From a virus: DNA of 64,000 nucleotides. This document shows, piece by piece, positions 1 through 64,000 of the stretch. The stretch is taken from positions 1 to 64,000 of the IMG/VR virus record IMGVR_UViG_3300025141_012985, one strand, 5' to 3'. The first letter of the stretch is position 1, and each line of letters opens with the position of its first letter. The notes under the pieces were generated by a model that did no database searches, had not been told where the DNA came from, and saw nothing but the letters and a program-made list of their open reading frames with translations. The position numbers were made by a program, and so were the translations under genes.

Positions 1-429
1 CTGAAGAAGGGAGACAGCGGATGTGTTGTACTTCTTGATGAGGATGCTGCGACAACGATAACAATGCCAAAGGTGACTTCAGATATGCTCGGTTGCACAT
101 ACCTTATCATTGAAACAGTTGCTAGTACTGCTGATAGAACCATTAATACAGCCTATAATAATGACTACTGGGTCGGTGGTGTTGCAAACCTCCCGACTGC
201 TGCTGAGAACGGCGCAAAGGTTTTTGTCGCTGCAGGAAGCACAGATACACAGATCACATTTGATGATAACCTCGCAAACGGTGCTGGTGCTCTCGGTGCA
301 TGGGTTAGACTCACAGCCGTCCTAACTGGTAATACACAGGCTGGTGGTGGCGCAAAGCTGGTCTGGCTTGTTGAGGGAGTTATGGGAACTGCAGATGCCA
401 ACGGTGACGGTACAGCAATCTTTACCTGA
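1..429 (+). CDS. Phage virion protein, 5'-truncated by the window edge
   Basis: Frame is open from base 1 (LKKGDSGCVVLLDEDAATTITMPK...). Gly/Ala/Thr-rich beta-type composition, followed by a terminator hairpin. Confidence 0.5.
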   Translation: MKKGDSGCVVLLDEDAATTITMPKVTSDMLGCTYLIIETVASTADRTINTAYNNDYWVGGVANLPTAAENGAKVFVAAGSTDTQITFDDNLANGAGALGAWVRLTAVLTGNTQAGGGAKLVWLVEGVMGTADANGDGTAIFT

Positions 430-454
430 TGCCTTAGTCTAGTAATTCAATTAT

Positions 455-487
455 TAAAAGCACCTCTTTTTACAGGGGGTGCTTTTA
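455..487 (+). terminator. Rho-independent terminator (possibly bidirectional)
   Basis: Inverted repeat TAAAAGCACCTCT...AGGGGGTGCTTTTA just after the stop at 429. Confidence 0.7.
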
Positions 488-516
488 TAGCGTCTATGCC
501 TTTTATGATCTTATGA

Positions 517-523
517 ATATTTA
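517..523 (+). promoter_or_regulatory. Putative late promoter motif ATANTTA
   Basis: ATATTTA 16 nt upstream of the tubulin ATG; the same motif recurs before many structural genes. Confidence 0.5.
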
Positions 524-539
524 AATACAGGGGTAATTC

Positions 540-1772
540 ATGGCATCTGGTGTAAGAAACCTAAGAAAAGATCATAGAGAAAAGCCAATAAAAAAGCGTG
601 AAAAGAAAGAAACATCTTCTAAATTTTACGCCGATGAAGATATGATGGAAAATAACCTAGCTTTAGACGATAATAGCAAACAAGAGCATGACACAGGCTC
701 ACCCAAAAGGGAGATTGAAAGAAATATGACAAATACTAATGATGATTTTGACTTTGTAGCAGATTATGATGATGCTGTAGACAGTGGAGCGGAAACACTT
801 CTTCCTGAAAATTCAGCACCTTCATCTCTTTCTGTAGGTTTCATAGGTGTCGGCGGCGGTGGCGGAAAGATGGCAAAGGCATTTATTGATATGGGATTCA
901 CACAGACACTTGTGGTAAATACTACAGATAAAGATCAGCCAACAGGCCTGGATCCAGACCACTTTCTTTTAATTCCGGGTGCAGACGGTGTGGGAAAGAA
1001 TGTTGAGCTAGGTCGACAAATTCTATCTAACAATAGTGCACTTGTTGAAGATCATCTTCGTTCCAGGGTCGGAAGAGTTGACTGGCTATTTGTTCTTGCA
1101 GGCGGCGGCGGGGGAACAGGAAGCTCATGTCATTCACTAGATTCAGCTCTCCAAAGATATCTTAAGTCAGTTTCTGCATCAGGAAATGTTGTCTATGTCG
1201 TGACCTCTCCTACAGCTCAGGAGCTATTGAATCCCACCATTAAGAAGAACTATGAGGCACTGCTCTCGGATGTCTCTGGATCAGTGCATGTAGTCATAGA
1301 CAATGAACGACAGCTTCAGCTCTTAAGGGGTAAGGTCGGAATGCTAGGTCTCTATCCAACAGCTAACAAGAATTTTGCCAAGCTTATTGCACAAGTTCTG
1401 AAGCTATCGTCTGAGTCATCCCCGATTCAGACATTTGACTCCAAAGATCTCGAGGCATGTCTCTCAACAAGCGGAAGGCTTTTTCTCGGAACTACAGTGG
1501 TTAAAGATCCAAGTGATTCAAATCTAGGGTCTATGATTTATCAAAATTGTATGACAAAGTCTCCCTGTCCATCTCCAAGCGGTAAGATAAAGACGGGTGT
1601 TCTTTTGCTTGTTGTAACAGAAGCTATGGCATCTGATCCATCCATTAGTACACAGCTTGAGGCAGCAATTTCATATGTCGGCGGAAGAACCGACGCACTA
1701 TTCTCAGGTGTCTATGTTAGAGAGGGCCTGCCGGGACTTGTTGCTATTTCAGCATTGGGCGGAATTGAGTAA
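540..1772 (+). CDS. Tubulin/FtsZ-family GTPase (PhuZ/TubZ-like)
   Basis: GVGGGGGK N-terminal loop, VNT, GADGVGKN, tubulin signature GGGGGTGS, IDN, T7-loop-like FDSKDL. Charged N-terminal extension; alternative start ATG 726. Confidence 0.9.
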   Translation: MASGVRNLRKDHREKPIKKREKKETSSKFYADEDMMENNLALDDNSKQEHDTGSPKREIERNMTNTNDDFDFVADYDDAVDSGAETLLPENSAPSSLSVGFIGVGGGGGKMAKAFIDMGFTQTLVVNTTDKDQPTGLDPDHFLLIPGADGVGKNVELGRQILSNNSALVEDHLRSRVGRVDWLFVLAGGGGGTGSSCHSLDSALQRYLKSVSASGNVVYVVTSPTAQELLNPTIKKNYEALLSDVSGSVHVVIDNERQLQLLRGKVGMLGLYPTANKNFAKLIAQVLKLSSESSPIQTFDSKDLEACLSTSGRLFLGTTVVKDPSDSNLGSMIYQNCMTKSPCPSPSGKIKTGVLLLVVTEAMASDPSISTQLEAAISYVGGRTDALFSGVYVREGLPGLVAISALGGIE

Positions 1773-1874
1773 AAAATAAGAAATCTTTTAGAATCTCTTA
1801 TTCAAATATGCTGAAGACATCCTAGTAGTGAGCTAGATTAGCGTTTTTCATTGTTGATTCTCCTGTTTGAGTCC

Positions 1875-1881
1875 ATACTTA
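1875..1881 (+). promoter_or_regulatory. Putative late promoter motif ATANTTA
   Basis: ATACTTA upstream of the neck gene. Confidence 0.5.
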
Positions 1882-1911
1882 TGGATAGTTGAACCGTTAT
1901 CTGGAGTGTCA

Positions 1912-3096
1912 ATGACAACCTTTGCTAATACAACCTCTCCCACACCTTTTGGCTTCTTTGATGCCGATACAGATTTTCAGGCAGAGGCAGATAATGTTGT
2001 CACTTTTGTTAAGAGAAAGATGGGTGATGACATTCTGTCTGTTGAGTTAACAAAAAAGCAGATTTGGGCAAATCTTGAAGAGTCTTGTCTAGAATACGGC
2101 TCTATTCTGAATCAATATCAAGCAAAATCACAATTGATACAATTTTTAGGAATGCCTACAACTGGATCTGATGGACATATGTCCGGATCAGAGGGAAAGT
2201 ATCCCAGAGAAAATCTTGAATATTTGATTAGATTCGCTGAGCCCTATGCGATGGAGGCAGGTGTCGGTGGATCATATGAAATGTTTTCTGGATCAATCCA
2301 GCTAGAAAAAGGAAGGCAGGATTATGACATATATTCAGAGCTCAAAGACTTTAATGACAATGTCATGTTTACATCTTCATCAAATGCAGCGCCAAGGACA
2401 AAGATCAAGATTAGTGAGGTATTTCACTTTGGCCCAGAGGCTGCGTATAGATTCTTTGACACAACAAGCGCAATAAATTATTTGAATAATGAATTTTCAT
2501 TTGAATCATTTACTCCTGAGACAATATTTTATGTCCTTCCAGTCTTTGAAGATATTCTTAGAGCAGGTCAGCTTGATTTATCAAATAGAGTTCGTAGATC
2601 AAATTATTCTTACAAGGTTGTAGGCAAACACATTAGAATATATCCAACACCAACTAGCGCTAATCCTAAAAGCCTATTCCTTAGAGTCATGTATCATCCT
2701 GATCCACTTAATCCAGCATATCATGATGAGACAATCGGGGGTGTTAGTAATCTTTCCAACATTCCATTTGGAAATTTAAACTATAATAAAATTAACAGCA
2801 TCGGAAGGCAGTGGATTAGACAATATTCTCTGGCACTGTCAAGAGAGCAATTGGGGTTGATCAGGTCAAAATTTGGAAATATTCCAGTTCCCGGAGCAGA
2901 TGTAACACTAAATGGAGGTGATTTAGTTACACAGGGAAGGTCAGATAGGGACACTTTAGTTACACAGCTTAAGGAAATGCTTGATACGCTGACTTATGAT
3001 AAAATCATGGAAACTGCTTCTGCACGAGCAGAATCTATTCAAAAGCAACTTAGATTTTCACCCATGCCAAATGGGTGGTCAATTTTTATGGGGTGA
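1912..3096 (+). CDS. Neck/head-tail adaptor protein (T4 gp13-like)
   Basis: N-terminal 'VKRKMG..ILSVELT..Q' and C-terminal 'WIRQYSLAL..E.LG.IRSKF..IPVPG..VTLNG'. ATG 1912 preceded by GGAG. First of the neck-terminator-sheath series. Confidence 0.75.
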   Translation: MTTFANTTSPTPFGFFDADTDFQAEADNVVTFVKRKMGDDILSVELTKKQIWANLEESCLEYGSILNQYQAKSQLIQFLGMPTTGSDGHMSGSEGKYPRENLEYLIRFAEPYAMEAGVGGSYEMFSGSIQLEKGRQDYDIYSELKDFNDNVMFTSSSNAAPRTKIKISEVFHFGPEAAYRFFDTTSAINYLNNEFSFESFTPETIFYVLPVFEDILRAGQLDLSNRVRRSNYSYKVVGKHIRIYPTPTSANPKSLFLRVMYHPDPLNPAYHDETIGGVSNLSNIPFGNLNYNKINSIGRQWIRQYSLALSREQLGLIRSKFGNIPVPGADVTLNGGDLVTQGRSDRDTLVTQLKEMLDTLTYDKIMETASARAESIQKQLRFSPMPNGWSIFMG

Positions 3097-3099
3097 TTC

Positions 3100-3765
3100 A
3101 TGGCACGACTTTTTATCACACCAAGGGAGATAGACTTTATAAATGACACTGCAAAGGAGCTTGTTAAAGATGTCATTGGTCAAAAAATTTATTACTTCCA
3201 GATATCAGAAATAAAGACAAATGTTCACGATGTCTATGAGGAGGCACCTGAGAAAATTTTTGAAACTCCAATCGCAATAGACGCTTTAGTGAAGTATGAG
3301 CCTCAAGCAATTAAGACAGATAGATTTGGAAGTGAAGAATACTATACTATTGAAGCCTATATTCAAAAAAGAGATCTTATAGAAAAGGGAATAAAAATTC
3401 TCGAAGGTGATTTTTTTAGCTACGGTACAGTATTTTTTGAAGTCGTTACAGCACCGGATTCCAAGGATATTTTCGGAGAAATTGAATACAAGAGCTTTAT
3501 TACTGTTAGGGGAAAACAGTCAAGAGCAGGTCAGTTTGTTACAAGGGTGTTTGGTCCAACTTCAGAGGAATATACAGATTCAGATTCAGTACAGGAGACA
3601 TTTGTTCAGCAGAGAGGATTTAAGGAAAATCGTCTCGGTGAAACAGAAGATAGAAGAAATCTTAGGCAAAAGGGCATTCTAACAGAGCCCATATCAAGAC
3701 CTAGGGAGGTTTCTAGAAGAGGGATTCCTGGAAAGAGTGGGTCTAGTTTTTATGATGATGAATAG
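3100..3765 (+). CDS. Neck/head-closure protein (T4 gp14-like)
   Basis: 'DVIGQKIYY...HDVYEE', 'EGDFF.YG..FFEV'; lies between gp13-like and gp15-like genes. Confidence 0.65.
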   Translation: MARLFITPREIDFINDTAKELVKDVIGQKIYYFQISEIKTNVHDVYEEAPEKIFETPIAIDALVKYEPQAIKTDRFGSEEYYTIEAYIQKRDLIEKGIKILEGDFFSYGTVFFEVVTAPDSKDIFGEIEYKSFITVRGKQSRAGQFVTRVFGPTSEEYTDSDSVQETFVQQRGFKENRLGETEDRRNLRQKGILTEPISRPREVSRRGIPGKSGSSFYDDE

Positions 3766-3776
3766 GGGTATGATAT

Positions 3777-4997
3777 ATGTCTGAAGGAATTCCGCCAAAA
3801 TTTGAGGATACAAGTATACCAGAAGATTTTCATATTCCATCATGCGGAATTGAAGATATAGACAGGGCACTTTTTCACTTATTTGATAGAAGGCTTAATT
3901 TTTCAATTGATGTCGACGGAGAGTCTAAAAAAGTTCCCGTTGTCTTTGCAGCAGGTGAGAGATTCGCTTTGACAAGACGATCTGCAAACTTTAGAGATGT
4001 TAATAATGCTCTCATTCTTCCGATAATCTCTATTGAAAGGGGAACAATAGACTATTCTCCGGGACTGGGCACGTATGGGACACCAATAGCAACAAGGGAT
4101 CAGATTTCTTATGTAGTTAAAAGAAGACTGAGTGAGAAAGATAGGGATTATCAAAACATAATAAACAAAAAGAGATTAAAGAATCAATCAAATGTTGCAA
4201 CCAGGGGTCATTTTGGAAATACTACAGAATTTCCTGGACTTTACGCAAAGCCTGGAACGATAGCATCTAGAAGAAACACAACAAATCTTTCATTTTTAGA
4301 TTCACCTCCTGATAGCATGCTTAGGCCATCAATTGGTAATAATATTTTTGAGATAATAACTGTCCCATATCCAGAATTTATTTTAATTGAGTATAACGTG
4401 ACATTCTGGACACAGTATATGCAAAACATGAACAAGCTATTAGAATCCATGCTTATTCAGTTCGATGGACAGGAAAAAGCCTTTCAGATAGTGACAAGGG
4501 AGGGCTACGAGCTAGTTGCATATTTTCAGGGACAATTTTCAGCAGAAACTAACTTTAGTGACTATACAGATAGTGAGAGAGTTATAAAGTATAATTTTAA
4601 TATTAAGGTTCCGGGATTTATCATAGCGCCAGATTCTGATGATGGTCTTCCATCACCATATAAGCGGTATCTGTCTGCACCGCAGATTGAATTTGGTATA
4701 AATCAAGTTAGCACACAGGTCTCATCAATTACTTCAAAGGGGCCAGCTAAAAATAATGTTAATAATTTTATATTAAGTGATACTCAAGAGCTAAATGCGT
4801 CAGGAAGAGAGCCTACTCAAAGAGGAAGAGACAGCGTTAGGCTTCTAGAGACAATAGCTGACCCGTTTACTGGAAAGGAGAAGAAAAGATTTGTCAAGGT
4901 ATTGACAAGAAATCAGAGAGCAGGTGAGACAGTAGCTAGTTCAAGAATAGTAGTTAAACTTGAAACTACAGATGACACAGGTGAAGACGAATGTTGA
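3777..4997 (+). CDS. Tail terminator / sheath stabiliser (T4 gp15-like)
   Basis: 'KKVPVVF...ER', 'LPIISI.R', 'PYP....I.Y...FWT.Y...MN.L.E'; immediately upstream of the sheath. Confidence 0.65.
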   Translation: MSEGIPPKFEDTSIPEDFHIPSCGIEDIDRALFHLFDRRLNFSIDVDGESKKVPVVFAAGERFALTRRSANFRDVNNALILPIISIERGTIDYSPGLGTYGTPIATRDQISYVVKRRLSEKDRDYQNIINKKRLKNQSNVATRGHFGNTTEFPGLYAKPGTIASRRNTTNLSFLDSPPDSMLRPSIGNNIFEIITVPYPEFILIEYNVTFWTQYMQNMNKLLESMLIQFDGQEKAFQIVTREGYELVAYFQGQFSAETNFSDYTDSERVIKYNFNIKVPGFIIAPDSDDGLPSPYKRYLSAPQIEFGINQVSTQVSSITSKGPAKNNVNNFILSDTQELNASGREPTQRGRDSVRLLETIADPFTGKEKKRFVKVLTRNQRAGETVASSRIVVKLETTDDTGEDEC

Positions 4998-5031
4998 TAA
5001 GATCTTTATAAGACATTTGATGTCCAGTTCA

Positions 5032-5038
5032 ATAGTTA
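5032..5038 (+). promoter_or_regulatory. Putative late promoter motif ATANTTA
   Basis: ATAGTTA upstream of sheath 1; SD AGGAG follows. Confidence 0.45.
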
Positions 5039-5072
5039 TATGTGTGTAGACTGATTTATAGGAGAATGATCT

Positions 5073-8000
5073 ATGGCCGAGCAGACCTTCAGATCGCCAG
5101 GATTCTTTGAAAAAGAGATAGACCTATCGGGGAGAGTCCAGGAAGTTGCAGGAACACCTGCAGGTATCATTGGGACATCAGAATTTGGTCCAGCATTTAT
5201 TCCAGTAACAATTGGATCATTTATAGACTTTAAGGAGAAATTTGGTGATTTAGATTCTACTAAGTTTGGACCCTATGCTGTAAATGAATTTCTTAAGAAT
5301 AGAACTGCTGTAACATTTATGAGAGTCCTTGGTGCAGGTGCAAATACAAGCACAACAGACATTCAAAAAACAATAGCCCACGGAACTGTTACAAATGCAG
5401 GATTTAGGGTAATTGGATCTGTATCAACTCAACCCCAGGGTCCCAATGTTGGACATCAGGGTTCTGTTCAATTCTTAACAGCAAAGCATACAATTCAGAC
5501 GAATGAAACTCAAGGCTATCCAGTATTTACTGACAATGATAGCTTTGCCATTGAGACAGGCGGTGATGTTCATCTCGTCAGAGGAATGATCTTTACTTCA
5601 ACAGGAAGTAGGGTACAGGTTCTATCTTATTGGGAGAACTATCCCGTCACAGCATCTGCCAAGGATGTTGCAGGAATGGGATATGATGTCAATAACTCAC
5701 TAGTATACAAAAAGTTTAAGGTAGTAATTTCAAGTTCTGCAGGATCATCATTTGCAAATGATGAAAATAAGGCAGGAATTAGAATTTTAACTGCATCTCT
5801 TAATCCAACAAATGATGATTATATTTCTAAGATTCTAAACACAGATCCTGAGAGATTTCAAGAAGAGCAGCATCTTCTCTATGCCGATTTTTCTGTCGAG
5901 GATGAGGTTGCAACTGCAACAAACTGGGTTGGAATAGTTTCAGGATCAGCTTCAACCTCTGATGGATCGGGAGATACATCTCTGACATACAGAGACATGT
6001 ATGGAAGATTTGATACTAGATATAGCTCATCTAGAACAACATACTTTACATCTCAAAAGTACGGAGAAAACTCTTATAACCTCTTTTACTTTGAAACACT
6101 TGACGATGGTGCAAACACTGCTGATAAGTATAAGGTATCAATTGCAGACCTTAGAAAATCAACAGATCCAAAGTCTGAGTACGGATCTTTTACAGTTCAA
6201 ATTAGAAGGTTTGGTGACTCTGATGTTTCACCTCAAATAGTAGAACAATATCCGCTATGTACACTTGATCCAACAGATGAAAACTTTGTTGCTAGAAAGG
6301 TTGGAGACCTAAGTGTTAAGTACAATTTTGATGCTCTAAGCGAAGATGAAAGAAGGTACATAGTCAAGGGAGACTATCCAAATGTTTCAAGGGCAGTTAG
6401 AATAGTCTTAAGCGATGATATTAAGAATGGAAATGTTCCTGCAAGTGCAATGCCGTTTGGATTTAGGGGACTACCTGTTCTGAAGACAAATAACTGGCTT
6501 GCAGACAGTCTAACAGATGCTGCATTAAGACGACCCATTAAGGATGTCCTAAATGGTGGCTCAAGCGGTGTTAGACTGGCATTCTGTTCAGGAAGTGGAC
6601 CCGGGGTTAAGCATAATGAGCCGACAGCACTTACTGGGTCTATAGTCCCACCTGTCCCACTAAGGTTTAAGGTTACACAGGGAACAACTGCTAAGTCTGG
6701 ATATCCAGGAAAGCCCGGCACAAACGAGAGAGTTAGCACTAAATTTTACTGGGGAATAAGAACGAGCAGAATTCCAAGAACAGGATCAATGGGAGACGCC
6801 ATTCTCAATGCAAATGCTTCAGGTGAAATAAATGAGCTCGTAAGATCGTACACTAGATTTTTAGGAATAAAAAAGCTTGACGCACTTGTAACAGGTTCGG
6901 GAGCTGATATTTTTTGCAATAATGAATTTTCGCTTAACAAGGTTGCGCTAAGCACAACGTTGAATAAGGCGGGATCTGTTAGAAATGTCTATGATACAAT
7001 TCATGCAGACCTTACAGGAACAGCCGGGGAGCACATGCTGGAATCAGCATATATTAGAAATGGTCGACCAGAGCCTGGACTAAGCTATGCCATTAATCAG
7101 CGAGGAGCTACTGTTGATAATAGACTGACTCTTGGCACACTGCTCAACCTAACGTCATCTACGTACTTCAATAGATTTACTCAGTATGCTAAATTTACGA
7201 ACATAATGTACGGAGGGTACGACGGAACAAACATTCTAGATCCAGATATGGGAAGGATGAATGACAGAGCAAGCTCTTCAGATACAAGAGGAAAGGCAAG
7301 TAGGCAATATCCTGCTGCAAATACAGATCTTGATATAGGGCTTGCTGCAACATCTTATGTCGGAGCAGGCAAGCACAATAACACTGTAGCATCCTATAGA
7401 TCTGCAATTGATATTATGACAGATCCGATGGTTACAAGAATTAATATTCTTGCAGTTCCAGGAATAAGAGACAGCTTTGTAACAGATAGAGCAGCTGATA
7501 GAACTAGAGAATATAGTCAGGCTATCTACCTAATGGATATTCCAAGCTATACAGATGGTGATGTTAGAATTTTTGACAGTGATGATCTTAGACCAAATGT
7601 TGGAAAGACAAGAGCTAAGATGGACTCTAGGGCTATAGATAACAACTATTCGGCAACCTACTTCCCAGATATAAGCATGGTAGATGATAGAAACGGAAAT
7701 CCCGTAAAAGTCCCAGCATCAATTGCTGCACTATCTGCTCTTGGATTTAATGATTCTGTTGCCTATCCGTGGTTTGCACCTGCCGGATTTAACAGAGCAG
7801 CTCTTTCAAACGTTGTCAATGTTGCTACACGGCTTAATAGTGAAGATAGGGATAACCTTTATGACTCTAGGATTAATCCAATAGCATCATTTCCCCAGGC
7901 GGGATTTGTTATATTTGGACAGAAGACGCTTCAGCAGGCAAGATCTGCTCTAGATAGAGTGAATGTTAGAAGAATGCTTCTTGAGGTTAAGCGGCTTGTA

Positions 8001-8267
8001 TCAGACGTTGCAAAGAAACTTGTATTTGAGCAAAATACTCCTGGAACTAGAGCTAAGTTTATATCACAGGTTGCCCCGCTATTAGCAACAATACAGAGCC
8101 AGCAAGGAATAGATCAGTTTAGGGTCATTATGGATGATTCAAATAACACTACAGAGGATATTGAGTCTAATAGGCTAAACGGAAGAATAGTGCTGGTTCC
8201 AACTAGAGCGGTTGAGTTTATTGCTATTGATTTCATTATTACTAATTCAGGTGTAAGTTTTGAGTGA
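5073..8267 (+). CDS. Tail sheath protein 1 (gp18-like)
   Basis: N-terminal SPG..EKEIDLS and GPAF.P; C-terminal PWFAPAGFNR, INPI, FGQKTL, LDRVNVRR, FEQN, PTRAVEFIAIDF. Confidence 0.95.
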   Translation: MAEQTFRSPGFFEKEIDLSGRVQEVAGTPAGIIGTSEFGPAFIPVTIGSFIDFKEKFGDLDSTKFGPYAVNEFLKNRTAVTFMRVLGAGANTSTTDIQKTIAHGTVTNAGFRVIGSVSTQPQGPNVGHQGSVQFLTAKHTIQTNETQGYPVFTDNDSFAIETGGDVHLVRGMIFTSTGSRVQVLSYWENYPVTASAKDVAGMGYDVNNSLVYKKFKVVISSSAGSSFANDENKAGIRILTASLNPTNDDYISKILNTDPERFQEEQHLLYADFSVEDEVATATNWVGIVSGSASTSDGSGDTSLTYRDMYGRFDTRYSSSRTTYFTSQKYGENSYNLFYFETLDDGANTADKYKVSIADLRKSTDPKSEYGSFTVQIRRFGDSDVSPQIVEQYPLCTLDPTDENFVARKVGDLSVKYNFDALSEDERRYIVKGDYPNVSRAVRIVLSDDIKNGNVPASAMPFGFRGLPVLKTNNWLADSLTDAALRRPIKDVLNGGSSGVRLAFCSGSGPGVKHNEPTALTGSIVPPVPLRFKVTQGTTAKSGYPGKPGTNERVSTKFYWGIRTSRIPRTGSMGDAILNANASGEINELVRSYTRFLGIKKLDALVTGSGADIFCNNEFSLNKVALSTTLNKAGSVRNVYDTIHADLTGTAGEHMLESAYIRNGRPEPGLSYAINQRGATVDNRLTLGTLLNLTSSTYFNRFTQYAKFTNIMYGGYDGTNILDPDMGRMNDRASSSDTRGKASRQYPAANTDLDIGLAATSYVGAGKHNNTVASYRSAIDIMTDPMVTRINILAVPGIRDSFVTDRAADRTREYSQAIYLMDIPSYTDGDVRIFDSDDLRPNVGKTRAKMDSRAIDNNYSATYFPDISMVDDRNGNPVKVPASIAALSALGFNDSVAYPWFAPAGFNRAALSNVVNVATRLNSEDRDNLYDSRINPIASFPQAGFVIFGQKTLQQARSALDRVNVRRMLLEVKRLVSDVAKKLVFEQNTPGTRAKFISQVAPLLATIQSQQGIDQFRVIMDDSNNTTEDIESNRLNGRIVLVPTRAVEFIAIDFIITNSGVSFE

Positions 8268-8270
8268 TCT

Positions 8271-8277
8271 ATATTTA
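8271..8277 (+). promoter_or_regulatory. Putative late promoter motif ATANTTA
   Basis: ATATTTA between the two sheath genes. Confidence 0.5.
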
Positions 8278-8305
8278 ATGACAAGAGATTTTAGAGAGGT
8301 TTGGA

Positions 8306-11300
8306 ATGGCTGAATTGACATTCAAAAGTGCAGGCGTTAGCACAAGGGAAATTGATCTTTCAACACCCAGTGTTGCTGGTCCGTCGGGAATTCCAGCTGG
8401 AGTTATTGGAACTTCCAATCTTGGGCCCGCATTTGTCCCGGTAACAGTTGCCAATTTTTCAGAATTTATATCTACATTTGGTGCTACAGATGGGGAAAAA
8501 TTTGGCCCACTTGCTGTCAATGAGTGGCTAAAAAATGCTCAATCTCTCACGTATGTGAGAGTGCTTGGGGTCGGTGACGGAAAGAAGAGAAACAGTTCTT
8601 CAGGAAATGTAACAAATGCTGGGTTTGTCGTTGGAGCAAGACAGGTTCAGGCAAATGGCTTAATTGGACATAATCCGTACTGTAACACAGGTCAGCATGG
8701 AAACACATATTTCCTTGGATGCTATATGTCTCAATCAGCTGGATCTAGTATATTCACTGATGCTGGGATACCGACGCCTGAAGTGACTGTCAACTTCTCT
8801 AGCGCAGATCAGGACATGCAAGCCTGGCAGGGAGTTCCGATTCTTAGAGGAGTTGTGATGGCACCTTCTGGTGTTATTCTTACTCTTTCTTCTAGTACAA
8901 TCACCGCCGGTGTGGGATCTGGTCCCGCAGCTACTGCCAATGCAATTCAGACTGCAGCTGGTGTCAGAGATGCAAGCATCAAGGGATCTACAACAGGAAG
9001 CATGGTAATGTCTTCCCAGGATTTTGTTATATTCCTAAACGGTCTAAAGGGATTGGGAGCTGACCCTAGGGTCATAACAGCATCGATGGATGTGAACTCA
9101 CCGACATATATTTCTAGAGTTCTTAATACAGACCCAACACAGATTGAAAAGAAGGGTCATTTACTATACACACATTATGATATCCATACAGCAATTGCAG
9201 TTCCCACAGGATCTGGAATTTTAACTGGAACTCGACTTGATACAAATACTGAAGAAATTGTATTTTTAACTACGGGTGCAATGTCTCATCCTTCACAGGA
9301 TGGAGGAAACGCAACAACACCAGATTTCGAGAACTGGCAAAATAGGTTTACAGCAGCAAAATCTCCGTTTGTTATTTCTCAAAACTTTGGTGGAAAGCCA
9401 TATAACTTATTTAGAGTTGAATCACTTTCAGATGGTGATTCTGTAAGCACTAATGTCAAGGTTTCTATTGAAAATCTTGCTAAGTCAAATTCTGACACAA
9501 ATACATTCGGAAAATTTGACCTTGTGATTAGAGACTTCTTTGATACAGATGAAGAGAGGGTTGTTCTTGAGTCATTTAGAGGACTCAGTATAGATAGAGA
9601 GTCTGATAGATATTTTGCAAGAGTTATCGGTGACCAGAAGGCATATTTTGACTTTGATCAAGCTTCTGACTCTCAAAAGCTAGTAGTAGATGGAGACTTT
9701 GTAAATCAGTCCAGATATATTAGAGTCAAGGTTAGTGATACACAGAGATCAGGAGAAGTTCCAGACAATGCACTTCCAATGGGATTTAGAGGATTTAGGC
9801 ATCTGATGACCTCTGGAACATCTCCTCTTACGAACTTAGAGCTAGAAAATGCAGCAGCTGGACCAAGCGGAATGCTTCTAACGGGATCATGGAATGTTCT
9901 TAAGAAAGTTCAGGAGCCCCCAGTTCCATTTAGAGAGCACCTTAACTTTGGAACAGGCAATAAGAAGAGAACATCATCTCAGCTTTACTGGGGTGTTCAG
10001 TCTACTAGAAAGACAGATGCAGATGAGCCGAATAAACCAGATTTATTCGACATGACTTTAGCAAATTTTGCAAAATACTTCCCAGACTTTTCACTGGATA
10101 TGCAAAAATTCTCCGTCGGTGAGAATCAGGGTACTGCTGATACTGCTGCAAACGGTATTATAGACGCTGATAGATTTAACAATAACATGTTTACACTTGA
10201 AAGAATTCAAGTCAGAACTGGATCTGACACATACGCAGATCCAAAAGAATGGGTAAGCTCATCGTATAAACGAAGGGGATCAATATCTGTAGACAGAGAT
10301 CTTAAGACCAGGGCGTTTAGTGCCGATGATCTTGGTGTTGTTGGAAATAGAACTTATGCAAAATTCACATTCTTCCTCCAGGGCGGATTCGATGGTACAA
10401 ATATCTTCAATAAAGATAGATACAATCTTACCGATAGCGCTGCTAAGAGAGAAATGGATGATTCAAATCAAGGCGGAAAGGAAGGAAATACAGTTGCATC
10501 ATTTAGAAAGGCAGTCGACATCATGGGTAATAGATCAGATGTTGACATCAAGCTTCTCTCAATTCCTGGAATGAGAGATGAGGCAATTACAGACTATGCG
10601 CTAGATGCAGTTGAGAATAGATTTGACTCTCTCTACATTATGGACATTGAAGAAAAGGATGTTCTAAATAATGTCGTAACATCATCAGCCCAGGATATAA
10701 GCGTAAGCGATACAGTTACAACATTTAAGAATCGTGCACTAGATTCATCATTTGGTGCTGCATACTTCCCAGATGTTGTGATCCAGGATCCGATTAAAAG
10801 AACGAATGTTAGATGTCCACCATCAGTTGGTGTTCTAGGAGCTTTCGCGCTTAACGACACAATAGGTCATCCATGGTTCGCACCTGCAGGATTCTCAAGA
10901 GGCGCACTATCCTCAGTGATTCAGGCTTCTGTTGATCTCAATAGGGCAAATCTTGATAACCTATATGATGCAGACATTAATCCAATTACAGATTTTCCAG
11001 GAACTGGAGTGGTAGTATGGGGTCAAAAGACGCTTCTATCAGCTGCTTCAGCACTAGATAGAGTTAATGTAAGAAGACTCCTGATAGACATCAGGCGCAA
11101 GGTTAGAGCAATTGCAAATACGCTTCTATTTGAACCAAATAGAGAATCAACTTTAGAGAAATTCTCTAGCCTAGTAAATCCAATCTTGCAAAAGATTCAG
11201 GAGCAAAGCGGTTTAGATCGCTATAAGGTTATAATCGACACAACCACAACCACACAGGCAGATATAGACAATAATATAATCAGAGGAAAGATCTTTGTTC

Positions 11301-11368
11301 AGCCAACAAGAACAGCAGAATTCATTGCTCTAGACTTTGTCGTCACAAATGCTGGTGCGGAAGTTTAG
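8306..11368 (+). CDS. Tail sheath protein 2 (gp18-like paralog)
   Basis: SAGVSTREIDLS, GPAFVP, PWFAPAGFSRG, WGQKTL, LDRVNVRRLL, FEPN, PTRTAEFIALDF. Confidence 0.95.
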   Translation: MAELTFKSAGVSTREIDLSTPSVAGPSGIPAGVIGTSNLGPAFVPVTVANFSEFISTFGATDGEKFGPLAVNEWLKNAQSLTYVRVLGVGDGKKRNSSSGNVTNAGFVVGARQVQANGLIGHNPYCNTGQHGNTYFLGCYMSQSAGSSIFTDAGIPTPEVTVNFSSADQDMQAWQGVPILRGVVMAPSGVILTLSSSTITAGVGSGPAATANAIQTAAGVRDASIKGSTTGSMVMSSQDFVIFLNGLKGLGADPRVITASMDVNSPTYISRVLNTDPTQIEKKGHLLYTHYDIHTAIAVPTGSGILTGTRLDTNTEEIVFLTTGAMSHPSQDGGNATTPDFENWQNRFTAAKSPFVISQNFGGKPYNLFRVESLSDGDSVSTNVKVSIENLAKSNSDTNTFGKFDLVIRDFFDTDEERVVLESFRGLSIDRESDRYFARVIGDQKAYFDFDQASDSQKLVVDGDFVNQSRYIRVKVSDTQRSGEVPDNALPMGFRGFRHLMTSGTSPLTNLELENAAAGPSGMLLTGSWNVLKKVQEPPVPFREHLNFGTGNKKRTSSQLYWGVQSTRKTDADEPNKPDLFDMTLANFAKYFPDFSLDMQKFSVGENQGTADTAANGIIDADRFNNNMFTLERIQVRTGSDTYADPKEWVSSSYKRRGSISVDRDLKTRAFSADDLGVVGNRTYAKFTFFLQGGFDGTNIFNKDRYNLTDSAAKREMDDSNQGGKEGNTVASFRKAVDIMGNRSDVDIKLLSIPGMRDEAITDYALDAVENRFDSLYIMDIEEKDVLNNVVTSSAQDISVSDTVTTFKNRALDSSFGAAYFPDVVIQDPIKRTNVRCPPSVGVLGAFALNDTIGHPWFAPAGFSRGALSSVIQASVDLNRANLDNLYDADINPITDFPGTGVVVWGQKTLLSAASALDRVNVRRLLIDIRRKVRAIANTLLFEPNRESTLEKFSSLVNPILQKIQEQSGLDRYKVIIDTTTTTQADIDNNIIRGKIFVQPTRTAEFIALDFVVTNAGAEV

Positions 11369-11385
11369 AAAAACAAAATTCAAGA

Positions 11386-11392
11386 ATACTTA
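11386..11392 (+). promoter_or_regulatory. Putative late promoter motif ATANTTA
   Basis: ATACTTA upstream of the tail tube gene; SD AGGAG follows. Confidence 0.5.
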
Positions 11393-11423
11393 GAACATAG
11401 GATCCTTCAGGAGAATTAAAAAA

Positions 11424-11915
11424 ATGGCAGAAACACTTTCAGTTAATGACTTGCTTCCTAATAAGTTTGAACCCAAGAGAAAATTTAGATGGGTTTTTGC
11501 TATAGAGGGAATCGATGCTTTCTTAATTAAAACGGCAGCAAGACCAGGCTTCTCATTTGCAGAGACACAGGTTAAGTTCATAAACTCTATCAGATACCTA
11601 GCTGGTAGAATGACATTTGATGAGATTAGCGTTTCACTACATGATCCAATCGCACCATCAGGTGCTCAACAGGTAATGGAGTGGATTAGAACACACTATG
11701 AGTCAGTCTCAGGAAGAGCAGGATACGCTGATTTTTACAAGAGAGATTGTCAGCTTAAGCTTCTAGATCCTGTTGGAACAGTCGTTGAGCTTTGGGACCT
11801 CAAGGGATGCTGGTTAAAGTCTGCCAAGTATGGTGATCTAGCATACGATGATGAGGGAACAATATTAGAAGTTGCCCTATCGATGAGATTTGACAACTGC
11901 GTTCTTCAGTACTGA
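11424..11915 (+). CDS. Tail tube protein (T4 gp19-like)
   Basis: 163 aa after the sheath; FEPKRKFRW, 'YKRD..LKLLDP.G.VVE.W.L.G.W', final '.RFD'. Confidence 0.9.
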   Translation: MAETLSVNDLLPNKFEPKRKFRWVFAIEGIDAFLIKTAARPGFSFAETQVKFINSIRYLAGRMTFDEISVSLHDPIAPSGAQQVMEWIRTHYESVSGRAGYADFYKRDCQLKLLDPVGTVVELWDLKGCWLKSAKYGDLAYDDEGTILEVALSMRFDNCVLQY

Positions 11916-11938
11916 TTGCAAGAGAGAATCACTTGTGA

Positions 11939-11959
11939 AAGGCCCACAATGTGGGCCTT
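11939..11959 (+). terminator. Hairpin / probable terminator after the tail tube gene
   Basis: Perfect inverted repeat AAGGCCCAC-AAT-GTGGGCCTT, weak T tail. Confidence 0.6.
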
Positions 11960-12014
11960 ATCTATTTACTATGAACGCATATTTGTTTAAATTTATCCAT
12001 AGTGGGAGATAACT

Positions 12015-12863
12015 GTGTCAAGACAGGATAGAAATAAGATATTTATGGAGGGAGGGTCAGAACCTGGAATTCCAACAAGAAACATTCTTGAGGATGATTT
12101 TGGCTGGCAAGTTCCGGTTGAAGCTGTTCCTCTTCCGTCTGAGGGTAAGATTTATCCACCAGATAGCAATATGCATGGAAAGCAGACTGTCAACATCAAG
12201 GCAATGACAGCAAAAGAGGAGGATATTCTATCCTCTAGGGCACTGATAGCCAACGGAACTGTGATACTTGAGTTAATCAATTCTTCAATAATGGATTCAG
12301 ATGTTAACCCAAATGATCTTCTATCTGGTGATAGAAACGCACTAATGATAGCAATTAGGATAACAGGATACGGTCCAGAATATCCTGTAAATATGACATG
12401 TCCAGGATGCAGAAAGACTGATAAGCATGTATTTAATCTTGCTGACTTACCGATTAAGCGTCTGACAATAGACCCTGTCACACCTGGTGACAACTGTTTT
12501 GAATATAAGCTTCCTGTTACAAAAAAGACTGTTCACTTTAAGTTCCTAACTGGAAGAGATAATGACATGATTGAGGCTGAGGCAAGTAAGATGGCAAAGC
12601 TTTTTCCTGATGACTATGTCGGAAGCTCTGTGACAAGACGGTTAAGATTTAGTGTGGTTTCAATTGACGGAATTACTGATAGAAATAAGATTGCTAAGTT
12701 CGTAGAAAACATGCCCGCGATGGACTCCAGCAAATTGAGATCTTACATCAAGAACAATGAGCCAGGAATTGAGATGTCTGGCAATCTAAACTGTAACTCT
12801 TGCGGCCGTGTCTCGGAGGTGAGCCTTCCCTTGGGCGCAAGCTTTTTTTGGCCTAGGGTCTAG
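12015..12863 (+). CDS. Tail assembly chaperone / baseplate hub assembly protein (T4 gp26-like)
   Basis: 'LPSEGKIYP', 'MTAKEEDIL', 'L.GDRNAL..AIR..GYG..Y', two CxxC pairs, terminal FFWP; lies between tube and tape measure. Confidence 0.8.
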   Translation: MSRQDRNKIFMEGGSEPGIPTRNILEDDFGWQVPVEAVPLPSEGKIYPPDSNMHGKQTVNIKAMTAKEEDILSSRALIANGTVILELINSSIMDSDVNPNDLLSGDRNALMIAIRITGYGPEYPVNMTCPGCRKTDKHVFNLADLPIKRLTIDPVTPGDNCFEYKLPVTKKTVHFKFLTGRDNDMIEAEASKMAKLFPDDYVGSSVTRRLRFSVVSIDGITDRNKIAKFVENMPAMDSSKLRSYIKNNEPGIEMSGNLNCNSCGRVSEVSLPLGASFFWPRV

Positions 12864-13086
12864 CTATAGAGCTTCAGTTCTTGAAGAGGCATATATTCTG
12901 ATTAAGCACCTTGGAATGGGCTACGAAGAGTGTCGAAGGATGCCTGTCAGATATAGAAAGTGGTTTGTTGATAAGCTCGTAGATGATGCCAAGCAGCGGA
13001 AGGCTTCTAGAGAGAAAAATATGATCACAGAGGACACAGGTCCGACTGTAAACCTAATGGGTTCAGATAAGAGAAGTTTCAAGTGA
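12844..13086 (+). CDS. Start-less ORF (gp51-like chaperone extension), probably reached by a frameshift
   Basis: Not in the ORF track. FFGLGSSYRASVLEEAYILIKHLGMGYEECRRMPVRYRKWFVDKL...; begins on the T7 run at 12843-12849 and fills the gap before the tape measure gene. Confidence 0.7.
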   Translation, partial: FFGLGSSYRASVLEEAYILIKHLGMGYEECRRMPVRYRKWFVDKLVDDAKQRKASREKNMITEDTGPTVNLMGSDKRSFK

Positions 13087-13102
13087 TGTTTTCCGGATCT
13101 GA

Positions 13103-13109
13103 ATACTTA
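13103..13109 (+). promoter_or_regulatory. Putative late promoter motif ATANTTA
   Basis: ATACTTA upstream of the tape measure gene. Confidence 0.5.
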
Positions 13110-13127
13110 TAGCTTAAGGGATCATAG

Positions 13128-15278
13128 ATGACTACTAGAGAAGAAAACTTACAGAGCCTTCGAGCTGAGCAAGAAGCTGTACGACAACTCGAAGCCGACT
13201 ACAAAAAGCTCAATAAAGAAGAGAAAGCAGGCGAAAAGGGTGCTGAGATCCAAGCCCAGATCAGAGAAACTACAGCCAGAATTAGAGAGCTTCAAAGCGC
13301 AACAGATGATGCCACAAATTCCATGGAGACTCTTGGCACTGTCGGTGCAGCATCACTTAGTGGAATCATTGATAGTCTAAGCAAGACAGGTGCAGAGGCT
13401 AAAGAGGGAATCGACGCTTACTATAAGAATCTGACAACTCTCTTCGGCGATAAGAAGAATTTATTTGTTGAGCTTCTCAATTCACTAGGTGCAGATTACT
13501 CACAGTCAATGGATCAGTTTACAACTGATTCAGAAAACTTCGCATACCGTGTCGGTGGAACCATCAATGAGATGTACGAGAGGTTCTACACTACAGACCT
13601 TCCATTGTACTTCGGGTCTATGGAGGAGTTTGCAGCGTTTGGTGAGGAGATCTACTATTCAGTAGGATCTGGATATGCAGCTATGGCCAGCATGGGAGAT
13701 GATGCAGCTCGTCAAATAGAGACATCAGCTCTAATGGCAAAGGGTCTTGGATTCACAGCAACTGAGATGATGGACGCCATGGATGCTCAGTTCAGTGCGT
13801 CTGGTGAGTTCAGCAATGGGATTCTTCGTGAGATAACAACATACTCAAACGCAATCTCTGCGGTCACAGGTGACTCCAACAAGGTCATTGCAAAGGGAAT
13901 TCTTGAGATTAGAACAAATTTTGAGACCTTTGCAAATGTATCTGTTGAGACAGCTGCTGAGACTATTGGTGGTCTTAGATCTATCGGCCTAGAGGTCAAG
14001 GATCTTCAGGCTGTTACTAATAAATTTCTAAACTTTGACCAGGGTGCTGAGTCACTTGCAAACTTAAATACAGTCTTTGGAATGCAGCTAGACACTATGT
14101 CCATGATGGAGGCAGCATCACAAGATCCGTTTGACGCTATGATGATGCTGCGAGATGCATTCATTGAGACAGGCGGCGACTTTGAGAACCTGACTCAACA
14201 GCAGAAGAACCTTCTCGCACAGCAGGCTAACCTAGACGTTGAGGCTGCAGCCAGACTATTTGATCCAGATCGTGCTGTTGCCGACATGGCAGACCTCACA
14301 GCTGCGACTGAGGCACAGGCTGAAGAGGGTGTCCTCACGACAGAGGAATCTCTTGCGTCTCTTGCAGAGTCAATTACAAAGGTTTCAGAGCTAGGTGATA
14401 GCTTTTCAAATGAAGTATTCAATAGAATGGCAATGAGAGACCTTCACGAGCTGTCAAACTCTTCTCTTGTCGCTGAAGCATCTATGACCAGGTTCGCTCG
14501 GACAGCTGGAACTAAAGTCCCAGAAGCAGTTGCAGGAATGCTTCCAGAGGAGATGGGAAGACAGCTAATTGAAACTGTTGGACAGGCCAAGTCTGCTGTT
14601 ATCACTGGTGTTGAAAGTACAGTGGAAAGTGTTGGTGGCATGTTTGGAGATGCAGGAAGAGATATTCCTGGAAATCTTCTTGCGGGTATTAACGATTCAC
14701 CTAAAGACCTTTGGTTTGGAATCGCAAAAAGAATTGGTGAAAGAATACCAGAGGTGGGAATAGGCACAGCTGTGGCGGGAGAGGGTGTAAATGTCCGACC
14801 TGGTGGAGACGTATACGTCCCGTCTGACGGAGATCCCATAATTCTTGCTGATGGTGACACAGCTTTTATCGCGCAGCAAGGTGGTCCAATCACAGGTGGG
14901 CTTCAAGAGCTTGGGGATTCTGTGACTGAGAATATTCAAACTCATGTTACAGATGTGTACCAGCAGCACCGGACAGAGGCGACACCCGAGATACTCAATG
15001 AGGGCTTCAGCGCTGTTGTAGAGAGATTTAGACAGATTAGCTCTCAGGAGATTGATGAAACATCAGCAAGGGCATCAAGTGACATCAGAGAAGCTATATC
15101 AGCCCTTAGAGACACAGTTCAGAGGATGTCTACAGCAGGGGGAAATCAAGCTGAAAGGCCCATAAATATGAATCTAACTGTCAAACTTGGTGATTCTGAC
15201 ATTACAGAGATAAAGAACCAGCTTATTAATGCACCAGATGTCGGAGGTGTTGACTTTGTGAGAGAGGTGATATCGTGA
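13128..15278 (+). CDS. Tape measure protein
   Basis: Ala/Glu/Leu-rich helical protein with coiled-coil N-terminus, directly after the tail chaperone. Confidence 0.7.
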   Translation: MTTREENLQSLRAEQEAVRQLEADYKKLNKEEKAGEKGAEIQAQIRETTARIRELQSATDDATNSMETLGTVGAASLSGIIDSLSKTGAEAKEGIDAYYKNLTTLFGDKKNLFVELLNSLGADYSQSMDQFTTDSENFAYRVGGTINEMYERFYTTDLPLYFGSMEEFAAFGEEIYYSVGSGYAAMASMGDDAARQIETSALMAKGLGFTATEMMDAMDAQFSASGEFSNGILREITTYSNAISAVTGDSNKVIAKGILEIRTNFETFANVSVETAAETIGGLRSIGLEVKDLQAVTNKFLNFDQGAESLANLNTVFGMQLDTMSMMEAASQDPFDAMMMLRDAFIETGGDFENLTQQQKNLLAQQANLDVEAAARLFDPDRAVADMADLTAATEAQAEEGVLTTEESLASLAESITKVSELGDSFSNEVFNRMAMRDLHELSNSSLVAEASMTRFARTAGTKVPEAVAGMLPEEMGRQLIETVGQAKSAVITGVESTVESVGGMFGDAGRDIPGNLLAGINDSPKDLWFGIAKRIGERIPEVGIGTAVAGEGVNVRPGGDVYVPSDGDPIILADGDTAFIAQQGGPITGGLQELGDSVTENIQTHVTDVYQQHRTEATPEILNEGFSAVVERFRQISSQEIDETSARASSDIREAISALRDTVQRMSTAGGNQAERPINMNLTVKLGDSDITEIKNQLINAPDVGGVDFVREVIS

Positions 15279-15541
15279 GTGATATTCTTTTAGAATTTGA
15301 AAGAGACAAAGAGATGCAGAGCTTGCTCGAAGAGCTTACAGATGAACAGAAGGATCAGCTACTTTCTGAAATGAAGTCAATTATTGAAAATTTCAATAGA
15401 TCACTTAATGCAATTCAATCAAGTCTTAAAGATGAGGAATCTGTCATAGAGTTTGTTGACAATCTTGGGAAAGCAATAAGTATGAGTAATCTAGAAGAGA
15501 ATGTTGGAACAGAGGTAATAGAGTGGCCAGAGAAACTTTAA
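15275..15541 (+). CDS. Hypothetical acidic protein
   Basis: 88 aa; GTGA overlap with the tape measure stop; SD GAGGTG. Confidence 0.55.
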   Translation: MSDILLEFERDKEMQSLLEELTDEQKDQLLSEMKSIIENFNRSLNAIQSSLKDEESVIEFVDNLGKAISMSNLEENVGTEVIEWPEKL

Positions 15542-18500
15542 GAGATTTTTTAACTTCTATCGGAAGCGGAGCCGATTCTGTATCTTACGTCGTGAGAGAT
15601 GACAACGGCGACGGATCTGTAAGCAGAGGAGATGATCTTGGGATTGACCCGAATACAGGTAAGGAGCTAGTTGATCTAAGTTCTGCTGATGCTGGCCTAC
15701 TTGGTGACTATCTTAGTTTCATTCAGGAAAATTCAGACGTCGTATTTAATGTTAGCCCAGGCAATTCTCAGGCTGCTCCCACAAACAGGGGAGACTCTTT
15801 ACCTCCTGCTGAAAATCAAGGAGCAAATAGGGTATTTGTTGAGTCAACAGGGGGTGATCAGTCATCAATGTCACTTTCACAATATTCAAATAGTGGAAAA
15901 TTTGATCAAGAAAGTGTTACACTTGCTGAGATAGTAGACAAAACTTCAGGTGAAGACGGTCACACACTACTTCACGATGTTGGTGGAAAGCCAATAGATA
16001 CTCATGGAAAGCTCCATGTTGCTGTAGACCCGTCTATGGCAAATATTGACCCTCTTATTAGGTCATCTGTAAATATTCTTAGAGAAAATAATAGGTTTTC
16101 ACCTGCAGCAAGAGTAGAGGGTGATGCATTTGTTGAAAGGGGAAAGGAGTCAGATGATTTCAATTCTGAACCCACACTTACAACCCAGAGAAAGTTTGGA
16201 AGATATGATGGAACTGAGACAATTAGCCTTGAGTCGCTTGAAGAGATTGGTGAGTCACTCTTAAAAACCTCTGCAGGTATCATTGATAGTGAAAAATATC
16301 CAGAGAAAGATCTAACAAGTACAGTTCCAACTAATAAAAAAGATCCAGAAGATCTTAGGGCTAGAGACGCTGAAGGTTTTCCAGTAATGAACTCTGGAGA
16401 TTCAGTTAGATCTGGTAGGGGATCATTCTTATCGGGAGCTCCGACTGAAAATTCTACTTCATTTGGATCTATGACCGGAGAAGGTACATTCTCTTTTGAC
16501 CCTGGATCTAAAAAGTATCTTAGGGCAAGAGCTGTTGCAGCGATAAAGACAGCACTTCTTGCAATAGACACATTTAAAAATATTGCTCTTGAAAGCTCTG
16601 CAAAAATAAATTCTAAAGTTGAGTCACCAAGATCTCCTATGCTGTCAGGAGAGCACAGAAGCTACATTCAGTACAAGATGTCAGTGATCATGAATTCAGT
16701 TCTTGTTCCAACAGAGGGATCTTATCAGAGGTGTGTTAATGAGGGAGCAAAGTTTATGCTCGGCCTTACAAAAAACTTATCTCAGATAGAGAGTAGAAAT
16801 CAGATAGAAGGAATTGGAAAGAATGCTCAGATAGTTAAAGATTCACCCGGATTTAGTCTTGCTCTTGCAAGATCAATTCTCTTGTCTGTGGATAGTCTTA
16901 ATAAGCTTATGGCGGATCTTGCTGAATCATATGATTCTGATAGTGATGCTCAATCAATTGTTATGAAGCTTGGGAAGACTCGTGTGATAGGAATTCTTAA
17001 TTCTCTTGCAATTGTTGGAGACATTAAGAGAAAGATAGATATTTCGAATTCAAAAGCATTTGGCCTACCTAGTGGGAAAAATCCCTGGTCTGTAGATGAT
17101 CTACCAGATGGACCTACTACAAGAGTTTCAAAGAGTAGAACATCAGATGGTCACAATGTTTCTGCTTTGTCAATGAGAACATCTGCAACACCTTCATCCT
17201 TTGTTCTTCCTGTCGGCGTCATTAGGGCATCAACTAGAATGGGAATGGGAACTACAGACACAAACCCAACTAGAATTCTATCCTCACCTTCTGGAAAGAA
17301 AGTCTATACAGGTAGGGACATAGAGGGTGGAAAAAGAATACCATCTGCTGTTGTTCACAGGATGGAAGATCTTTTAGATGCAGAATACGTTCCATTTTAC
17401 TTTCACGATATCAGGACGAATGAGATTACTTCTTTTCACGCTTTCTTAGAGACACTCCAAGACGGATTTACGGCAAATTTTACAGAAACTACAGGCTATG
17501 GAAGGCTTGACGCTGTTCAAACATATTCCAGCACAAAGAGGGACATTTCATTCTCTTTCACAGTTGCTGCAACATCTCCTGAGGATTTTGACGAGATGTG
17601 GCTTAAGATAAACAAGCTGACCACACTTGTGTATCCACAGTGGACTATGGGAGATCTTCTTCGCGGAGGAAGAGTTAATGATGGAGAGTCTACCTTTATA
17701 CAGCCCTTTAGTCAGGTTATCGGTTCAACACCCTTGGTCAGGGTGAGAATTGGTGATTTGATTAAGGGAAATTACTCTAAATTTAATCTTGGAAGAATTT
17801 TTGGTGTCGGTGAGTCTCAAGTGAGTCTTAAGTCTCCAGTCTCCGGTCTCGGCGCTTTTGGCGATTTTTTAAGAGGAGGAGGAATCGGTGGTGCGCTTTC
17901 TGGTTTGATGCCAGACATGGATGAAATATTTTTAAAGATATTTTTTGGAGCATTTGGTAGCCCTATGTCAGCAGCAGCGCTTGCCGGAGGAGACCTAGCT
18001 TCAGGAATTTCTAATGTTAAGAGTGCAATGGGAAGTACTGCGCTAGGCGGTTTACAATCAGCCGGATCAAAGCTTCTTGTGAACGGATTTGCACATCCAA
18101 TCTTAAACGTTATCTTAAGAAGATATAATGATCCAGACAATGATCCCGCAGAGTCGGCAATCTCAGCTGGAAATATTCTTGGAAGAGTTGGTAGTAAAAT
18201 ATCTTCATTTGGAACCAGCAAGGACGGCTACGCTGCAGGAAGGGTCGCAAAAAATAGAATTTTTGGAACAAGGGTGTATGTTAAAGCATCACAGGCAAAA
18301 AGCTATAGAGTAATTTCAAAGGACGGTGAAGATTTCAAAGCTATAAAGAAAGTTAGATTTTCTCGACCTGTTCTTTGCATAGTTACTGGAAGAACAGCGA
18401 CTCAGATAGAAAATAGCAATACTAGAAAGAACAGAGATAACGATAAGTCAAGAACAATTACGATGTATAGAATGAAAATTATAGACTTTAATGTTCCAAA

Positions 18501-19047
18501 GGGACTATTTGGTGCAGAGCTTCAAGTTTCACATTCAGATATTATTCACAATCCTAATGACACATTCTCTAGATACATGATGCCAGTTCTTAATCCAGGC
18601 GCAGCAATAGAAGCATTTGCAGGAAATCTTATCAATGAAGGTGCAAAGGCACTTGGAGTTGATGCCTCTGGAGTCGGTATAGCTCTTTCTGAGGAGATGA
18701 GATTTCTTAGTGCCGGAAACAATGCAATAGTTAAATCTTTTGAGTCTACGAGAGGTCGCGGCCTTGCAGGGGTTATAAAGGGTCTCAAGTTTGACTGGCT
18801 GACAGAGAATACACCCTGGGAAATAGACTGGGGATCAAGAGCTCCCCAGGTCTGCAAGGTGACAGTTACATTTGCTCCGATTCACGATATTCCGCCGGGA
18901 ATTGATCATGAGGGATTCAACAGAGCACCTATTTACAATGTTGGAAAACTATCGCATGCAATGTCTGGCGATGCATATGATGACGGCGGTCAGTCATCTA
19001 GTGAGACCTATGACTTTGAGCACAGAAAAAACTTTAAGAATGAGTAG
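15523..19047 (+). CDS. Large baseplate / tail tube initiator protein (gp48/gp54-like domain)
   Basis: 'F.AFLE.L.D.F...F....YGR.D.V.TY..T.R.ISFSF.V.A' and 'P.VR.RIGD'; C-terminal 'W.....WEID....P....V...F.PIH'. Confidence 0.65.
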   Translation: MARETLRDFLTSIGSGADSVSYVVRDDNGDGSVSRGDDLGIDPNTGKELVDLSSADAGLLGDYLSFIQENSDVVFNVSPGNSQAAPTNRGDSLPPAENQGANRVFVESTGGDQSSMSLSQYSNSGKFDQESVTLAEIVDKTSGEDGHTLLHDVGGKPIDTHGKLHVAVDPSMANIDPLIRSSVNILRENNRFSPAARVEGDAFVERGKESDDFNSEPTLTTQRKFGRYDGTETISLESLEEIGESLLKTSAGIIDSEKYPEKDLTSTVPTNKKDPEDLRARDAEGFPVMNSGDSVRSGRGSFLSGAPTENSTSFGSMTGEGTFSFDPGSKKYLRARAVAAIKTALLAIDTFKNIALESSAKINSKVESPRSPMLSGEHRSYIQYKMSVIMNSVLVPTEGSYQRCVNEGAKFMLGLTKNLSQIESRNQIEGIGKNAQIVKDSPGFSLALARSILLSVDSLNKLMADLAESYDSDSDAQSIVMKLGKTRVIGILNSLAIVGDIKRKIDISNSKAFGLPSGKNPWSVDDLPDGPTTRVSKSRTSDGHNVSALSMRTSATPSSFVLPVGVIRASTRMGMGTTDTNPTRILSSPSGKKVYTGRDIEGGKRIPSAVVHRMEDLLDAEYVPFYFHDIRTNEITSFHAFLETLQDGFTANFTETTGYGRLDAVQTYSSTKRDISFSFTVAATSPEDFDEMWLKINKLTTLVYPQWTMGDLLRGGRVNDGESTFIQPFSQVIGSTPLVRVRIGDLIKGNYSKFNLGRIFGVGESQVSLKSPVSGLGAFGDFLRGGGIGGALSGLMPDMDEIFLKIFFGAFGSPMSAAALAGGDLASGISNVKSAMGSTALGGLQSAGSKLLVNGFAHPILNVILRRYNDPDNDPAESAISAGNILGRVGSKISSFGTSKDGYAAGRVAKNRIFGTRVYVKASQAKSYRVISKDGEDFKAIKKVRFSRPVLCIVTGRTATQIENSNTRKNRDNDKSRTITMYRMKIIDFNVPKGLFGAELQVSHSDIIHNPNDTFSRYMMPVLNPGAAIEAFAGNLINEGAKALGVDASGVGIALSEEMRFLSAGNNAIVKSFESTRGRGLAGVIKGLKFDWLTENTPWEIDWGSRAPQVCKVTVTFAPIHDIPPGIDHEGFNRAPIYNVGKLSHAMSGDAYDDGGQSSSETYDFEHRKNFKNE

Positions 19048-19052
19048 GTAAA

Positions 19053-19346
19053 ATGGCTATAGGAAGATACACAAATAATCCATTGATTAACTCTGGAAGG
19101 GGGTTTGCAACAAGCAGTGTTTCAGCAAACATCAGGAGTGCAGTCTTAACTAATTCAATTGCTTATTCAACTAGAGTCCTATCAGAGGGACAGAGGCTTG
19201 ATACTATAGCCGGACAGATCTACGGAGTTGGAAGTCTTTGGTGGATTATTGCAGCTGCATCTGGAATAGGATGGGGTCTTCAAGTTCCAGCTGGAACACT
19301 CTTAACAATACCTGATAATCCTGGATCAGTGATGAGATTTGTGTAG
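19053..19346 (+). CDS. LysM-like baseplate protein (gp53 / P2 gpX-like)
   Basis: 'EGQRLDTIA.QIYG..SLWWIIA.AS.I......V..GT.L.IP'. Confidence 0.85.
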   Translation: MAIGRYTNNPLINSGRGFATSSVSANIRSAVLTNSIAYSTRVLSEGQRLDTIAGQIYGVGSLWWIIAAASGIGWGLQVPAGTLLTIPDNPGSVMRFV

Positions 19347-19354
19347 GGTGCGGA

Positions 19355-22300
19355 ATGTCTGAAAAAAAGCTTCCAATCACCTCTTACACGCTCGTAAAAG
19401 AGCTTTCACAGTACATCGCATTTAGACAAAAGTCACCAGACATCTCCCAGTGGAGCTCAGCTCACAGCGAACCAGACACTGAGCTTATTGGAACACAGTT
19501 TCCAACAGCGGCTGCTGCGGAGGCTGCAGGAGCTGCACATAAATTCGGAGGTGCACATCTGGGAACCTCCTCACAAGACTCAGTACAGCTTCTTGAGATA
19601 TTTCTTGACATTTCAAATGGTGCAATGTTTTCGAAAGATCTGAACACGTTTCTCAAGAATTCACAATACACACTGGCACCAATTATTAGAATGTACTTTG
19701 AGGATCTTAGAGATGAAACCTTGATCCAATGGGGTACACAAGCATACACACAGCCCACACTTTCTCAGTATGCAGCCGCATCCGTTCCCCCAGATTTCGA
19801 GGACAAGATGGGTAATTTACTTGCAGCAAGTCGAGCTCAAATTGGAGTTCCGTCAATTAATGACGATGGCATGTCGCAGTTCCACCTTTCTGGAAAATCT
19901 CCCCATACGCTTAGGGGATCTATATCAAGAGCTTTGGGAAATGCAGAGGATGATGGAGATTTTCCAATAAGCATAAGGGATATGATTCAGGCTGATGAGT
20001 ACATGACGTGGCCCGTATTCGATAACAGCTGGTGGCCCACCAGGCTTCTGGATGTTATTGAAGATATTCAGAACCAAACAGGAACAGTAAACGTCCTAGA
20101 CAAGCAGAACGGCGAGCTAGAGATGACTTTCCAAAATCCAGTAGGTGGTGGGGACGATTTTAAACTGAAGCTCGGTGAACGTGATATAAATCCAGTGTTA
20201 AATCCTGCTGTAACAGTAGCTTCTATCATTGAAAATCTAGACAACCAGCTCGGTGACAGTTACACGGACTTCAGTGATTGGCTCTTAGAGCCCACTAATA
20301 GAGATGAATGTATTAGGAACTTTCTCATCACCCTCACGTTCGTGATAGCGAATAATTTTGAATATAATCCAAATACCACCCCGATCCCATCTGGAATGTA
20401 TAGAGACAACTTTAAAGTAAACGGAAGGCCAGATGATCCCAGCCGCCTGTTATATCCGTCGCTAGCTGTGTTTGTTATAAGTAATAGACATTTTAATCCT
20501 GCCTCAAGACATGTCTCTCAGGCTGCTTTATTTTCAGCAGGTGTTCCCACAACTGAGATGTCTCTCTGCTCTCCATTCTTAAGGGTGAATTTTATTATTA
20601 ACAGGCCCACTATGGAAAGATCAGGTACCGGAACTGGCATCGTGACCAGGTCTAATATGATATCATTTTTGACTGATGGATCTGTTCTCCCATGGACTTC
20701 TGATTTTTCACTTGCAAATGCAATAGAACCTGGTTCATCAGTCTTTGAGACGTCTCCATTTGGCATACTCCAGCGAGATCTCACTGGGCTAATGGCTAGT
20801 GTCTCAAACATGGATGTAGCAACTAAAACCAGAACAGGAATGGAGCTATTCACATCACCTCAGACTCTTGTGAATATGGATATAAATCAAGAAAGATCTG
20901 TTAAGGTTCTTGATCCAGCCCAGCCCCTTATGACACTTAATAGTGTATCAATAAAGGAGTATCAGTCTGGATTTGGACTAATTGGATTTAAGCGCGCAAC
21001 TGTAAACATAACACTTCATGATAGAACAAGATTGGGAGAAATTGCATACTTTATCTCACCTGCATCATTTGGCCAGGTCGAATCACTTATAGAATATGGA
21101 TGGTCACACCCCAATTCAGATTTGCTTACTGGAAGTCCGTGGGGTTCATTTTTAAACTCTCTTAGGTGTGTTGGAAAATATAGACTCATTAGGGGAAACT
21201 ATAATATGGACCAAACCGGTCAGATTAAAATTACACTTGAGATGGGATCTATGGGTGGTGAGGAATCAAAGGTTACACATGTCTGTACGGGAGATCATGT
21301 TCATATTTCTCTTTTAAACTCACTGATTAGAGATGTTAATGCGACTCTTCTTAGATTAGAGACTTTAGGGGGAAATATTACAGAAGAGATAAGAAATATT
21401 CAGACAGTTTCTGTATCTGATGCCGGAAATCAACAGATGATTCCGAGAAAAACATATGATGATTTAAGGCATTTATCAGAAAAACTTGATACTGAGACAG
21501 CCACTGAAGACATAATCAGACGAGCAATGCGTGAGATCCTGGACGCTCTTCACGCAACAGCACCAGAGTATCTTGGAGTAGATGGAAATGCATCCACCGT
21601 TCAGTCTATTCTTGGAAATATTATGGGAAATTTAAATCCCACTACTACCGCTACAGACGATCCATTTCTAACAAACGTTATTCCATTTGCAGATCAGAAA
21701 GATATGAGCTTTCTTAGATTTGCAGACATAACTTACGGAATGTGGGGACAGTCGAGAGGTGCAGATCACGATCTAAGCTCCGCAGCAATGTCAGATGCAC
21801 TTCTAGGAACCCTTATCGACACATCTAGGAGAGATGATGAAGAGGAGGAAGAGGAAGAAGAGGAGGAATCTCCTGCACCCCCTATAGAGCCGGATGGTCT
21901 CGGAAACGGTGACTGGGTCTCTTTAGGGAAGCTAGTCACAGTAATGGTCGGTCACCCTCTTGCTGCAACTGGAAGATTTGACGAGGTTCAGGTTTTATTT
22001 TATACTTTTAATGAATGCTCTGGTGCTATGCAATCAAGGCCTGTGTCTGATTTTCCAATTAGATTTTCTGCATTTTTTCAGAGAATAGTAGACGCTGTTG
22101 ATTCAAATTCGAATCTAACAACAAGCAGAATTGAGACAATTCTTGCAAGGTTTGTAAACAACGGGGCTGCACAAGCGTATGGATTCAAAGACATATATTC
22201 AGAACAAAGAGAGGACCAAGAGAGGCTCGATGCTGAAAGAGAGGCAGTGAGAGAAGCTCGTGTTGCAGCAAGAGAAGAGCACGAAGAAGATGAAGCTGCT

Positions 22301-23500
22301 CTTTCAGCTGAGCTCACTAGGCTAGACACTAGGCTAGAAGATATAAACAAAAGTGCATACGACATGAGAACATTCCAGGCTAAAAGGATGCATAAGCTAG
22401 GAATGTGGCGCCCGAGATTTAAAATACCAAGATTGAAATTTTTGTATGAGGCGGTGCCCGCTTTAGTTTATTCGTCAGCAGGGGGTGTTCCATCTGTAAA
22501 TAGAAATAAGACAATATTGAGAATTCATGTTATGGATTCAAATTCATCTTCTCATCCCGGAGAGCAACTTGTCTTAGATACCATCACAGCTGGTGAAGCA
22601 CCCGCAGTATTTTCGATGAGCACAACAGGTGCCGATAATGTTGGCCAGGGAGCAGAAATTTTACGGGGTGTGCTCGATGCCGAACTTATAGAGCCTAGAG
22701 CTCCTGTGCAAGATGACCCAGCAGAAGCCTCTATACAAAGGATGGCAGCAGCTGTGTCTAGAGAGGCAATTCATGACTATCTAAGAAAGACAGTTCCTAC
22801 TGTTCAGTTTGGAACAGCATTTAGTCCGTTTAGCAGTGTAAGCATAAGCGGTATGTCAAGCGGTGCCTTATTTGACGCACTGTTATCAGATACATTCAGA
22901 GATGATGATGATGACCCGCAAGAGCAGGGAACAAACACATCAGGAATAGATGAGGTTACAGTTGTTCCAGTTACTGCAAAGGCTTCAAGCTTGGGAAATC
23001 CAATGTTCCACTACGGTCAGCAATTCTATCTAGATCTAAAGACTGGAACGACTGCAGATAATATCTTTACTGTTAGAGATGTTACACACAACATAAGCCC
23101 GGGAACTTTCACAACTGATCTGAGTTTCTATCCGGCAGGTCAAAATGCAACTGTTGATTCAATTAGGGCAAATCTTGCTTCAACGCTTTCACTTCTTGAT
23201 CAGACTTCTGCGACTGCCGGCAGCGGTGAATCAAGAGAGACAATAAACAATCTTTCATCTGACGCTTCACAGGATTCAACACGTGTCCCTAGAGGTGTGG
23301 CTGCTGATATTGAACAATCTGTTGATGATTCAAGAGGATGGGCAAGTCACTGGAGATCGGTTCCGATTGAGATAGCTGCTGATGCAGAAAGAGAGGACTG
23401 GGCAGCATTACAAGTTGAACTCAAGGAGATCTGGGCAGATCAAAATATGACATTCGACCAAAAGAAAGCCCGCACGGACGAGATTCTTGACTCGCTCTGA
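19355..23500 (+). CDS. Large baseplate hub-like virion protein (gp27/gpD-like)
   Basis: Follows the LysM gene; 'IEYGWSHP' and C-terminal 'GNP...YGQQFY.D..TGT.ADN.F.V..V.H.I.PG.F.T' resemble hub proteins; internal acidic tracts. Confidence 0.55.
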   Translation: MSEKKLPITSYTLVKELSQYIAFRQKSPDISQWSSAHSEPDTELIGTQFPTAAAAEAAGAAHKFGGAHLGTSSQDSVQLLEIFLDISNGAMFSKDLNTFLKNSQYTLAPIIRMYFEDLRDETLIQWGTQAYTQPTLSQYAAASVPPDFEDKMGNLLAASRAQIGVPSINDDGMSQFHLSGKSPHTLRGSISRALGNAEDDGDFPISIRDMIQADEYMTWPVFDNSWWPTRLLDVIEDIQNQTGTVNVLDKQNGELEMTFQNPVGGGDDFKLKLGERDINPVLNPAVTVASIIENLDNQLGDSYTDFSDWLLEPTNRDECIRNFLITLTFVIANNFEYNPNTTPIPSGMYRDNFKVNGRPDDPSRLLYPSLAVFVISNRHFNPASRHVSQAALFSAGVPTTEMSLCSPFLRVNFIINRPTMERSGTGTGIVTRSNMISFLTDGSVLPWTSDFSLANAIEPGSSVFETSPFGILQRDLTGLMASVSNMDVATKTRTGMELFTSPQTLVNMDINQERSVKVLDPAQPLMTLNSVSIKEYQSGFGLIGFKRATVNITLHDRTRLGEIAYFISPASFGQVESLIEYGWSHPNSDLLTGSPWGSFLNSLRCVGKYRLIRGNYNMDQTGQIKITLEMGSMGGEESKVTHVCTGDHVHISLLNSLIRDVNATLLRLETLGGNITEEIRNIQTVSVSDAGNQQMIPRKTYDDLRHLSEKLDTETATEDIIRRAMREILDALHATAPEYLGVDGNASTVQSILGNIMGNLNPTTTATDDPFLTNVIPFADQKDMSFLRFADITYGMWGQSRGADHDLSSAAMSDALLGTLIDTSRRDDEEEEEEEEEESPAPPIEPDGLGNGDWVSLGKLVTVMVGHPLAATGRFDEVQVLFYTFNECSGAMQSRPVSDFPIRFSAFFQRIVDAVDSNSNLTTSRIETILARFVNNGAAQAYGFKDIYSEQREDQERLDAEREAVREARVAAREEHEEDEAALSAELTRLDTRLEDINKSAYDMRTFQAKRMHKLGMWRPRFKIPRLKFLYEAVPALVYSSAGGVPSVNRNKTILRIHVMDSNSSSHPGEQLVLDTITAGEAPAVFSMSTTGADNVGQGAEILRGVLDAELIEPRAPVQDDPAEASIQRMAAAVSREAIHDYLRKTVPTVQFGTAFSPFSSVSISGMSSGALFDALLSDTFRDDDDDPQEQGTNTSGIDEVTVVPVTAKASSLGNPMFHYGQQFYLDLKTGTTADNIFTVRDVTHNISPGTFTTDLSFYPAGQNATVDSIRANLASTLSLLDQTSATAGSGESRETINNLSSDASQDSTRVPRGVAADIEQSVDDSRGWASHWRSVPIEIAADAEREDWAALQVELKEIWADQNMTFDQKKARTDEILDSL

Positions 23501-23553
23501 AGCCCGATGAATTGATGTACATTGCTTGATAGAGTTATTATGATATAATCACT

Positions 23554-24771
23554 ATGACTGTGTGCATACATAAGTCCCTAATTGGAACAAATCATCATCT
23601 GATAAGTCAAGATGGTGAATTTAGGTGGGATAGTTCAATACCAGAGGAAGCATGGTTATGCGGAAATTCAGATGACCATCCAAGAAGTCTTGACGTCCTT
23701 TCTAAGTCAACGGGAGTGTCTCTGTCTACGTCTCCGTCTGAAGCGTACAGTACAATGTGGTCACTTTTAAGGCCAGACGGGATGAAAAATGTTCCTATGT
23801 CTTGGGCACTTGAATCGGAAAGGTTCCAGACTCATTTAAAGCAGCTTCTAAGACAAATTGATGAACTTCTAAGCTCACACCATGATTCCTATTATGCTAG
23901 AGAGTTCGTGACAATACGTCAGTTCCTGCAGGGTCTGGATAGGTGCAAGATAGACAAGAAGTCTGTTCTTAAAATTCTAAACGATGAGTCAGAAAGAGAT
24001 GGATCTTTGAGATCATTTATTCCTGATGATTCTGGATTTTTGCAAAAGACTGTGTATAGTCAGACATCTTCCTGTAGCGGCCGGCTTACAGTTGTAAAGG
24101 GTCCTTCAATACTGACACTTAGAAAGGATAGAAGAAGTCTTTTAAGATCTTCATCTCAAACAGGGATAATTGTTCAGATTGACTTTGTATCTCTTGAGCC
24201 CAGGGTTGCTCTTTCAATTTCTGACAAAAGTAGCCAGGGTGATATCTATGAATCTATTCGAAATAATGTTCTTGGGGGTGAGGTGAGTAGAGATGTTGCC
24301 AAGATTGCTACAATTAGCTCCCTATATGGAATGTCATCTAGAAAGCTCGGTGAGATGATCGGGGATAGAGATGCTTCTAGGGCTAGAAGAGTTTTGAGAA
24401 AGATCCGCGATCATTTTGAAATCTCAAGTCTTGAGAAAAGCCTACGGGAGTCTTCTAAAAGTGATCTCAAGATTAAAAGCCACTATGGTCGAGTAATGAT
24501 GACAGATGACATGTCAAACCATGTTCTTGTCAATAGGTTTATTCAGTCAACAGCGACTGATGCTGCCCTGCTGGGATTTAGAAATCTTGTTGATGAAATT
24601 CAAAATAAGGGAATCAGGGCTAGGCCAGTATTTGTTATTCACGATGCTCTAATCTTAGATGTTGAGAAAGATGACTATCATAAGCTTAATAGTGTAGTGT
24701 CTGTCCCGCTCGAACTTCCAGATCTAAAGGGAACTTTTCCCGTATCAATAGAGATCATAGCCCAGCACTGA
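23554..24771 (+). CDS. Minimal family A DNA polymerase (polymerase domain only)
   Basis: SGRL; motif A QIDFVSLEPR; motif B RDVAKIATISSLYG; NRFIQSTATD; motif C VIHDAL. 405 aa, no exonuclease motifs seen. Confidence 0.85.
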   Translation: MTVCIHKSLIGTNHHLISQDGEFRWDSSIPEEAWLCGNSDDHPRSLDVLSKSTGVSLSTSPSEAYSTMWSLLRPDGMKNVPMSWALESERFQTHLKQLLRQIDELLSSHHDSYYAREFVTIRQFLQGLDRCKIDKKSVLKILNDESERDGSLRSFIPDDSGFLQKTVYSQTSSCSGRLTVVKGPSILTLRKDRRSLLRSSSQTGIIVQIDFVSLEPRVALSISDKSSQGDIYESIRNNVLGGEVSRDVAKIATISSLYGMSSRKLGEMIGDRDASRARRVLRKIRDHFEISSLEKSLRESSKSDLKIKSHYGRVMMTDDMSNHVLVNRFIQSTATDAALLGFRNLVDEIQNKGIRARPVFVIHDALILDVEKDDYHKLNSVVSVPLELPDLKGTFPVSIEIIAQH

Positions 24772-24772
24772 A

Positions 24773-24779
24773 ATACTTA
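24773..24779 (+). promoter_or_regulatory. Putative late promoter motif ATANTTA
   Basis: ATACTTA upstream of ORF 24794. Confidence 0.45.
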
Positions 24780-24793
24780 TATGAGAGGCTCGT

Positions 24794-25408
24794 ATGAATA
24801 TTTCCACTAAGATGCTTAGGCAGATAATCAATGAAGAGATTAATGTCGCAAGAATAGAGAACAAAGGTCAGTTTGGGTATATTATGCAGATGATAATGGG
24901 AAGTCCAAATGAACCTATCTCAGACGATCTATACGATCCGATTAAGGGAAAGTTGATACTAAGAAAGGGTGAATCATTTAATGATATTTCTCCTAGATCA
25001 TCGCATATTCTTCTCAGGTATTACAACATAGATACGACACCTGATATTTATATTTCCGATTCGCCCGTGAGAAGGCGCAGAAAGCCTGATGATACTTCTT
25101 CTAGGCCTGCTGTAAAAGCAGGGCCAAGCGATGTCCAGACTGTTGCAAGCGCTCTTTCAGGGTATGTAAGGGGAGGTTCTCCCCCGCTTAGAAATGATGT
25201 CATAAAAATTGTCGCTGACTCAAAGAGAGGTGAGATTGCTGTCTATCTTAGAGGGCCAAGTGAGAGAATGGCCTCAGATCAACAGATTGCATGTGCATTA
25301 AGATACTTGCTCGATGAAAAAATTTCGGCATCCGGAAGATATATCGTCAATCCGTGCGGCTTTGGCAATATGCCAAAGAATGATTTAATTGTCATAGTCA
25401 AGCTCTAG
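24794..25408 (+). CDS. Hypothetical protein (possible internal virion protein)
   Basis: SD GAGG; N-terminal LRQIINEE motif. Confidence 0.55.
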   Translation: MNISTKMLRQIINEEINVARIENKGQFGYIMQMIMGSPNEPISDDLYDPIKGKLILRKGESFNDISPRSSHILLRYYNIDTTPDIYISDSPVRRRRKPDDTSSRPAVKAGPSDVQTVASALSGYVRGGSPPLRNDVIKIVADSKRGEIAVYLRGPSERMASDQQIACALRYLLDEKISASGRYIVNPCGFGNMPKNDLIVIVKL

Positions 25409-25409
25409 C

Positions 25410-25438
25410 TTGTACAAGAGAGATCAGCGTGATATCAT
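25410..25438 (+). promoter_or_regulatory. Sigma70-like early/middle promoter
   Basis: TTGTAC-N17-TATCAT upstream of the HD gene. Confidence 0.5.
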
Positions 25439-25456
25439 TATATAGAGGTTAATATA

Positions 25457-26038
25457 ATGATATCAATAGATAAGATTGAGAGTAATTGGGGTGTATTTGA
25501 AAAACTTTGTGGAAGATTATCAGATCACAATCTGACAAATCTAATGTCGGCATTAGGTGAGAGATTTTCTACATGTCCAGCCAGCTCAAGGCTTGATCAT
25601 CACTATGCGTATCCCGGCGGCTTGATTCAACAATCTCTTGATGTAACTTCTACAATGAGGACGATAAATGAGTCACATGACTTTGGACTAAAGACAGCTT
25701 CAATTCTAAAGGTAGGTCTTCTTCATGATATAGGAAAGGTGGGATCAATAGATTGTGACTATTTTATTCCTCAAGATTCTGACTGGCATAGGGAGAAGCT
25801 TGGCCAGATATTTAAATACAATGAAGATCTCAATAAGATGTCAGTCTCACATAGGTCTCTGCATCTTCTTCAACATTTTGGAATTTCACTAACAACAGAA
25901 GAGTGGCTTGCAATCCAGCTAGCAGCTGGATCACACTTTGAAGAAAATAGATTTTATGTAGGACATGAGCCAACTCTTGCTCTTGTATTACAGACAGCCA
26001 AGAGTATTGTAATTCACAAGTTCAAAAATATGCAATAG
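25457..26038 (+). CDS. HD-domain protein (YhaM-like), possibly degenerate
   Basis: 'PAS...HHYAYPGGL', 'LLHDIGK', 'H..SL..LQ.FG..L..EE..AI'. Confidence 0.75.
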   Translation: MISIDKIESNWGVFEKLCGRLSDHNLTNLMSALGERFSTCPASSRLDHHYAYPGGLIQQSLDVTSTMRTINESHDFGLKTASILKVGLLHDIGKVGSIDCDYFIPQDSDWHREKLGQIFKYNEDLNKMSVSHRSLHLLQHFGISLTTEEWLAIQLAAGSHFEENRFYVGHEPTLALVLQTAKSIVIHKFKNMQ

Positions 26039-26051
26039 CTAATTGATATGA

Positions 26052-26058
26052 ATATTTA
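26052..26058 (+). promoter_or_regulatory. Putative late promoter motif ATANTTA
   Basis: ATATTTA just upstream of ORF 26064. Confidence 0.45.
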
Positions 26059-26063
26059 GTTAT

Positions 26064-27944
26064 GTGAAAGATAAAGGCGAGAATAAGTCTGGATATTACT
26101 CCAGCCACGGTGCTATGGTTCCAATGGGCCCAGCATTTACCACAGATGGGTCTCAATATCTTGGAAGACCCCGAAGGCCAAACTATCAAGGATCTGCGGG
26201 TCAGCCCTCTATGAGCGCAGATAGCGGCCTCTCTTCTGTGGATGGAATTGCAAGAGTTAATAGGGGGTATGAGGATGAGATACATTCAGAGCCTATGTTT
26301 CCAGATCAAAATCCTGAAGAGGATGAGGATCTCTACTTCTTAAGAACAAGAAAGCTTCCCATATATCCTCGAAGCTCCCGCAAACAATCTGGTGCAAAGC
26401 ACAGAAGTAGATATAAAAAACTAAACCCACTCAAAGAAGGATTTATTCCTGATTTTGTTGCAGATGCTGCAAAAAGTTTGGGACTTTCTGCTCCAGGAAT
26501 TGATGCACTCATCGGAAAAATGATCCTTGATAGGGAGGCTGCTTCTGGAAATCTTGCCATTGAGGAGATGTGTAGGATTGTAGGCTTAGACCCGACCATT
26601 ATTGCAACAGCAATGATAGATGTTGATGATAGCCAAATGATAAATGTCATTCAGAATATTTGCAATCTTGACATGGAGGACAGATTAGCTGCTCGGACTA
26701 AGTTTAGAGAGTTTTTAAAATCTCTTAAAGATGCTGTAGTGACCCTAGTTCAGGCATATGATTCAGTATTTACACTTATTGCAGGTCAGCTAGGACCGCA
26801 AGCAGCCACACCTGAAGAGGTCGCTACTATTCCTGCTGTTAACTTTGTTTCTGGAATTTCTGGATTTTTTATTAGGACTCTTCCTATAGAGAGACTTATA
26901 TTCAATCTATCATCAAAGCTAGCTCAGATGTTTACCGGTGTTATGGAGATATCAGAGCACATAGAATCAGTTTCTCCCAAGTACGGAGAAGCAATGGGAC
27001 GACTTGAGAGCGGATTTGGTCCAGTTTTTTCAGCTGTTAGGCAAAAGCCGGGCCTCTCATTATCGAGACTTGGATCTCTATATGCCGCCCTAGATGGCGA
27101 TACTTCACTTTGCAGGGTTGAAACTCTTCCTCTTACTGATGAGGCAGCAGTAGAAGTAGAGGAAGAACTATCGAGCACTCCAGCTGTTACAACGATAGAT
27201 GATCTAAGCGATCCTGCTGAAGATACTTTTCCAGCAGATGAGCCCGTGATTATGTCAGGCTTAGATGATGAAGAATCTCTATTTCCAGAGGCGGAAAACT
27301 GTGCATGTCCGATCTCAGAGTTGAGGTTTAGAGTTCTTGAGAATAGTTATAATAGAATTATGAGGAATTTAGATATGTCAGAATCTACGTTAAGAATGTT
27401 TATTAAAGAAATGATGCTAGAGTCAAAAGATAAAGAAAAAGAAGATGTAGAAGAAGTCGATATGCCCAGCAGATATGGTGGACCAGGATATCTTGCAGTT
27501 GATATTCCCCCTCTCGCACAAGAGTATATAGATGAAGACCAAGAAGAAAGAGAAGATGTCGCTGACCAGTATGCTGTAACATACAAGGGAGATCTGGGAT
27601 ACGCTGGGTATAGTGCTAGACCCGAAAGAACGCTCCCAGGCGGGCTTGCTGAGCAGGCTCTAAGAAGAATTATCAGAGAGGAGGCAAAAAAGCTTCTTTC
27701 TGGAGAAGATGATTCAAAAAAAAAAGATGAAGAAGAGCAGGAAGAGGCAGTAACAGTTGCTGGAATGGGATCGGGAATGGGCCCTGTTACACCCCTTGGT
27801 ACAGGTCCAGATGGTGGAAAAAAAACATCAATGACACCATCTGACGACGGCGCGAGAGAAAGATCAATTTACGCTAATGAGAGAGGCTACGGTGGCGGTC
27901 AACGGTCAAGTTCATGGCTAGCTTATCCCAAAATGGGATATTAG
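26064..27944 (+). CDS. Hypothetical acidic protein (possible internal head protein); start uncertain
   Basis: Long ORF with disordered acidic segments and two LRxxIxE motifs. Confidence 0.6.
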   Translation: MKDKGENKSGYYSSHGAMVPMGPAFTTDGSQYLGRPRRPNYQGSAGQPSMSADSGLSSVDGIARVNRGYEDEIHSEPMFPDQNPEEDEDLYFLRTRKLPIYPRSSRKQSGAKHRSRYKKLNPLKEGFIPDFVADAAKSLGLSAPGIDALIGKMILDREAASGNLAIEEMCRIVGLDPTIIATAMIDVDDSQMINVIQNICNLDMEDRLAARTKFREFLKSLKDAVVTLVQAYDSVFTLIAGQLGPQAATPEEVATIPAVNFVSGISGFFIRTLPIERLIFNLSSKLAQMFTGVMEISEHIESVSPKYGEAMGRLESGFGPVFSAVRQKPGLSLSRLGSLYAALDGDTSLCRVETLPLTDEAAVEVEEELSSTPAVTTIDDLSDPAEDTFPADEPVIMSGLDDEESLFPEAENCACPISELRFRVLENSYNRIMRNLDMSESTLRMFIKEMMLESKDKEKEDVEEVDMPSRYGGPGYLAVDIPPLAQEYIDEDQEEREDVADQYAVTYKGDLGYAGYSARPERTLPGGLAEQALRRIIREEAKKLLSGEDDSKKKDEEEQEEAVTVAGMGSGMGPVTPLGTGPDGGKKTSMTPSDDGARERSIYANERGYGGGQRSSSWLAYPKMGY

Positions 27945-28085
27945 TTACCATCTAAGATCATTTAAAAAAATCTTCTCTAATTTCTGAACATATTTTGCAA
28001 TTGACTGTATTATTATACTGTGATATGAATTATATCACACAGCTAATATTGCCAATTTACCAGTTTAAAAATTTAGGAGGTTAAC

Positions 28086-28865
28086 ATGGCATTTGACAGA
28101 GAGGCATTACAGCGAAGGCTTGATGCACTAAGCGGAAATCGAAGAAAGAAGTCTGCAACTTGGAGACCCACAGAGGGAGAAGACGCTACTATTAGGCTTA
28201 TCTCTTTTCCAGATAATGACGGCCAGCCGTTTAAGGAGCTTTATTTCTATTACAATATTGGAAATAATCCGGGACTTCTTGCCCCTTATCAGTTTGGAGA
28301 CCCAGACCCTATTCAGGAGTTGATTACAAAGCTTCGAGGCGATGATGCTCGTGAATCGTATGAGCTAGCTAAAAAGCTCTATCCCAAGATGAGAGTGTAT
28401 GCTCCAATCATTGTTCGAGGAGAAGAAGACAAGGGTGTCCAGATCTGGGGATTTGGAAAGATGGTGTATCAAGCACTCCTTAACATTATGCTTGATGAGG
28501 ACTATGGAGATATCACTGACCCACTTGAGGGAAGAGATGTCAAGGTTACCTGTACCCGAGAGGCGGGAAGAAAGTGGGCAACGACAACTGTTCGACCAAG
28601 AGGAAAGGAGACAGATCTCTCTACAGACAAGGCGCAAGCTACTGGATGGATGTCAGAAATTCCTGATCCAACAGCGATGTATGAGTGCAAGTCTTATGAT
28701 GAGCTCACTAAGATCATTAATGACTGGCTGAATTCTGATTCAGAGGATGATTCCATGGGAACTACCATGGGAGGATCTTCCACAAAGACAGACAAGACGC
28801 AAAAGTCCTCAGAAAATTCTGGGTATAAGTCTCTTGATGATGCTTTTGCAGATCTTATGGAGTAA
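28086..28865 (+). CDS. Single-stranded DNA-binding protein (T4 gp32-like)
   Basis: 'W.P..G....IR', 'GVQIWGFGK.VY', 'YGDITDP.EGRD', acidic tail ending LDDAFADLME; SD AGGAGG; upstream of recA. Confidence 0.85.
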   Translation: MAFDREALQRRLDALSGNRRKKSATWRPTEGEDATIRLISFPDNDGQPFKELYFYYNIGNNPGLLAPYQFGDPDPIQELITKLRGDDARESYELAKKLYPKMRVYAPIIVRGEEDKGVQIWGFGKMVYQALLNIMLDEDYGDITDPLEGRDVKVTCTREAGRKWATTTVRPRGKETDLSTDKAQATGWMSEIPDPTAMYECKSYDELTKIINDWLNSDSEDDSMGTTMGGSSTKTDKTQKSSENSGYKSLDDAFADLME

Positions 28866-28874
28866 TTAGAGACT

Positions 28875-28899
28875 TGGGGGGGATTTTCCCCCCACATTT
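28875..28899 (+). terminator. Rho-independent terminator
   Basis: TGGGGGGGA-TTT-TCCCCCCA followed by CATTT. Confidence 0.6.
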
Positions 28900-28937
28900 C
28901 TTACTCTATTTAGAAATTGATACATGGAGAGTGTACT

Positions 28938-30080
28938 TTGGCAAAAACTAATGATTTTACTAGTGAATTAATTAAGTCTCTTAACAAGGAGCATGGAAGT
29001 CGAGTTGCTTACAATCTAAGCCAAGATGAATCTCCTACACATGTTAATAGGTGGATTAGCACTGGGTCAAAACTTCTTGACTACATTTGTTCAAATAGGC
29101 GCAATGGCGGATTACCTGAAGGGAGAATTATAGAGATCTTTGGGCCGCCATCAATCGGTAAGTCTCACATTGCAACACAGATTGCAAGAACCACTCAGAA
29201 AATGGGAGGAATTGTAGTATACATTGACACTGAGAATGCAACTTCTGTAGAAAATTTAAAGATGCTAGGGGTGGATGTCGCTAGACGTTTTGTATATGTT
29301 GACACCCACTGCACCGAAGAGGTTCTATCAATTGCAGAAGCAACGATAATGAAAGCAAAAGCAATGGATAAAGATCTTCCTGTTACAATTGTATGGGATT
29401 CTGTTGCAGCATCTTCTCCAAAGGCAGAGCTTCTTGGTGACTATGACAAGGAATCGATCGGCTTACAAGCCCGTGCAATCTCGAAAGGTATGAGAAAAAT
29501 TACCGGTGTCATTGCTAATCAAAATGTACTATTCGTAATTCTCAATCAGATAAGAACTAAGATCGGCGTGATGTATGGAGACCCAGACACAACACCCGGA
29601 GGGAAGGCAATTCCATTTCATGCCTCAACTAGAATTAAGCTAGGAGCAGGACAGCAGATTAAAGACGGAGATGATGTAATTGGTATTCATGTCTCTGCTA
29701 AGACTATTAAGAACAAGGTTGCCCCTCCGTTTAGAAAGATTGACTTTGAGATTCACTTTGGTGTTGGGATTAAAGAACATGAGCAGGTCTTCGATCTATT
29801 GAGAAAAAACGGTGCTGAGACAATTGGTAAAAATTATGTAGGTGTTTCTGGAACAGGATCCTGGAAAACGTTCTCTGTGATAGATTGTGATACAGGTGAA
29901 TCCATTATTGAGAAGAAATTTCATAAAGCAAATTTTAATGACATAATGACGAATCCAGAATATTCTAGCTATATTGACGACTTGCTTGAAAAAGCAATGG
30001 TGAAAAAATTTAATCAAGATCCTGATATTGATATTGAATCTTATGAAGAAGTAAGGGCAGTTTCACTTGAAATTGAGTGA
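28938..30080 (+). CDS. recA: RecA/UvsX recombinase
   Basis: GGLPEGRIIEIFGPPSIGKS (Walker A), YIDTE, WDSVAA, NQIR.KIGVMYG.P.TTPGG.A..F, KNKVAPPF. TTG start after GGAG. Confidence 0.95.
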   Translation: MAKTNDFTSELIKSLNKEHGSRVAYNLSQDESPTHVNRWISTGSKLLDYICSNRRNGGLPEGRIIEIFGPPSIGKSHIATQIARTTQKMGGIVVYIDTENATSVENLKMLGVDVARRFVYVDTHCTEEVLSIAEATIMKAKAMDKDLPVTIVWDSVAASSPKAELLGDYDKESIGLQARAISKGMRKITGVIANQNVLFVILNQIRTKIGVMYGDPDTTPGGKAIPFHASTRIKLGAGQQIKDGDDVIGIHVSAKTIKNKVAPPFRKIDFEIHFGVGIKEHEQVFDLLRKNGAETIGKNYVGVSGTGSWKTFSVIDCDTGESIIEKKFHKANFNDIMTNPEYSSYIDDLLEKAMVKKFNQDPDIDIESYEEVRAVSLEIE

Positions 30081-31066
30081 GGTGTGACTTGAGTAAGATA
30101 GAGCCCGTTGTCTTAGTAGACGCATTTAACCTTTTTATGAGGCACTATGTCGCTCATCCTGCCATGAGTGATCAAGGGAATCATGTTGGCGGTATAGTTG
30201 GGTTTTTAAATGCGATAAAGAAGATATGCCTTGAAATGTCACCCACAGACGTTGTAGTGGTCTGGGAGGGAGGCGGCTCTAAGAAGAGAAGGGATATACT
30301 TCCCACCTATAAGATGAGCAGAAGACCTCAAAAGCTAAATCGATTTTATGAAAACGATGATATTCCCAATACAATTGAGAATAGAAATGATCAGATTTCA
30401 TTTTTAATATCGTCGCTAAAGCGTCTACCAGTAATTCAGGTCTACGTTGATAGCTGTGAAGCAGACGATGTCATAGGATATCTCTCAAGATATAAGTTCA
30501 GACATCATAAAAAAGTTATTGTCTCTTCTGATCGAGACTACTACCAGCTTCTAGACAACAAGACAGTCATTTATTCTCCGACGTGGAAGAAATTTGTTAA
30601 TAAAAAGGAAGTTATAGAAAAATTTAGAATAAGTCCGACTAACTTCTGTCTTGCAAAGGCTATATGTGGAGACCCTTCTGACAATATCAAGGGTGTAAAG
30701 GGAGCAGGATTTAAGACAATATCAAAAAGATTTCCTGCACTATCTACAGATGATGACTGCACCATATTAGACATAATTTCAGAAGCCAAACAAAGGGCTC
30801 AAGAGAAGAGATCTCCTAAGATTTTTAAAGAAATAGCTGTGAGTGAGAACATAATTAGAATGAACTGGAAATTAACTTATCTAGACACTTCAAACATCTC
30901 TCACGCACAAATTAAAAAGATTGAAAGTTCAATTGATACTTTTAGCCCTTCACCAAATAAAATATCACTAATCAGGATGATGATAAAGAATGGAATTCAA
31001 AATCTTGATGTTGATCACCTTTTTCTATCAATGAGGAACATTGGAAAACGTAGTAATGATAAATGA
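30077..31066 (+). CDS. 5'-3' exonuclease / flap endonuclease (T4 RNase H, Pol I 5'-exo family)
   Basis: LVDAFN, YK..R, EADDVI, SSDRDYYQL, GDPSDNIKGVKGAG.KT. Confidence 0.92.
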   Translation: MRCDLSKIEPVVLVDAFNLFMRHYVAHPAMSDQGNHVGGIVGFLNAIKKICLEMSPTDVVVVWEGGGSKKRRDILPTYKMSRRPQKLNRFYENDDIPNTIENRNDQISFLISSLKRLPVIQVYVDSCEADDVIGYLSRYKFRHHKKVIVSSDRDYYQLLDNKTVIYSPTWKKFVNKKEVIEKFRISPTNFCLAKAICGDPSDNIKGVKGAGFKTISKRFPALSTDDDCTILDIISEAKQRAQEKRSPKIFKEIAVSENIIRMNWKLTYLDTSNISHAQIKKIESSIDTFSPSPNKISLIRMMIKNGIQNLDVDHLFLSMRNIGKRSNDK

Positions 31067-32450
31067 GTTTGCTTCTAAGGGACCTGCACACTTTAAACAG
31101 TATGGCAAGTCTTTTCAGGAGAAGATCTTTCAGTGTTTAATCACTGACAAGAACTGGTCTACACAAATGTCGGAGGTTATGACGCCGACATATTTTGACT
31201 TAAAGTACCTGAGGTATTTATCAGATAAGTACTTCACCTATTATTTCAAATATAAAGACTTTCCCACTCTACCCCTTTTAATCACAATAGTTCGTGATGA
31301 TCTTAGAGAGGGAAAGGATGTAATTCTTAGAGATCAAATAGTTGAGTTCTTACATAGGATCAGAATGAATCCTGATATAGGAGATCTTAAGTTTGTCAAA
31401 GAAAAGACACTTGATTTCTGCAAGCAGCAGGCAATGAAAGAGGCTTTAGAAGAAGCTGTTGAAAGAATTTCAGATGGAAAGCTTGAGTCAGTGATGGATC
31501 TCATGAGACATGCTCTATCTGTGGGAATGCCTGCATCAATCGGTCATGATTTTATGGAGGATGCAGAGGCAAGGTTTGTTCACATCAGTAGATGTGCGTG
31601 TCCTACAGGGATTCCGCAGCTTGACAAGAAAGATATTTTAAATGGCGGACTGGGACGAGGCGAAATTGGAGTAATTACTGCAAATACGGGTGTCGGAAAG
31701 AGTCACTTTCTTGTTAGCGTGGGTGCGGAAGCGCTTAGACGTGGAAAGAATGTCATTCATTATACATTTGAGCTTTCAGAGACTGCAGTCGGCTTAAGAT
31801 ACGACTCTAATTTTTGTGACATTCCAAGCAATGAAGTTATTGATAGAAAGGAAGAGGTTCTTAAAAAATATGAAAAGATGGATCTTGGCAGGTTAATCAT
31901 TAAAGAATACCCGACCGGATCAGCTACAGTAATGATGATTAGAAATCATCTAGAAAAATTATCGCTGAAAGCGTTTGTCCCAAGTTTGATCATAATTGAT
32001 TATGCAGATATTATGAGATCTTCTAGGAAGTATGATTCGCTTAGACATGAGCTTAAGTTGATTTATGAAGAATTAAGAAATCTAGCCATGGATATGAACA
32101 TTCCTATCTGGACTGCTTCTCAGGCCAATAGAGATTCTGCAAATTCAGACATAGTCGGACTTGAAAATATGTCAGAAGCGTATGGAAAGGCGATGGTCGC
32201 GGATGTTGTTGTTTCAATTTCTAGAAAGCCAACAGAAAAGTCGAGCGGTCTCGGTAGAATATTTATTGCAAAAAATAGAGCAGGAAGAGACGGTATTTTA
32301 TTTCCAATGAGAATGGATACTGCTAGGTCAAAAATCCTTGTTGTCGATAGCGATGATGAGATGACTCTAAGCGAGGCCTTACGGTCAGACAATAATGATA
32401 TGAAAACCATATTGAAGAATAAGTGGAAGGAGATTAACAGTACTAGTTAG
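31056..32450 (+). CDS. Replicative DnaB-family helicase (T4 gp41-like)
   Basis: GGLGRGEIGV..ANTGVGKS, TFELSE, IKEYPT, IIDYAD, WTASQANR, KNRAG. Confidence 0.92.
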   Translation: MINEFASKGPAHFKQYGKSFQEKIFQCLITDKNWSTQMSEVMTPTYFDLKYLRYLSDKYFTYYFKYKDFPTLPLLITIVRDDLREGKDVILRDQIVEFLHRIRMNPDIGDLKFVKEKTLDFCKQQAMKEALEEAVERISDGKLESVMDLMRHALSVGMPASIGHDFMEDAEARFVHISRCACPTGIPQLDKKDILNGGLGRGEIGVITANTGVGKSHFLVSVGAEALRRGKNVIHYTFELSETAVGLRYDSNFCDIPSNEVIDRKEEVLKKYEKMDLGRLIIKEYPTGSATVMMIRNHLEKLSLKAFVPSLIIIDYADIMRSSRKYDSLRHELKLIYEELRNLAMDMNIPIWTASQANRDSANSDIVGLENMSEAYGKAMVADVVVSISRKPTEKSSGLGRIFIAKNRAGRDGILFPMRMDTARSKILVVDSDDEMTLSEALRSDNNDMKTILKNKWKEINSTS

Positions 32451-32485
32451 TCTGCTGTAATTTAAAAATATTGGAGAGATTAAGA

Positions 32486-34948
32486 ATGCACAAGATTGAA
32501 GATGTAATTGGTTCTTCGACAGAGTATTTTGACGGTGACGATCTTGCAGCATCTGTATTTGCTACAAAGTATGCGCTGTGTGACAAGGGAGGAAACTATC
32601 AAGAAAAGACTCCTGATGATATGCATAGAAGACTTGCAAGGGAATTTTTTAGGATTGAATCAAAATATCCCAACCCGCTATCAGAGAGTGAAATCTATGA
32701 GCTTTTTAGAGAGTTTAAGTATGTAGTACCACAAGGGTCTCCGATGTCTGGAATTGGAAATAATAATCAGATTCAGTCTATTTCTAATTGCTTTGTAATT
32801 GAATCACCTAGAGATTCATACGGAGGAATATTAAAGTCAGATCAAGAGCTGGTTCAAATTGCCAAGCGTCGCGGTGGCGTGGGATTCGATATATCTACAC
32901 TTCGTCCAAAAGGCCTACCGACAGGAAATGCTGCAAGAACAACAGACGGAATAGAAGTTTTTATGGAGAGATTTTCAAATTCTACTCGAGAAGTTGCTCA
33001 GGGAGGACGAAGAGGGGCACTAATGATTACAATATCTGTTCATCATCCTCAGATTAGAGACTATATTAATATTAAAAGAGATCGAAAGAAGGTAACAGGC
33101 GCAAATATTTCAATTAGGCTCTCTGATGAATTTTTGACAGCAGTCAAGAATGATGAAGATGTTCACTTGAGATTTCCTGTTGAAAAAGATGTAGATCATA
33201 TCACTGAAGAGTGGGCTAGGGCAAGAGATATTTGGGATGAAATTATAGATGCTGCGCATGACTCTGCTGAGCCTGGGCTGATTTTTTGGGATTCAGTGAT
33301 TAGAAACTCACCAGCAGACGTATATATTGATGAAGGATACAGCACGACTTCAACAAATCCGTGCTCAGAGCTCCCGCTTGCACCCTACGACTCTTGTAGG
33401 TTGATGCTTGTCAATCTTATATCTTTTGTTGATGACCCGTTTACAGAATCTGCATCTTTTGATTTTGAAAAGTTTGGAGAATGTGCAATCAAAGCTCAAA
33501 GACTTATGGATGACATGATAGACATCGAGATTGAGCAAATAGATAAAATTTTAAGAAAAATTAAAAAAGATCCCGAAGCTAAGAACGTTAAAAAGATTGA
33601 AAAAGATCTTTGGCAAACGATAAAAGAAAAGGCATTAAATGGAAGAAGAACGGGATTGGGAGTAACTGCTGTAGGTGATACACTTGCATCTCTTGGAATA
33701 AGGTATGGAAGCGAAAAATCAATTAGTGTAGTTGAAGAAATATACAAAACTCTCGCCGTTTCAGCGTATAAATCTTCTTGTGTGATGGCATCAGAGAGAG
33801 GATCGTTCCCAATTCATGATCATAGTAGAGAGGTTGGTCATCCATTTTTAGAAAGGATTTGGTCTTCATGCAGAGAAACACTTGAAATGAGTAAAACTTC
33901 TGGAAGAAGAAATATTTCAATTTTAACTACTGCACCAGCTGGATCTGTTTCAACTCTAACACAGACAACTAGCGGAATTGAACCAGTATTTATGCTAAAG
34001 TATACAAGAAGAAGAAAGATAAGTCAGACAACTGAGGGAGTTGAGGCTGACTTTATAGATGATCTGGGTGATTCTTGGAAAGAGTATAGTGTGTATCATC
34101 ATGGATTTAAGCGGTGGATGAATAAGACTGGTCTTTCTGAAATTGAAGATTCACCGTATCATATGGCAACAGCAAATGAGATTGACTGGGAGTCAAGGGT
34201 TAAGCTTCAGGCTGCTGCACAAAGATGGATTGATCATGGAATATCTTCTACAATTAACCTTCCCAATAATGCCACTGTCGATGAAGTAAAGAAGATTTAT
34301 GAATCAGGCTGGGAGCTGGGATGCAAGGGGCTGACTGTATACAGAGATGGATGTAGGACAGGAGTCTTAATTGGAGAGGAAAGCGAAGAAGATCAGTCGT
34401 TTAAGACGCACGAAGCACCATTCAGACCATCAGAGCTCGAATGTTCAATACACCATGCAACAATCAAGGGTGAAGCGTGGACTATTCTTGTTGGGTTAAT
34501 GGGTGGAAGGCCATATGAGGTTATGGGAGGTCTCCAGAAGTACATAGAGATTCCTAAAAAGTATAGAAAGGGTATAATCATCAAGCATCCGTATAAGACA
34601 AAGAACTCTAGATATGATCTAAGGATAGGTGGAAATGGTGACGAGATTCTCATAAAAGATATAGTCGACGTATTTGACAATCCAAATCACGCAGGATTCA
34701 CAAGAACTATCTCGCTAGCACTAAGACATGGTGCACAGATTAATTATGTCGTTGAACAGCTTCAAAAAGACAGAGAGATGGATATGTTTTCATTCTCTAG
34801 AGTGATTGCAAGAGTTCTAAAGACGTATATCCAGGACGGAACATCTCCGGGAAAAAATACTTGTGAAAGCTGTGATGCAACAGACTCTCTAAGATATCAG
34901 GAGGGCTGTGTAACATGCATGTCCTGCGGATATTCAAAATGCTCTTAA
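32486..34948 (+). CDS. nrdJ: Class II (adenosylcobalamin-dependent) ribonucleotide reductase
   Basis: SNCFV, RGGVG, GGRRGA, TNPCSE, APAGSVS..SGIEP, KGLTVYRDG, C-terminal Zn ribbon (CESC...EGCVTCMSCGYSKC); no adjacent NrdB. Confidence 0.9.
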   Translation: MHKIEDVIGSSTEYFDGDDLAASVFATKYALCDKGGNYQEKTPDDMHRRLAREFFRIESKYPNPLSESEIYELFREFKYVVPQGSPMSGIGNNNQIQSISNCFVIESPRDSYGGILKSDQELVQIAKRRGGVGFDISTLRPKGLPTGNAARTTDGIEVFMERFSNSTREVAQGGRRGALMITISVHHPQIRDYINIKRDRKKVTGANISIRLSDEFLTAVKNDEDVHLRFPVEKDVDHITEEWARARDIWDEIIDAAHDSAEPGLIFWDSVIRNSPADVYIDEGYSTTSTNPCSELPLAPYDSCRLMLVNLISFVDDPFTESASFDFEKFGECAIKAQRLMDDMIDIEIEQIDKILRKIKKDPEAKNVKKIEKDLWQTIKEKALNGRRTGLGVTAVGDTLASLGIRYGSEKSISVVEEIYKTLAVSAYKSSCVMASERGSFPIHDHSREVGHPFLERIWSSCRETLEMSKTSGRRNISILTTAPAGSVSTLTQTTSGIEPVFMLKYTRRRKISQTTEGVEADFIDDLGDSWKEYSVYHHGFKRWMNKTGLSEIEDSPYHMATANEIDWESRVKLQAAAQRWIDHGISSTINLPNNATVDEVKKIYESGWELGCKGLTVYRDGCRTGVLIGEESEEDQSFKTHEAPFRPSELECSIHHATIKGEAWTILVGLMGGRPYEVMGGLQKYIEIPKKYRKGIIIKHPYKTKNSRYDLRIGGNGDEILIKDIVDVFDNPNHAGFTRTISLALRHGAQINYVVEQLQKDREMDMFSFSRVIARVLKTYIQDGTSPGKNTCESCDATDSLRYQEGCVTCMSCGYSKCS

Positions 34949-34965
34949 AGGAATAATATTTTACA

Positions 34966-35568
34966 ATGAAGTGGACGACAAAAATATCTCCCCTCGTTAA
35001 AGAGGTGGAGCTGAGAAAGAATCCAGTAATTATTACTGTTAATAAGTTTGATGAAAAATCAGCAAAAGAGTTTCAGCAACAAGTAGCACAAGCACACAAT
35101 ACAGGTCAAAAAGTGATCCCAGTAGTTATTGACTCGTACGGAGGCCAGGTCTATAGCCTTATGTCAATGATAAGTGCAATTTCTCATTCAGAGCTACCTG
35201 TTGCAACTATTGTTGAGGGAAAGGCAATGTCATGTGGTGCCATCCTCTTCTCTTTTGGTGAGCAGGGAATGAGGTTTATGGATCCTGACGCTACAGTCAT
35301 GATTCATGATGTGTCTAGCATGGCATGGGGAAAAGTTGAAGAAGTGAAAGTCAGTGCTGATGAAACAGAAAGGCTAAATCAAAAAGTCTATACAATGATG
35401 GCGAGAAATTGTCGAAAGAAGGATGATTACTTTCTAAAGATTGTACATAGAAAAGGACATGCAGACTGGTTCTTGGACGCTGCTGAGGCTAAAAAGCATG
35501 GAATGGCAAATCAACTAAGAGTTCCTAAGGTTAATATCAATGTTTCTGTTGACATAGACTTTGAGTGA
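34966..35568 (+). CDS. clpP: ClpP-family serine protease
   Basis: IDSYGG.V, GKAMSCGA (catalytic Ser), VMIHD (His), DWFLDA.EA...G. Confidence 0.88.
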   Translation: MKWTTKISPLVKEVELRKNPVIITVNKFDEKSAKEFQQQVAQAHNTGQKVIPVVIDSYGGQVYSLMSMISAISHSELPVATIVEGKAMSCGAILFSFGEQGMRFMDPDATVMIHDVSSMAWGKVEEVKVSADETERLNQKVYTMMARNCRKKDDYFLKIVHRKGHADWFLDAAEAKKHGMANQLRVPKVNINVSVDIDFE

Positions 35569-35571
35569 AAG

Positions 35572-36492
35572 ATGGATAAAGTATTTTATAACAAGTCATC
35601 TGCATCAAATCTAGGCTGGGACCCTAGTTGGTTCGGATGTGAATATTTTGATGACACTCTAACATCAGCTGTCAGAAAGTGGCAAAAAGAAAATAGACTA
35701 ACAGCTGACGGCCTGGTGGGTCCGACTACATACAGAAGGATCTGGACTGAGAGAGAGTCAGAGATATCTACATTTAAGCCATCAAGTAGAAATTTTGATT
35801 CCAATAGGTGGATAGTTCACAATGGAAGGTTTATCCCAATTGAATGGAAAAAGGTTGTTCTTTGGGATGAGAACGGAGGTCTCGATACAAAGAAGGGTAA
35901 TTATTATGACTACTCTGGAAAGGCAGAAAGAAAGCCTACATTCTTTGTTAATCACTGGGATGTCTGTCTATCTTCAGAGTCTTGTGCCGGAGTTCTAAAA
36001 AGAAGAGGTGCGTCCGTTCACTTTTGCATCGATAACGATGGAACAATTTATCAGCTTTTAGATACACAGCATGCAGCTTGGCATGCCGGAGGTCAAAAAT
36101 GGAATCAAAAATCTATTGGTGTGGAGATATCAAATGCATATTATACAAAGTATCAGAGCTGGTATGAAAAAAATGGTCTGGGACCTAGACCAGTTCTGGA
36201 GGATTCATGGACCCATGGGAACAAGCATAAACCTCATCTCGGATTTTATCCAGTACAGATTGAGGCAGCACGAGCACTATGGAAGGCAGTCCACATCGGA
36301 TTCGGAATCCCACTAGAATGTCCGCTAAGGGATGGCCAGATGATGACGGGTGTGTCTTCAGAAGCTGCTAAGGGAAAATTTGAAGGATTTATTCATCATT
36401 ATCATCTCACAAGAAGGAAGATAGATTGCGGAGGATTTGACTTAGAATCCAACCTCCAAATTGTAAGACAGTCACCTATGTATTGTTTATAG
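35572..36492 (+). CDS. Endolysin: peptidoglycan-binding domain plus N-acetylmuramoyl-L-alanine amidase
   Basis: AVRKWQ..NRL.ADGLVGP.T (PG_binding_1); VNHW, SVHFCID, AWHAGG..N..SIGVE, HH.H....K.DC (Amidase_2). Confidence 0.88.
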   Translation: MDKVFYNKSSASNLGWDPSWFGCEYFDDTLTSAVRKWQKENRLTADGLVGPTTYRRIWTERESEISTFKPSSRNFDSNRWIVHNGRFIPIEWKKVVLWDENGGLDTKKGNYYDYSGKAERKPTFFVNHWDVCLSSESCAGVLKRRGASVHFCIDNDGTIYQLLDTQHAAWHAGGQKWNQKSIGVEISNAYYTKYQSWYEKNGLGPRPVLEDSWTHGNKHKPHLGFYPVQIEAARALWKAVHIGFGIPLECPLRDGQMMTGVSSEAAKGKFEGFIHHYHLTRRKIDCGGFDLESNLQIVRQSPMYCL

Positions 36493-36496
36493 TTTT

Positions 36497-36913
36497 GTGA
36501 GAAATAAATTGGAACTTGTATCGACACATGTTTGTAAGACACAAAATCTCGGTATGCACGGTAATCTCTTCGGCGGAGTAATGCTTTCTTGGCTAGATGA
36601 AGCTGGAGCAGCATTCACATCACAGGTGTGTGGAACACCCAGAATGGTGACTAAGTCAATTTCTGAAGTAGTCTTTCAGAAACCAGTTAGAGCTGGACAG
36701 ATCATTAAGATATATGCTGATGTTGTAAGAATTGGAGAATCATCAATTACAATTAGGCTGGAAGCTAGAAGACATAGTGTGTATAACGGATCACAGAGGA
36801 ATGTTGTCTCTGTTGATATGGTTTTTGTCAGAATAGACGGCGATGGTGAGCCTGTTCCAATTAAGACGATTAGGTCTGACTATCAGAATAGAAGATCTGA
36901 AAAGGAACAGTAA
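36497..36913 (+). CDS. Acyl-CoA thioesterase (YciA-like hotdog fold)
   Basis: HGNLFGG.MLSWLDEAG, VT......F.KPV..G, V.R.G.SSI, FV.ID..G.P.P. Confidence 0.88.
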   Translation: MRNKLELVSTHVCKTQNLGMHGNLFGGVMLSWLDEAGAAFTSQVCGTPRMVTKSISEVVFQKPVRAGQIIKIYADVVRIGESSITIRLEARRHSVYNGSQRNVVSVDMVFVRIDGDGEPVPIKTIRSDYQNRRSEKEQ

Positions 36914-36993
36914 GCTTTTTTAACAACAGAGGATAAAGATGGTACTTTTATGAAACATCTGTGATCTTTTTTGTTATCATCTCGGGGTAAAAA

Positions 36994-39900
36994 ATGACAG
37001 CCGTTAGAGTTACCGAATCCTCAGGGTCTGTTGGGTCTATTCAAATTGCTGACGGCTATGGCGGATTTCTATCTGGGACCCTGAAAGCTGGAGATAATAT
37101 CACAATAGCAGACATGGGTTCTGGATCTTTTGCAATATCAGCATCGATATCAGCAGGGTCCACAATCGGTACTGCAGAAGATAGTGACTATTCTGATGGG
37201 CTGTTTTCCAGTTTTACCTCTTCGACAGAAATAGGTACAGCAATTGATAAATTTAATGAAGTTCTAAAGGCTCTGGCTCCTGATCCCGGTCCAGACTTAG
37301 ATGACATAAGCTCTAAAGATACAGGAACTACTGGAATTCTTTCCTTTGGATCGAGTAATAATCAATCTTCTGGTTCTCCTGCATATATTAGTGTATCAAC
37401 TTCCGCTGGACTTTCTGCTGTTGATGTAAATGGATCTTACGCAGTAACGACTAGCAGCAACAATATACGACTTGGTGTTTTTGACGGTGATACACATGTG
37501 AGCGGTGTTTTAAATGCAGATGTAGGATCAAACAGTCAGGGAAATAGCGTACAAAATTATCCTGAATTCTCTTTTGGAAATGGTGAAACAGGAGTTCTCC
37601 GTCTTGAGGTTAACGGATCTACAATTAAGGAGATTGATCTAACTACTGCAACCATTGGAAGCGGCACATCAGGATTGGGAACAGGATCATACCTTGATTC
37701 GAACGGCTCGGGCTTTAATTTTTTCTCTACTGAGTCTACAGGAACACTTTCAAATGGAAACTCTTTTGCATCCTTTAAGCACAGAACTGGTCAATTTGTT
37801 GTAGCGTCCGGAAGCCAAAGACGTGGATGGAACTATGCTAGAGTTTCACATGTTATGACCGGAACAACGTCAAATACAAACTATGTTGAGTGGGTTAATG
37901 ATGATAACGCTGATTCACTGGCTGCAGCAGGAAATGAATTATCTTTCGTAGGCTCTGGCAGCATTCATCTATCTGGAATTGAATACTTTCAAAGCGGCAC
38001 AGCGACATATGCTGCTAGAGTTACGAACGCATACAAGTATGTTTATGATAATACTGATATAACTTTTACAACTTCAAATAGCGCCGCAGCAAGTTCAAGC
38101 CCATCATTCTCAATAAGTGCACAGTCAAAGCCCACGATAGGCGGAGGCGAAACACACGCAAAGGTTCTTCACATAACTGGATCTGGAGCTGTAACTTCAA
38201 ATTACTTTATAAGCGGAGCATTAACAACTGGGATCAACGTTACACATCCACTTAAGTCTAATCTTTCAAATAGTGGTCAGGCATCCACCACCGGAATATT
38301 GATGTATAATCTATCTAATACATCAACAGCCCAATCAGAAACTCTTAGAAGAGAAGACTATAGAATCGTTAGCGGTGCATATAGCACTCAGGCATCTCTA
38401 ACTAATTCTGCAAATAAATGGGATTCAGAGAAGCACATAACAGGATCCAACGGTGGTCATAGCAATGGATTACAATTCTACAATTCTAGGCTTTATTCTC
38501 CAACTAGCACATTAAGATCGGGTGATTTTAGAGATTCCTCAGAGAGCGGAAAGCTAGATAACTCTCCGCCTGGAAATCCAAATTATTCTGGAGAGTCTGG
38601 ACAGAGAACATTTTATAGATGGTTTAAAAATGAAACTGGATCGACAAAGTACGATCTGACGATTGCAATTAACGGATCCGGAACGACAATTGTTACAGCT
38701 GCGACAGCACTTAATAGTGGGAGAATTAGAGTTTTTGTTAAATTCCCGTCAGATGGAACTAGGGAGACTGGCTGGCTTGATTTAGCAACTGAGTTTGTCC
38801 TTGATGACTATGATGACAATGATGGTGCACATACAGCAAACGGCGCGTTAAGTTTTGACAGCAGCCTAAATGCTACAAACTATGTTACGCTTGGCACAGT
38901 TGGGATCGGAGATGATGAGTATATTGGACTAAGAATTGAAGCAGATACAGGATGGACCGGCTACATAAGTCAAATTACTGTAACATTCGGTGCTGGAACA
39001 GGCACAATATCAGCGGTTCCAGATTTAGATGACATTGACTGTAATGACGATGGAACAGATTGCAATCTTTCTTTTGGATCTTCAAAGTCAATATCTGGAT
39101 ATACAGATGTAGGAACAGCTGCCGGATTTTCTGCTACAGACGTTAATGGGAAATACCAGACCGCCGCTTCTTCAAATAATTTAAGAAGATCTGTCTTTGC
39201 GCTTGATACAATCGTTGAAGGTGATTTAAATGAGGATGTTTCTGCAACCTCTCCTGACTATGTTGCAAATTCATTCTCTGATGCAAATAGCGGTTCATTA
39301 GTCTTAGAGATAAATGGTTCTGATGTTCATACAGTTAGTTTAGCAGGTGCATATAATAACGTCGGTGCCGGAGAACCAGGCTCAGGAACAGGCACATCGT
39401 TTACCAGTAATAGCGGATTTTTTGACTTAAGTGTCTGGAGGCCTGCAGAGTGGGATAATGAAGTTCCCTATTATCCTGAGACACATAGGACAGGAAAATA
39501 TAGAGTACATACAGGACATCAGCGAAATGGATGGAATTATGCAAGAGTAAAGCACGTTGGCACCTGGGGAACAAGAACAACAAATTATGTTGAATGGGTA
39601 AATGACAGTGATTCAAATGCACTAAGCGCGGATGGGTTGACTCTACAGCCCTTTGGAGATGATAATTTGTTTTACCTAAGCGGTGTAAAGTATTTTATTG
39701 AACCGAGCGGGAGTATCGAAGTCAGGGTTTCAAATCTATATAAAAATGTTTACTCAGATAGCAATTCAGCAATATCATTTACAAACCTGACAAATGCGAC
39801 AGGTGTAAGGATTATTCAGGCAGGAACCGGTCTATCATCGACAAAGTCAACTAACTCTTCTACAGATAGTCTTCAAACACTAAGCACCACAGCAAATTCT

Positions 39901-40776
39901 CAAAATGCTGACGCTCACGCTACCGGATCAATTCAATTTTCACGATCATCGTCTCTTAGTGGATCTTTTTCAACTTCATACAGCGCTTCAGGCTCTTTGG
40001 TTTTTGATCATCCGCTTAAGACAAACTTAACAACGTCAGTTGTGACATCGTCAATTCTTCACGTCTATTCTGCAAGCGATAATTCAAATGCAAATACTAC
40101 TGAGTATTTTAACGGAGAAGCGTTCAGAATTCAGAGTGGAAGCTTTTCTACACAGGCAAATGTTACCTCTATTTCTTATAACTGGTCATCTACGGGATCA
40201 ATAAACGATAATAGTAATTTTTCTGGGTACTACACAGGTCTCATGCTCTATGATGGAAAGTTAATAAGCCCACTAAAGGGCGGAAACAGCGGAGATTTTA
40301 GAAGATATAGTGAGGGAGGAGTTCTTGACGGTCCACCAAGTAATGTAAACTATAGCTCACTTGGTGTTTCAACTAGAGAATATTACAGAGGATTTTTAAA
40401 TAATACTACAAATGACAGGCCAAGTGTGACAGTTACAATATACGGAGATGCCACAATTGTAGGAAAGACAGGAGCAAACGCTGCTTCACTAGGCACTAAT
40501 AAGAATATTTTTGTTGAAGTCAATATTCCCGCAAAGACAGCATTTTTAGACTTAGGAAAGCCATCAGCAGGCGCAGGAAATACTAGTGCAGGAGATGGAT
40601 GCCTAAGTGGCGATCTTGATTCAACTGTTGATGGAGGAGGTGCAGGAAATACATGCACATTTAATGGGTCTACTGTAGATGGAACTGTCTCTGGTGCAGA
40701 ATATCTTGTGATAAAGATATCTGCTCATAAGAGCTGGACTGGGTACGTTTCACAGGTAAGCGTGAGCTGGAGCTAG
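36994..40776 (+). CDS. Large Ser/Gly/Thr-rich virion protein with an internal duplication
   Basis: Two homologous halves (PDLDDI, GWNYARV.H, TNYVEWVND, LSG..YF, HPLK.NL) about 576 aa apart. Confidence 0.7.
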   Translation: MTAVRVTESSGSVGSIQIADGYGGFLSGTLKAGDNITIADMGSGSFAISASISAGSTIGTAEDSDYSDGLFSSFTSSTEIGTAIDKFNEVLKALAPDPGPDLDDISSKDTGTTGILSFGSSNNQSSGSPAYISVSTSAGLSAVDVNGSYAVTTSSNNIRLGVFDGDTHVSGVLNADVGSNSQGNSVQNYPEFSFGNGETGVLRLEVNGSTIKEIDLTTATIGSGTSGLGTGSYLDSNGSGFNFFSTESTGTLSNGNSFASFKHRTGQFVVASGSQRRGWNYARVSHVMTGTTSNTNYVEWVNDDNADSLAAAGNELSFVGSGSIHLSGIEYFQSGTATYAARVTNAYKYVYDNTDITFTTSNSAAASSSPSFSISAQSKPTIGGGETHAKVLHITGSGAVTSNYFISGALTTGINVTHPLKSNLSNSGQASTTGILMYNLSNTSTAQSETLRREDYRIVSGAYSTQASLTNSANKWDSEKHITGSNGGHSNGLQFYNSRLYSPTSTLRSGDFRDSSESGKLDNSPPGNPNYSGESGQRTFYRWFKNETGSTKYDLTIAINGSGTTIVTAATALNSGRIRVFVKFPSDGTRETGWLDLATEFVLDDYDDNDGAHTANGALSFDSSLNATNYVTLGTVGIGDDEYIGLRIEADTGWTGYISQITVTFGAGTGTISAVPDLDDIDCNDDGTDCNLSFGSSKSISGYTDVGTAAGFSATDVNGKYQTAASSNNLRRSVFALDTIVEGDLNEDVSATSPDYVANSFSDANSGSLVLEINGSDVHTVSLAGAYNNVGAGEPGSGTGTSFTSNSGFFDLSVWRPAEWDNEVPYYPETHRTGKYRVHTGHQRNGWNYARVKHVGTWGTRTTNYVEWVNDSDSNALSADGLTLQPFGDDNLFYLSGVKYFIEPSGSIEVRVSNLYKNVYSDSNSAISFTNLTNATGVRIIQAGTGLSSTKSTNSSTDSLQTLSTTANSQNADAHATGSIQFSRSSSLSGSFSTSYSASGSLVFDHPLKTNLTTSVVTSSILHVYSASDNSNANTTEYFNGEAFRIQSGSFSTQANVTSISYNWSSTGSINDNSNFSGYYTGLMLYDGKLISPLKGGNSGDFRRYSEGGVLDGPPSNVNYSSLGVSTREYYRGFLNNTTNDRPSVTVTIYGDATIVGKTGANAASLGTNKNIFVEVNIPAKTAFLDLGKPSAGAGNTSAGDGCLSGDLDSTVDGGGAGNTCTFNGSTVDGTVSGAEYLVIKISAHKSWTGYVSQVSVSWS

Positions 40777-40777
40777 A

Positions 40778-42031
40778 ATGGCAGGAAAAAGTAATACCTC
40801 AGCAACATTTTTTGCACAGAAGAAGCTTCTTGGAAAAGCTCACACATCAAATCTTAAAGTCGATGGTGAGGAAGTCATTGGATCAAATATCCAGGCTGCA
40901 TCAACGCTTATATTTGGAGAGGATATACCGACAGGACCAAGTCAGACGCTTTGGCTTCTTCAAAGTGCTTCAAACGGCGGACCTCCAACTGTTGAGTATA
41001 TTCAATTTATTCTCACAGCCCTGACAGGAACTACATACGACGCCGACTCTTCTGGCGGCGGTGCCGGGTCAGATTCAGGTGAATCTTCTCAGTCGTCTGG
41101 TCCTCACTGTTATAAGTTTGTAATGCCTTCCGACTATACATCCAACTCTAGCAATTCTAGGGAGGGAAATGGAACATTTAATAATAGCAAGATTGTTCAC
41201 GAAACTCTTGGTGCACTTCAGCTAATTCCCCCATTCTTTTCACAGGATTCACCCAATCCGTATATAGTGAAAATTTTTGAAGATGACAGCGGCGATGTCG
41301 GTGATGAGATTCCTCTTTTGGATAATATTGACTGGAACGTAGACTACTACAACGGAGTTTTATTCTTACAAGATTACGACTCAGGTAAGATACCTGCGCA
41401 TGCAAAAGCTTTTGCCTATGTCGGAAAAATGCTTAATGAAGTTGTTTCTAGTGGAAGCAGTGGAGGAGGAGACGGAGATCCAAATGCCACATATCTTGTT
41501 AAAACAGCAACAGGCTCACTAAGTGCAGAGAGGGCTTTAGTTGCAGGAACTGGATTAAGCTCAGCAGATGCTGGTGCAAATGGTAATTTCACGCTGTCTG
41601 TAAATAACTCTATTATTGCAACTCTTACAGGTTCAGTATTTTCTGGTCCTGTAAAGTCTTCTCAGATAACCGGGTCCATTACAAAGATATTTGACGGAAC
41701 AAGCTACATTAGGTCTGCAGGTGCCGCCTCTGTTTCTTCTGGATCTGGGGGTGCAATTACAATATCATCCCCGAGCTATGTATTTAGTGAGTACCTTGGC
41801 ATGAGTAATGGATCAAATACAAAATTTACATTCAATTATCAACCTGACAATGTGAAAAATGTCTCTGTTTTCGTTAACGGTATTTTCCAAGCACCAGCAA
41901 CGTCGATTACTAGTGCAGGATATCAAGATTATTCTGTGACAGGATCAAATATGTACTTTACTACTGGGTCACTGCCTGAATCTGGTAGTGTAATTTTTGC
42001 AAATTATTCAACAAATAGCAGCATATCATAG
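40778..42031 (+). CDS. Virion structural / fibre-associated protein
   Basis: 'DW..DYYNGVL', 'F.YVGK', C-terminal 'VFVNG.FQ....DYSV.G....F' module. Confidence 0.6.
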   Translation: MAGKSNTSATFFAQKKLLGKAHTSNLKVDGEEVIGSNIQAASTLIFGEDIPTGPSQTLWLLQSASNGGPPTVEYIQFILTALTGTTYDADSSGGGAGSDSGESSQSSGPHCYKFVMPSDYTSNSSNSREGNGTFNNSKIVHETLGALQLIPPFFSQDSPNPYIVKIFEDDSGDVGDEIPLLDNIDWNVDYYNGVLFLQDYDSGKIPAHAKAFAYVGKMLNEVVSSGSSGGGDGDPNATYLVKTATGSLSAERALVAGTGLSSADAGANGNFTLSVNNSIIATLTGSVFSGPVKSSQITGSITKIFDGTSYIRSAGAASVSSGSGGAITISSPSYVFSEYLGMSNGSNTKFTFNYQPDNVKNVSVFVNGIFQAPATSITSAGYQDYSVTGSNMYFTTGSLPESGSVIFANYSTNSSIS

Positions 42032-42097
42032 ATCTGTGAACAAAGTTCAGGAAGTGTGAAAACATTTCTTTCATTTCCGAACTTATCATGCTAATTG

Positions 42098-42104
42098 ATA
42101 CTTA
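42098..42104 (+). promoter_or_regulatory. Putative late promoter motif ATANTTA
   Basis: ATACTTA upstream of ORF 42142. Confidence 0.45.
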
Positions 42105-42141
42105 TCCTTAGATGCCATGTGGCTTCAAATCTAAGTTAAAA

Positions 42142-42363
42142 ATGAAAGAATATTCGACTCCAGACCTATCCACTGCTGCCTTTTTATTGATGAGAGGAAT
42201 CAGGCTTATACATGCCAGTAAGCTCCCGTCAGGAAAATTTATTTTTACATTCAGCGATCCGGATCAGAAGTGTCAAAGTCTCTCATTAGAGTTTCTTAAT
42301 TCAGAGTTTTCTGACTATGATAATCATGTCAGGAATCTAAAGAGGATGATATATAGTAGTTGA
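42142..42363 (+). CDS. Small phage protein, DUF5659-like
   Basis: 'T.DL..AAFL...G..L........F.F.F' pattern; ATG 42142 preferred over 42112. Confidence 0.55.
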   Translation: MKEYSTPDLSTAAFLLMRGIRLIHASKLPSGKFIFTFSDPDQKCQSLSLEFLNSEFSDYDNHVRNLKRMIYSS

Positions 42364-42383
42364 GACCCAGTGTGCGGTCTAAG

Positions 42384-42441
42384 GTTAAGTTAGTTTTCCG
42401 TTAATGTTATAGATTAGTTTCGTTAAAGACACGTTAGGTTA
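42384..42441 (+). repeat. Cluster of seven GTTA motifs between two hairpins
   Basis: GTTA at 42384, 42389, 42400, 42406, 42422, 42433, 42438. Confidence 0.55.
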
Positions 42442-42503
42442 TATGTCAAATTTGCGTGTTGCAAATTGACAAGCCAATAATCTATAAGAAAAGGAAAATT
42501 ATA

Positions 42504-45500
42504 ATGGCGATGAAAACAAAGGTAAGGTTGTCCCAGGTCTCAGGATCTATCCCAACCGACTCCGAATCAGCAGCAGCTTCTACAAGTCTTGCACTTGATA
42601 ATGCTCGTGAGATTCTAAATCACATGGCTTCTTCTATTAAGAGAATCCACGGTGCAGCAACTTGGTCAGCAGCTGCTTCAGGTTCATTCTCAACAAACAT
42701 CTACCCAGCTTCAGATGACGGAGCTGCTCTAGGTTTCACTGATAAGAACTGGTCAGATCTCTATCTTGCTGATGGAGCTGTCATCAATCTTGGAGACGAT
42801 CAGGATGTTACACTAACTCACGTTGTCGACACAGGCGTTCTTCTCAGTTCAACTGATCAGTTTCAGTTTGGTGATTCAGGCACATACATTCACCAGGCAG
42901 CTGATGGCGAGCTTGATATTGTCTCTGACGGCAACATTGATCTTGCTGTTGGTGCAGCCGGTGTTATTGTTCGAGGAACAACTCCAAAAGTAACAATCGG
43001 TGATGCAGGTGCAGAAGACACCTTCCTGGTATTCGACGGAAACTCACAGGACTATCGTATCGGTCTCGATGACGGAACTGATAAGCTTGAGATTGGTGTC
43101 GGAGCTACTCACGGTACAACAACTGCTATAACAGTCGACGCTTCTCAGCAAGTTGTCGTTGTTGCAGCTACCGAGGCAACTAGTGCAACAGATGGTGCAC
43201 TTGTTTCAACAGGTGGTCTTTCTGTTGCTAAGAGTGTGGTTATCGGTGATGATCTTGATCTTCTATCTGATGGCGCAATCATGAATATCGGCTCTACTTC
43301 AAAGTTCACTATTACTGCTGCTGATGCTAACAATGCTGTAGTTGCTTCTGCTAACCATAGACTTGCATTTGGTAATGCCGGTGAGTATATTTACGGTGAC
43401 GGAACTGATATGAAGGTCATATCAAGCGGTGACGTTGATATAACAGCTACTCTGGTTGATGTAACTGGTGCCGGTACATTTAGCGGCATTCTTAAAACTG
43501 ATGATACTACTGAAGCAACTTCAGCAACTGATGGTTCACTTCAAACTGACGGCGGCTTGAGTGTTGCAAAGAGTGCAGTTATTGGTGATGATTTGGATCT
43601 TCTATCTGATGGCGCAATCATGAACATTGGAAGCACATCTAAGTTCACTTTGACAGCTGCAGATGCCAACAACGCCGTAGTTGTTACAGCAAACCACCGT
43701 CTCGCACTTGGTGATGCTGGTGAGTATATTTACGGTGACGGAACCGATATGAAGATTATATCAAGCGGTGATGTTGACGTAACAGCTACATTGTTTGATG
43801 TAACTGGTGGAGGTGCTTTCAGTGGAAACCTTACTGTTGCTGGAAATCTTGATGTTAATGGAACAACGACTACGCTTGACACAGAAAACATGACTGTTCA
43901 AGACTCAATCATTGCTCTCGGTGTTTCAGGGTCTGTTTCAGGGTCTTCCGGATCATTCTCTAACGTTGGTGATAGAGCTATCATCTTCGCAAGAGGGTCA
44001 GCAGTTCACTCGTTTATGCCGGCTCTCAATTACGCAAGTGATAGTGTTTTTGAAATGGCAACGTTCTCTGCTTCTGCTGCGTCAGGTACAATGGGAACCG
44101 CGAAGGCAGGTATAGACGTTAGGGCAGGAAGTGTTCAGCCAATTGCTTCTGACGGAGCAGCACTTGGTTCTACATCACTCAAGTGGTCAGATCTATTCCT
44201 CGCTTCAGGTGCTGTTGTTAACTTTGATAGCGGCAATGCCACACTTACACATGCAGCAGGGCTCTTGACGTCAAACGTTGAGACTAGAGTTGCTAAGCTG
44301 TCTATTGATAGCGCAAACGACTATATCGATGTTGACACTGATCTTAAGATCATTGCCGCTGCAGATGTCGTTATTGATCCTGGTGGTGGAGAGCTAAAGG
44401 TTGACGGTAACGTTATTCCTAACAGTGATTCCGCTGACTCACTCGGTGCTTCTGGTACTGCTTGGTTGAAGCTATGGGTTGATGACATTGATCTAAACGG
44501 TCAGGGCTCAATCAGCATGGGTGGATCAGGTCGTATTGATCTTGATGGAGATGATGATACTTCAATCCGCGCTTCAGCAGACGATGTTATTACGTTTGAA
44601 GCTGGTGGAAGCGATGTAATGTCCATGGATGCTTCATCACTCTATCCTGCGGGAGACGATGGTGCGGCACTCGGATCTGCAAACCAGAACTGGTCTGATC
44701 TCTATCTAGCAGATGCTGCTGTAGTTAACTTGGGTGATGATCAAGATGTTACACTGACGCATGTTCATGACCAGGGTCTTCTTCTTGGGGGAACTGCTAC
44801 TACTAGAGCACTAATGTTCGGAGACAGTGGTACCTACATCCATCAGCCAGCTGATGGTGAGCTTGATATTATCTCTGATGGTAATATTGATCTTAGTGTC
44901 GGTGCAGCTGGTGTTATTGTTCGAGGAACTGCACCTAAGGTAACCATCGGTGATGCTGGTGAGGAAGATACCATGCTGGTCTTTGACGGACACGCTCAAG
45001 ACTTCCGTATCGGTCTAGATGACGGAACAGACGTCCTAGAGATGGGTGTTGGATCTGCTCATGGTACCACAACTTCTCTGAAGCTTGATGCATCTTTGAA
45101 CGTTGATGTTGCTGGTCATAACGGAACTCTCGGGCTTAAGCTTGGTGGAACTACTGTTACTTCAACTGCTGCAGAGATCAATCTTCTAGATGGGGGAACT
45201 TCAGTCGGTGCTGGAATCACACTTGTCGATGGCGATGGTATCTTTGTCAATGATGGTGGAGCATCCAAGCTTCAGCCAGTATCAGATCTTGCCTCATATA
45301 TCATTGGAAAGAGACAGAAGTCAATTGTTTCTGGATCTGCTGTTAACGCTGATACAAACGTTGCAACCGGTCTTGACGACTGGTCCGACGCAAATGTCAA
45401 TGCCAAGGAGGTTTACGTCAACGGTCAGCTTATGACACCAGGAAATGACTCTGCCTCTAATGGTGACTGGTACCCTGGGAGCGCCGATAACGTTAAGTTT

Positions 45501-45551
45501 GAATTCGCTATTCAATCTGACGACATCATTCAGTTTGTTGTCTGGTACTAA
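42504..45551 (+). CDS. Tail/head fibre protein with internal repeats
   Basis: Gly/Ala/Asp/Thr-rich; repeated 'YP..DDGAALG....WSDLYLA' and 'TEATSATDG.L...GGLSVAKS.VIG' units; strong terminator downstream. Confidence 0.75.
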   Translation: MAMKTKVRLSQVSGSIPTDSESAAASTSLALDNAREILNHMASSIKRIHGAATWSAAASGSFSTNIYPASDDGAALGFTDKNWSDLYLADGAVINLGDDQDVTLTHVVDTGVLLSSTDQFQFGDSGTYIHQAADGELDIVSDGNIDLAVGAAGVIVRGTTPKVTIGDAGAEDTFLVFDGNSQDYRIGLDDGTDKLEIGVGATHGTTTAITVDASQQVVVVAATEATSATDGALVSTGGLSVAKSVVIGDDLDLLSDGAIMNIGSTSKFTITAADANNAVVASANHRLAFGNAGEYIYGDGTDMKVISSGDVDITATLVDVTGAGTFSGILKTDDTTEATSATDGSLQTDGGLSVAKSAVIGDDLDLLSDGAIMNIGSTSKFTLTAADANNAVVVTANHRLALGDAGEYIYGDGTDMKIISSGDVDVTATLFDVTGGGAFSGNLTVAGNLDVNGTTTTLDTENMTVQDSIIALGVSGSVSGSSGSFSNVGDRAIIFARGSAVHSFMPALNYASDSVFEMATFSASAASGTMGTAKAGIDVRAGSVQPIASDGAALGSTSLKWSDLFLASGAVVNFDSGNATLTHAAGLLTSNVETRVAKLSIDSANDYIDVDTDLKIIAAADVVIDPGGGELKVDGNVIPNSDSADSLGASGTAWLKLWVDDIDLNGQGSISMGGSGRIDLDGDDDTSIRASADDVITFEAGGSDVMSMDASSLYPAGDDGAALGSANQNWSDLYLADAAVVNLGDDQDVTLTHVHDQGLLLGGTATTRALMFGDSGTYIHQPADGELDIISDGNIDLSVGAAGVIVRGTAPKVTIGDAGEEDTMLVFDGHAQDFRIGLDDGTDVLEMGVGSAHGTTTSLKLDASLNVDVAGHNGTLGLKLGGTTVTSTAAEINLLDGGTSVGAGITLVDGDGIFVNDGGASKLQPVSDLASYIIGKRQKSIVSGSAVNADTNVATGLDDWSDANVNAKEVYVNGQLMTPGNDSASNGDWYPGSADNVKFEFAIQSDDIIQFVVWY

Positions 45552-45577
45552 TTTAAGCTTTAGATAAAAATACTTTT

Positions 45578-45608
45578 TGGGGGACCTCATTTGGGGTCCC
45601 CCATTTTT
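45578..45608 (+). terminator. Rho-independent terminator
   Basis: TGGGGGACC...GGTCCCCCA followed by TTTTT. Confidence 0.8.
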
Positions 45609-45675
45609 ATGCTTTCTAGGATATAAACGAATGACAAAGTAGTCAGTATTATATTACTTACATTCCAGAAAATTA

Positions 45676-46140
45676 TTGAGGTGTGATGTGGAGTTTGAAA
45701 ACAGGTATCTTGAGAGATTGATTAATGATCTTAGTAGTGCTAGAGATGATAAAAAAGGCTCAGTGGCTGGAAGGGATTCCATTTTTGGTCTAGAAATAGC
45801 TTTTGAAAAGATTAAGGAAAAATGTGTTGAAGAAGTCATAAGAGTTAAAGAGACAAATGAAGAGTTGGCAAAATATGTTGAAATATTTTCAAATTCAATA
45901 CTAACAACGATGATAGATCTAAAGACTAGTGAAGGCGGGCTTGTTGAAAGGGTCGAAAATCAGGTTGAGATTCTTGATGAGATGATTTCAGATGCAGCAG
46001 CCAAAAGAGAGGCCCTCCTTCTTGAGATAAAGAGTGAAATGGAAAAGGCTAAGGAGGAAAATATTTCTCCAACAGCTAGAATGGCCAGGGCTGCTCTTCC
46101 ACAAAAGAGCTCAAAAAAAAAGAAAAGTCAAGAAAAATAA
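45676..46140 (+). CDS. Hypothetical coiled-coil protein (possible -1 extension to 46220)
   Basis: Glu/Lys-rich helical ORF ending just after an A9 run. Confidence 0.55.
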   Translation: MRCDVEFENRYLERLINDLSSARDDKKGSVAGRDSIFGLEIAFEKIKEKCVEEVIRVKETNEELAKYVEIFSNSILTTMIDLKTSEGGLVERVENQVEILDEMISDAAAKREALLLEIKSEMEKAKEENISPTARMARAALPQKSSKKKKSQEK

Positions 46141-46256
46141 GAAAGATAGGTGAGAAACCTGAAAGACTGAAGACAATAAGAAACTTTCAAAATAAAAATA
46201 TTGAAATAGACGCTCAATAGAGAGCTATTTATCTTTAAAGGTGGTAAATTTAAAAA

Positions 46257-46688
46257 ATGCCCATTACACTAGTTAAAAGCGTCAATTTTGGATCTGGCCT
46301 GACAGGTCTCACAACTGTGGGATATAGGCTATTCAGTTCGACGGGTGCCTTAAGTGGGTCAAGAGTGACCAGCGGTGTAGGAGAAATCCTTGGAGGAACA
46401 GGTATTTACAGTGCCAGCGTTTATTTTTCTTCAGACTTCAAGGGGTCAATTTTATGGGACACAGGGGGATCTTCTCCTGCATATGCAACTGAGGATTACA
46501 ATCCCCAACCTGAGCAGATAGACTTTATTAAGAATATTGAGGGAGGAAAGTGGAAATTAAACAAGACTACAAAAATCATGACCTTCTATGCAGATGACAA
46601 TCAAACAGTAGTTGCCAAATTTGGAATGTCAGGAAGCGACGGATCACCTTCTGTTGAGAATGTCTTTGAAAGAAATAGACTGGACTAG
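46257..46688 (+). CDS. Hypothetical (probably virion) protein
   Basis: SD AAGGTGG; 'IEGGKWK......FYA.D....VA.F' segment. Confidence 0.55.
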   Translation: MPITLVKSVNFGSGLTGLTTVGYRLFSSTGALSGSRVTSGVGEILGGTGIYSASVYFSSDFKGSILWDTGGSSPAYATEDYNPQPEQIDFIKNIEGGKWKLNKTTKIMTFYADDNQTVVAKFGMSGSDGSPSVENVFERNRLD

Positions 46689-46693
46689 ATTAA

Positions 46694-47050
46694 ATGTCTA
46701 TTCTCACCCGTGGTTTCGGTGAAGGCGGAGGCTTAATAACTAGGGGTCATGGTGTAATCATCCAGGCTGTTGAAGTTCTTACTGCTTATACTTCACAAGT
46801 AGCAAGAAAATATTCTGATGATATTTTTAAATTAACTGATGAAGTAATTGACCTATACAAGATCACTGTATCACTAATTTCAATCAATGGAGAATATTTA
46901 CCCTTTCCAGAGTCAAAAATAGCTCAAGGATCAATAAATAGAAGTAAAGACATTGCCGTTTCAGTTAATAACTTTGCTGTTTCTAATGTCTATAAGCCTG
47001 CCTATAAGATAGTTATAGATGTGCTAGGCGTTAAGAAAGGGATTAAATAG
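46694..47050 (+). CDS. Hypothetical protein
   Basis: Tightly packed ORF with a TRG repeat at the N-terminus. Confidence 0.55.
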   Translation: MSILTRGFGEGGGLITRGHGVIIQAVEVLTAYTSQVARKYSDDIFKLTDEVIDLYKITVSLISINGEYLPFPESKIAQGSINRSKDIAVSVNNFAVSNVYKPAYKIVIDVLGVKKGIK

Positions 47051-47052
47051 AC

Positions 47053-47616
47053 ATGAGTACTATAGATCTTACATTAGATAATAATAATGAGCTTACTTTC
47101 CAGGTAAATATTGAAGGAAGCTCTCCTGCAAAGCCCTCTTGCAGATTTTTAATAGAGGGTGAGGAAATGTCATTTGCCTTTCCCGGAGAGATGGCAAATG
47201 ATGGAATAGTTCATGTTAACATTCCACCTCTAGAAAAGGTTTTAAATGAGGGATCCTATAATTCCGGATTAGAAGTTATTGTTGACGATCGTGTATTTGT
47301 TCCGCTAACACTGACAGCAAATTTTGAAAAATCTGTTAAGGTTACTGCTGAAGCTGTCAATAGAAGGAGGAGACCCTCTACGTCTGCAACAGCACAGCTA
47401 ATAGGGACATCTGTAAAAAATAGGGGATCACGAGGTCAAACACTAATAGGTGAATCACTAAGTACACCTTCAGTAAAAGTTGTCAATAAAGAATCTAAAA
47501 ACAGACAAAGAATAAAAGATCAACCCAGAGATACTAATAAAGAAACTAATATGAATAATCTATCTGAAAATCAGATAAGGAATTTAATTAGAAACATGAT
47601 AGACAGCAAGCAATAA
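47053..47616 (+). CDS. Hypothetical protein
   Basis: Beta-rich N-terminal domain and basic C-terminal tail. Confidence 0.6.
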   Translation: MSTIDLTLDNNNELTFQVNIEGSSPAKPSCRFLIEGEEMSFAFPGEMANDGIVHVNIPPLEKVLNEGSYNSGLEVIVDDRVFVPLTLTANFEKSVKVTAEAVNRRRRPSTSATAQLIGTSVKNRGSRGQTLIGESLSTPSVKVVNKESKNRQRIKDQPRDTNKETNMNNLSENQIRNLIRNMIDSKQ

Positions 47617-47632
47617 AACAAAGGAGTGAAAC

Positions 47633-47872
47633 ATGATGGATTTTATTTTTATATCTTACACATTACTTGGTATTTTATATTTTATACTTTTTATTAGAAA
47701 TCTCTGTGACTGTAATAGCATTCTTGAGTCATCTAAATCTAGAGAAATGAAGAATTTAGCAAAAAGTGAAATAACCAGAACAAGAAACGATATTGTACTA
47801 TGTCTCGTATGGCCGTATTTACTATATAGAGATATCTCTCTTGCAAGAAGGGCATTGCAATCTTTAAAATAA
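47633..47872 (+). CDS. Small membrane protein
   Basis: SD AAGGAG; hydrophobic N-terminal helix and a second hydrophobic patch (LCLVWPYLLY). Confidence 0.55.
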   Translation: MMDFIFISYTLLGILYFILFIRNLCDCNSILESSKSREMKNLAKSEITRTRNDIVLCLVWPYLLYRDISLARRALQSLK

Positions 47873-47876
47873 TAAG

Positions 47877-48593
47877 ATGCAAAAAATAAAAAAGCTGTTA
47901 TTTAAAATGAGATATCTTGAAGAACATCTTGATGAATGTCAGTCTATTTTTGAAAATGCTAAAATAGAGTTTAATAATGCAATTAGGCAATTGCACTACA
48001 ATTTAAATGTATTTGATAGTGCACTTGATCCCAGCCCTAGCACCAAAGAGACAGATAGCTCTAAAAATGTAGATGTTGAAGCTGATATATGTCAAAAAGA
48101 AAAATCTAAACACCCAAAATGGGCAAAGAAAATCTTTAGGGACATAGTAAAGGAGACACATCCTGACCACTTTCCAAAAGGTCTAAGGGACTCTAGAAAG
48201 AAAAACTTGACAGAAATTTATGAGAAAACAATTAAGTCCTATAGTGAGAAATCATATGCAGAATTAATTGAATCTGCTTTTCGGCTAGGGATCGATGTAG
48301 ATTGTGAAGCCAGGAATCAGACAGCTACAATAAAGAAAAAGATCGACTTTATTCAAAATGAAATCGCTACCATTAAAAAAAGCCTATATTGGCAGTGGGC
48401 ACACTCTAATGATGACATGAAACAGTCAATTCTAAAAAAGCTTGTTGATGTTCGAGGATGGACATCAACAGATTCTGGAAGAAAGAAGTCTAGAAAAGGT
48501 TCAGGAAATCATCCTGGAAAGTCAATATCTTGGGCCAGAAAGAAATTTAAAAACGTGTCAGACATACCTAGTGATGATGAATGTGAAGAGTAG
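47877..48593 (+). CDS. Protein with a degenerate J-domain (HPD motif)
   Basis: KKIFRDIVKETHPDHF: HPD after a basic helix, flanked by coiled coils. Confidence 0.55.
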   Translation: MQKIKKLLFKMRYLEEHLDECQSIFENAKIEFNNAIRQLHYNLNVFDSALDPSPSTKETDSSKNVDVEADICQKEKSKHPKWAKKIFRDIVKETHPDHFPKGLRDSRKKNLTEIYEKTIKSYSEKSYAELIESAFRLGIDVDCEARNQTATIKKKIDFIQNEIATIKKSLYWQWAHSNDDMKQSILKKLVDVRGWTSTDSGRKKSRKGSGNHPGKSISWARKKFKNVSDIPSDDECEE

Positions 48594-48595
48594 AA

Positions 48596-48835
48596 ATGAA
48601 AGACATTGAATCTATTATTATCATAATCGTGTTTATGATATCACTATCTTTTGTCTTAAACTTTATTGGAAGCACACTTATTGACATTATGCACTCTATT
48701 TTTCACAAGCAAGGTCAAAGAAAGCATCGATTGAACAATATCAAAAATCCTCAGTATGATATTTCTGAGGATGATAATGACCTGGATACCTCCGAAATCC
48801 CCGTACAATCTAATTCAAGAGCATCTTTGGAATGA
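48596..48835 (+). CDS. Small single-TM protein
   Basis: IIIIIVFMISLSFVLNFIG helix; 3' end overlaps the glycosylase gene. Confidence 0.45.
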   Translation: MKDIESIIIIIVFMISLSFVLNFIGSTLIDIMHSIFHKQGQRKHRLNNIKNPQYDISEDDNDLDTSEIPVQSNSRASLE

Positions 48836-49202
48836 TCCATGGAAAATATTTGTAGCTTGCATTTTTTGCAATCTTACAAAAAGGGTTGAATCTGAGCCCT
48901 ATATGTGGAAATTTTTTAAGCTATATCCGACACCAGAAAAAGCATCTAAGGCAAATCCTGATAAACTACAAAAGATGATTCAGCCGCTAGGATTGTCTAA
49001 GAGACGTTCTAGGGCACTTATCAAAATGTCCAATGATTACCTAATGAAAGACTGGAGAGATAAGCCAGAATCTCTCTACGGAATAGGGAAGTATGCCTCA
49101 GATGCGTATAGAATATTCTGCATGGGTGACTGGAGAAATGTTGATCCAAAAGACGGTGCTCTTGTCAGCTATCATGATTTTTTAAAATCTACCGTTCCTT
49201 AG
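48777..49202 (+). CDS. MBD4-like HhH-GPD mismatch DNA glycosylase (catalytic domain only)
   Basis: WIPPKSPYNLIQE...DPWK..VACIF.N.T...YP.......A....L...I.PLGL...R.......S..YL...W...P..L.GIGKY..D.YRIFC..W..V.P.D..L..YH matches the MBD4 glycosylase domain as I recall it. ATG 48777 follows GAGG. Confidence 0.85.
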   Translation: MTWIPPKSPYNLIQEHLWNDPWKIFVACIFCNLTKRVESEPYMWKFFKLYPTPEKASKANPDKLQKMIQPLGLSKRRSRALIKMSNDYLMKDWRDKPESLYGIGKYASDAYRIFCMGDWRNVDPKDGALVSYHDFLKSTVP

Positions 49203-49857
49203 GTTCAAACTTTCTCAACCTTGAAACACCGTCGTCTATTGTAACATACGTCTGGTGTGTAACCCAGTCACCAGCATTGATGTATGTTTTGATGTTTTGA
49301 TCTTCATCAATCCATATGACTGCTTCTGGTATATGTGTATGTCCCATTATAAAGACGTCAATGTCTGGGTGATGCCTGAGAATGTGAATTATACTTCTTA
49401 GCTTGTGCTTTTTAATTTGAATTTCTGTCCACCATGTAGTAAAGTCAAAATTAAAAGTAAATTCAAGAATATTTTGAATAACAGACAAGATCTTAATGAA
49501 CATTCTATTCGCGAAGACTCCCCTATCGTACATGTCACCGTGCTCTATTCTAAATCTCCGCTTTCCTTCTTGAAATTCATACTTTTTGACAAACTTAATA
49601 TTAAAAAACTTTTTACCGACGACACCGACAAGACTTTCGTCATGATTTCCTACAACATATATGATTTCTTTATTTCTGTTAATTGAGCTTAATATTTCCA
49701 TACATTTTTCAGTAAACGTTGGTATCTTAATAAAGTCTATAATATCTCCAGCTAAGATGAGCTGATCAAAATTTTCATTCTCTAGAAACTCTAAAAGCTC
49801 TTCTGATTTATAGAACCTGCTGCCGATGTGTGTATCAGAAATGATAACTCTTTTCAT
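49189..49857 (-). CDS. Calcineurin-like metallophosphoesterase (LpxH/YbbF-like)
   Basis: ISDTHIG, LAGDIID, VGNHD, EHGD, MGHTH, YINAGDW; the only minus-strand gene. Confidence 0.88.
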   Translation of the reverse strand: MKRVIISDTHIGSRFYKSEELLEFLENENFDQLILAGDIIDFIKIPTFTEKCMEILSSINRNKEIIYVVGNHDESLVGVVGKKFFNIKFVKKYEFQEGKRRFRIEHGDMYDRGVFANRMFIKILSVIQNILEFTFNFDFTTWWTEIQIKKHKLRSIIHILRHHPDIDVFIMGHTHIPEAVIWIDEDQNIKTYINAGDWVTHQTYVTIDDGVSRLRKFEPKER

Positions 49858-49885
49858 TGAACAAGCCTTTGATATAAATTATACT
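49857..49885 (+). promoter_or_regulatory. Sigma70-like early/middle promoter
   Basis: TTGAAC-N17-TATACT at the head of the nucleotide-metabolism operon. Confidence 0.55.
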
Positions 49886-49957
49886 ATTAATTATGGCTGG
49901 TGGATACAGTCAATGATTTTTAGTTTATAATCAAATTGAACATTAAGGAGAATAAAA

Positions 49958-50182
49958 ATGAACTATAGCCTTTCAAATGAAGTTATTGCACATCTTGCCA
50001 AAGTTTTGCAAATGGCAATCTTAAGCGGGACTGATGTTATCGACCATCTAAGAATGATTAATGTTACACCGTCTGAAGAGACTGATGGGGAGCTAGTTCT
50101 TACTAGTGAGTATCGTGAAATATCAGATAGTCAAGTTCAAAAAATGCTTGAAAATGTAAGTGCATTGTCAATTGAAGACTGA
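49958..50182 (+). CDS. Hypothetical protein
   Basis: SD AAGGAG; 74 aa. Confidence 0.6.
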   Translation: MNYSLSNEVIAHLAKVLQMAILSGTDVIDHLRMINVTPSEETDGELVLTSEYREISDSQVQKMLENVSALSIED

Positions 50183-50190
50183 AATTTAAG

Positions 50191-50559
50191 ATGGATAGAC
50201 TTGATGAAATGTTTGATCGAAGACATGAATTTATGGACGTCTTAAACCAAAAGATCCCAGGAGCTTCTCCACTAGACCTAGATCTAAGTAAAAAAGAAGA
50301 TCAGCAAATTTGTCGAGATGTTGCTCTTCGAGGTGTCGAAGAAATGTTCGAAGCTCTTCAGCATCTTAAAAACTGGAAGCCCCATAGAGTTACAGATATT
50401 TCTGGATTTGATAGAGAGAAATTTCTTGAAGAAATGGTAGATGCTTTCAATTATTTTTTCTCTCTACTCATTATGACTGGATTTGACGCTGAAGATCTGT
50501 TTAGAGAATACTGTAGAAAAGATAGTGTAATTCATAAAAGACTAGAGGAGGGATATTAG
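50191..50559 (+). CDS. All-alpha NTP pyrophosphatase (dimeric dUTPase/dCTPase/MazG-like)
   Basis: EEMFEAL..LKNWKPH, EE.VD.F.YF, Y..K......R...GY. Confidence 0.8.
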   Translation: MDRLDEMFDRRHEFMDVLNQKIPGASPLDLDLSKKEDQQICRDVALRGVEEMFEALQHLKNWKPHRVTDISGFDREKFLEEMVDAFNYFFSLLIMTGFDAEDLFREYCRKDSVIHKRLEEGY

Positions 50560-50567
50560 CGTCTTTC

Positions 50568-50597
50568 ATGTACTTTAGTATATACCTGAATTATAAT
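50568..50597 (+). promoter_or_regulatory. Sigma70-like early/middle promoter
   Basis: ATGTAC-N18-TATAAT, then SD AGGAGG. Confidence 0.5.
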
Positions 50598-50613
50598 AGA
50601 TTTAGGAGGTATT

Positions 50614-51567
50614 ATGAGAGATTTAGGATATTTTTTTAATCGTCAGAATAAATTTTCTGATCTTTTCTTTAAAAGTGAAGACATGACTGAAGCAGAGAGA
50701 GAGGAGATGACAAAATCTCTTGCACTTGCTCTTCACGCTGAAGTTTCTGAACTGATAAGCGCAGTTAATTTTAAGGACCATAGGCAGCTTAAGAATGCTG
50801 CTGATCCTTCAAAGATTCTATATGAATCAGTTGATGTTTTTAGGTACTTATTGGCAATTTTAAATCTTTGGAATATTGACCCTGGATCAGTCATAGATGC
50901 TTTTGATGATAAAGACATGTTTCTTCACATGAGACATCAAATAGAATCTCAATTTTGGGATGGACAACCCGTCCTTGTGTTTGATATTGATGACGTAATT
51001 GCACACTTTAGATCTAACTTTATCGACTGGCTTGAGTCTGAGAAGGGAATAGTTGTCGACAGTAAATCTACAGAGTACTACACGACTATAGAAGTTAAAG
51101 AAGCTGGGCTGAATCCAGAAGAAGTGTTTGATGACTTTATAGCTGATCGAAATTTAAGACACCTTACATCCGACAGCGGGGTAGTTGATGTTATAAACTA
51201 TTTTTATGACAAGGGTTGTTGGATTCAGCTTCTTACTGCAAGACCAGGAGATGTTCTTCAGTGCAAGTATGATACGTATAGATGGCTTAGTACACTGGGT
51301 ATGAAATTTCATAGAGTTGATTTTAGTGCTGAGAAGTACAGGTGGCTAACAAAATCCGAATATTTTGATTCCGGCCAGATTGTTTGTGCAATTGATGATT
51401 CAGCTAAGCACTCTGCTGAATATGCAAAGCATGGAGTCATAACACTTTCTCCAGTTACTTCATACAATAGAGAGCTGGAAGATGTTGAAGGTGTCATGAT
51501 GTATTATGGCCCAAGTCAGCTAAAGACCCTTATTGACGCACTTCTAGTAAAGGGAAAATTTATATGA
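50614..51567 (+). CDS. Fusion: all-alpha dNTP pyrophosphatase plus HAD 5'(3')-deoxyribonucleotidase
   Basis: N-terminal AEVSEL...NFK.H...E.VD.FRY; C-terminal VFDIDDVI (HAD motif I), LTAR, T..WL, IDDS. Confidence 0.8.
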   Translation: MRDLGYFFNRQNKFSDLFFKSEDMTEAEREEMTKSLALALHAEVSELISAVNFKDHRQLKNAADPSKILYESVDVFRYLLAILNLWNIDPGSVIDAFDDKDMFLHMRHQIESQFWDGQPVLVFDIDDVIAHFRSNFIDWLESEKGIVVDSKSTEYYTTIEVKEAGLNPEEVFDDFIADRNLRHLTSDSGVVDVINYFYDKGCWIQLLTARPGDVLQCKYDTYRWLSTLGMKFHRVDFSAEKYRWLTKSEYFDSGQIVCAIDDSAKHSAEYAKHGVITLSPVTSYNRELEDVEGVMMYYGPSQLKTLIDALLVKGKFI

Positions 51568-51625
51568 AAAAGAGGTGAACAAAGGACCATTTTCGTGTAA
51601 CAATCAATTATAAAAGGAGATATAA

Positions 51626-52627
51626 ATGCCCCAGAATCGTGATTTAGACCCAATTGAGCTTCCAATGAAGCTAAAGTTTGGTCAAGATCCTTCAACTGAA
51701 TTTTTTAACAATCTTTCAGCTCTAACAGTTGAATTAGTTGACCACCCAACGAGAGAGCAAGCTCGAAATGTTGCATGGCAGTATGTCAAAGCAACATGGG
51801 CTGATCATGCTGATGATACATCACCCTATGTCGACGAGCTTCGACCCACTAGCCAGGATCTTTCAGAAAATCTTGAAGATGTTCTTTGTTTCAGGGCGCT
51901 TCCAACACCCATGGAGTGCTTTGGGTTTACATTTAAGCTTAGCGGGCTTTCTTTTCAGGAGGTCACTCATATTATTAGACATCGTGCAGGATCTTTTGCA
52001 GCACAGTGCACAGGTGATAGAGACCTAAGAGACGATCCTGCTGTCATACCAGAGGCAGTAGAAAATTCACCAGAATTTTTGAGAAGGTGGAAGCAGATTG
52101 TGCTAGACTCTAAGCAGCTCTATTCAGATATGACTGACTCAAAGGCGGTTTCAATGATGGATGCTAGAATGATTCTTCCAAAGTGTATGACATCTTTTTA
52201 CTTAATGAGACTTAATCTCAAAGATCTGCTTGGGTTCATTAAGCAAAGACAAGATATTCAGATTCAACCCGCTGCAGATAATCTTCTTGCTGCAATGATG
52301 GCAAAAGAACTCATTAAGGTTCTCCCCGAAGCTTCTGTGAGAATTGATTTTAACTCTCCAGACATGCACTACATAAAGACATTTCGAATAAAGCAGGGAG
52401 ATAGGTGGATTAGTCGAGGAACAAATTTGTACTGGCCTGAGCCCAAGAATGATAGATTTGAATATCATCCAAGTGACACAATCTACCAGTCTCGTAGAGA
52501 AAAGATTAATGGAACAAATAGACCTAGCGGTCCAACTAAATTTGAGAAGATATGGAATGATATTATGGATGAAATTTCTACAATGAAGATTTCATATAAA
52601 AATTACATGAATGGAGAATGTACATGA
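51626..52627 (+). CDS. thyX: Divergent ThyX-family flavin-dependent thymidylate synthase homolog
   Basis: F.F.L.G.S....H.IRHR..SF..Q, DARMILP, NL.DL..F..QR; the canonical post-RHR Ser..R is replaced by QCTGDR. Confidence 0.75.
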   Translation: MPQNRDLDPIELPMKLKFGQDPSTEFFNNLSALTVELVDHPTREQARNVAWQYVKATWADHADDTSPYVDELRPTSQDLSENLEDVLCFRALPTPMECFGFTFKLSGLSFQEVTHIIRHRAGSFAAQCTGDRDLRDDPAVIPEAVENSPEFLRRWKQIVLDSKQLYSDMTDSKAVSMMDARMILPKCMTSFYLMRLNLKDLLGFIKQRQDIQIQPAADNLLAAMMAKELIKVLPEASVRIDFNSPDMHYIKTFRIKQGDRWISRGTNLYWPEPKNDRFEYHPSDTIYQSRREKINGTNRPSGPTKFEKIWNDIMDEISTMKISYKNYMNGECT

Positions 52628-53064
52628 AAGCGTATATTGCAAGCTCTTGGTTCACACCGGCTGCATTTGAAGAAGTTGAAACAATTAAGTCACTTTTAAC
52701 AAAACACAGGTTTGATTATTTTTCACCTAAGGATTTTTTTATATGTCCCCCAACAGCTGATCTTAAGACACAAAGGGAAACATTTGAAGGAAATGTTGAG
52801 CATATTCTTGGAAATGATTTTGTAATTTGTAATACACGAGACAAGGATATGGGAAGTATATTTGAAGCTGGTGTTGCATTTCAATCTGATACTCCAATAG
52901 TTTATTTTTGTGCAGGACTTCCAGAGGGAGCAACATTTAATCTAATGTTAGCACAGTCAGGCGTGAAGGTTTGTACTTCTTTTGATGACCTGGATGACTA
53001 TCTCTCTAGATGTGCTGATTTAGAAATGCTTATTATTGAGCCGTATTATGGAAGTATCGAATAA
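52618..53064 (+). CDS. Nucleoside 2-deoxyribosyltransferase / nucleotide N-glycosidase (NDT/DNPH1/MilB fold)
   Basis: YIAS.WF, FSP, N...I...D, DMGSIFEAGVA, FNLML. Confidence 0.82.
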   Translation: MYMKAYIASSWFTPAAFEEVETIKSLLTKHRFDYFSPKDFFICPPTADLKTQRETFEGNVEHILGNDFVICNTRDKDMGSIFEAGVAFQSDTPIVYFCAGLPEGATFNLMLAQSGVKVCTSFDDLDDYLSRCADLEMLIIEPYYGSIE

Positions 53065-53305
53065 AGTATTTGCTCTCATACGATATGAGGGATCTTTTAA
53101 AAGTTTAGTTGGAATATTTTCTACATGCGAGTGTGCAAAAGAAGAAGTAGAAAAAGAAGATAGGCGTGATGTTCTATTTTCCATTCAAGAGAGGGTGATA
53201 AATTCTACCAATGAACCAGAATATGAAATAGAAGTCAAATATGCACTGGATGGTCAAAAATCTGAGATGATAGTAACAAGAAACTCTGTTGAGAATAATA
53301 GTTGA
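53036..53305 (+). CDS. Hypothetical protein
   Basis: Fills the gap between the NDT and dnaJ genes; 'LVGIFST.E.A' pattern. Confidence 0.45.
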
Positions 53306-54372
53306 AAAAAGATTATTATGACTTACTGGGTGTCAAGAGAGATTCATCTCAGAGCGAGATCAAGAAAGCGTATAGACAGCTAGCTTTAAAGCATCATCCC
53401 GATAAAAATCCAGATAATCCGAGTGCAGAATTAAAATTTAAAGAAGCTGCAGAGGCGTATTCTGTTCTTTCTGATAGTGAAAAAAGAAAGAATTATGACA
53501 TGTACGGTCACGACGGCGTTGAACACAGCTTTTCTGGATTTGACCCTAGAGATATCTTTGGTCATTTTGAGAATATGTTTGGAGGATTTGATCATTTCTC
53601 CGATAGACAGAGAAGATGGCGAAATGTTAGACAAAGAGGTTCTGATACTAGATTTAAGGTAAAGATAGATCTTGAAGAAGTTTTGTCTGGATGTAGTAGA
53701 AAAGTTCTCATTAAAAAAATAGTCAGCTGTCAGATCTGCAAGGGCCAAGGGTTCAAAGATAAATCAGACACTACTAGATGTGCACAGTGTAAGGGATCAG
53801 GAAGAATTCAGCAAGCTGTTAGAGGATTTATGACAATTGCATCTCCCTGTCACTCTTGTGCCGGACATGGATTTGTCGTTACCAAGACATGCAAGTGCTG
53901 TCACGGATCTGGAGCAATAAAAGAAAGAAAGGATATCAACGTCACAATACCACCAGGTGTTCATACAGGAAATATTCTTAAGCTTTCTGGAATGGGAAAT
54001 AAAGAGTCAACAGCAGAAATAGCAGGAGACGCACTCATAGAAATTGAAGTCAATGAGCATTCAAAGTTCCATCGAAAAGGTGTCGACATTCACAGCCACA
54101 CCTCTATCTCATATAGCGAAGCAGTCCTCGGAACAAGGATAAGTGTCGGGTGTCTCGATGGAAAGTCTGCAATAACGATCCCGCCGGGAATACAGCCGGG
54201 AGAGATAGTCGAGATAAGCGGGGAAGGCCTACCTGTAAAGTTAAACTCTTCAGACAGGGGAGTACATCATGTTCATATTTCAGTAAGTGTTCCTAAAGAA
54301 ATATCACAAGAAGAAAGAGAATTGATTGAAAATCTAGAGTCTCTAAGGCTTAGAAAAAGATTTATTGATTGA
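53302..54372 (+). CDS. dnaJ: DnaJ chaperone (J-domain, Zn finger, C-terminal domain)
   Basis: DYY.LLGV, KKAYR.LA.KHHPDKN, four CxxCxGxG repeats. Confidence 0.95.
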
Positions 54373-54381
54373 CCCTATTTC

Positions 54382-54410
54382 ATGTAAATTTCTTCAATTT
54401 GGTTTAAAAT
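54382..54410 (+). promoter_or_regulatory. Sigma70-like early/middle promoter
   Basis: ATGTAA-N17-TAAAAT, then SD AGGAGG before dnaE. Confidence 0.45.
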
Positions 54411-54425
54411 TATCATAGGAGGTAG

Positions 54426-57400
54426 TTGATAGTGTTTAATAAGTTTTCTGTGCCCAAGAGATTCGTAGGTCTTCATGCACATGATGGTAGTTCTGTATAC
54501 GATGGTCTTGGATATCCCAATGAACATATCGATTTTGTTCTTGAAAACGGGATGGATGCTTTTGCATTAACAAATCACGGACATATGAATTCTTCTGCTC
54601 ATGCTCACAATTATGCTAAGAAGCTAAAGAATAAGGGCATGGGATATAGGCATATCTACGGATGTGAATGCTATTTCGTAGATGACCTAGATGAATGGAG
54701 AAGCGACTATAATGAGTATCGAGAAAAAGTTAGACAGGAAAAGGTGCTTCAAAAGAAATCAAAGAGTGAGATATCTGAGGGTGATGAGAGTGAAGGTCTA
54801 GTCATTGAGAATGAAGATGAATCAAAGGCAGATCGTGGAACGTACCCATCGTGGAAGAAGCGGTACCATCTTGTAGTTCTTGCTAAGAACTATAAAGGGC
54901 TGCAGAATCTCTTTAGATTGGTCAAGAGATCATACAAGGAAGGGTTCTATAGGTTTCCTCGTATTGATTACAAGATGCTCAAAGAGCACTCTGAGGGACT
55001 TATAGTCTCAACAGCTTGTGTTGGGGGTCGGCCGTCTGGCCATATATTCCAACACTTTGAAGGAAAGAGCTTTAATGAACTAACTCCTGATCTCGTAGAT
55101 GACCCAGTCGTTCTCAATCAAATTATGAGAAAGCTTGAGAATATGACAGATAGATTTGTTGATGCTGTAGGCGAGGAAAATTTCTTTCTTGAAATTCAAT
55201 TCAATGACCTTGTTGCTCAAAATCTTGCCAATAGGTGCATCATTAATCTTTCTGAAAAGACAGGGATCCCACTTCTTGCAACAGCTGATTCCCACTACTG
55301 TAACCCAGATATGTGGGAAGCAAGAGAGATGTATAGGCTGCTTGGAAGAATGGGGTCTCGTGGAGATGAAATGCCCAAGATTCCTAAAAAGGAAGATTTA
55401 AAGTGTGAGCTCTATCCTAAAAATGCACAGCAGATGTGGGATGAATTTGGAAAGAGTTACGATAAATATGACTTCTACAAGGGTAGCGAAGAAGCTGTTC
55501 GCGGAGCAATTGAGAAATCTTACGGAATTGCATGGGATATGTGTGAAGAAGTCTGGTTTGACGGATCAGCAAAACTTCCAAACTTTGGAACGCCTGAGAA
55601 ATCTGCGTTTGCCCAGCTAGTTGAACAGGTAAAAGAGGGAATGGTTAAAGATGGTCTTCATGAAAAACCTGAGTACGTCGAACGAGTAAGGGAGGAAATG
55701 TCTGTCATCAAGAAGCTAGGGTTTGAGAATTACTTTTTAACACTAACTAAGGTATTTGAAAAGTCACAACATAGAACTCTACTCGGGCCAGGTCGAGGAT
55801 CCGGAGGCGGAAGCCTGGTCAATTATGTCCTTGGGATTACACATATTGATCCAATTCAGTATGGCCTTCTATTTGAGAGGTTTCTAGGTATTCACAAAGC
55901 ATCATGGCCTGATATTGACTCTGATGTAGGTGATAGAGATGTTCTTATTGACGTTTCTCGTGAGCTTTTTGGTGAAGACTCTGTCATACCTGTTTCTAAT
56001 TTTAATACTTTGAAGTTAAAATCCCTTATCAAGGATGTCTCTAAGTTCTATGGAATTCCGTTTGATAAGATAAATGCTCTAACTGGACCACTTGAGAGAG
56101 AGGTTATGCCACGAGCCATGGGTGATCATGAAGAAAGGTCTACGTATGTCTTAACACACGAAGACTGTATGAAGTATAGTGATCCCTATAAAGAGTTCAT
56201 GGATGAATATCCAAAGATTGCAGAGCATATTAAGTCCTTATTTATGGAGCCAAGGTCGATCGGTCGACATGCAGGAGGTGTTCTAGTATGTCCAGATCTT
56301 GAGAGCAGCATGCCAGTCATTAAGGTCAGGGGCGAACTTCAAACACCCTGGTCTGAGGGAATGAACTGGAGGCATCTTGAAGAGAATGGATTTCTCAAGT
56401 TTGACTTTCTAGGACTTGCAACGCTTAAGATGGTAGAAGATTCCATCAGACTTATCCTAAGAAATCAGGGAGTAGAAAATCCTACATTTGATGATATCAA
56501 TAAATTCTTTGATGAAAATATAAACAGTAGATTTCATAAGATGGATGATCAAAAAGTCTGGGAATATGTTTACCATGATGGAAGGTTTGTCCAGGTTTTT
56601 CAATTCACAAATACAGGCGCTAGAAACTTCTGTGTTGCAGCAAAGCCCAGGTCAATTGAAGATCTTGCTACAATCACTGCAATCTATCGTCCAGGGCCCC
56701 TTGCTGCAAACGTTCACAGGAAGTATGTAAGAGCAGGCAAGGATATTGAAAATATCACATATGACCACCCTGTCCTTGAAGAACTTTTAAGTGAAAGTCG
56801 AGGATTTGTCGTCTTCCAGGAGCAGTTTATGCTTATTGCTCAAAATCTTTGCGGATTCGACAAGGGAGCATCAGATAAGATGAGAAAGACTCTTGTCAAG
56901 AAGTCTCTCGATATGAATGAAAAGAAGGCAAAAGAAAGGGCTGACCTAAGAAAGAAATTCATTACAGGCGCTGTTGATCTATCTGGAATGGAAGAGGATA
57001 AAGCGACTAAGCTTTATGAAACAATCGAGGCATTCTCTGCTTACGGATTCAATAAATCACATGCTGTTGCATACGCCGTTGATTCGTACTATTCCGCATG
57101 GCTTCACACATACTATGAGAAGGAGTGGCTTGCCACATGTCTTCAGACATGGAATGGATCTCCAAAGTTTGCAAAGATCATAGCTGAGATTAAGTCGCTA
57201 GGGTATAAGATTCTTCAACCAGACATTAACGCCTCTTCAGACGTATGGGTATATAGTGATGAAAGAGAGGGATTTGTTCCACCGCTTACTGCAATTAAGG
57301 GTGTTGGTGACTCTGCTGTTGCTGAGATTATGCAAAATAGACCCTATGATTCTCTTGATGATATTCTGTTTACAGAGGATGGAAAGTGGAAGTCTTCCAA

Positions 57401-58016
57401 GCTGAACAAGACAGCATTTGACTCTCTTTGCAAGGTCGAGGCTTTTGGCAGTGTGTCAGAAATGTCTAGCGGAGAGATTCAAAATCATAGACAGCTTCAT
57501 GATATTATTGTTGGAAACTATGATCAGCTGAAGAAAGGCAGATACGGGATGACAAAAACAGCGCATAAGAAACTGCTTAAGACACAAGGCTCTGTTGAAG
57601 AGTTTGTTCCTAAGTTGATCATTGATAACTACGGATCTTCAGACTGGTCTAGAACGCTTAAGATAGGGTTTAGTGTTGAGCTAATGTCAGGTGCAGATGA
57701 GTCTCTTGTCTTTCCTCCTAAAATAATGGAAAAGATTAAGAAGTCTGAACTTAAGCCGATTACTGCACTCTCTGGAAAGACAAAGGATGTAGTCTGGTTC
57801 TGCATTCAGGAAATTATTGAGAAGAAGACCAAAAATGGAAAGATATTCTACAGAATGAGAGTCTGTGATAATAATTCTGAAAGCTGCTGGCTCAGAGTGT
57901 GGACAAAGTTTAAAGAGGTTCCAGACCCATATACGATATGGATTGCAGAAGTTGCATCAACTGAGTCATGGGGGTGTAGTACATCTTCCTATAAGATGTG
58001 GAAGATTAATGTGTGA
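54426..58016 (+). CDS. dnaE: DNA polymerase III alpha subunit (family C)
   Basis: PHP domain (LHAH..SVYDG, TNHG, GCE, HLVVLA, STAC, ADSH), GPGRGSGGGSLV, FERF, PDIDSD, HAGG, KFDFLG, YRPGP, YGFNKSHA.AY. Confidence 0.97.
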   Translation: MIVFNKFSVPKRFVGLHAHDGSSVYDGLGYPNEHIDFVLENGMDAFALTNHGHMNSSAHAHNYAKKLKNKGMGYRHIYGCECYFVDDLDEWRSDYNEYREKVRQEKVLQKKSKSEISEGDESEGLVIENEDESKADRGTYPSWKKRYHLVVLAKNYKGLQNLFRLVKRSYKEGFYRFPRIDYKMLKEHSEGLIVSTACVGGRPSGHIFQHFEGKSFNELTPDLVDDPVVLNQIMRKLENMTDRFVDAVGEENFFLEIQFNDLVAQNLANRCIINLSEKTGIPLLATADSHYCNPDMWEAREMYRLLGRMGSRGDEMPKIPKKEDLKCELYPKNAQQMWDEFGKSYDKYDFYKGSEEAVRGAIEKSYGIAWDMCEEVWFDGSAKLPNFGTPEKSAFAQLVEQVKEGMVKDGLHEKPEYVERVREEMSVIKKLGFENYFLTLTKVFEKSQHRTLLGPGRGSGGGSLVNYVLGITHIDPIQYGLLFERFLGIHKASWPDIDSDVGDRDVLIDVSRELFGEDSVIPVSNFNTLKLKSLIKDVSKFYGIPFDKINALTGPLEREVMPRAMGDHEERSTYVLTHEDCMKYSDPYKEFMDEYPKIAEHIKSLFMEPRSIGRHAGGVLVCPDLESSMPVIKVRGELQTPWSEGMNWRHLEENGFLKFDFLGLATLKMVEDSIRLILRNQGVENPTFDDINKFFDENINSRFHKMDDQKVWEYVYHDGRFVQVFQFTNTGARNFCVAAKPRSIEDLATITAIYRPGPLAANVHRKYVRAGKDIENITYDHPVLEELLSESRGFVVFQEQFMLIAQNLCGFDKGASDKMRKTLVKKSLDMNEKKAKERADLRKKFITGAVDLSGMEEDKATKLYETIEAFSAYGFNKSHAVAYAVDSYYSAWLHTYYEKEWLATCLQTWNGSPKFAKIIAEIKSLGYKILQPDINASSDVWVYSDEREGFVPPLTAIKGVGDSAVAEIMQNRPYDSLDDILFTEDGKWKSSKLNKTAFDSLCKVEAFGSVSEMSSGEIQNHRQLHDIIVGNYDQLKKGRYGMTKTAHKKLLKTQGSVEEFVPKLIIDNYGSSDWSRTLKIGFSVELMSGADESLVFPPKIMEKIKKSELKPITALSGKTKDVVWFCIQEIIEKKTKNGKIFYRMRVCDNNSESCWLRVWTKFKEVPDPYTIWIAEVASTESWGCSTSSYKMWKINV

Positions 58017-58025
58017 GGTATTAAA

Positions 58026-58934
58026 ATGCTAACGTTTCCAATTAACATGATTTCAATAGAGGGGCCAGACCTTTCTGGAAAGACAACCCTAATCAATGAC
58101 ATTCACAAGAAGACGAATTATCGGTGGCATCTAATGGATAGGTCAAAGCTTTCTAGAATGGTGTTTGCCAAGATGTATGATAGAGACGTTGAACAAACTA
58201 CAAGAGAGTTCTACGAAGAAGTTAGTAATCTAAACAATAGATGTGTCTTTTTAATGCCCACATTCGAAGTTCTGGAGGAGAGATACAAAACTCGTGGTGA
58301 TGAAATTCATACAATTGATACGCTAAGAGAGTCATACAATTTATTTTTTAAAGAATTTACTAGACTCCCATCTTTATCAAACGTCTATGGAATTATGAAT
58401 GGTTCGTCTGGAAGATTAAGTAATATGGTTATTGACTATCACAATTGCATTGAAAAGTATCTAACACTCAAAGAGGTCTATGGTCAAGTACAAAATTTTG
58501 TCAAGCACTTTCCGAACAACGAATGCAATCAGCTAACATTCACGCTTCACGACAGCGGTGAGTTTAAAGAGTCAAACATAGCCTCTATGAGTGAAAAATC
58601 AGAAAAAGAATACTATCATAGAATTTATGACTCTTTAATGAATAAAATTGATGATGAACAGTCTGGAAAGAATCCATACTCAAGAAAAGAAGGTTTAGAT
58701 TCAAGAAGGTATGTCTTTACAGAAGACACATGCATCTCAATGATTCATATTTTGAATAGGGATTCTGTTCTAGATGTGCGATTTGTTTGTAGATCTACTG
58801 ATATTAATAATAAGTTTGAACATGATTTAAATTTCTTATACTTTATAGCTTCAGAGTGCTGGAATTTGCTTGGTGGTGGATGTAATTTTTGCAAAATGCA
58901 TTTCACCTTAAACTCTGCACACATTCTTGAGTAA
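58026..58934 (+). CDS. Fusion: dNMP (thymidylate-type) kinase plus C-terminal ThyA/dCMP-hydroxymethylase-fold domain
   Basis: IEGPDLSGKTT P-loop, DRS.LS, RGDE; C-terminal DSRR...C...RSTD-x7-D...SAH. Confidence 0.75.
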   Translation: MLTFPINMISIEGPDLSGKTTLINDIHKKTNYRWHLMDRSKLSRMVFAKMYDRDVEQTTREFYEEVSNLNNRCVFLMPTFEVLEERYKTRGDEIHTIDTLRESYNLFFKEFTRLPSLSNVYGIMNGSSGRLSNMVIDYHNCIEKYLTLKEVYGQVQNFVKHFPNNECNQLTFTLHDSGEFKESNIASMSEKSEKEYYHRIYDSLMNKIDDEQSGKNPYSRKEGLDSRRYVFTEDTCISMIHILNRDSVLDVRFVCRSTDINNKFEHDLNFLYFIASECWNLLGGGCNFCKMHFTLNSAHILE

Positions 58935-58953
58935 AATATAGTGAGGTAGAAAT

Positions 58954-59958
58954 ATGGAAAAGAGAGCTTTAGTTACGGGTGGGTGTGGATTCATCGGTTC
59001 AAATCTGACAAGAGAGCTTATTAAGCAGGGCTGGATGGTCGACATTGTAGATGACATGTCGAATGGTCACCTGGAGCTTCTAGAGGGATTAAATTTTAGA
59101 GTCATTCCCAGTTCAGAGTTTCTTATTGAGTTTAATAAGCAGTCTGGAAGGGGAAGGGAAACAGTTGTCGTTATTCAAGATGACTTTGCATCTCCGGGAA
59201 TATCATATCAGATATCTAAAAAGATGTATGATGTTGTGTTCCACCAAGCTGCGATCCCTAGAGTTTTATTTTCTGTTGAAAATCCTGCAATGACAACAGA
59301 TACAAATATTGGATCAACAGTTAAATTATTTGAAGCCTGCATCGGAAATGTTAAAAGAATTGTCTGGGCTTCATCCTCTTCAGTGTACGGAGGTGCTGAT
59401 TTGATGCCTACTTCTGAGGATCATCCGAAGGATCCTAAATCTCCATACGCCTGGCAGAAATCTTCAATAGAAGATCTGTCTAGAGTTTTTTGCAATCTCT
59501 ACAATATTGATATTGTATGCTTAAGATATTTTAACGTTTTTGGTCCAGGACAGTACGGAGATTCTCCCTATTCCACTGCAGTTTCTGCATGGTGCAATGC
59601 CATCTTAGAGGGAACACCCTTGAGAAGTGACGGTGACGGAACACAGTCAAGAGATCTTTGCTACATTGACAATGTCGTTCAGGCAAATATTTTAGCTGCA
59701 AATCGTGACGAAAGCTTTGAGGGACAATATTATAATATTGCGTGCGGAGATCGAACGACAAATAATCAAATTCTTAATTTCTTTAAAGATAGATTTTCTA
59801 ATGTTGAAGTAGTCAATGCACCGTGGAGACCTGGAGATGTCATGCACACACAGGCTGATATTACAAGAGCTAGGGAGGATTTTGGATACGAACCTGTTGT
59901 GAGAATTTGGGAAGGACTAGAAAAAACGGTCGAGTGGTGGGATCTAAAGGATGAGTAA
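58954..59958 (+). CDS. NAD-dependent nucleotide-sugar epimerase/dehydratase (GalE/WbpP-like SDR)
   Basis: VTGGCGFIGS, ASSSSVYG, YAWQK (YxxxK), LRYFNVFGP, GDGTQSRD. Confidence 0.92.
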   Translation: MEKRALVTGGCGFIGSNLTRELIKQGWMVDIVDDMSNGHLELLEGLNFRVIPSSEFLIEFNKQSGRGRETVVVIQDDFASPGISYQISKKMYDVVFHQAAIPRVLFSVENPAMTTDTNIGSTVKLFEACIGNVKRIVWASSSSVYGGADLMPTSEDHPKDPKSPYAWQKSSIEDLSRVFCNLYNIDIVCLRYFNVFGPGQYGDSPYSTAVSAWCNAILEGTPLRSDGDGTQSRDLCYIDNVVQANILAANRDESFEGQYYNIACGDRTTNNQILNFFKDRFSNVEVVNAPWRPGDVMHTQADITRAREDFGYEPVVRIWEGLEKTVEWWDLKDE

Positions 59959-60382
59959 GGGAATTTGGAGAGGTAATTCTTCCAGACATATAAAGCCCTG
60001 GGGGGAAGAGGTTACCTGGGTAGGACCAAGTGCCTATGGAAAGATTTTAACAGTTAGCTCAGGAAAGAGCCTAAGCTTTAAGATGAATAAGGTTAAAACT
60101 GAGACACTATTTGTCGTCCAGGGAAGAATAATAGTTCAGTGTGCTGATCAAGGGTTCTTTGAAGATCCACCAAACTATCCAATGCGTGAAATGGTGTGTA
60201 CTCAAGGGGAGTGTCTAAGCATTCAGTCTGAATGTCCATATAGAATAACTGCAGAAATTGATTCAATAATATTTGAAATAGGGGACATGCCGCATGATGC
60301 ATCCTTTAGAATTATAGATGACTATGGCAGAGAAGACAAGTCTCTTTCACATCTTGCGGAGATTATAATTGAGAATTCCTGA
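59951..60382 (+). CDS. Cupin-fold protein (mannose-6-phosphate isomerase-like), His ligands apparently lost
   Basis: KPWG.E, GKIL....GKSLS....K.ET..V..G, R.TA, DDYGR. Confidence 0.7.
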   Translation: MSKGIWRGNSSRHIKPWGEEVTWVGPSAYGKILTVSSGKSLSFKMNKVKTETLFVVQGRIIVQCADQGFFEDPPNYPMREMVCTQGECLSIQSECPYRITAEIDSIIFEIGDMPHDASFRIIDDYGREDKSLSHLAEIIIENS

Positions 60383-60926
60383 GTTTATCATTTTTACTGG
60401 CCCTATGTTCGGATCTAAGACGACTAGGTTGCTCGCTGTCCTAGACCGCTTCAGGTACCAAAATAGAAATATTACATGCTTTAAGCCTGCCATGGATGAT
60501 AGATATTCTTCTGGAGAAATCTGTACACACTCAGGTGGAAAGATTGACGCTGTTTGTGTAAAAACAGGTGAAGATATATTAAAATACTTACAGGATAAAG
60601 AAAATATTCATGTTATTGCAGTTGACGAGGCTTTTATGATAGATGGTTCTGCATCAGCACTTCTTTCTCTTTTTAGAGAGGGAAAGACAATTGTCGTATC
60701 TTCTCTTCAACTTTCCGCTAGTGGAAATGTATTTGAAGAAATTAGGGATATGATGCCATGGGCAACAAAAATTGAGGTTTGCCCAGCTGTGTGTCCAATT
60801 TCTGGACAAGATGCATACTATACACATAGAAAGCTTTCAGGTCTTGATGAAATTACTGTCGGAGGATCTGAGCTTTATGAGCCAAGGTCATGGTTTCATC
60901 ACAATTTTATGAATCAGTCAAAATAG
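60369..60926 (+). CDS. tdk: Thymidine kinase family protein (divergent)
   Basis: FTGPMFGSKTT, FKP..DDRY, I.THSG, IAVDEA, VGG.E.YEP. Confidence 0.85.
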   Translation: MRIPEFIIFTGPMFGSKTTRLLAVLDRFRYQNRNITCFKPAMDDRYSSGEICTHSGGKIDAVCVKTGEDILKYLQDKENIHVIAVDEAFMIDGSASALLSLFREGKTIVVSSLQLSASGNVFEEIRDMMPWATKIEVCPAVCPISGQDAYYTHRKLSGLDEITVGGSELYEPRSWFHHNFMNQSK

Positions 60927-60961
60927 ATATTGATGAACTTATTGTTTCGAGTGGGTGAAAA

Positions 60962-61951
60962 ATGATTGAACCAACCAGCGTGAATTGTGTAATCTATCAT
61001 GCAAATTGTACAGACGGATTTGGTGCTGCTTATTCTGCCTGGAAGCTGCTAGGCAATCGTGCTGAGTACCATGCATGTAAGCACGGAACTCCTCCCCCAG
61101 ATATAAAAGATAAAAATGTCGTAATTTTAGATTTTTCCTTCGATAACACAACTACTAAAAAAATGATTGAAGAGGCTAATGCGCTTCTAGTCATAGATCA
61201 TCATAAGTCAGCCATGGTAGAGCTTCATGATATATCAAATACAGTTTTTGATATGACGAAATCTGGTGCAATGCTTTCATGGGAATTTTTTCATCTAGGA
61301 AAAGAGCCGCCAAAATTCATCAAGTATATTCAAGATCGCGATCTTTGGAAATGGGAGCTTGACTATTCTAAAGAGTTTAGCGCAGCATTTGATATGGTGC
61401 CATTTGAATTTGAGGAATTTGAAAAGTTTGAAGATGACTCTGTATTTGATGATGCTGTAAAGCGCGGATCCTATATACTTGCATACAGCAAGACAGTTAT
61501 TAAAAAGGTGTGTGAAAAGGCAGTTGAGAGAAGATATAAAGGAATGAAAGTCATGGTGGTTAATTCTTCTCACTGGATGTCTGAGATTGGTGCTAGGTTG
61601 GCACCAGACTGTGACTTTGCAGTTATATGGTACTATGATCATGAAGACAGAATTAACAAGATAAGTTTGCGTGCTTTTCATGACGCAGTTGATGTTTCTG
61701 AAATTGCAAAGGGCTTCGGCGGTGGCGGGCATAAGAAGGCAGGTGGCTTTCAAATAAGCGGCGAGCTCTGTGTTGATGATATTTTTGATCCCGAGGTAGA
61801 GGATGAACATGAAGACCCAGTTGATACTTCTGCTGCAAGGGAAGAGCTTAAAAAGATTCAAAGTGCGCTTGATGAGGAGTGTGATAAAGAGGCAGTTGCA
61901 AAGGTTGAAGAGATCTTAGACAAGATTGAATCTTCCAAGGATGAGGAATAA
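60962..61951 (+). CDS. DHH/DHHA1 phosphoesterase
   Basis: YHANCTDG, ILDFS, IDHH, DRDLW, SLR, GGGGHKKAGGF. Confidence 0.9.
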   Translation: MIEPTSVNCVIYHANCTDGFGAAYSAWKLLGNRAEYHACKHGTPPPDIKDKNVVILDFSFDNTTTKKMIEEANALLVIDHHKSAMVELHDISNTVFDMTKSGAMLSWEFFHLGKEPPKFIKYIQDRDLWKWELDYSKEFSAAFDMVPFEFEEFEKFEDDSVFDDAVKRGSYILAYSKTVIKKVCEKAVERRYKGMKVMVVNSSHWMSEIGARLAPDCDFAVIWYYDHEDRINKISLRAFHDAVDVSEIAKGFGGGGHKKAGGFQISGELCVDDIFDPEVEDEHEDPVDTSAAREELKKIQSALDEECDKEAVAKVEEILDKIESSKDEE

Positions 61952-62682
61952 TGTCGTATTTGGGATTTACTAGATCAATCTGTAGATACTATCTCTCACA
62001 GATAGATTTTCCAAAAGTTTTAGAAATAGGTGTAGACAAGGGCCAGACAGCTATCCCATTAATTCAAAACTTATGCACTACAAAAAGACAATTTATGTAT
62101 GCTGGAATAGATGTTCTCTTATCAAGAGACCTCATCGAGCAGATTGGTCAATTTGAAAATATGTCAGTTAGCTGGCATGATGATCTGACAGACAGAGTTG
62201 TAATGATGTTTGAAGAAAATAGCCTAGACTGGCTGGGAAATAATCAAGACAGCTCACTAAAGTTTGATTTAATCCTTATTGACGGAGATCACAATTATTA
62301 TACTGTGTTCAATGAATTAAATCTCATTCAGGCAATAATAAAGCCGACTACACTTATAGTTTGTGATGATTTCCAGGGAAGATACAGTGAAAAAGATATG
62401 TTTTACTCAGAGAGAGAAGAATATAAAGATGTGCCTGATATGACACCTCGTAAAATTACTAAAAAAAGCGGAATTAGAAGTGCTGTTATTGACTTTAGAG
62501 ATCAGTCTCCCCTAAGCTGGAGAGTGGACACATTCGGACCATCTGATCCGTGTTTTCTCTATCAAGAAGATTTTTTAGAAGCGTGGGCTGATCCGCCAGA
62601 GAATACACTGTTACGAGATATGAAAATATCTTTCTCCTTTAAGGGTGAGAAACAGTCTGAATCTTCTAGGGATGAAGAATAA
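61951..62682 (+). CDS. Class I SAM-dependent methyltransferase (Methyltransf_24-like), copy 1
   Basis: VLEIGVDKG, GID, FDLILIDGDHNY, IVCDD. Confidence 0.85.
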   Translation: MSYLGFTRSICRYYLSQIDFPKVLEIGVDKGQTAIPLIQNLCTTKRQFMYAGIDVLLSRDLIEQIGQFENMSVSWHDDLTDRVVMMFEENSLDWLGNNQDSSLKFDLILIDGDHNYYTVFNELNLIQAIIKPTTLIVCDDFQGRYSEKDMFYSEREEYKDVPDMTPRKITKKSGIRSAVIDFRDQSPLSWRVDTFGPSDPCFLYQEDFLEAWADPPENTLLRDMKISFSFKGEKQSESSRDEE

Positions 62683-63401
62683 TGTCATATTTAGGATTTA
62701 CCAGATGTATCAGCAGATATTATTTGTCACAGATAGACTTTCCAAAGATATTGGAGATTGGTATTGACAAGGGACAGACTGCAATTCCGCTAATTCAAAA
62801 TCTCTGTATTTCAAAGTCTACATTTATGTATGCAGGCATAGACATTCTTTTAAGAAACGAGCTCCTAGAGCAAATATCTCAATTTGAAGGAATTACAGCT
62901 AGCTGGCTTGATGAGCTTGATGATAGGGCTGTCATGATGTTTGAAGAAAATAGCCTAGACTGGCTGGAAAATAATCAAGATGCTGATATAGAATTTGATC
63001 TTGTTCTTGTCGATGGAGATCATAATTATCATACAGTGTTCAATGAGCTTAAGCTCATTGAGTCTTTGATAAAACCTGCTACACTTATAGTTTGTGATGA
63101 CTATCAAGGGAGATACAGTGAAAAAGATATGTTCTATTCAGAGAGAGAAGAGTATAAGGACGTAGAGGGAGCTACTCACAGAGTTGATTCAAAAAAGCAG
63201 GGTGTTAGAAACGCAGTTATTGACTATACCAATCAATCGAAATTTGAGTGGAGGGTCGATAGATTTGGACCTTCTGAGCCTTGCTTTTTGTATCAGCCAG
63301 AATTTCTAAAAGTTAATGCAAAGCCTGCAAAGTGTGCTAGACTTAGGGATATGGAAGCTGATTTTATTTTCAACCCTGAAGAGAAATTTTTAGTCCGATG
63401 A
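62682..63401 (+). CDS. Class I SAM-dependent methyltransferase (Methyltransf_24-like), copy 2
   Basis: ILEIGIDKG, FDLVLVDGDHNY, IVCDD; tandem paralog of the preceding gene. Confidence 0.85.
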   Translation: MSYLGFTRCISRYYLSQIDFPKILEIGIDKGQTAIPLIQNLCISKSTFMYAGIDILLRNELLEQISQFEGITASWLDELDDRAVMMFEENSLDWLENNQDADIEFDLVLVDGDHNYHTVFNELKLIESLIKPATLIVCDDYQGRYSEKDMFYSEREEYKDVEGATHRVDSKKQGVRNAVIDYTNQSKFEWRVDRFGPSEPCFLYQPEFLKVNAKPAKCARLRDMEADFIFNPEEKFLVR

Positions 63402-63817
63402 GACCCACGTGGCATCAGATATGGATGGACTTTTCTTATTTAATAGCTGGAAGGTCCGTTGACCCTCGACATCAAGTAGGGGCAGTTGTTGTAACAGACG
63501 ATAATACTCAAGTATTAGCAGTTGGATATAACGGAAACTACAAGGGAGGACCTAATGAGGTTGAATCTCTATCTCCCGGAGAGTCTGGAATGATTCATGC
63601 TGAGATAAATGCTCTCTTAAAGATGGACTATAACAATCCCAAGAGAAAGATAATGTATGTTACATTAAGTCCGTGCAGAATGTGTGCAAAGGCAATTGTT
63701 AATTCAGGCATCTCTGCTGTCGTGTATCTAGAAGAGTACAGAGATACGTCTTCTTTAAAAATCTTAAGGGATGAGGGAATAGAAGTCATTAAGTTTATCT
63801 CCAAGGATGATAATTAG
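63398..63817 (+). CDS. dCMP deaminase (ComEB/T4 Cd-like)
   Basis: VGAV, GYNG, HAEINAL, SPCRMC. Confidence 0.92.
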   Translation: MRPTWHQIWMDFSYLIAGRSVDPRHQVGAVVVTDDNTQVLAVGYNGNYKGGPNEVESLSPGESGMIHAEINALLKMDYNNPKRKIMYVTLSPCRMCAKAIVNSGISAVVYLEEYRDTSSLKILRDEGIEVIKFISKDDN

Positions 63818-63839
63818 TTTATAGCTTGGAGTGTTTTAA

Positions 63840-64000
63840 ATGACAAGGATGTTGTCAAGTAGTGACATTTTAAATCTAATTTCTAAAGAAAGGCATAAGA
63901 TTGATCTATCTGAGGGCGGGAGTATTCCAGTCTTTGCAGGATCAGGTGATAGAAAGGTGCCCCTAGTAGGGAAAGGATTCAAAATACGTCACAAAGATTC
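63840..64000 (+). CDS. Hypothetical protein, 3'-truncated by the window edge
   Basis: ATG after GGAG, with ATAATTA at 63810; MTRMLSSSDILNLISKE... stays open to the end. Confidence 0.5.
   Translation, partial: MTRMLSSSDILNLISKERHKIDLSEGGSIPVFAGSGDRKVPLVGKGFKIRHKD

Follow-up and report, generated by a model that had tools for sequence, protein, structure and literature searches.

The window, by which we mean the whole stretch of 64,000 nucleotides analysed here (positions 1 to 64,000 of the IMG/VR virus record IMGVR_UViG_3300025141_012985), contains at 58026..58934 on the plus strand an open reading frame of 302 aa that joins two domains, a nucleotide kinase and a minimal domain of the thymidylate synthase (ThyA) fold. 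The frame starts with ATG and its stop codon lies at 58932-58934. A Shine-Dalgarno-like GAGGT (58015..58019, +) is located 6 nt 5' of the ATG, where it overlaps the TGA stop codon (58014-58016) of the gene directly upstream, which encodes a DnaE-type DNA polymerase III alpha (54426..58016, +). Residues 1-144 (58026..58457, +) form a P-loop nucleotide kinase domain according to VIA-align, profile and Pfam comparisons, and residues 145-302 (58458..58931, +) form the ThyA-fold domain of 158 aa, which was recognised from its model and by VIA-align, Foldseek and hhalign. The AlphaFold2 model of the full-length fusion, built from a 90-sequence alignment, reached a pLDDT of 96.5 and a pTM of 0.92.

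The genes around the fusion, which serve nucleotide metabolism, were counted within 10 kb of it in 79 related viral loci, and all of these neighbours lie on the same strand. The DnaE gene is found upstream in 79/79 loci, and its matches in phage records, which are annotated as DnaE-like, all have less than 30% identity. A Zn-dependent dCMP deaminase (63398..63817, +; PF00383, E 2.1e-22) recurs in 65/79 loci, a thymidine kinase of the TK1 type (60369..60926, +; PF00265, E 5.6e-30) in 63/79, and a divergent ThyX paralogue of 333 aa (51626..52627, +; PF02511, E 1.1e-17 and 1.3e-19) in 37/79. Two all-alpha NTP pyrophosphohydrolase genes (50191..51567, +; Pfam dUTPase_2) encode one protein of 122 aa and one of 317 aa with a phosphatase-like C-terminal part. 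Both proteins match phrog_173, as does the T4 gp56 dCTPase/dUTPase (E 5.8e-39); this shared PHROG is the sole link to gp56, a BLASTP comparison of the 317-aa protein with T4 gp56 having returned nothing (E 0.25). The other neighbours include a DHH phosphoesterase (54/79), a nucleoside deoxyribosyltransferase-like protein (43/79) and gp56-type NTP pyrophosphohydrolases (25/79). The scanned parts of the record revealed neither a DNA glycosyltransferase nor any other gene for post-replicative modification, and a canonical ThyA (PF00303) is absent both from this record and from four of the four large relatives. All four of the latter carry a canonical second ThyX besides the divergent copy. An earlier note on this DNA had regarded the dTMP supply as covered by the ThyX and thymidine kinase homologues. 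Both genes are indeed present in the cluster, but the nearby ThyX is the divergent paralogue, and a dTMP supply through this particular copy is less certain because the relatives carry the canonical ThyX elsewhere.

Family matches to the fusion protein comprise 163 clusters when grouped at 90% identity and 257 when grouped at 50%, the full-length ones being about 300 aa long. Residue counts out of 80 given below refer to the window protein and its counterparts from the 79 viral loci, among which identity falls as low as 28%. One frameshifted locus was left out of one alignment; it is included among the 80 sequences counted, and it accounts for the only deviation in the kinase columns. The kinase is joined to the ThyA-fold domain obligately in this family. 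Indeed, no candidate for a stand-alone C-terminal domain of 30-165 aa was found among the family matches. Short matches of 163-219 aa were also considered as stand-alone C-terminal domains and rejected: they gave no useful Pfam match, several of them start inside the kinase domain when aligned, and judged by these alignments they are probably fragments. The four largest related records that carry the fusion are phage genomes of 200-284 kb, and the source record represents about 25% of a genome. A tblastn search with the fusion protein against 50,697 phage records gave zero matches; since, in addition, all DnaE matches are below 30% identity, the lineage appears to have no cultured relative. 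Among cellular genomes, a single relative spans the full length; its 26-kb contig is assigned to an archaeal MAG but is possibly a viral contig that was binned with it. Seven further matches are partial and cover the kinase part only. The sequencing runs listed number 24, all of them contigs, and none of those listed is RNA. In the searchable literature we found no account of a fusion of a thymidylate synthase to a kinase or of this fusion family; a survey of jumbo phages (PMC7824862) mentions thymidylate synthase and ThyX only in general terms in the retrieved passages. On our best reading, the gene belongs to an uncultured marine jumbo-phage lineage and the fusion protein acts in pyrimidine nucleotide metabolism.

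The N-terminal domain most closely resembles YorR of the Bacillus prophage SPbeta (PDB 2axp, 3kb2), with 3kb2 as the best structural match in VIA-align (Z 13.0, 138 residues aligned, rmsd 2.8) and YorR matched by the family profile at E 4.9e-7. YorR shares the compact architecture of the P-loop kinase and an EGPD..K.T motif, but it is a stand-alone protein of 173 aa to which, as far as we know, no function has been assigned. In VIA-align, dTMP kinases and deoxyadenosine kinase are tied at Z 10-12, and dCK chains reach similar scores. At E≤0.01, Pfam Thymidylate_kin was detected in 24/90 family members (best E 2.9e-8) and dNK in 14/90, and the PHROG for thymidylate kinase matches the fusion protein at E 1e-7. 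The window protein itself stays under the curated cut-offs (12.3 bits for Thymidylate_kin and 17.0 bits for dNK, with a cut-off of 27 each; 18.7 bits for TIGR00041, with a cut-off of 83.25), and direct scans of it with Pfam, PHROGs, NCBIfam and single-sequence PDB searches yielded weak P-loop matches, with ThyA absent. The hallmarks of thymidylate and deoxynucleoside kinases are nonetheless all present, namely the fold, the P-loop Lys, the acceptor Asp-Arg and the LID arginines (79-80 of 80). The P-loop reads E12-G-P-D15-L-S-G18-K19-T-T21 (58059..58088, +; E12, G13, D15, G18 and K19 each in 79/80). It is followed by D38-R39-S40, the predicted acceptor-site Asp-Arg (58137..58145, +; D38 in 79/80, R39 in 80/80), and by a LID-like R86-x3-R90-G91-D92 (58281..58301, +; R90 in 79/80 and R86, G91 and D92 in 80/80). 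We liken D38-R39-S40 to the 'DRY' motif of TMPK and the 'ERS' motif of dNK, and we take the EGxDxxGK P-loop and the D-R (not E-R) acceptor motif to be thymidylate-kinase-like. The affinities of the proposed dNMP kinase are with thymidylate kinases, deoxynucleoside kinases and YorR, no T4 gp1 chain is among the 50 structural matches listed for the domain, and 'dNMP kinase' is therefore a functional guess. Because the cluster already has a dCMP deaminase, a ThyX and a thymidine kinase, the domain may simply be the dTMP kinase of the phage.

The C-terminal domain, when modelled alone, reached a pLDDT of 97.6. Compared with 48,161 PDB chains by VIA-align, its top seven matches all belong to the ThyA superfamily (Z 8.7-11.1, with 131-145 of the 158 residues aligned), and the next match has a Z of 5.5. 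The top match is 9iqc (Z 11.1, 145/158 residues aligned, rmsd 3.1); the ThyA chain 3ix6 scores 10.2, MilA 10.1 and the T4 dCMP hydroxymethylase (dCH, gp42) chain 6l18 8.7. Foldseek against the PDB gave a best E of 3.2e-7 with query-normalised TM values of 0.58-0.64 and at least 372 matches at E≤0.001, all of which, among the matches listed, are ThyA, dCH, MilA or AfhB. The top BFVD matches to the domain are mostly viral homologues of thymidylate synthase and dCH. ThyA-superfamily chains are thus the only strong fold matches, and the superposition on the ThyA fold on which the earlier note had made its proposal depend is borne out. At the sequence level, hhalign aligned the profile of the C-terminal domain family to the T4 dCH family with a probability of 94.0% (E 1.4e-7, 138 columns), to T4 gp42 alone with 93.6%, and to E. 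coli ThyA with 56% (E 1.1e-4). The same profile searched against PDB sequences matched T4 dCH at E 0.002 and AfhB at E 0.049. PF00303 gave no match to the window protein at a threshold as loose as E≤10 and was detected in 0/90 family members at E≤0.01. Judged by the model and these profile alignments, the domain is a pared-down ThyA fold. As the fusion escapes the models of Pfam and NCBIfam, annotation pipelines label it a hypothetical protein or a kinase.

Inspection of the codons confirmed that the ThyA-like motifs described in the earlier note (SRR, Cys at 58731, RSxD at 58791, Asp at 58824 and SAH) are located where it had placed them. In the window protein, E166 (58521..58523, +; 79/80) is aligned by hhalign to the invariant E35 of T4 dCH. 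The stretch E193-K-E-Y196-Y197 (58602..58616, +) corresponds to E60-L-E-W63-Y64 of T4 dCH (E193 in 79, Y196 in 76 and Y197 in 77 of 80), E193 being aligned to E60 by hhalign with lower alignment confidence in that half; we take E60 to be the equivalent of E58 of E. coli ThyA, the catalytic Glu of helix B. S226-R227-R228 (58701..58709, +; R227 and R228 each in 79/80) is matched in several alignments to S125-R126-R127 of ThyA, in which the two arginines of one subunit bind phosphate in the site of the other. The predicted nucleophile Cys236 (58731..58733, +; 79/80) corresponds in four alignments to C146 of ThyA and C148 of T4 dCH, and it is the sole conserved Cys among the eight in the window protein, the other seven varying freely. 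R256-S257-T258-D259 (58791..58802, +; R256 and S257 each in 79/80) corresponds to R166-S167-C168-D169 of ThyA. Asp267 (58824..58826, +), present in 80/80, occupies the base-specifying position, that of N177 in ThyA, and in every alignment it shares a column with Asp179 of T4 dCH, as the earlier note had predicted. The distances between Cys236 and R256 (20 residues) and between Asp259 and Asp267 (seven residues) equal those among C146, R166, D169 and N177 of ThyA, whose E. coli translation was checked for these residues and for H207-L-Y209, and C148, R168, D171 and D179 of T4 dCH align without gaps. The protein ends with Ser297-Ala298-His299-Ile-Leu-Glu-stop (58914-58934), in which S297-A298-H299 (58914..58922, +; S297 and H299 each in 79/80) corresponds to S214-L-H216 of T4 dCH and to H207 of ThyA, and a Leu occupies the position of ThyA Y209. 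In residues 145-165, before the start of the hhalign alignment, no conserved basic residue was seen near the position of ThyA R21 (K28 in T4 dCH).

Two further positions bear on the class of enzyme. E233-D234 (58722..58727, +), three and two residues before the Cys, lies in the neighbourhood of ThyA L143. The residue tallies show that position 233 is never hydrophobic in the 80 sequences (D36 G16 S12 N6 Q6 E3 H1), and position 234 is mostly acidic (D46 E15 N8 S5 P4 K1). According to PMC13326640, the replacement of N177 by Asp together with a non-hydrophobic residue at the L143 position characterises dCMP enzymes with non-methyl products. Both features of this dCMP-branch signature are present in 80/80 sequences. 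At the D169 position the window protein carries Asp259 and not the Asn that marks 5-hydroxy-dCMP synthases. In the family this position is D in 44, N in 29 and E in 7 of 80 sequences and switches between D, N and E among close relatives; the published D169N rule for hydroxylases consequently fails to sort the family, and the product cannot be predicted from it. In a single locus, L078, E193, R227, C236, R256, S257 and H299 are all lost, with the kinase motifs and Asp267 kept, and the joint loss of these six residues suggests that they form one functional unit.

The earlier description of a stripped-down domain, with a short RR-to-Cys loop, HxY replaced by HIL and no tail, also proved correct. 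The SRR-to-Cys loop has 8 residues, compared to 19 in E. coli ThyA and 24 in T4 dCH, and three residues follow the conserved His, compared to 57 in E. coli ThyA. In total about 108 of the 264 ThyA residues are absent, including both folate-clamping parts, which are the tryptophan loop region (W80/W83) and the C-terminal closing segment (the ~55 residues past His207). The Tyr94 motif (NSNYGW in dCH) and Tyr209 are missing as well. In the hhalign alignment, the dCH segments ~66-79, ~90-100 and everything past residue 219 have no counterpart. A domain so reduced might not turn over.

A dimer of the C-terminal domain was also modelled and obtained a score of 0.52, against 0.01 for the best of three controls. 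The dimer runs share at least 57% of their contacts, with a partner pLDDT of at least 77. This score passes a mark that, in the calibration of the tool, was reached by 20 of 30 proteins solved as same-chain pairs and by one of 23 solved as single chains; these counts apply only roughly here, since the dimer was modelled from our own alignment. The pass may reflect a likeness to ThyA dimers that are already solved. The modelled interface brings R227 and R228 of one copy into contact with R256 and S257 of the other, a pattern like that of the E. coli ThyA homodimer, and E166 is predicted to pair with R245 across the interface in a salt bridge (22 to 101' in domain numbering).

Among proteins of known function, T4 gp42 (PDB 1b49, 1b5d, 6a9a, 6l18) has the same fold and is the best sequence relative of the C-terminal domain. 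The spacings from its Cys to Arg-Ser (20 residues), Asp171 and Asp179 are identical, its Arg-Arg pair, Glu60, Glu35 and His216 have invariant counterparts in the fusion family, and both proteins have polar or acidic residues before the Cys. However, gp42 is an unfused protein of 246 aa, whereas the domain has 158 aa, is fused to a kinase, and is without 16 of the RR-to-Cys residues, Tyr218 and the last ~27 residues. E. coli ThyA shares the core beta-sheet, S125-R126-R127, C146, R166-S167, D169 and H207, but it has Asn177 in place of the Asp, as well as W80/W83, Y94, Y209, residues ~210-264 and the hydrophobic L143, which the domain lacks. MilA, the CMP hydroxymethylase of mildiomycin biosynthesis (5jnh, 5b6d), has 145 residues aligned at its Z of 10.1 and the highest Foldseek TM (0.64). 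Unlike the fused phage domain, it is a stand-alone bacterial protein of 318 aa with a ribonucleotide substrate. According to PMC13326640, MilA has Asp at both the N177 and the L143 positions. The group of HY126 AfhB, RB69 gp48 and DLP3 gp80 (9iqu, 9iqc) has Asp at N177 and is, like the C-terminal domain, truncated soon past the SAH strand. The members of this group have the diagnostic D169N and a kinase encoded by a separate gene, whereas the window protein has Asp, about 70 residues fewer and a fused kinase. The T4 gp1 dNMP kinase is a functional analogue, with the same proposed role of phosphorylating a modified dCMP. A precedent for a thymidylate synthase fused to a partner of the same pathway is DHFR-TS, in which the partner is DHFR instead of a kinase; DHFR-TS chains are present among the Foldseek matches.

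On balance, we favour the reading that the fusion works as a dimer, in which a Cys-dependent enzyme alters dCMP at C5 and is coupled to a dNMP kinase, which would make it a fused analogue of T4 gp42 and gp1. Everything functional about it is deduced from homology, namely what the dimer does, which substrate is used, that catalysis is covalent, which of the two steps comes first and that the product enters DNA. The C-terminal domain would dimerise through its beta-sheet in the manner of ThyA, so that Arg227 and Arg228 would complete the phosphate site of the partner (Arg256, Ser257). Asp267 would read the N3/N4 edge of cytosine, in which case the substrate would be dCMP (possibly CMP). Cys236 would then add to C6, with Glu193 as the proton relay, and the activated C5 would take up an electrophile to give a 5-substituted dCMP, of the hydroxymethyl or hydroxy type and not methyl. 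The thymidylate-kinase-like domain, rigidly packed on the C-terminal domain, would convert this product to the diphosphate, after which a cellular NDP kinase and the DnaE polymerase of the phage could bring the modified nucleotide into DNA. Because the W80/W83 loop and the C-terminal clamp are deleted, we consider a donor that binds loosely or is not a folate no less likely than classical CH2-THF.

Two more specific versions of such an activity were weighed against the data. According to the first, the domain would act as T4 gp42 does, as a dCMP hydroxymethylase that depends on folate, and the fused kinase would phosphorylate the resulting 5-hydroxymethyl-dCMP. The sequence relationship to T4 dCH argues for this, as do the T4-like presence of gp56-family pyrophosphohydrolases and a dCMP deaminase in the cluster, and the Asp at the D169 position with Glu/Asp before the Cys, which follows the rule for hydroxymethylases in PMC13326640. 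However, the W82 loop region of dCH, its NSNYGW motif (dCH Y96) and everything past its residue 219 are absent, no folate-metabolism gene was seen in the scanned parts, and position 259 is Asn in 29/80 relatives; we consider this version doubtful. Somewhat less probable, and in our view unlikely, is the second version, in which the domain would be of the AfhB / RB69 gp48 type and would make 5-hydroxy-dCMP with the help of flavin and O2. AfhB (9iqu, 9iqc) ranks first among the structural matches in both Foldseek and VIA-align, its chain stops soon past the SAH strand (with the His near residue 220 of 234 aa), and those same 29/80 relatives have the D169N signature; moreover, 5-hydroxy-dCMP synthases require a cognate dNMP kinase for incorporation, as stated in PMC13326640. 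Against it, the window protein and 44/80 sequences have Asp and 7/80 have Glu at this position, about 70 AfhB residues are without a counterpart (145 residues align across a stretch of 216), and the difference in Z between AfhB and ThyA or MilA, about 1, amounts to a tie.

The earlier note had also considered that the domain might merely sense dCMP. In its wider form, this explanation holds that the ThyA-like part is not an enzyme but a cytosine-nucleotide-binding module that steers or regulates the kinase, or a scaffold for replication and dNTP synthesis. The heavy reduction of the domain, with the cofactor-clamping parts gone, is consistent with this, as are the tight linkage to DnaE (79/79 loci) and the L078 protein, which persists with its kinase and Asp267 but without the Cys set. 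A nucleophilic Cys and a catalytic Glu would be needless for binding, yet both are kept in 79/80 sequences down to 28% identity, which argues against a mere sensing module and renders this explanation improbable. It is also rather improbable that the order is reversed, with an N-terminal deoxycytidine kinase that feeds dCMP to the ThyA-like domain and a separate kinase for the product: deoxyadenosine kinase and dCK chains score about like thymidylate kinases (Z 10-12), dNK is detected by Pfam, one relative is named 'deoxyadenosine/deoxycytidine kinase' and a salvage thymidine kinase is nearby, but the P-loop and acceptor motifs are of the thymidylate kinase type, Thymidylate_kin is commoner than dNK in the family, and the PHROG match is to thymidylate kinase. 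The possibility that the C-terminal domain is a Cys-dependent dCMP deaminase was dropped, as the cluster already contains the Zn-dependent enzyme in 65/79 loci.

Homologues of thymidylate synthase start most of the known pyrimidine hypermodifications of phages, from 5-hydroxymethyl-C and 5-hydroxymethyl-U to, most recently, 5-hydroxy-C. If the dCMP-modifying activity that we favour is real, the fusion would point to modified cytosine in a large group of ocean phages that has so far gone unrecognised, would define a minimal catalytic core of the ThyA fold, with 158 aa and no folate clamp, and would constitute a natural single-chain module for modifying and then phosphorylating a nucleotide, usable for the production of modified dNTPs. 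If the domain is inactive, it would instead be a clear example of an enzyme fold recruited for nucleotide binding. A bolder and more tentative idea is that widespread, uncultured marine jumbo phages carry a C5 modification on their cytosine or in its place, made by the smallest ThyA-fold enzyme yet seen, which would lack the folate clamp, use another electrophile and hand its product over directly to the fused kinase; the electrophile could come from a flavin hydroperoxide, from a free aldehyde or from the neighbouring divergent ThyX, which would pass on a donor. Were this to hold, the thymidylate synthase superfamily would gain a new catalytic solution, a new DNA base might come with it, and this group of phages may produce modified cytosine in its DNA by a new route.

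The fusion gene reads directly as an ORF of 302 aa with an ATG start (58026-58934, + strand). A GAGGT is found 6 nt before this ATG, overlapping the stop codon of the gene directly upstream, which encodes a DnaE-type polymerase of 1196 aa on the same strand. The earlier note had described the product as a kinase fused to a minimal ThyA-fold domain with a dCMP-specifying Asp, and all motifs that it named were found at the codons it gave, namely S226-R227-R228 (58701-58709), Cys236 (58731), R256-S257-T-D259 (58791-58802, with R256 exactly 20 residues after Cys236), Asp267 (58824), all on the + strand, and SAH in the C-terminal end, which translates as S297-A-H299-I-L-E-stop. The thyA gene in the E. 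coli K-12 record translates to a protein with R126-R127, C146, R166-S167-C-D169, N177 and H207-L-Y209, and the ThyA spacings quoted in the note are therefore right. The observation of a kinase (residues 1-144) fused to a minimal ThyA-like domain (residues 145-302, the C-domain) is confirmed.

With the single fusion sequence, family scans and a PDB search detected a weak P-loop and nothing else, and the Pfam ThyA model matched none of 90 fusion family members at E≤0.01. When the whole-protein family profile was compared with the PDB, T4 gp42, the dCMP hydroxymethylase (dCH), was matched with an E-value of 0.027. The C-domain-only profile matched T4 dCH (E 0.002) and then the flavin-dependent dCMP hydroxylase AfhB (E 0.049), and in both profile alignments Cys, Arg-Ser, Asp and Asp aligned with T4 dCH without gaps. 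Using hhalign, the C-domain alignment matched a 30-sequence dCH family alignment at 94.0% (E 1.4e-7, 138 columns), T4 gp42 alone at 93.6% (E 2.1e-7, 81 columns) and E. coli ThyA alone at 56% (E 1.1e-4, 48 columns). AlphaFold2 modelled the whole fusion protein with a pLDDT of 96.5 and a pTM of 0.92 (90-row alignment), and residues 145-302 alone with a pLDDT of 97.6 (103 rows). In Foldseek searches of the PDB, all matches listed for the C-domain were ThyA, T4 dCH, MilA or AfhB (E down to 3.2e-7, query-normalised TM 0.58-0.64). A second, independent search of 48,161 representative chains placed ThyA superfamily members in the best seven positions (Z 8.7-11.1, rmsd 3.0-3.8), each aligning over 131-145 of the domain's 158 residues; Z drops to 5.5 for the chain ranked eighth. 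The best matches among viral predicted structures were mostly viral thymidylate synthase (TS) or dCH homologues, and a language-model atlas pointed to PF00303-bearing clusters (score 0.91), which we treat as a lead only. The earlier note would have been refuted by a C-domain that did not superimpose on ThyA; since it does superimpose in the fold searches, its ThyA fold is real, and the structural interpretation in the note is supported. A few very small stand-alone viral proteins in BFVD, for example of 151, 169 and 174 aa, also match the C-domain weakly, the first being an uncharacterised protein of Synechococcus phage S-CBWM1; unfused minimal ThyA folds may exist in other phages.

To describe conservation, the ORF was taken from all 79 related viral loci and aligned with the window protein (n = 80). 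In the C-domain, R245 and D267 are present in all 80 sequences, and E166, E193, R227, R228, C236, R256, S257, S297 and H299 in 79; of the eight Cys residues in the fusion protein, Cys236 alone is conserved. The kinase half retains E12, G13, D15, G18, K19, D38, R39, R53, R86, R90, G91 and D92, each in 79 or 80 sequences. Mean pairwise identity is 40% for the kinase half and 36% for the ThyA-like half, so that constraint on the two halves is comparable. The sole outlier in the P-loop columns is locus L063, where the fusion copy (10001-10907, a 907-nt match) has a 5' frameshift and runs into stop codons if the starting frame is read on. In locus L078 (10001-10789, on a 239,550-bp viral contig) E193, R227, C236, R256, S257 and H299 are jointly lost while the kinase motifs and Asp267 are kept, giving a natural 'dead' C-domain. 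Such a joint loss would be expected if these residues formed one catalytic unit that is lost as a whole.

In the ThyA family, each active site relies on an Arg pair contributed by the other subunit. When the C-domain was folded as two copies, the score was 0.52, compared to 0.01 for the best of three controls. In the calibration of the tool, 20 of 30 proteins solved as same-chain pairs and 1 of 23 solved as single chains attained this score, counts that apply only roughly here because our own alignment was supplied. Contact agreement between runs was at least 57% and partner pLDDT at least 77. The predicted interface is the beta-sheet; R227 and R228 of one copy contact R256/S257 of the other, and E166 contacts R245', a contact that would explain the invariance of both residues. 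The prediction supports a ThyA-like dimer of the C-domain, short of demonstrating it, and the pass may reflect likeness to known dimers because ThyA dimers have already been solved.

The kinase half (residues ~2-150) matches YorR, a protein of prophage SPbeta, with a Z of 13.0 over 138 residues at an rmsd of 2.8; dTMP kinases of archaea and bacteria (Z 11-12) and Mycoplasma deoxyadenosine kinase (Z 12.0) are effectively tied with it. Pfam Thymidylate_kin was detected in 24 of 90 family members and dNK in 14 of 90 (E≤0.01). We infer a dNMP kinase because the P-loop (EGxDxxGK) and the acceptor motif (D-R) are what we take to be more thymidylate-kinase-like; a deoxynucleoside kinase is the alternative assignment.

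We consider a bifunctional enzyme the most likely mechanism, with somewhat better than even confidence: a C-domain dimer would modify C5 of dCMP in a Cys236-dependent manner, and the kinase in the same chain would phosphorylate the modified product. Profile alignment with the dCH family equates T4 dCH E35, E60, W63-Y64, R123-R124, C148, R168-S169, D171, D179 and H216 with window E166, E193, Y196-Y197, R227-R228, C236, R256-S257, D259, D267 and H299, respectively; T4 E60 corresponds to E. coli ThyA E58. Compared to the E. coli ThyA sequence, about 108 of 264 residues are gone in four places: ~9 ahead of the catalytic-Glu position, ~34 between this Glu and the Arg pair (including the W80/W83 loop region and Y94, whose dCH counterpart is the NSNYGW motif), 11 between the Arg pair and Cys, and 54 after the His. 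In the window protein, the position of Tyr209 is occupied by Leu. The 'stripped-down' domain of the earlier note, with its short RR-to-Cys loop and missing C-terminal tail, is an accurate description. No conserved basic residue was found in the loop corresponding to that of ThyA R21, this position lying outside all alignments. In ThyA, the folate cofactor is clamped by the tryptophan loop together with the C-terminal segment, and both are missing here. A folate-derived hydroxymethyl is one candidate for the electrophile, to which we give a low probability.

According to PMC13326640, N177D marks TS homologues that use dCMP, acidic residues in place of L143 accompany non-methyl products, and D169N marks the flavin- and O2-dependent 5-hydroxy-dCMP synthases RB69 gp48, DLP3 gp80 and HY126 AfhB, which require a cognate dNMP kinase for the base to enter DNA. 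Judged by these rules, the window protein agrees at N177D and L143 but not at D169N. None of the 80 sequences has a hydrophobic residue at the L143 position (3 before Cys), and the D169 position is mixed (44 D, 29 N, 7 E), flipping among close relatives with the same gene context. AfhB is the nearest structure to the C-domain and, like the window protein, terminates shortly after the SAH strand. A flavin/O2-derived hydroxyl is a second candidate electrophile, with a probability slightly below that of the folate-derived one. The electrophile may also come from another source. A ThyA-like domain without any catalysis would accommodate the extensive shortening, but with Cys236 and E193 each kept in 79 of 80 sequences we hold it to be improbable.

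Modified dCTP in T4 is made by a route in which a pyrophosphohydrolase turns dCTP back to dCMP, an Asp-bearing TS homologue modifies dCMP, and a dNMP kinase rescues the modified product, beside dCMP deaminase, thymidylate synthase and thymidine kinase. The neighbourhood of the fusion gene has the same logic. Within 10 kb on the same strand, DnaE lies directly upstream in 79 of 79 loci, accompanied by dCMP deaminase (65), thymidine kinase (63), a nucleotide-sugar epimerase (61), a DHH/DHHA1 phosphoesterase (54), a nucleoside deoxyribosyltransferase-like protein (43), divergent ThyX (37), all-alpha NTP pyrophosphohydrolases (25) and a cupin (24), all of them minimum counts, since numerous loci run off the end of their contig. 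Canonical ThyA is absent from the window's own record, an 84-kb IMG/VR fragment estimated to be ~25% complete, and from all four large relatives.

Several genes of this region deserve mention in their own right. Two adjacent all-alpha NTP pyrophosphohydrolases (50191-50559 and 50614-51567) belong to PHROG 173, as does the T4 gp56 dCTPase/dUTPase; the additional C-terminal part of the second (317 aa) matches phosphatase/polynucleotide-kinase-like PHROGs, making a pyrophosphohydrolase-phosphatase fusion possible. A long divergent ThyX paralogue (51626-52627, 333 aa, PF02511 E ~1e-17 to 1e-19) scores far under the NCBIfam thyX cut-off. All four near-complete relatives (200-284 kb) have two ThyX genes, a canonical one away from the fusion (E 1e-47 to 1e-52, open frames of 227-267 aa) and a divergent one close to it (332-351 aa), and the latter may be other than an ordinary thymidylate synthase. 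Next after the divergent ThyX, an order seen in 43 of 79 loci, lies a nucleoside 2-deoxyribosyltransferase-like gene (52618-53064, 148 aa, PF05014 E 1e-10). Since dNMP N-glycosidases are among the relatives of this fold, its product might clear an unwanted nucleotide. A nucleotide-sugar epimerase/dehydratase and a small cupin (58954-60382) separate the fusion gene from thymidine kinase within this block of nucleotide-metabolism genes, and the two could act in the host-surface functions of the phage or supply the sugar donor of a DNA glycosylation; the best NCBIfam match of the epimerase is TviC-like (E 1.2e-52), far under the cut-off. Tandem paralogous Methyltransf_24 genes (61951-63401, 243 and 239 aa), between the DHH phosphoesterase and dCMP deaminase, recur in just 3 of the 79 loci. 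At 48756-49857, a + strand gene for an HhH-GPD glycosylase-like protein of 148 aa runs into the end of a gene for a calcineurin-like phosphoesterase; of the larger ORFs listed beyond 42 kb, the phosphoesterase gene is the sole one on the minus strand. Chaperone and stress genes comprise a full DnaJ with J, zinc-finger and C-terminal domains (window 53302-54372), and, in the record beyond the window (L080), an Fe/Mn superoxide-dismutase-like gene (record 64130-64864, L080:130-861) and a GroEL-type chaperonin (record 78672-80288, L080:14672-16285).

The fusion family (proteins of ~300 aa) comprises 163 clusters at the 90% identity level (E≤0.001, among 493 candidates) and 257 representatives at the 50% level, 62 of these with E≤1e-30. 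Relatives of the window's record reach 200-284 kb at 70-100% completeness. A tblastn search of 50,697 phage records gave no match, and no cultured phage has the protein. Among 185,579 species genomes the sole full-length relative (32% identity) is L082:5001-5870, on a 26-kb contig assigned to a marine MAG of archaea (label Methanobacteriota); either the contig is viral and was binned with this MAG, or it hints at the host. The literature searched contains no account of this family or of any TS-kinase fusion, though supplements might list related metaviromic homologues. The fusion protein is a good and directly testable lead, short of a demonstrated function. Its C-domain is the smallest ThyA-fold domain for which a match could be found; it has no folate clamp, is always joined to a kinase, and is widespread among marine jumbo phages that have not been cultured.
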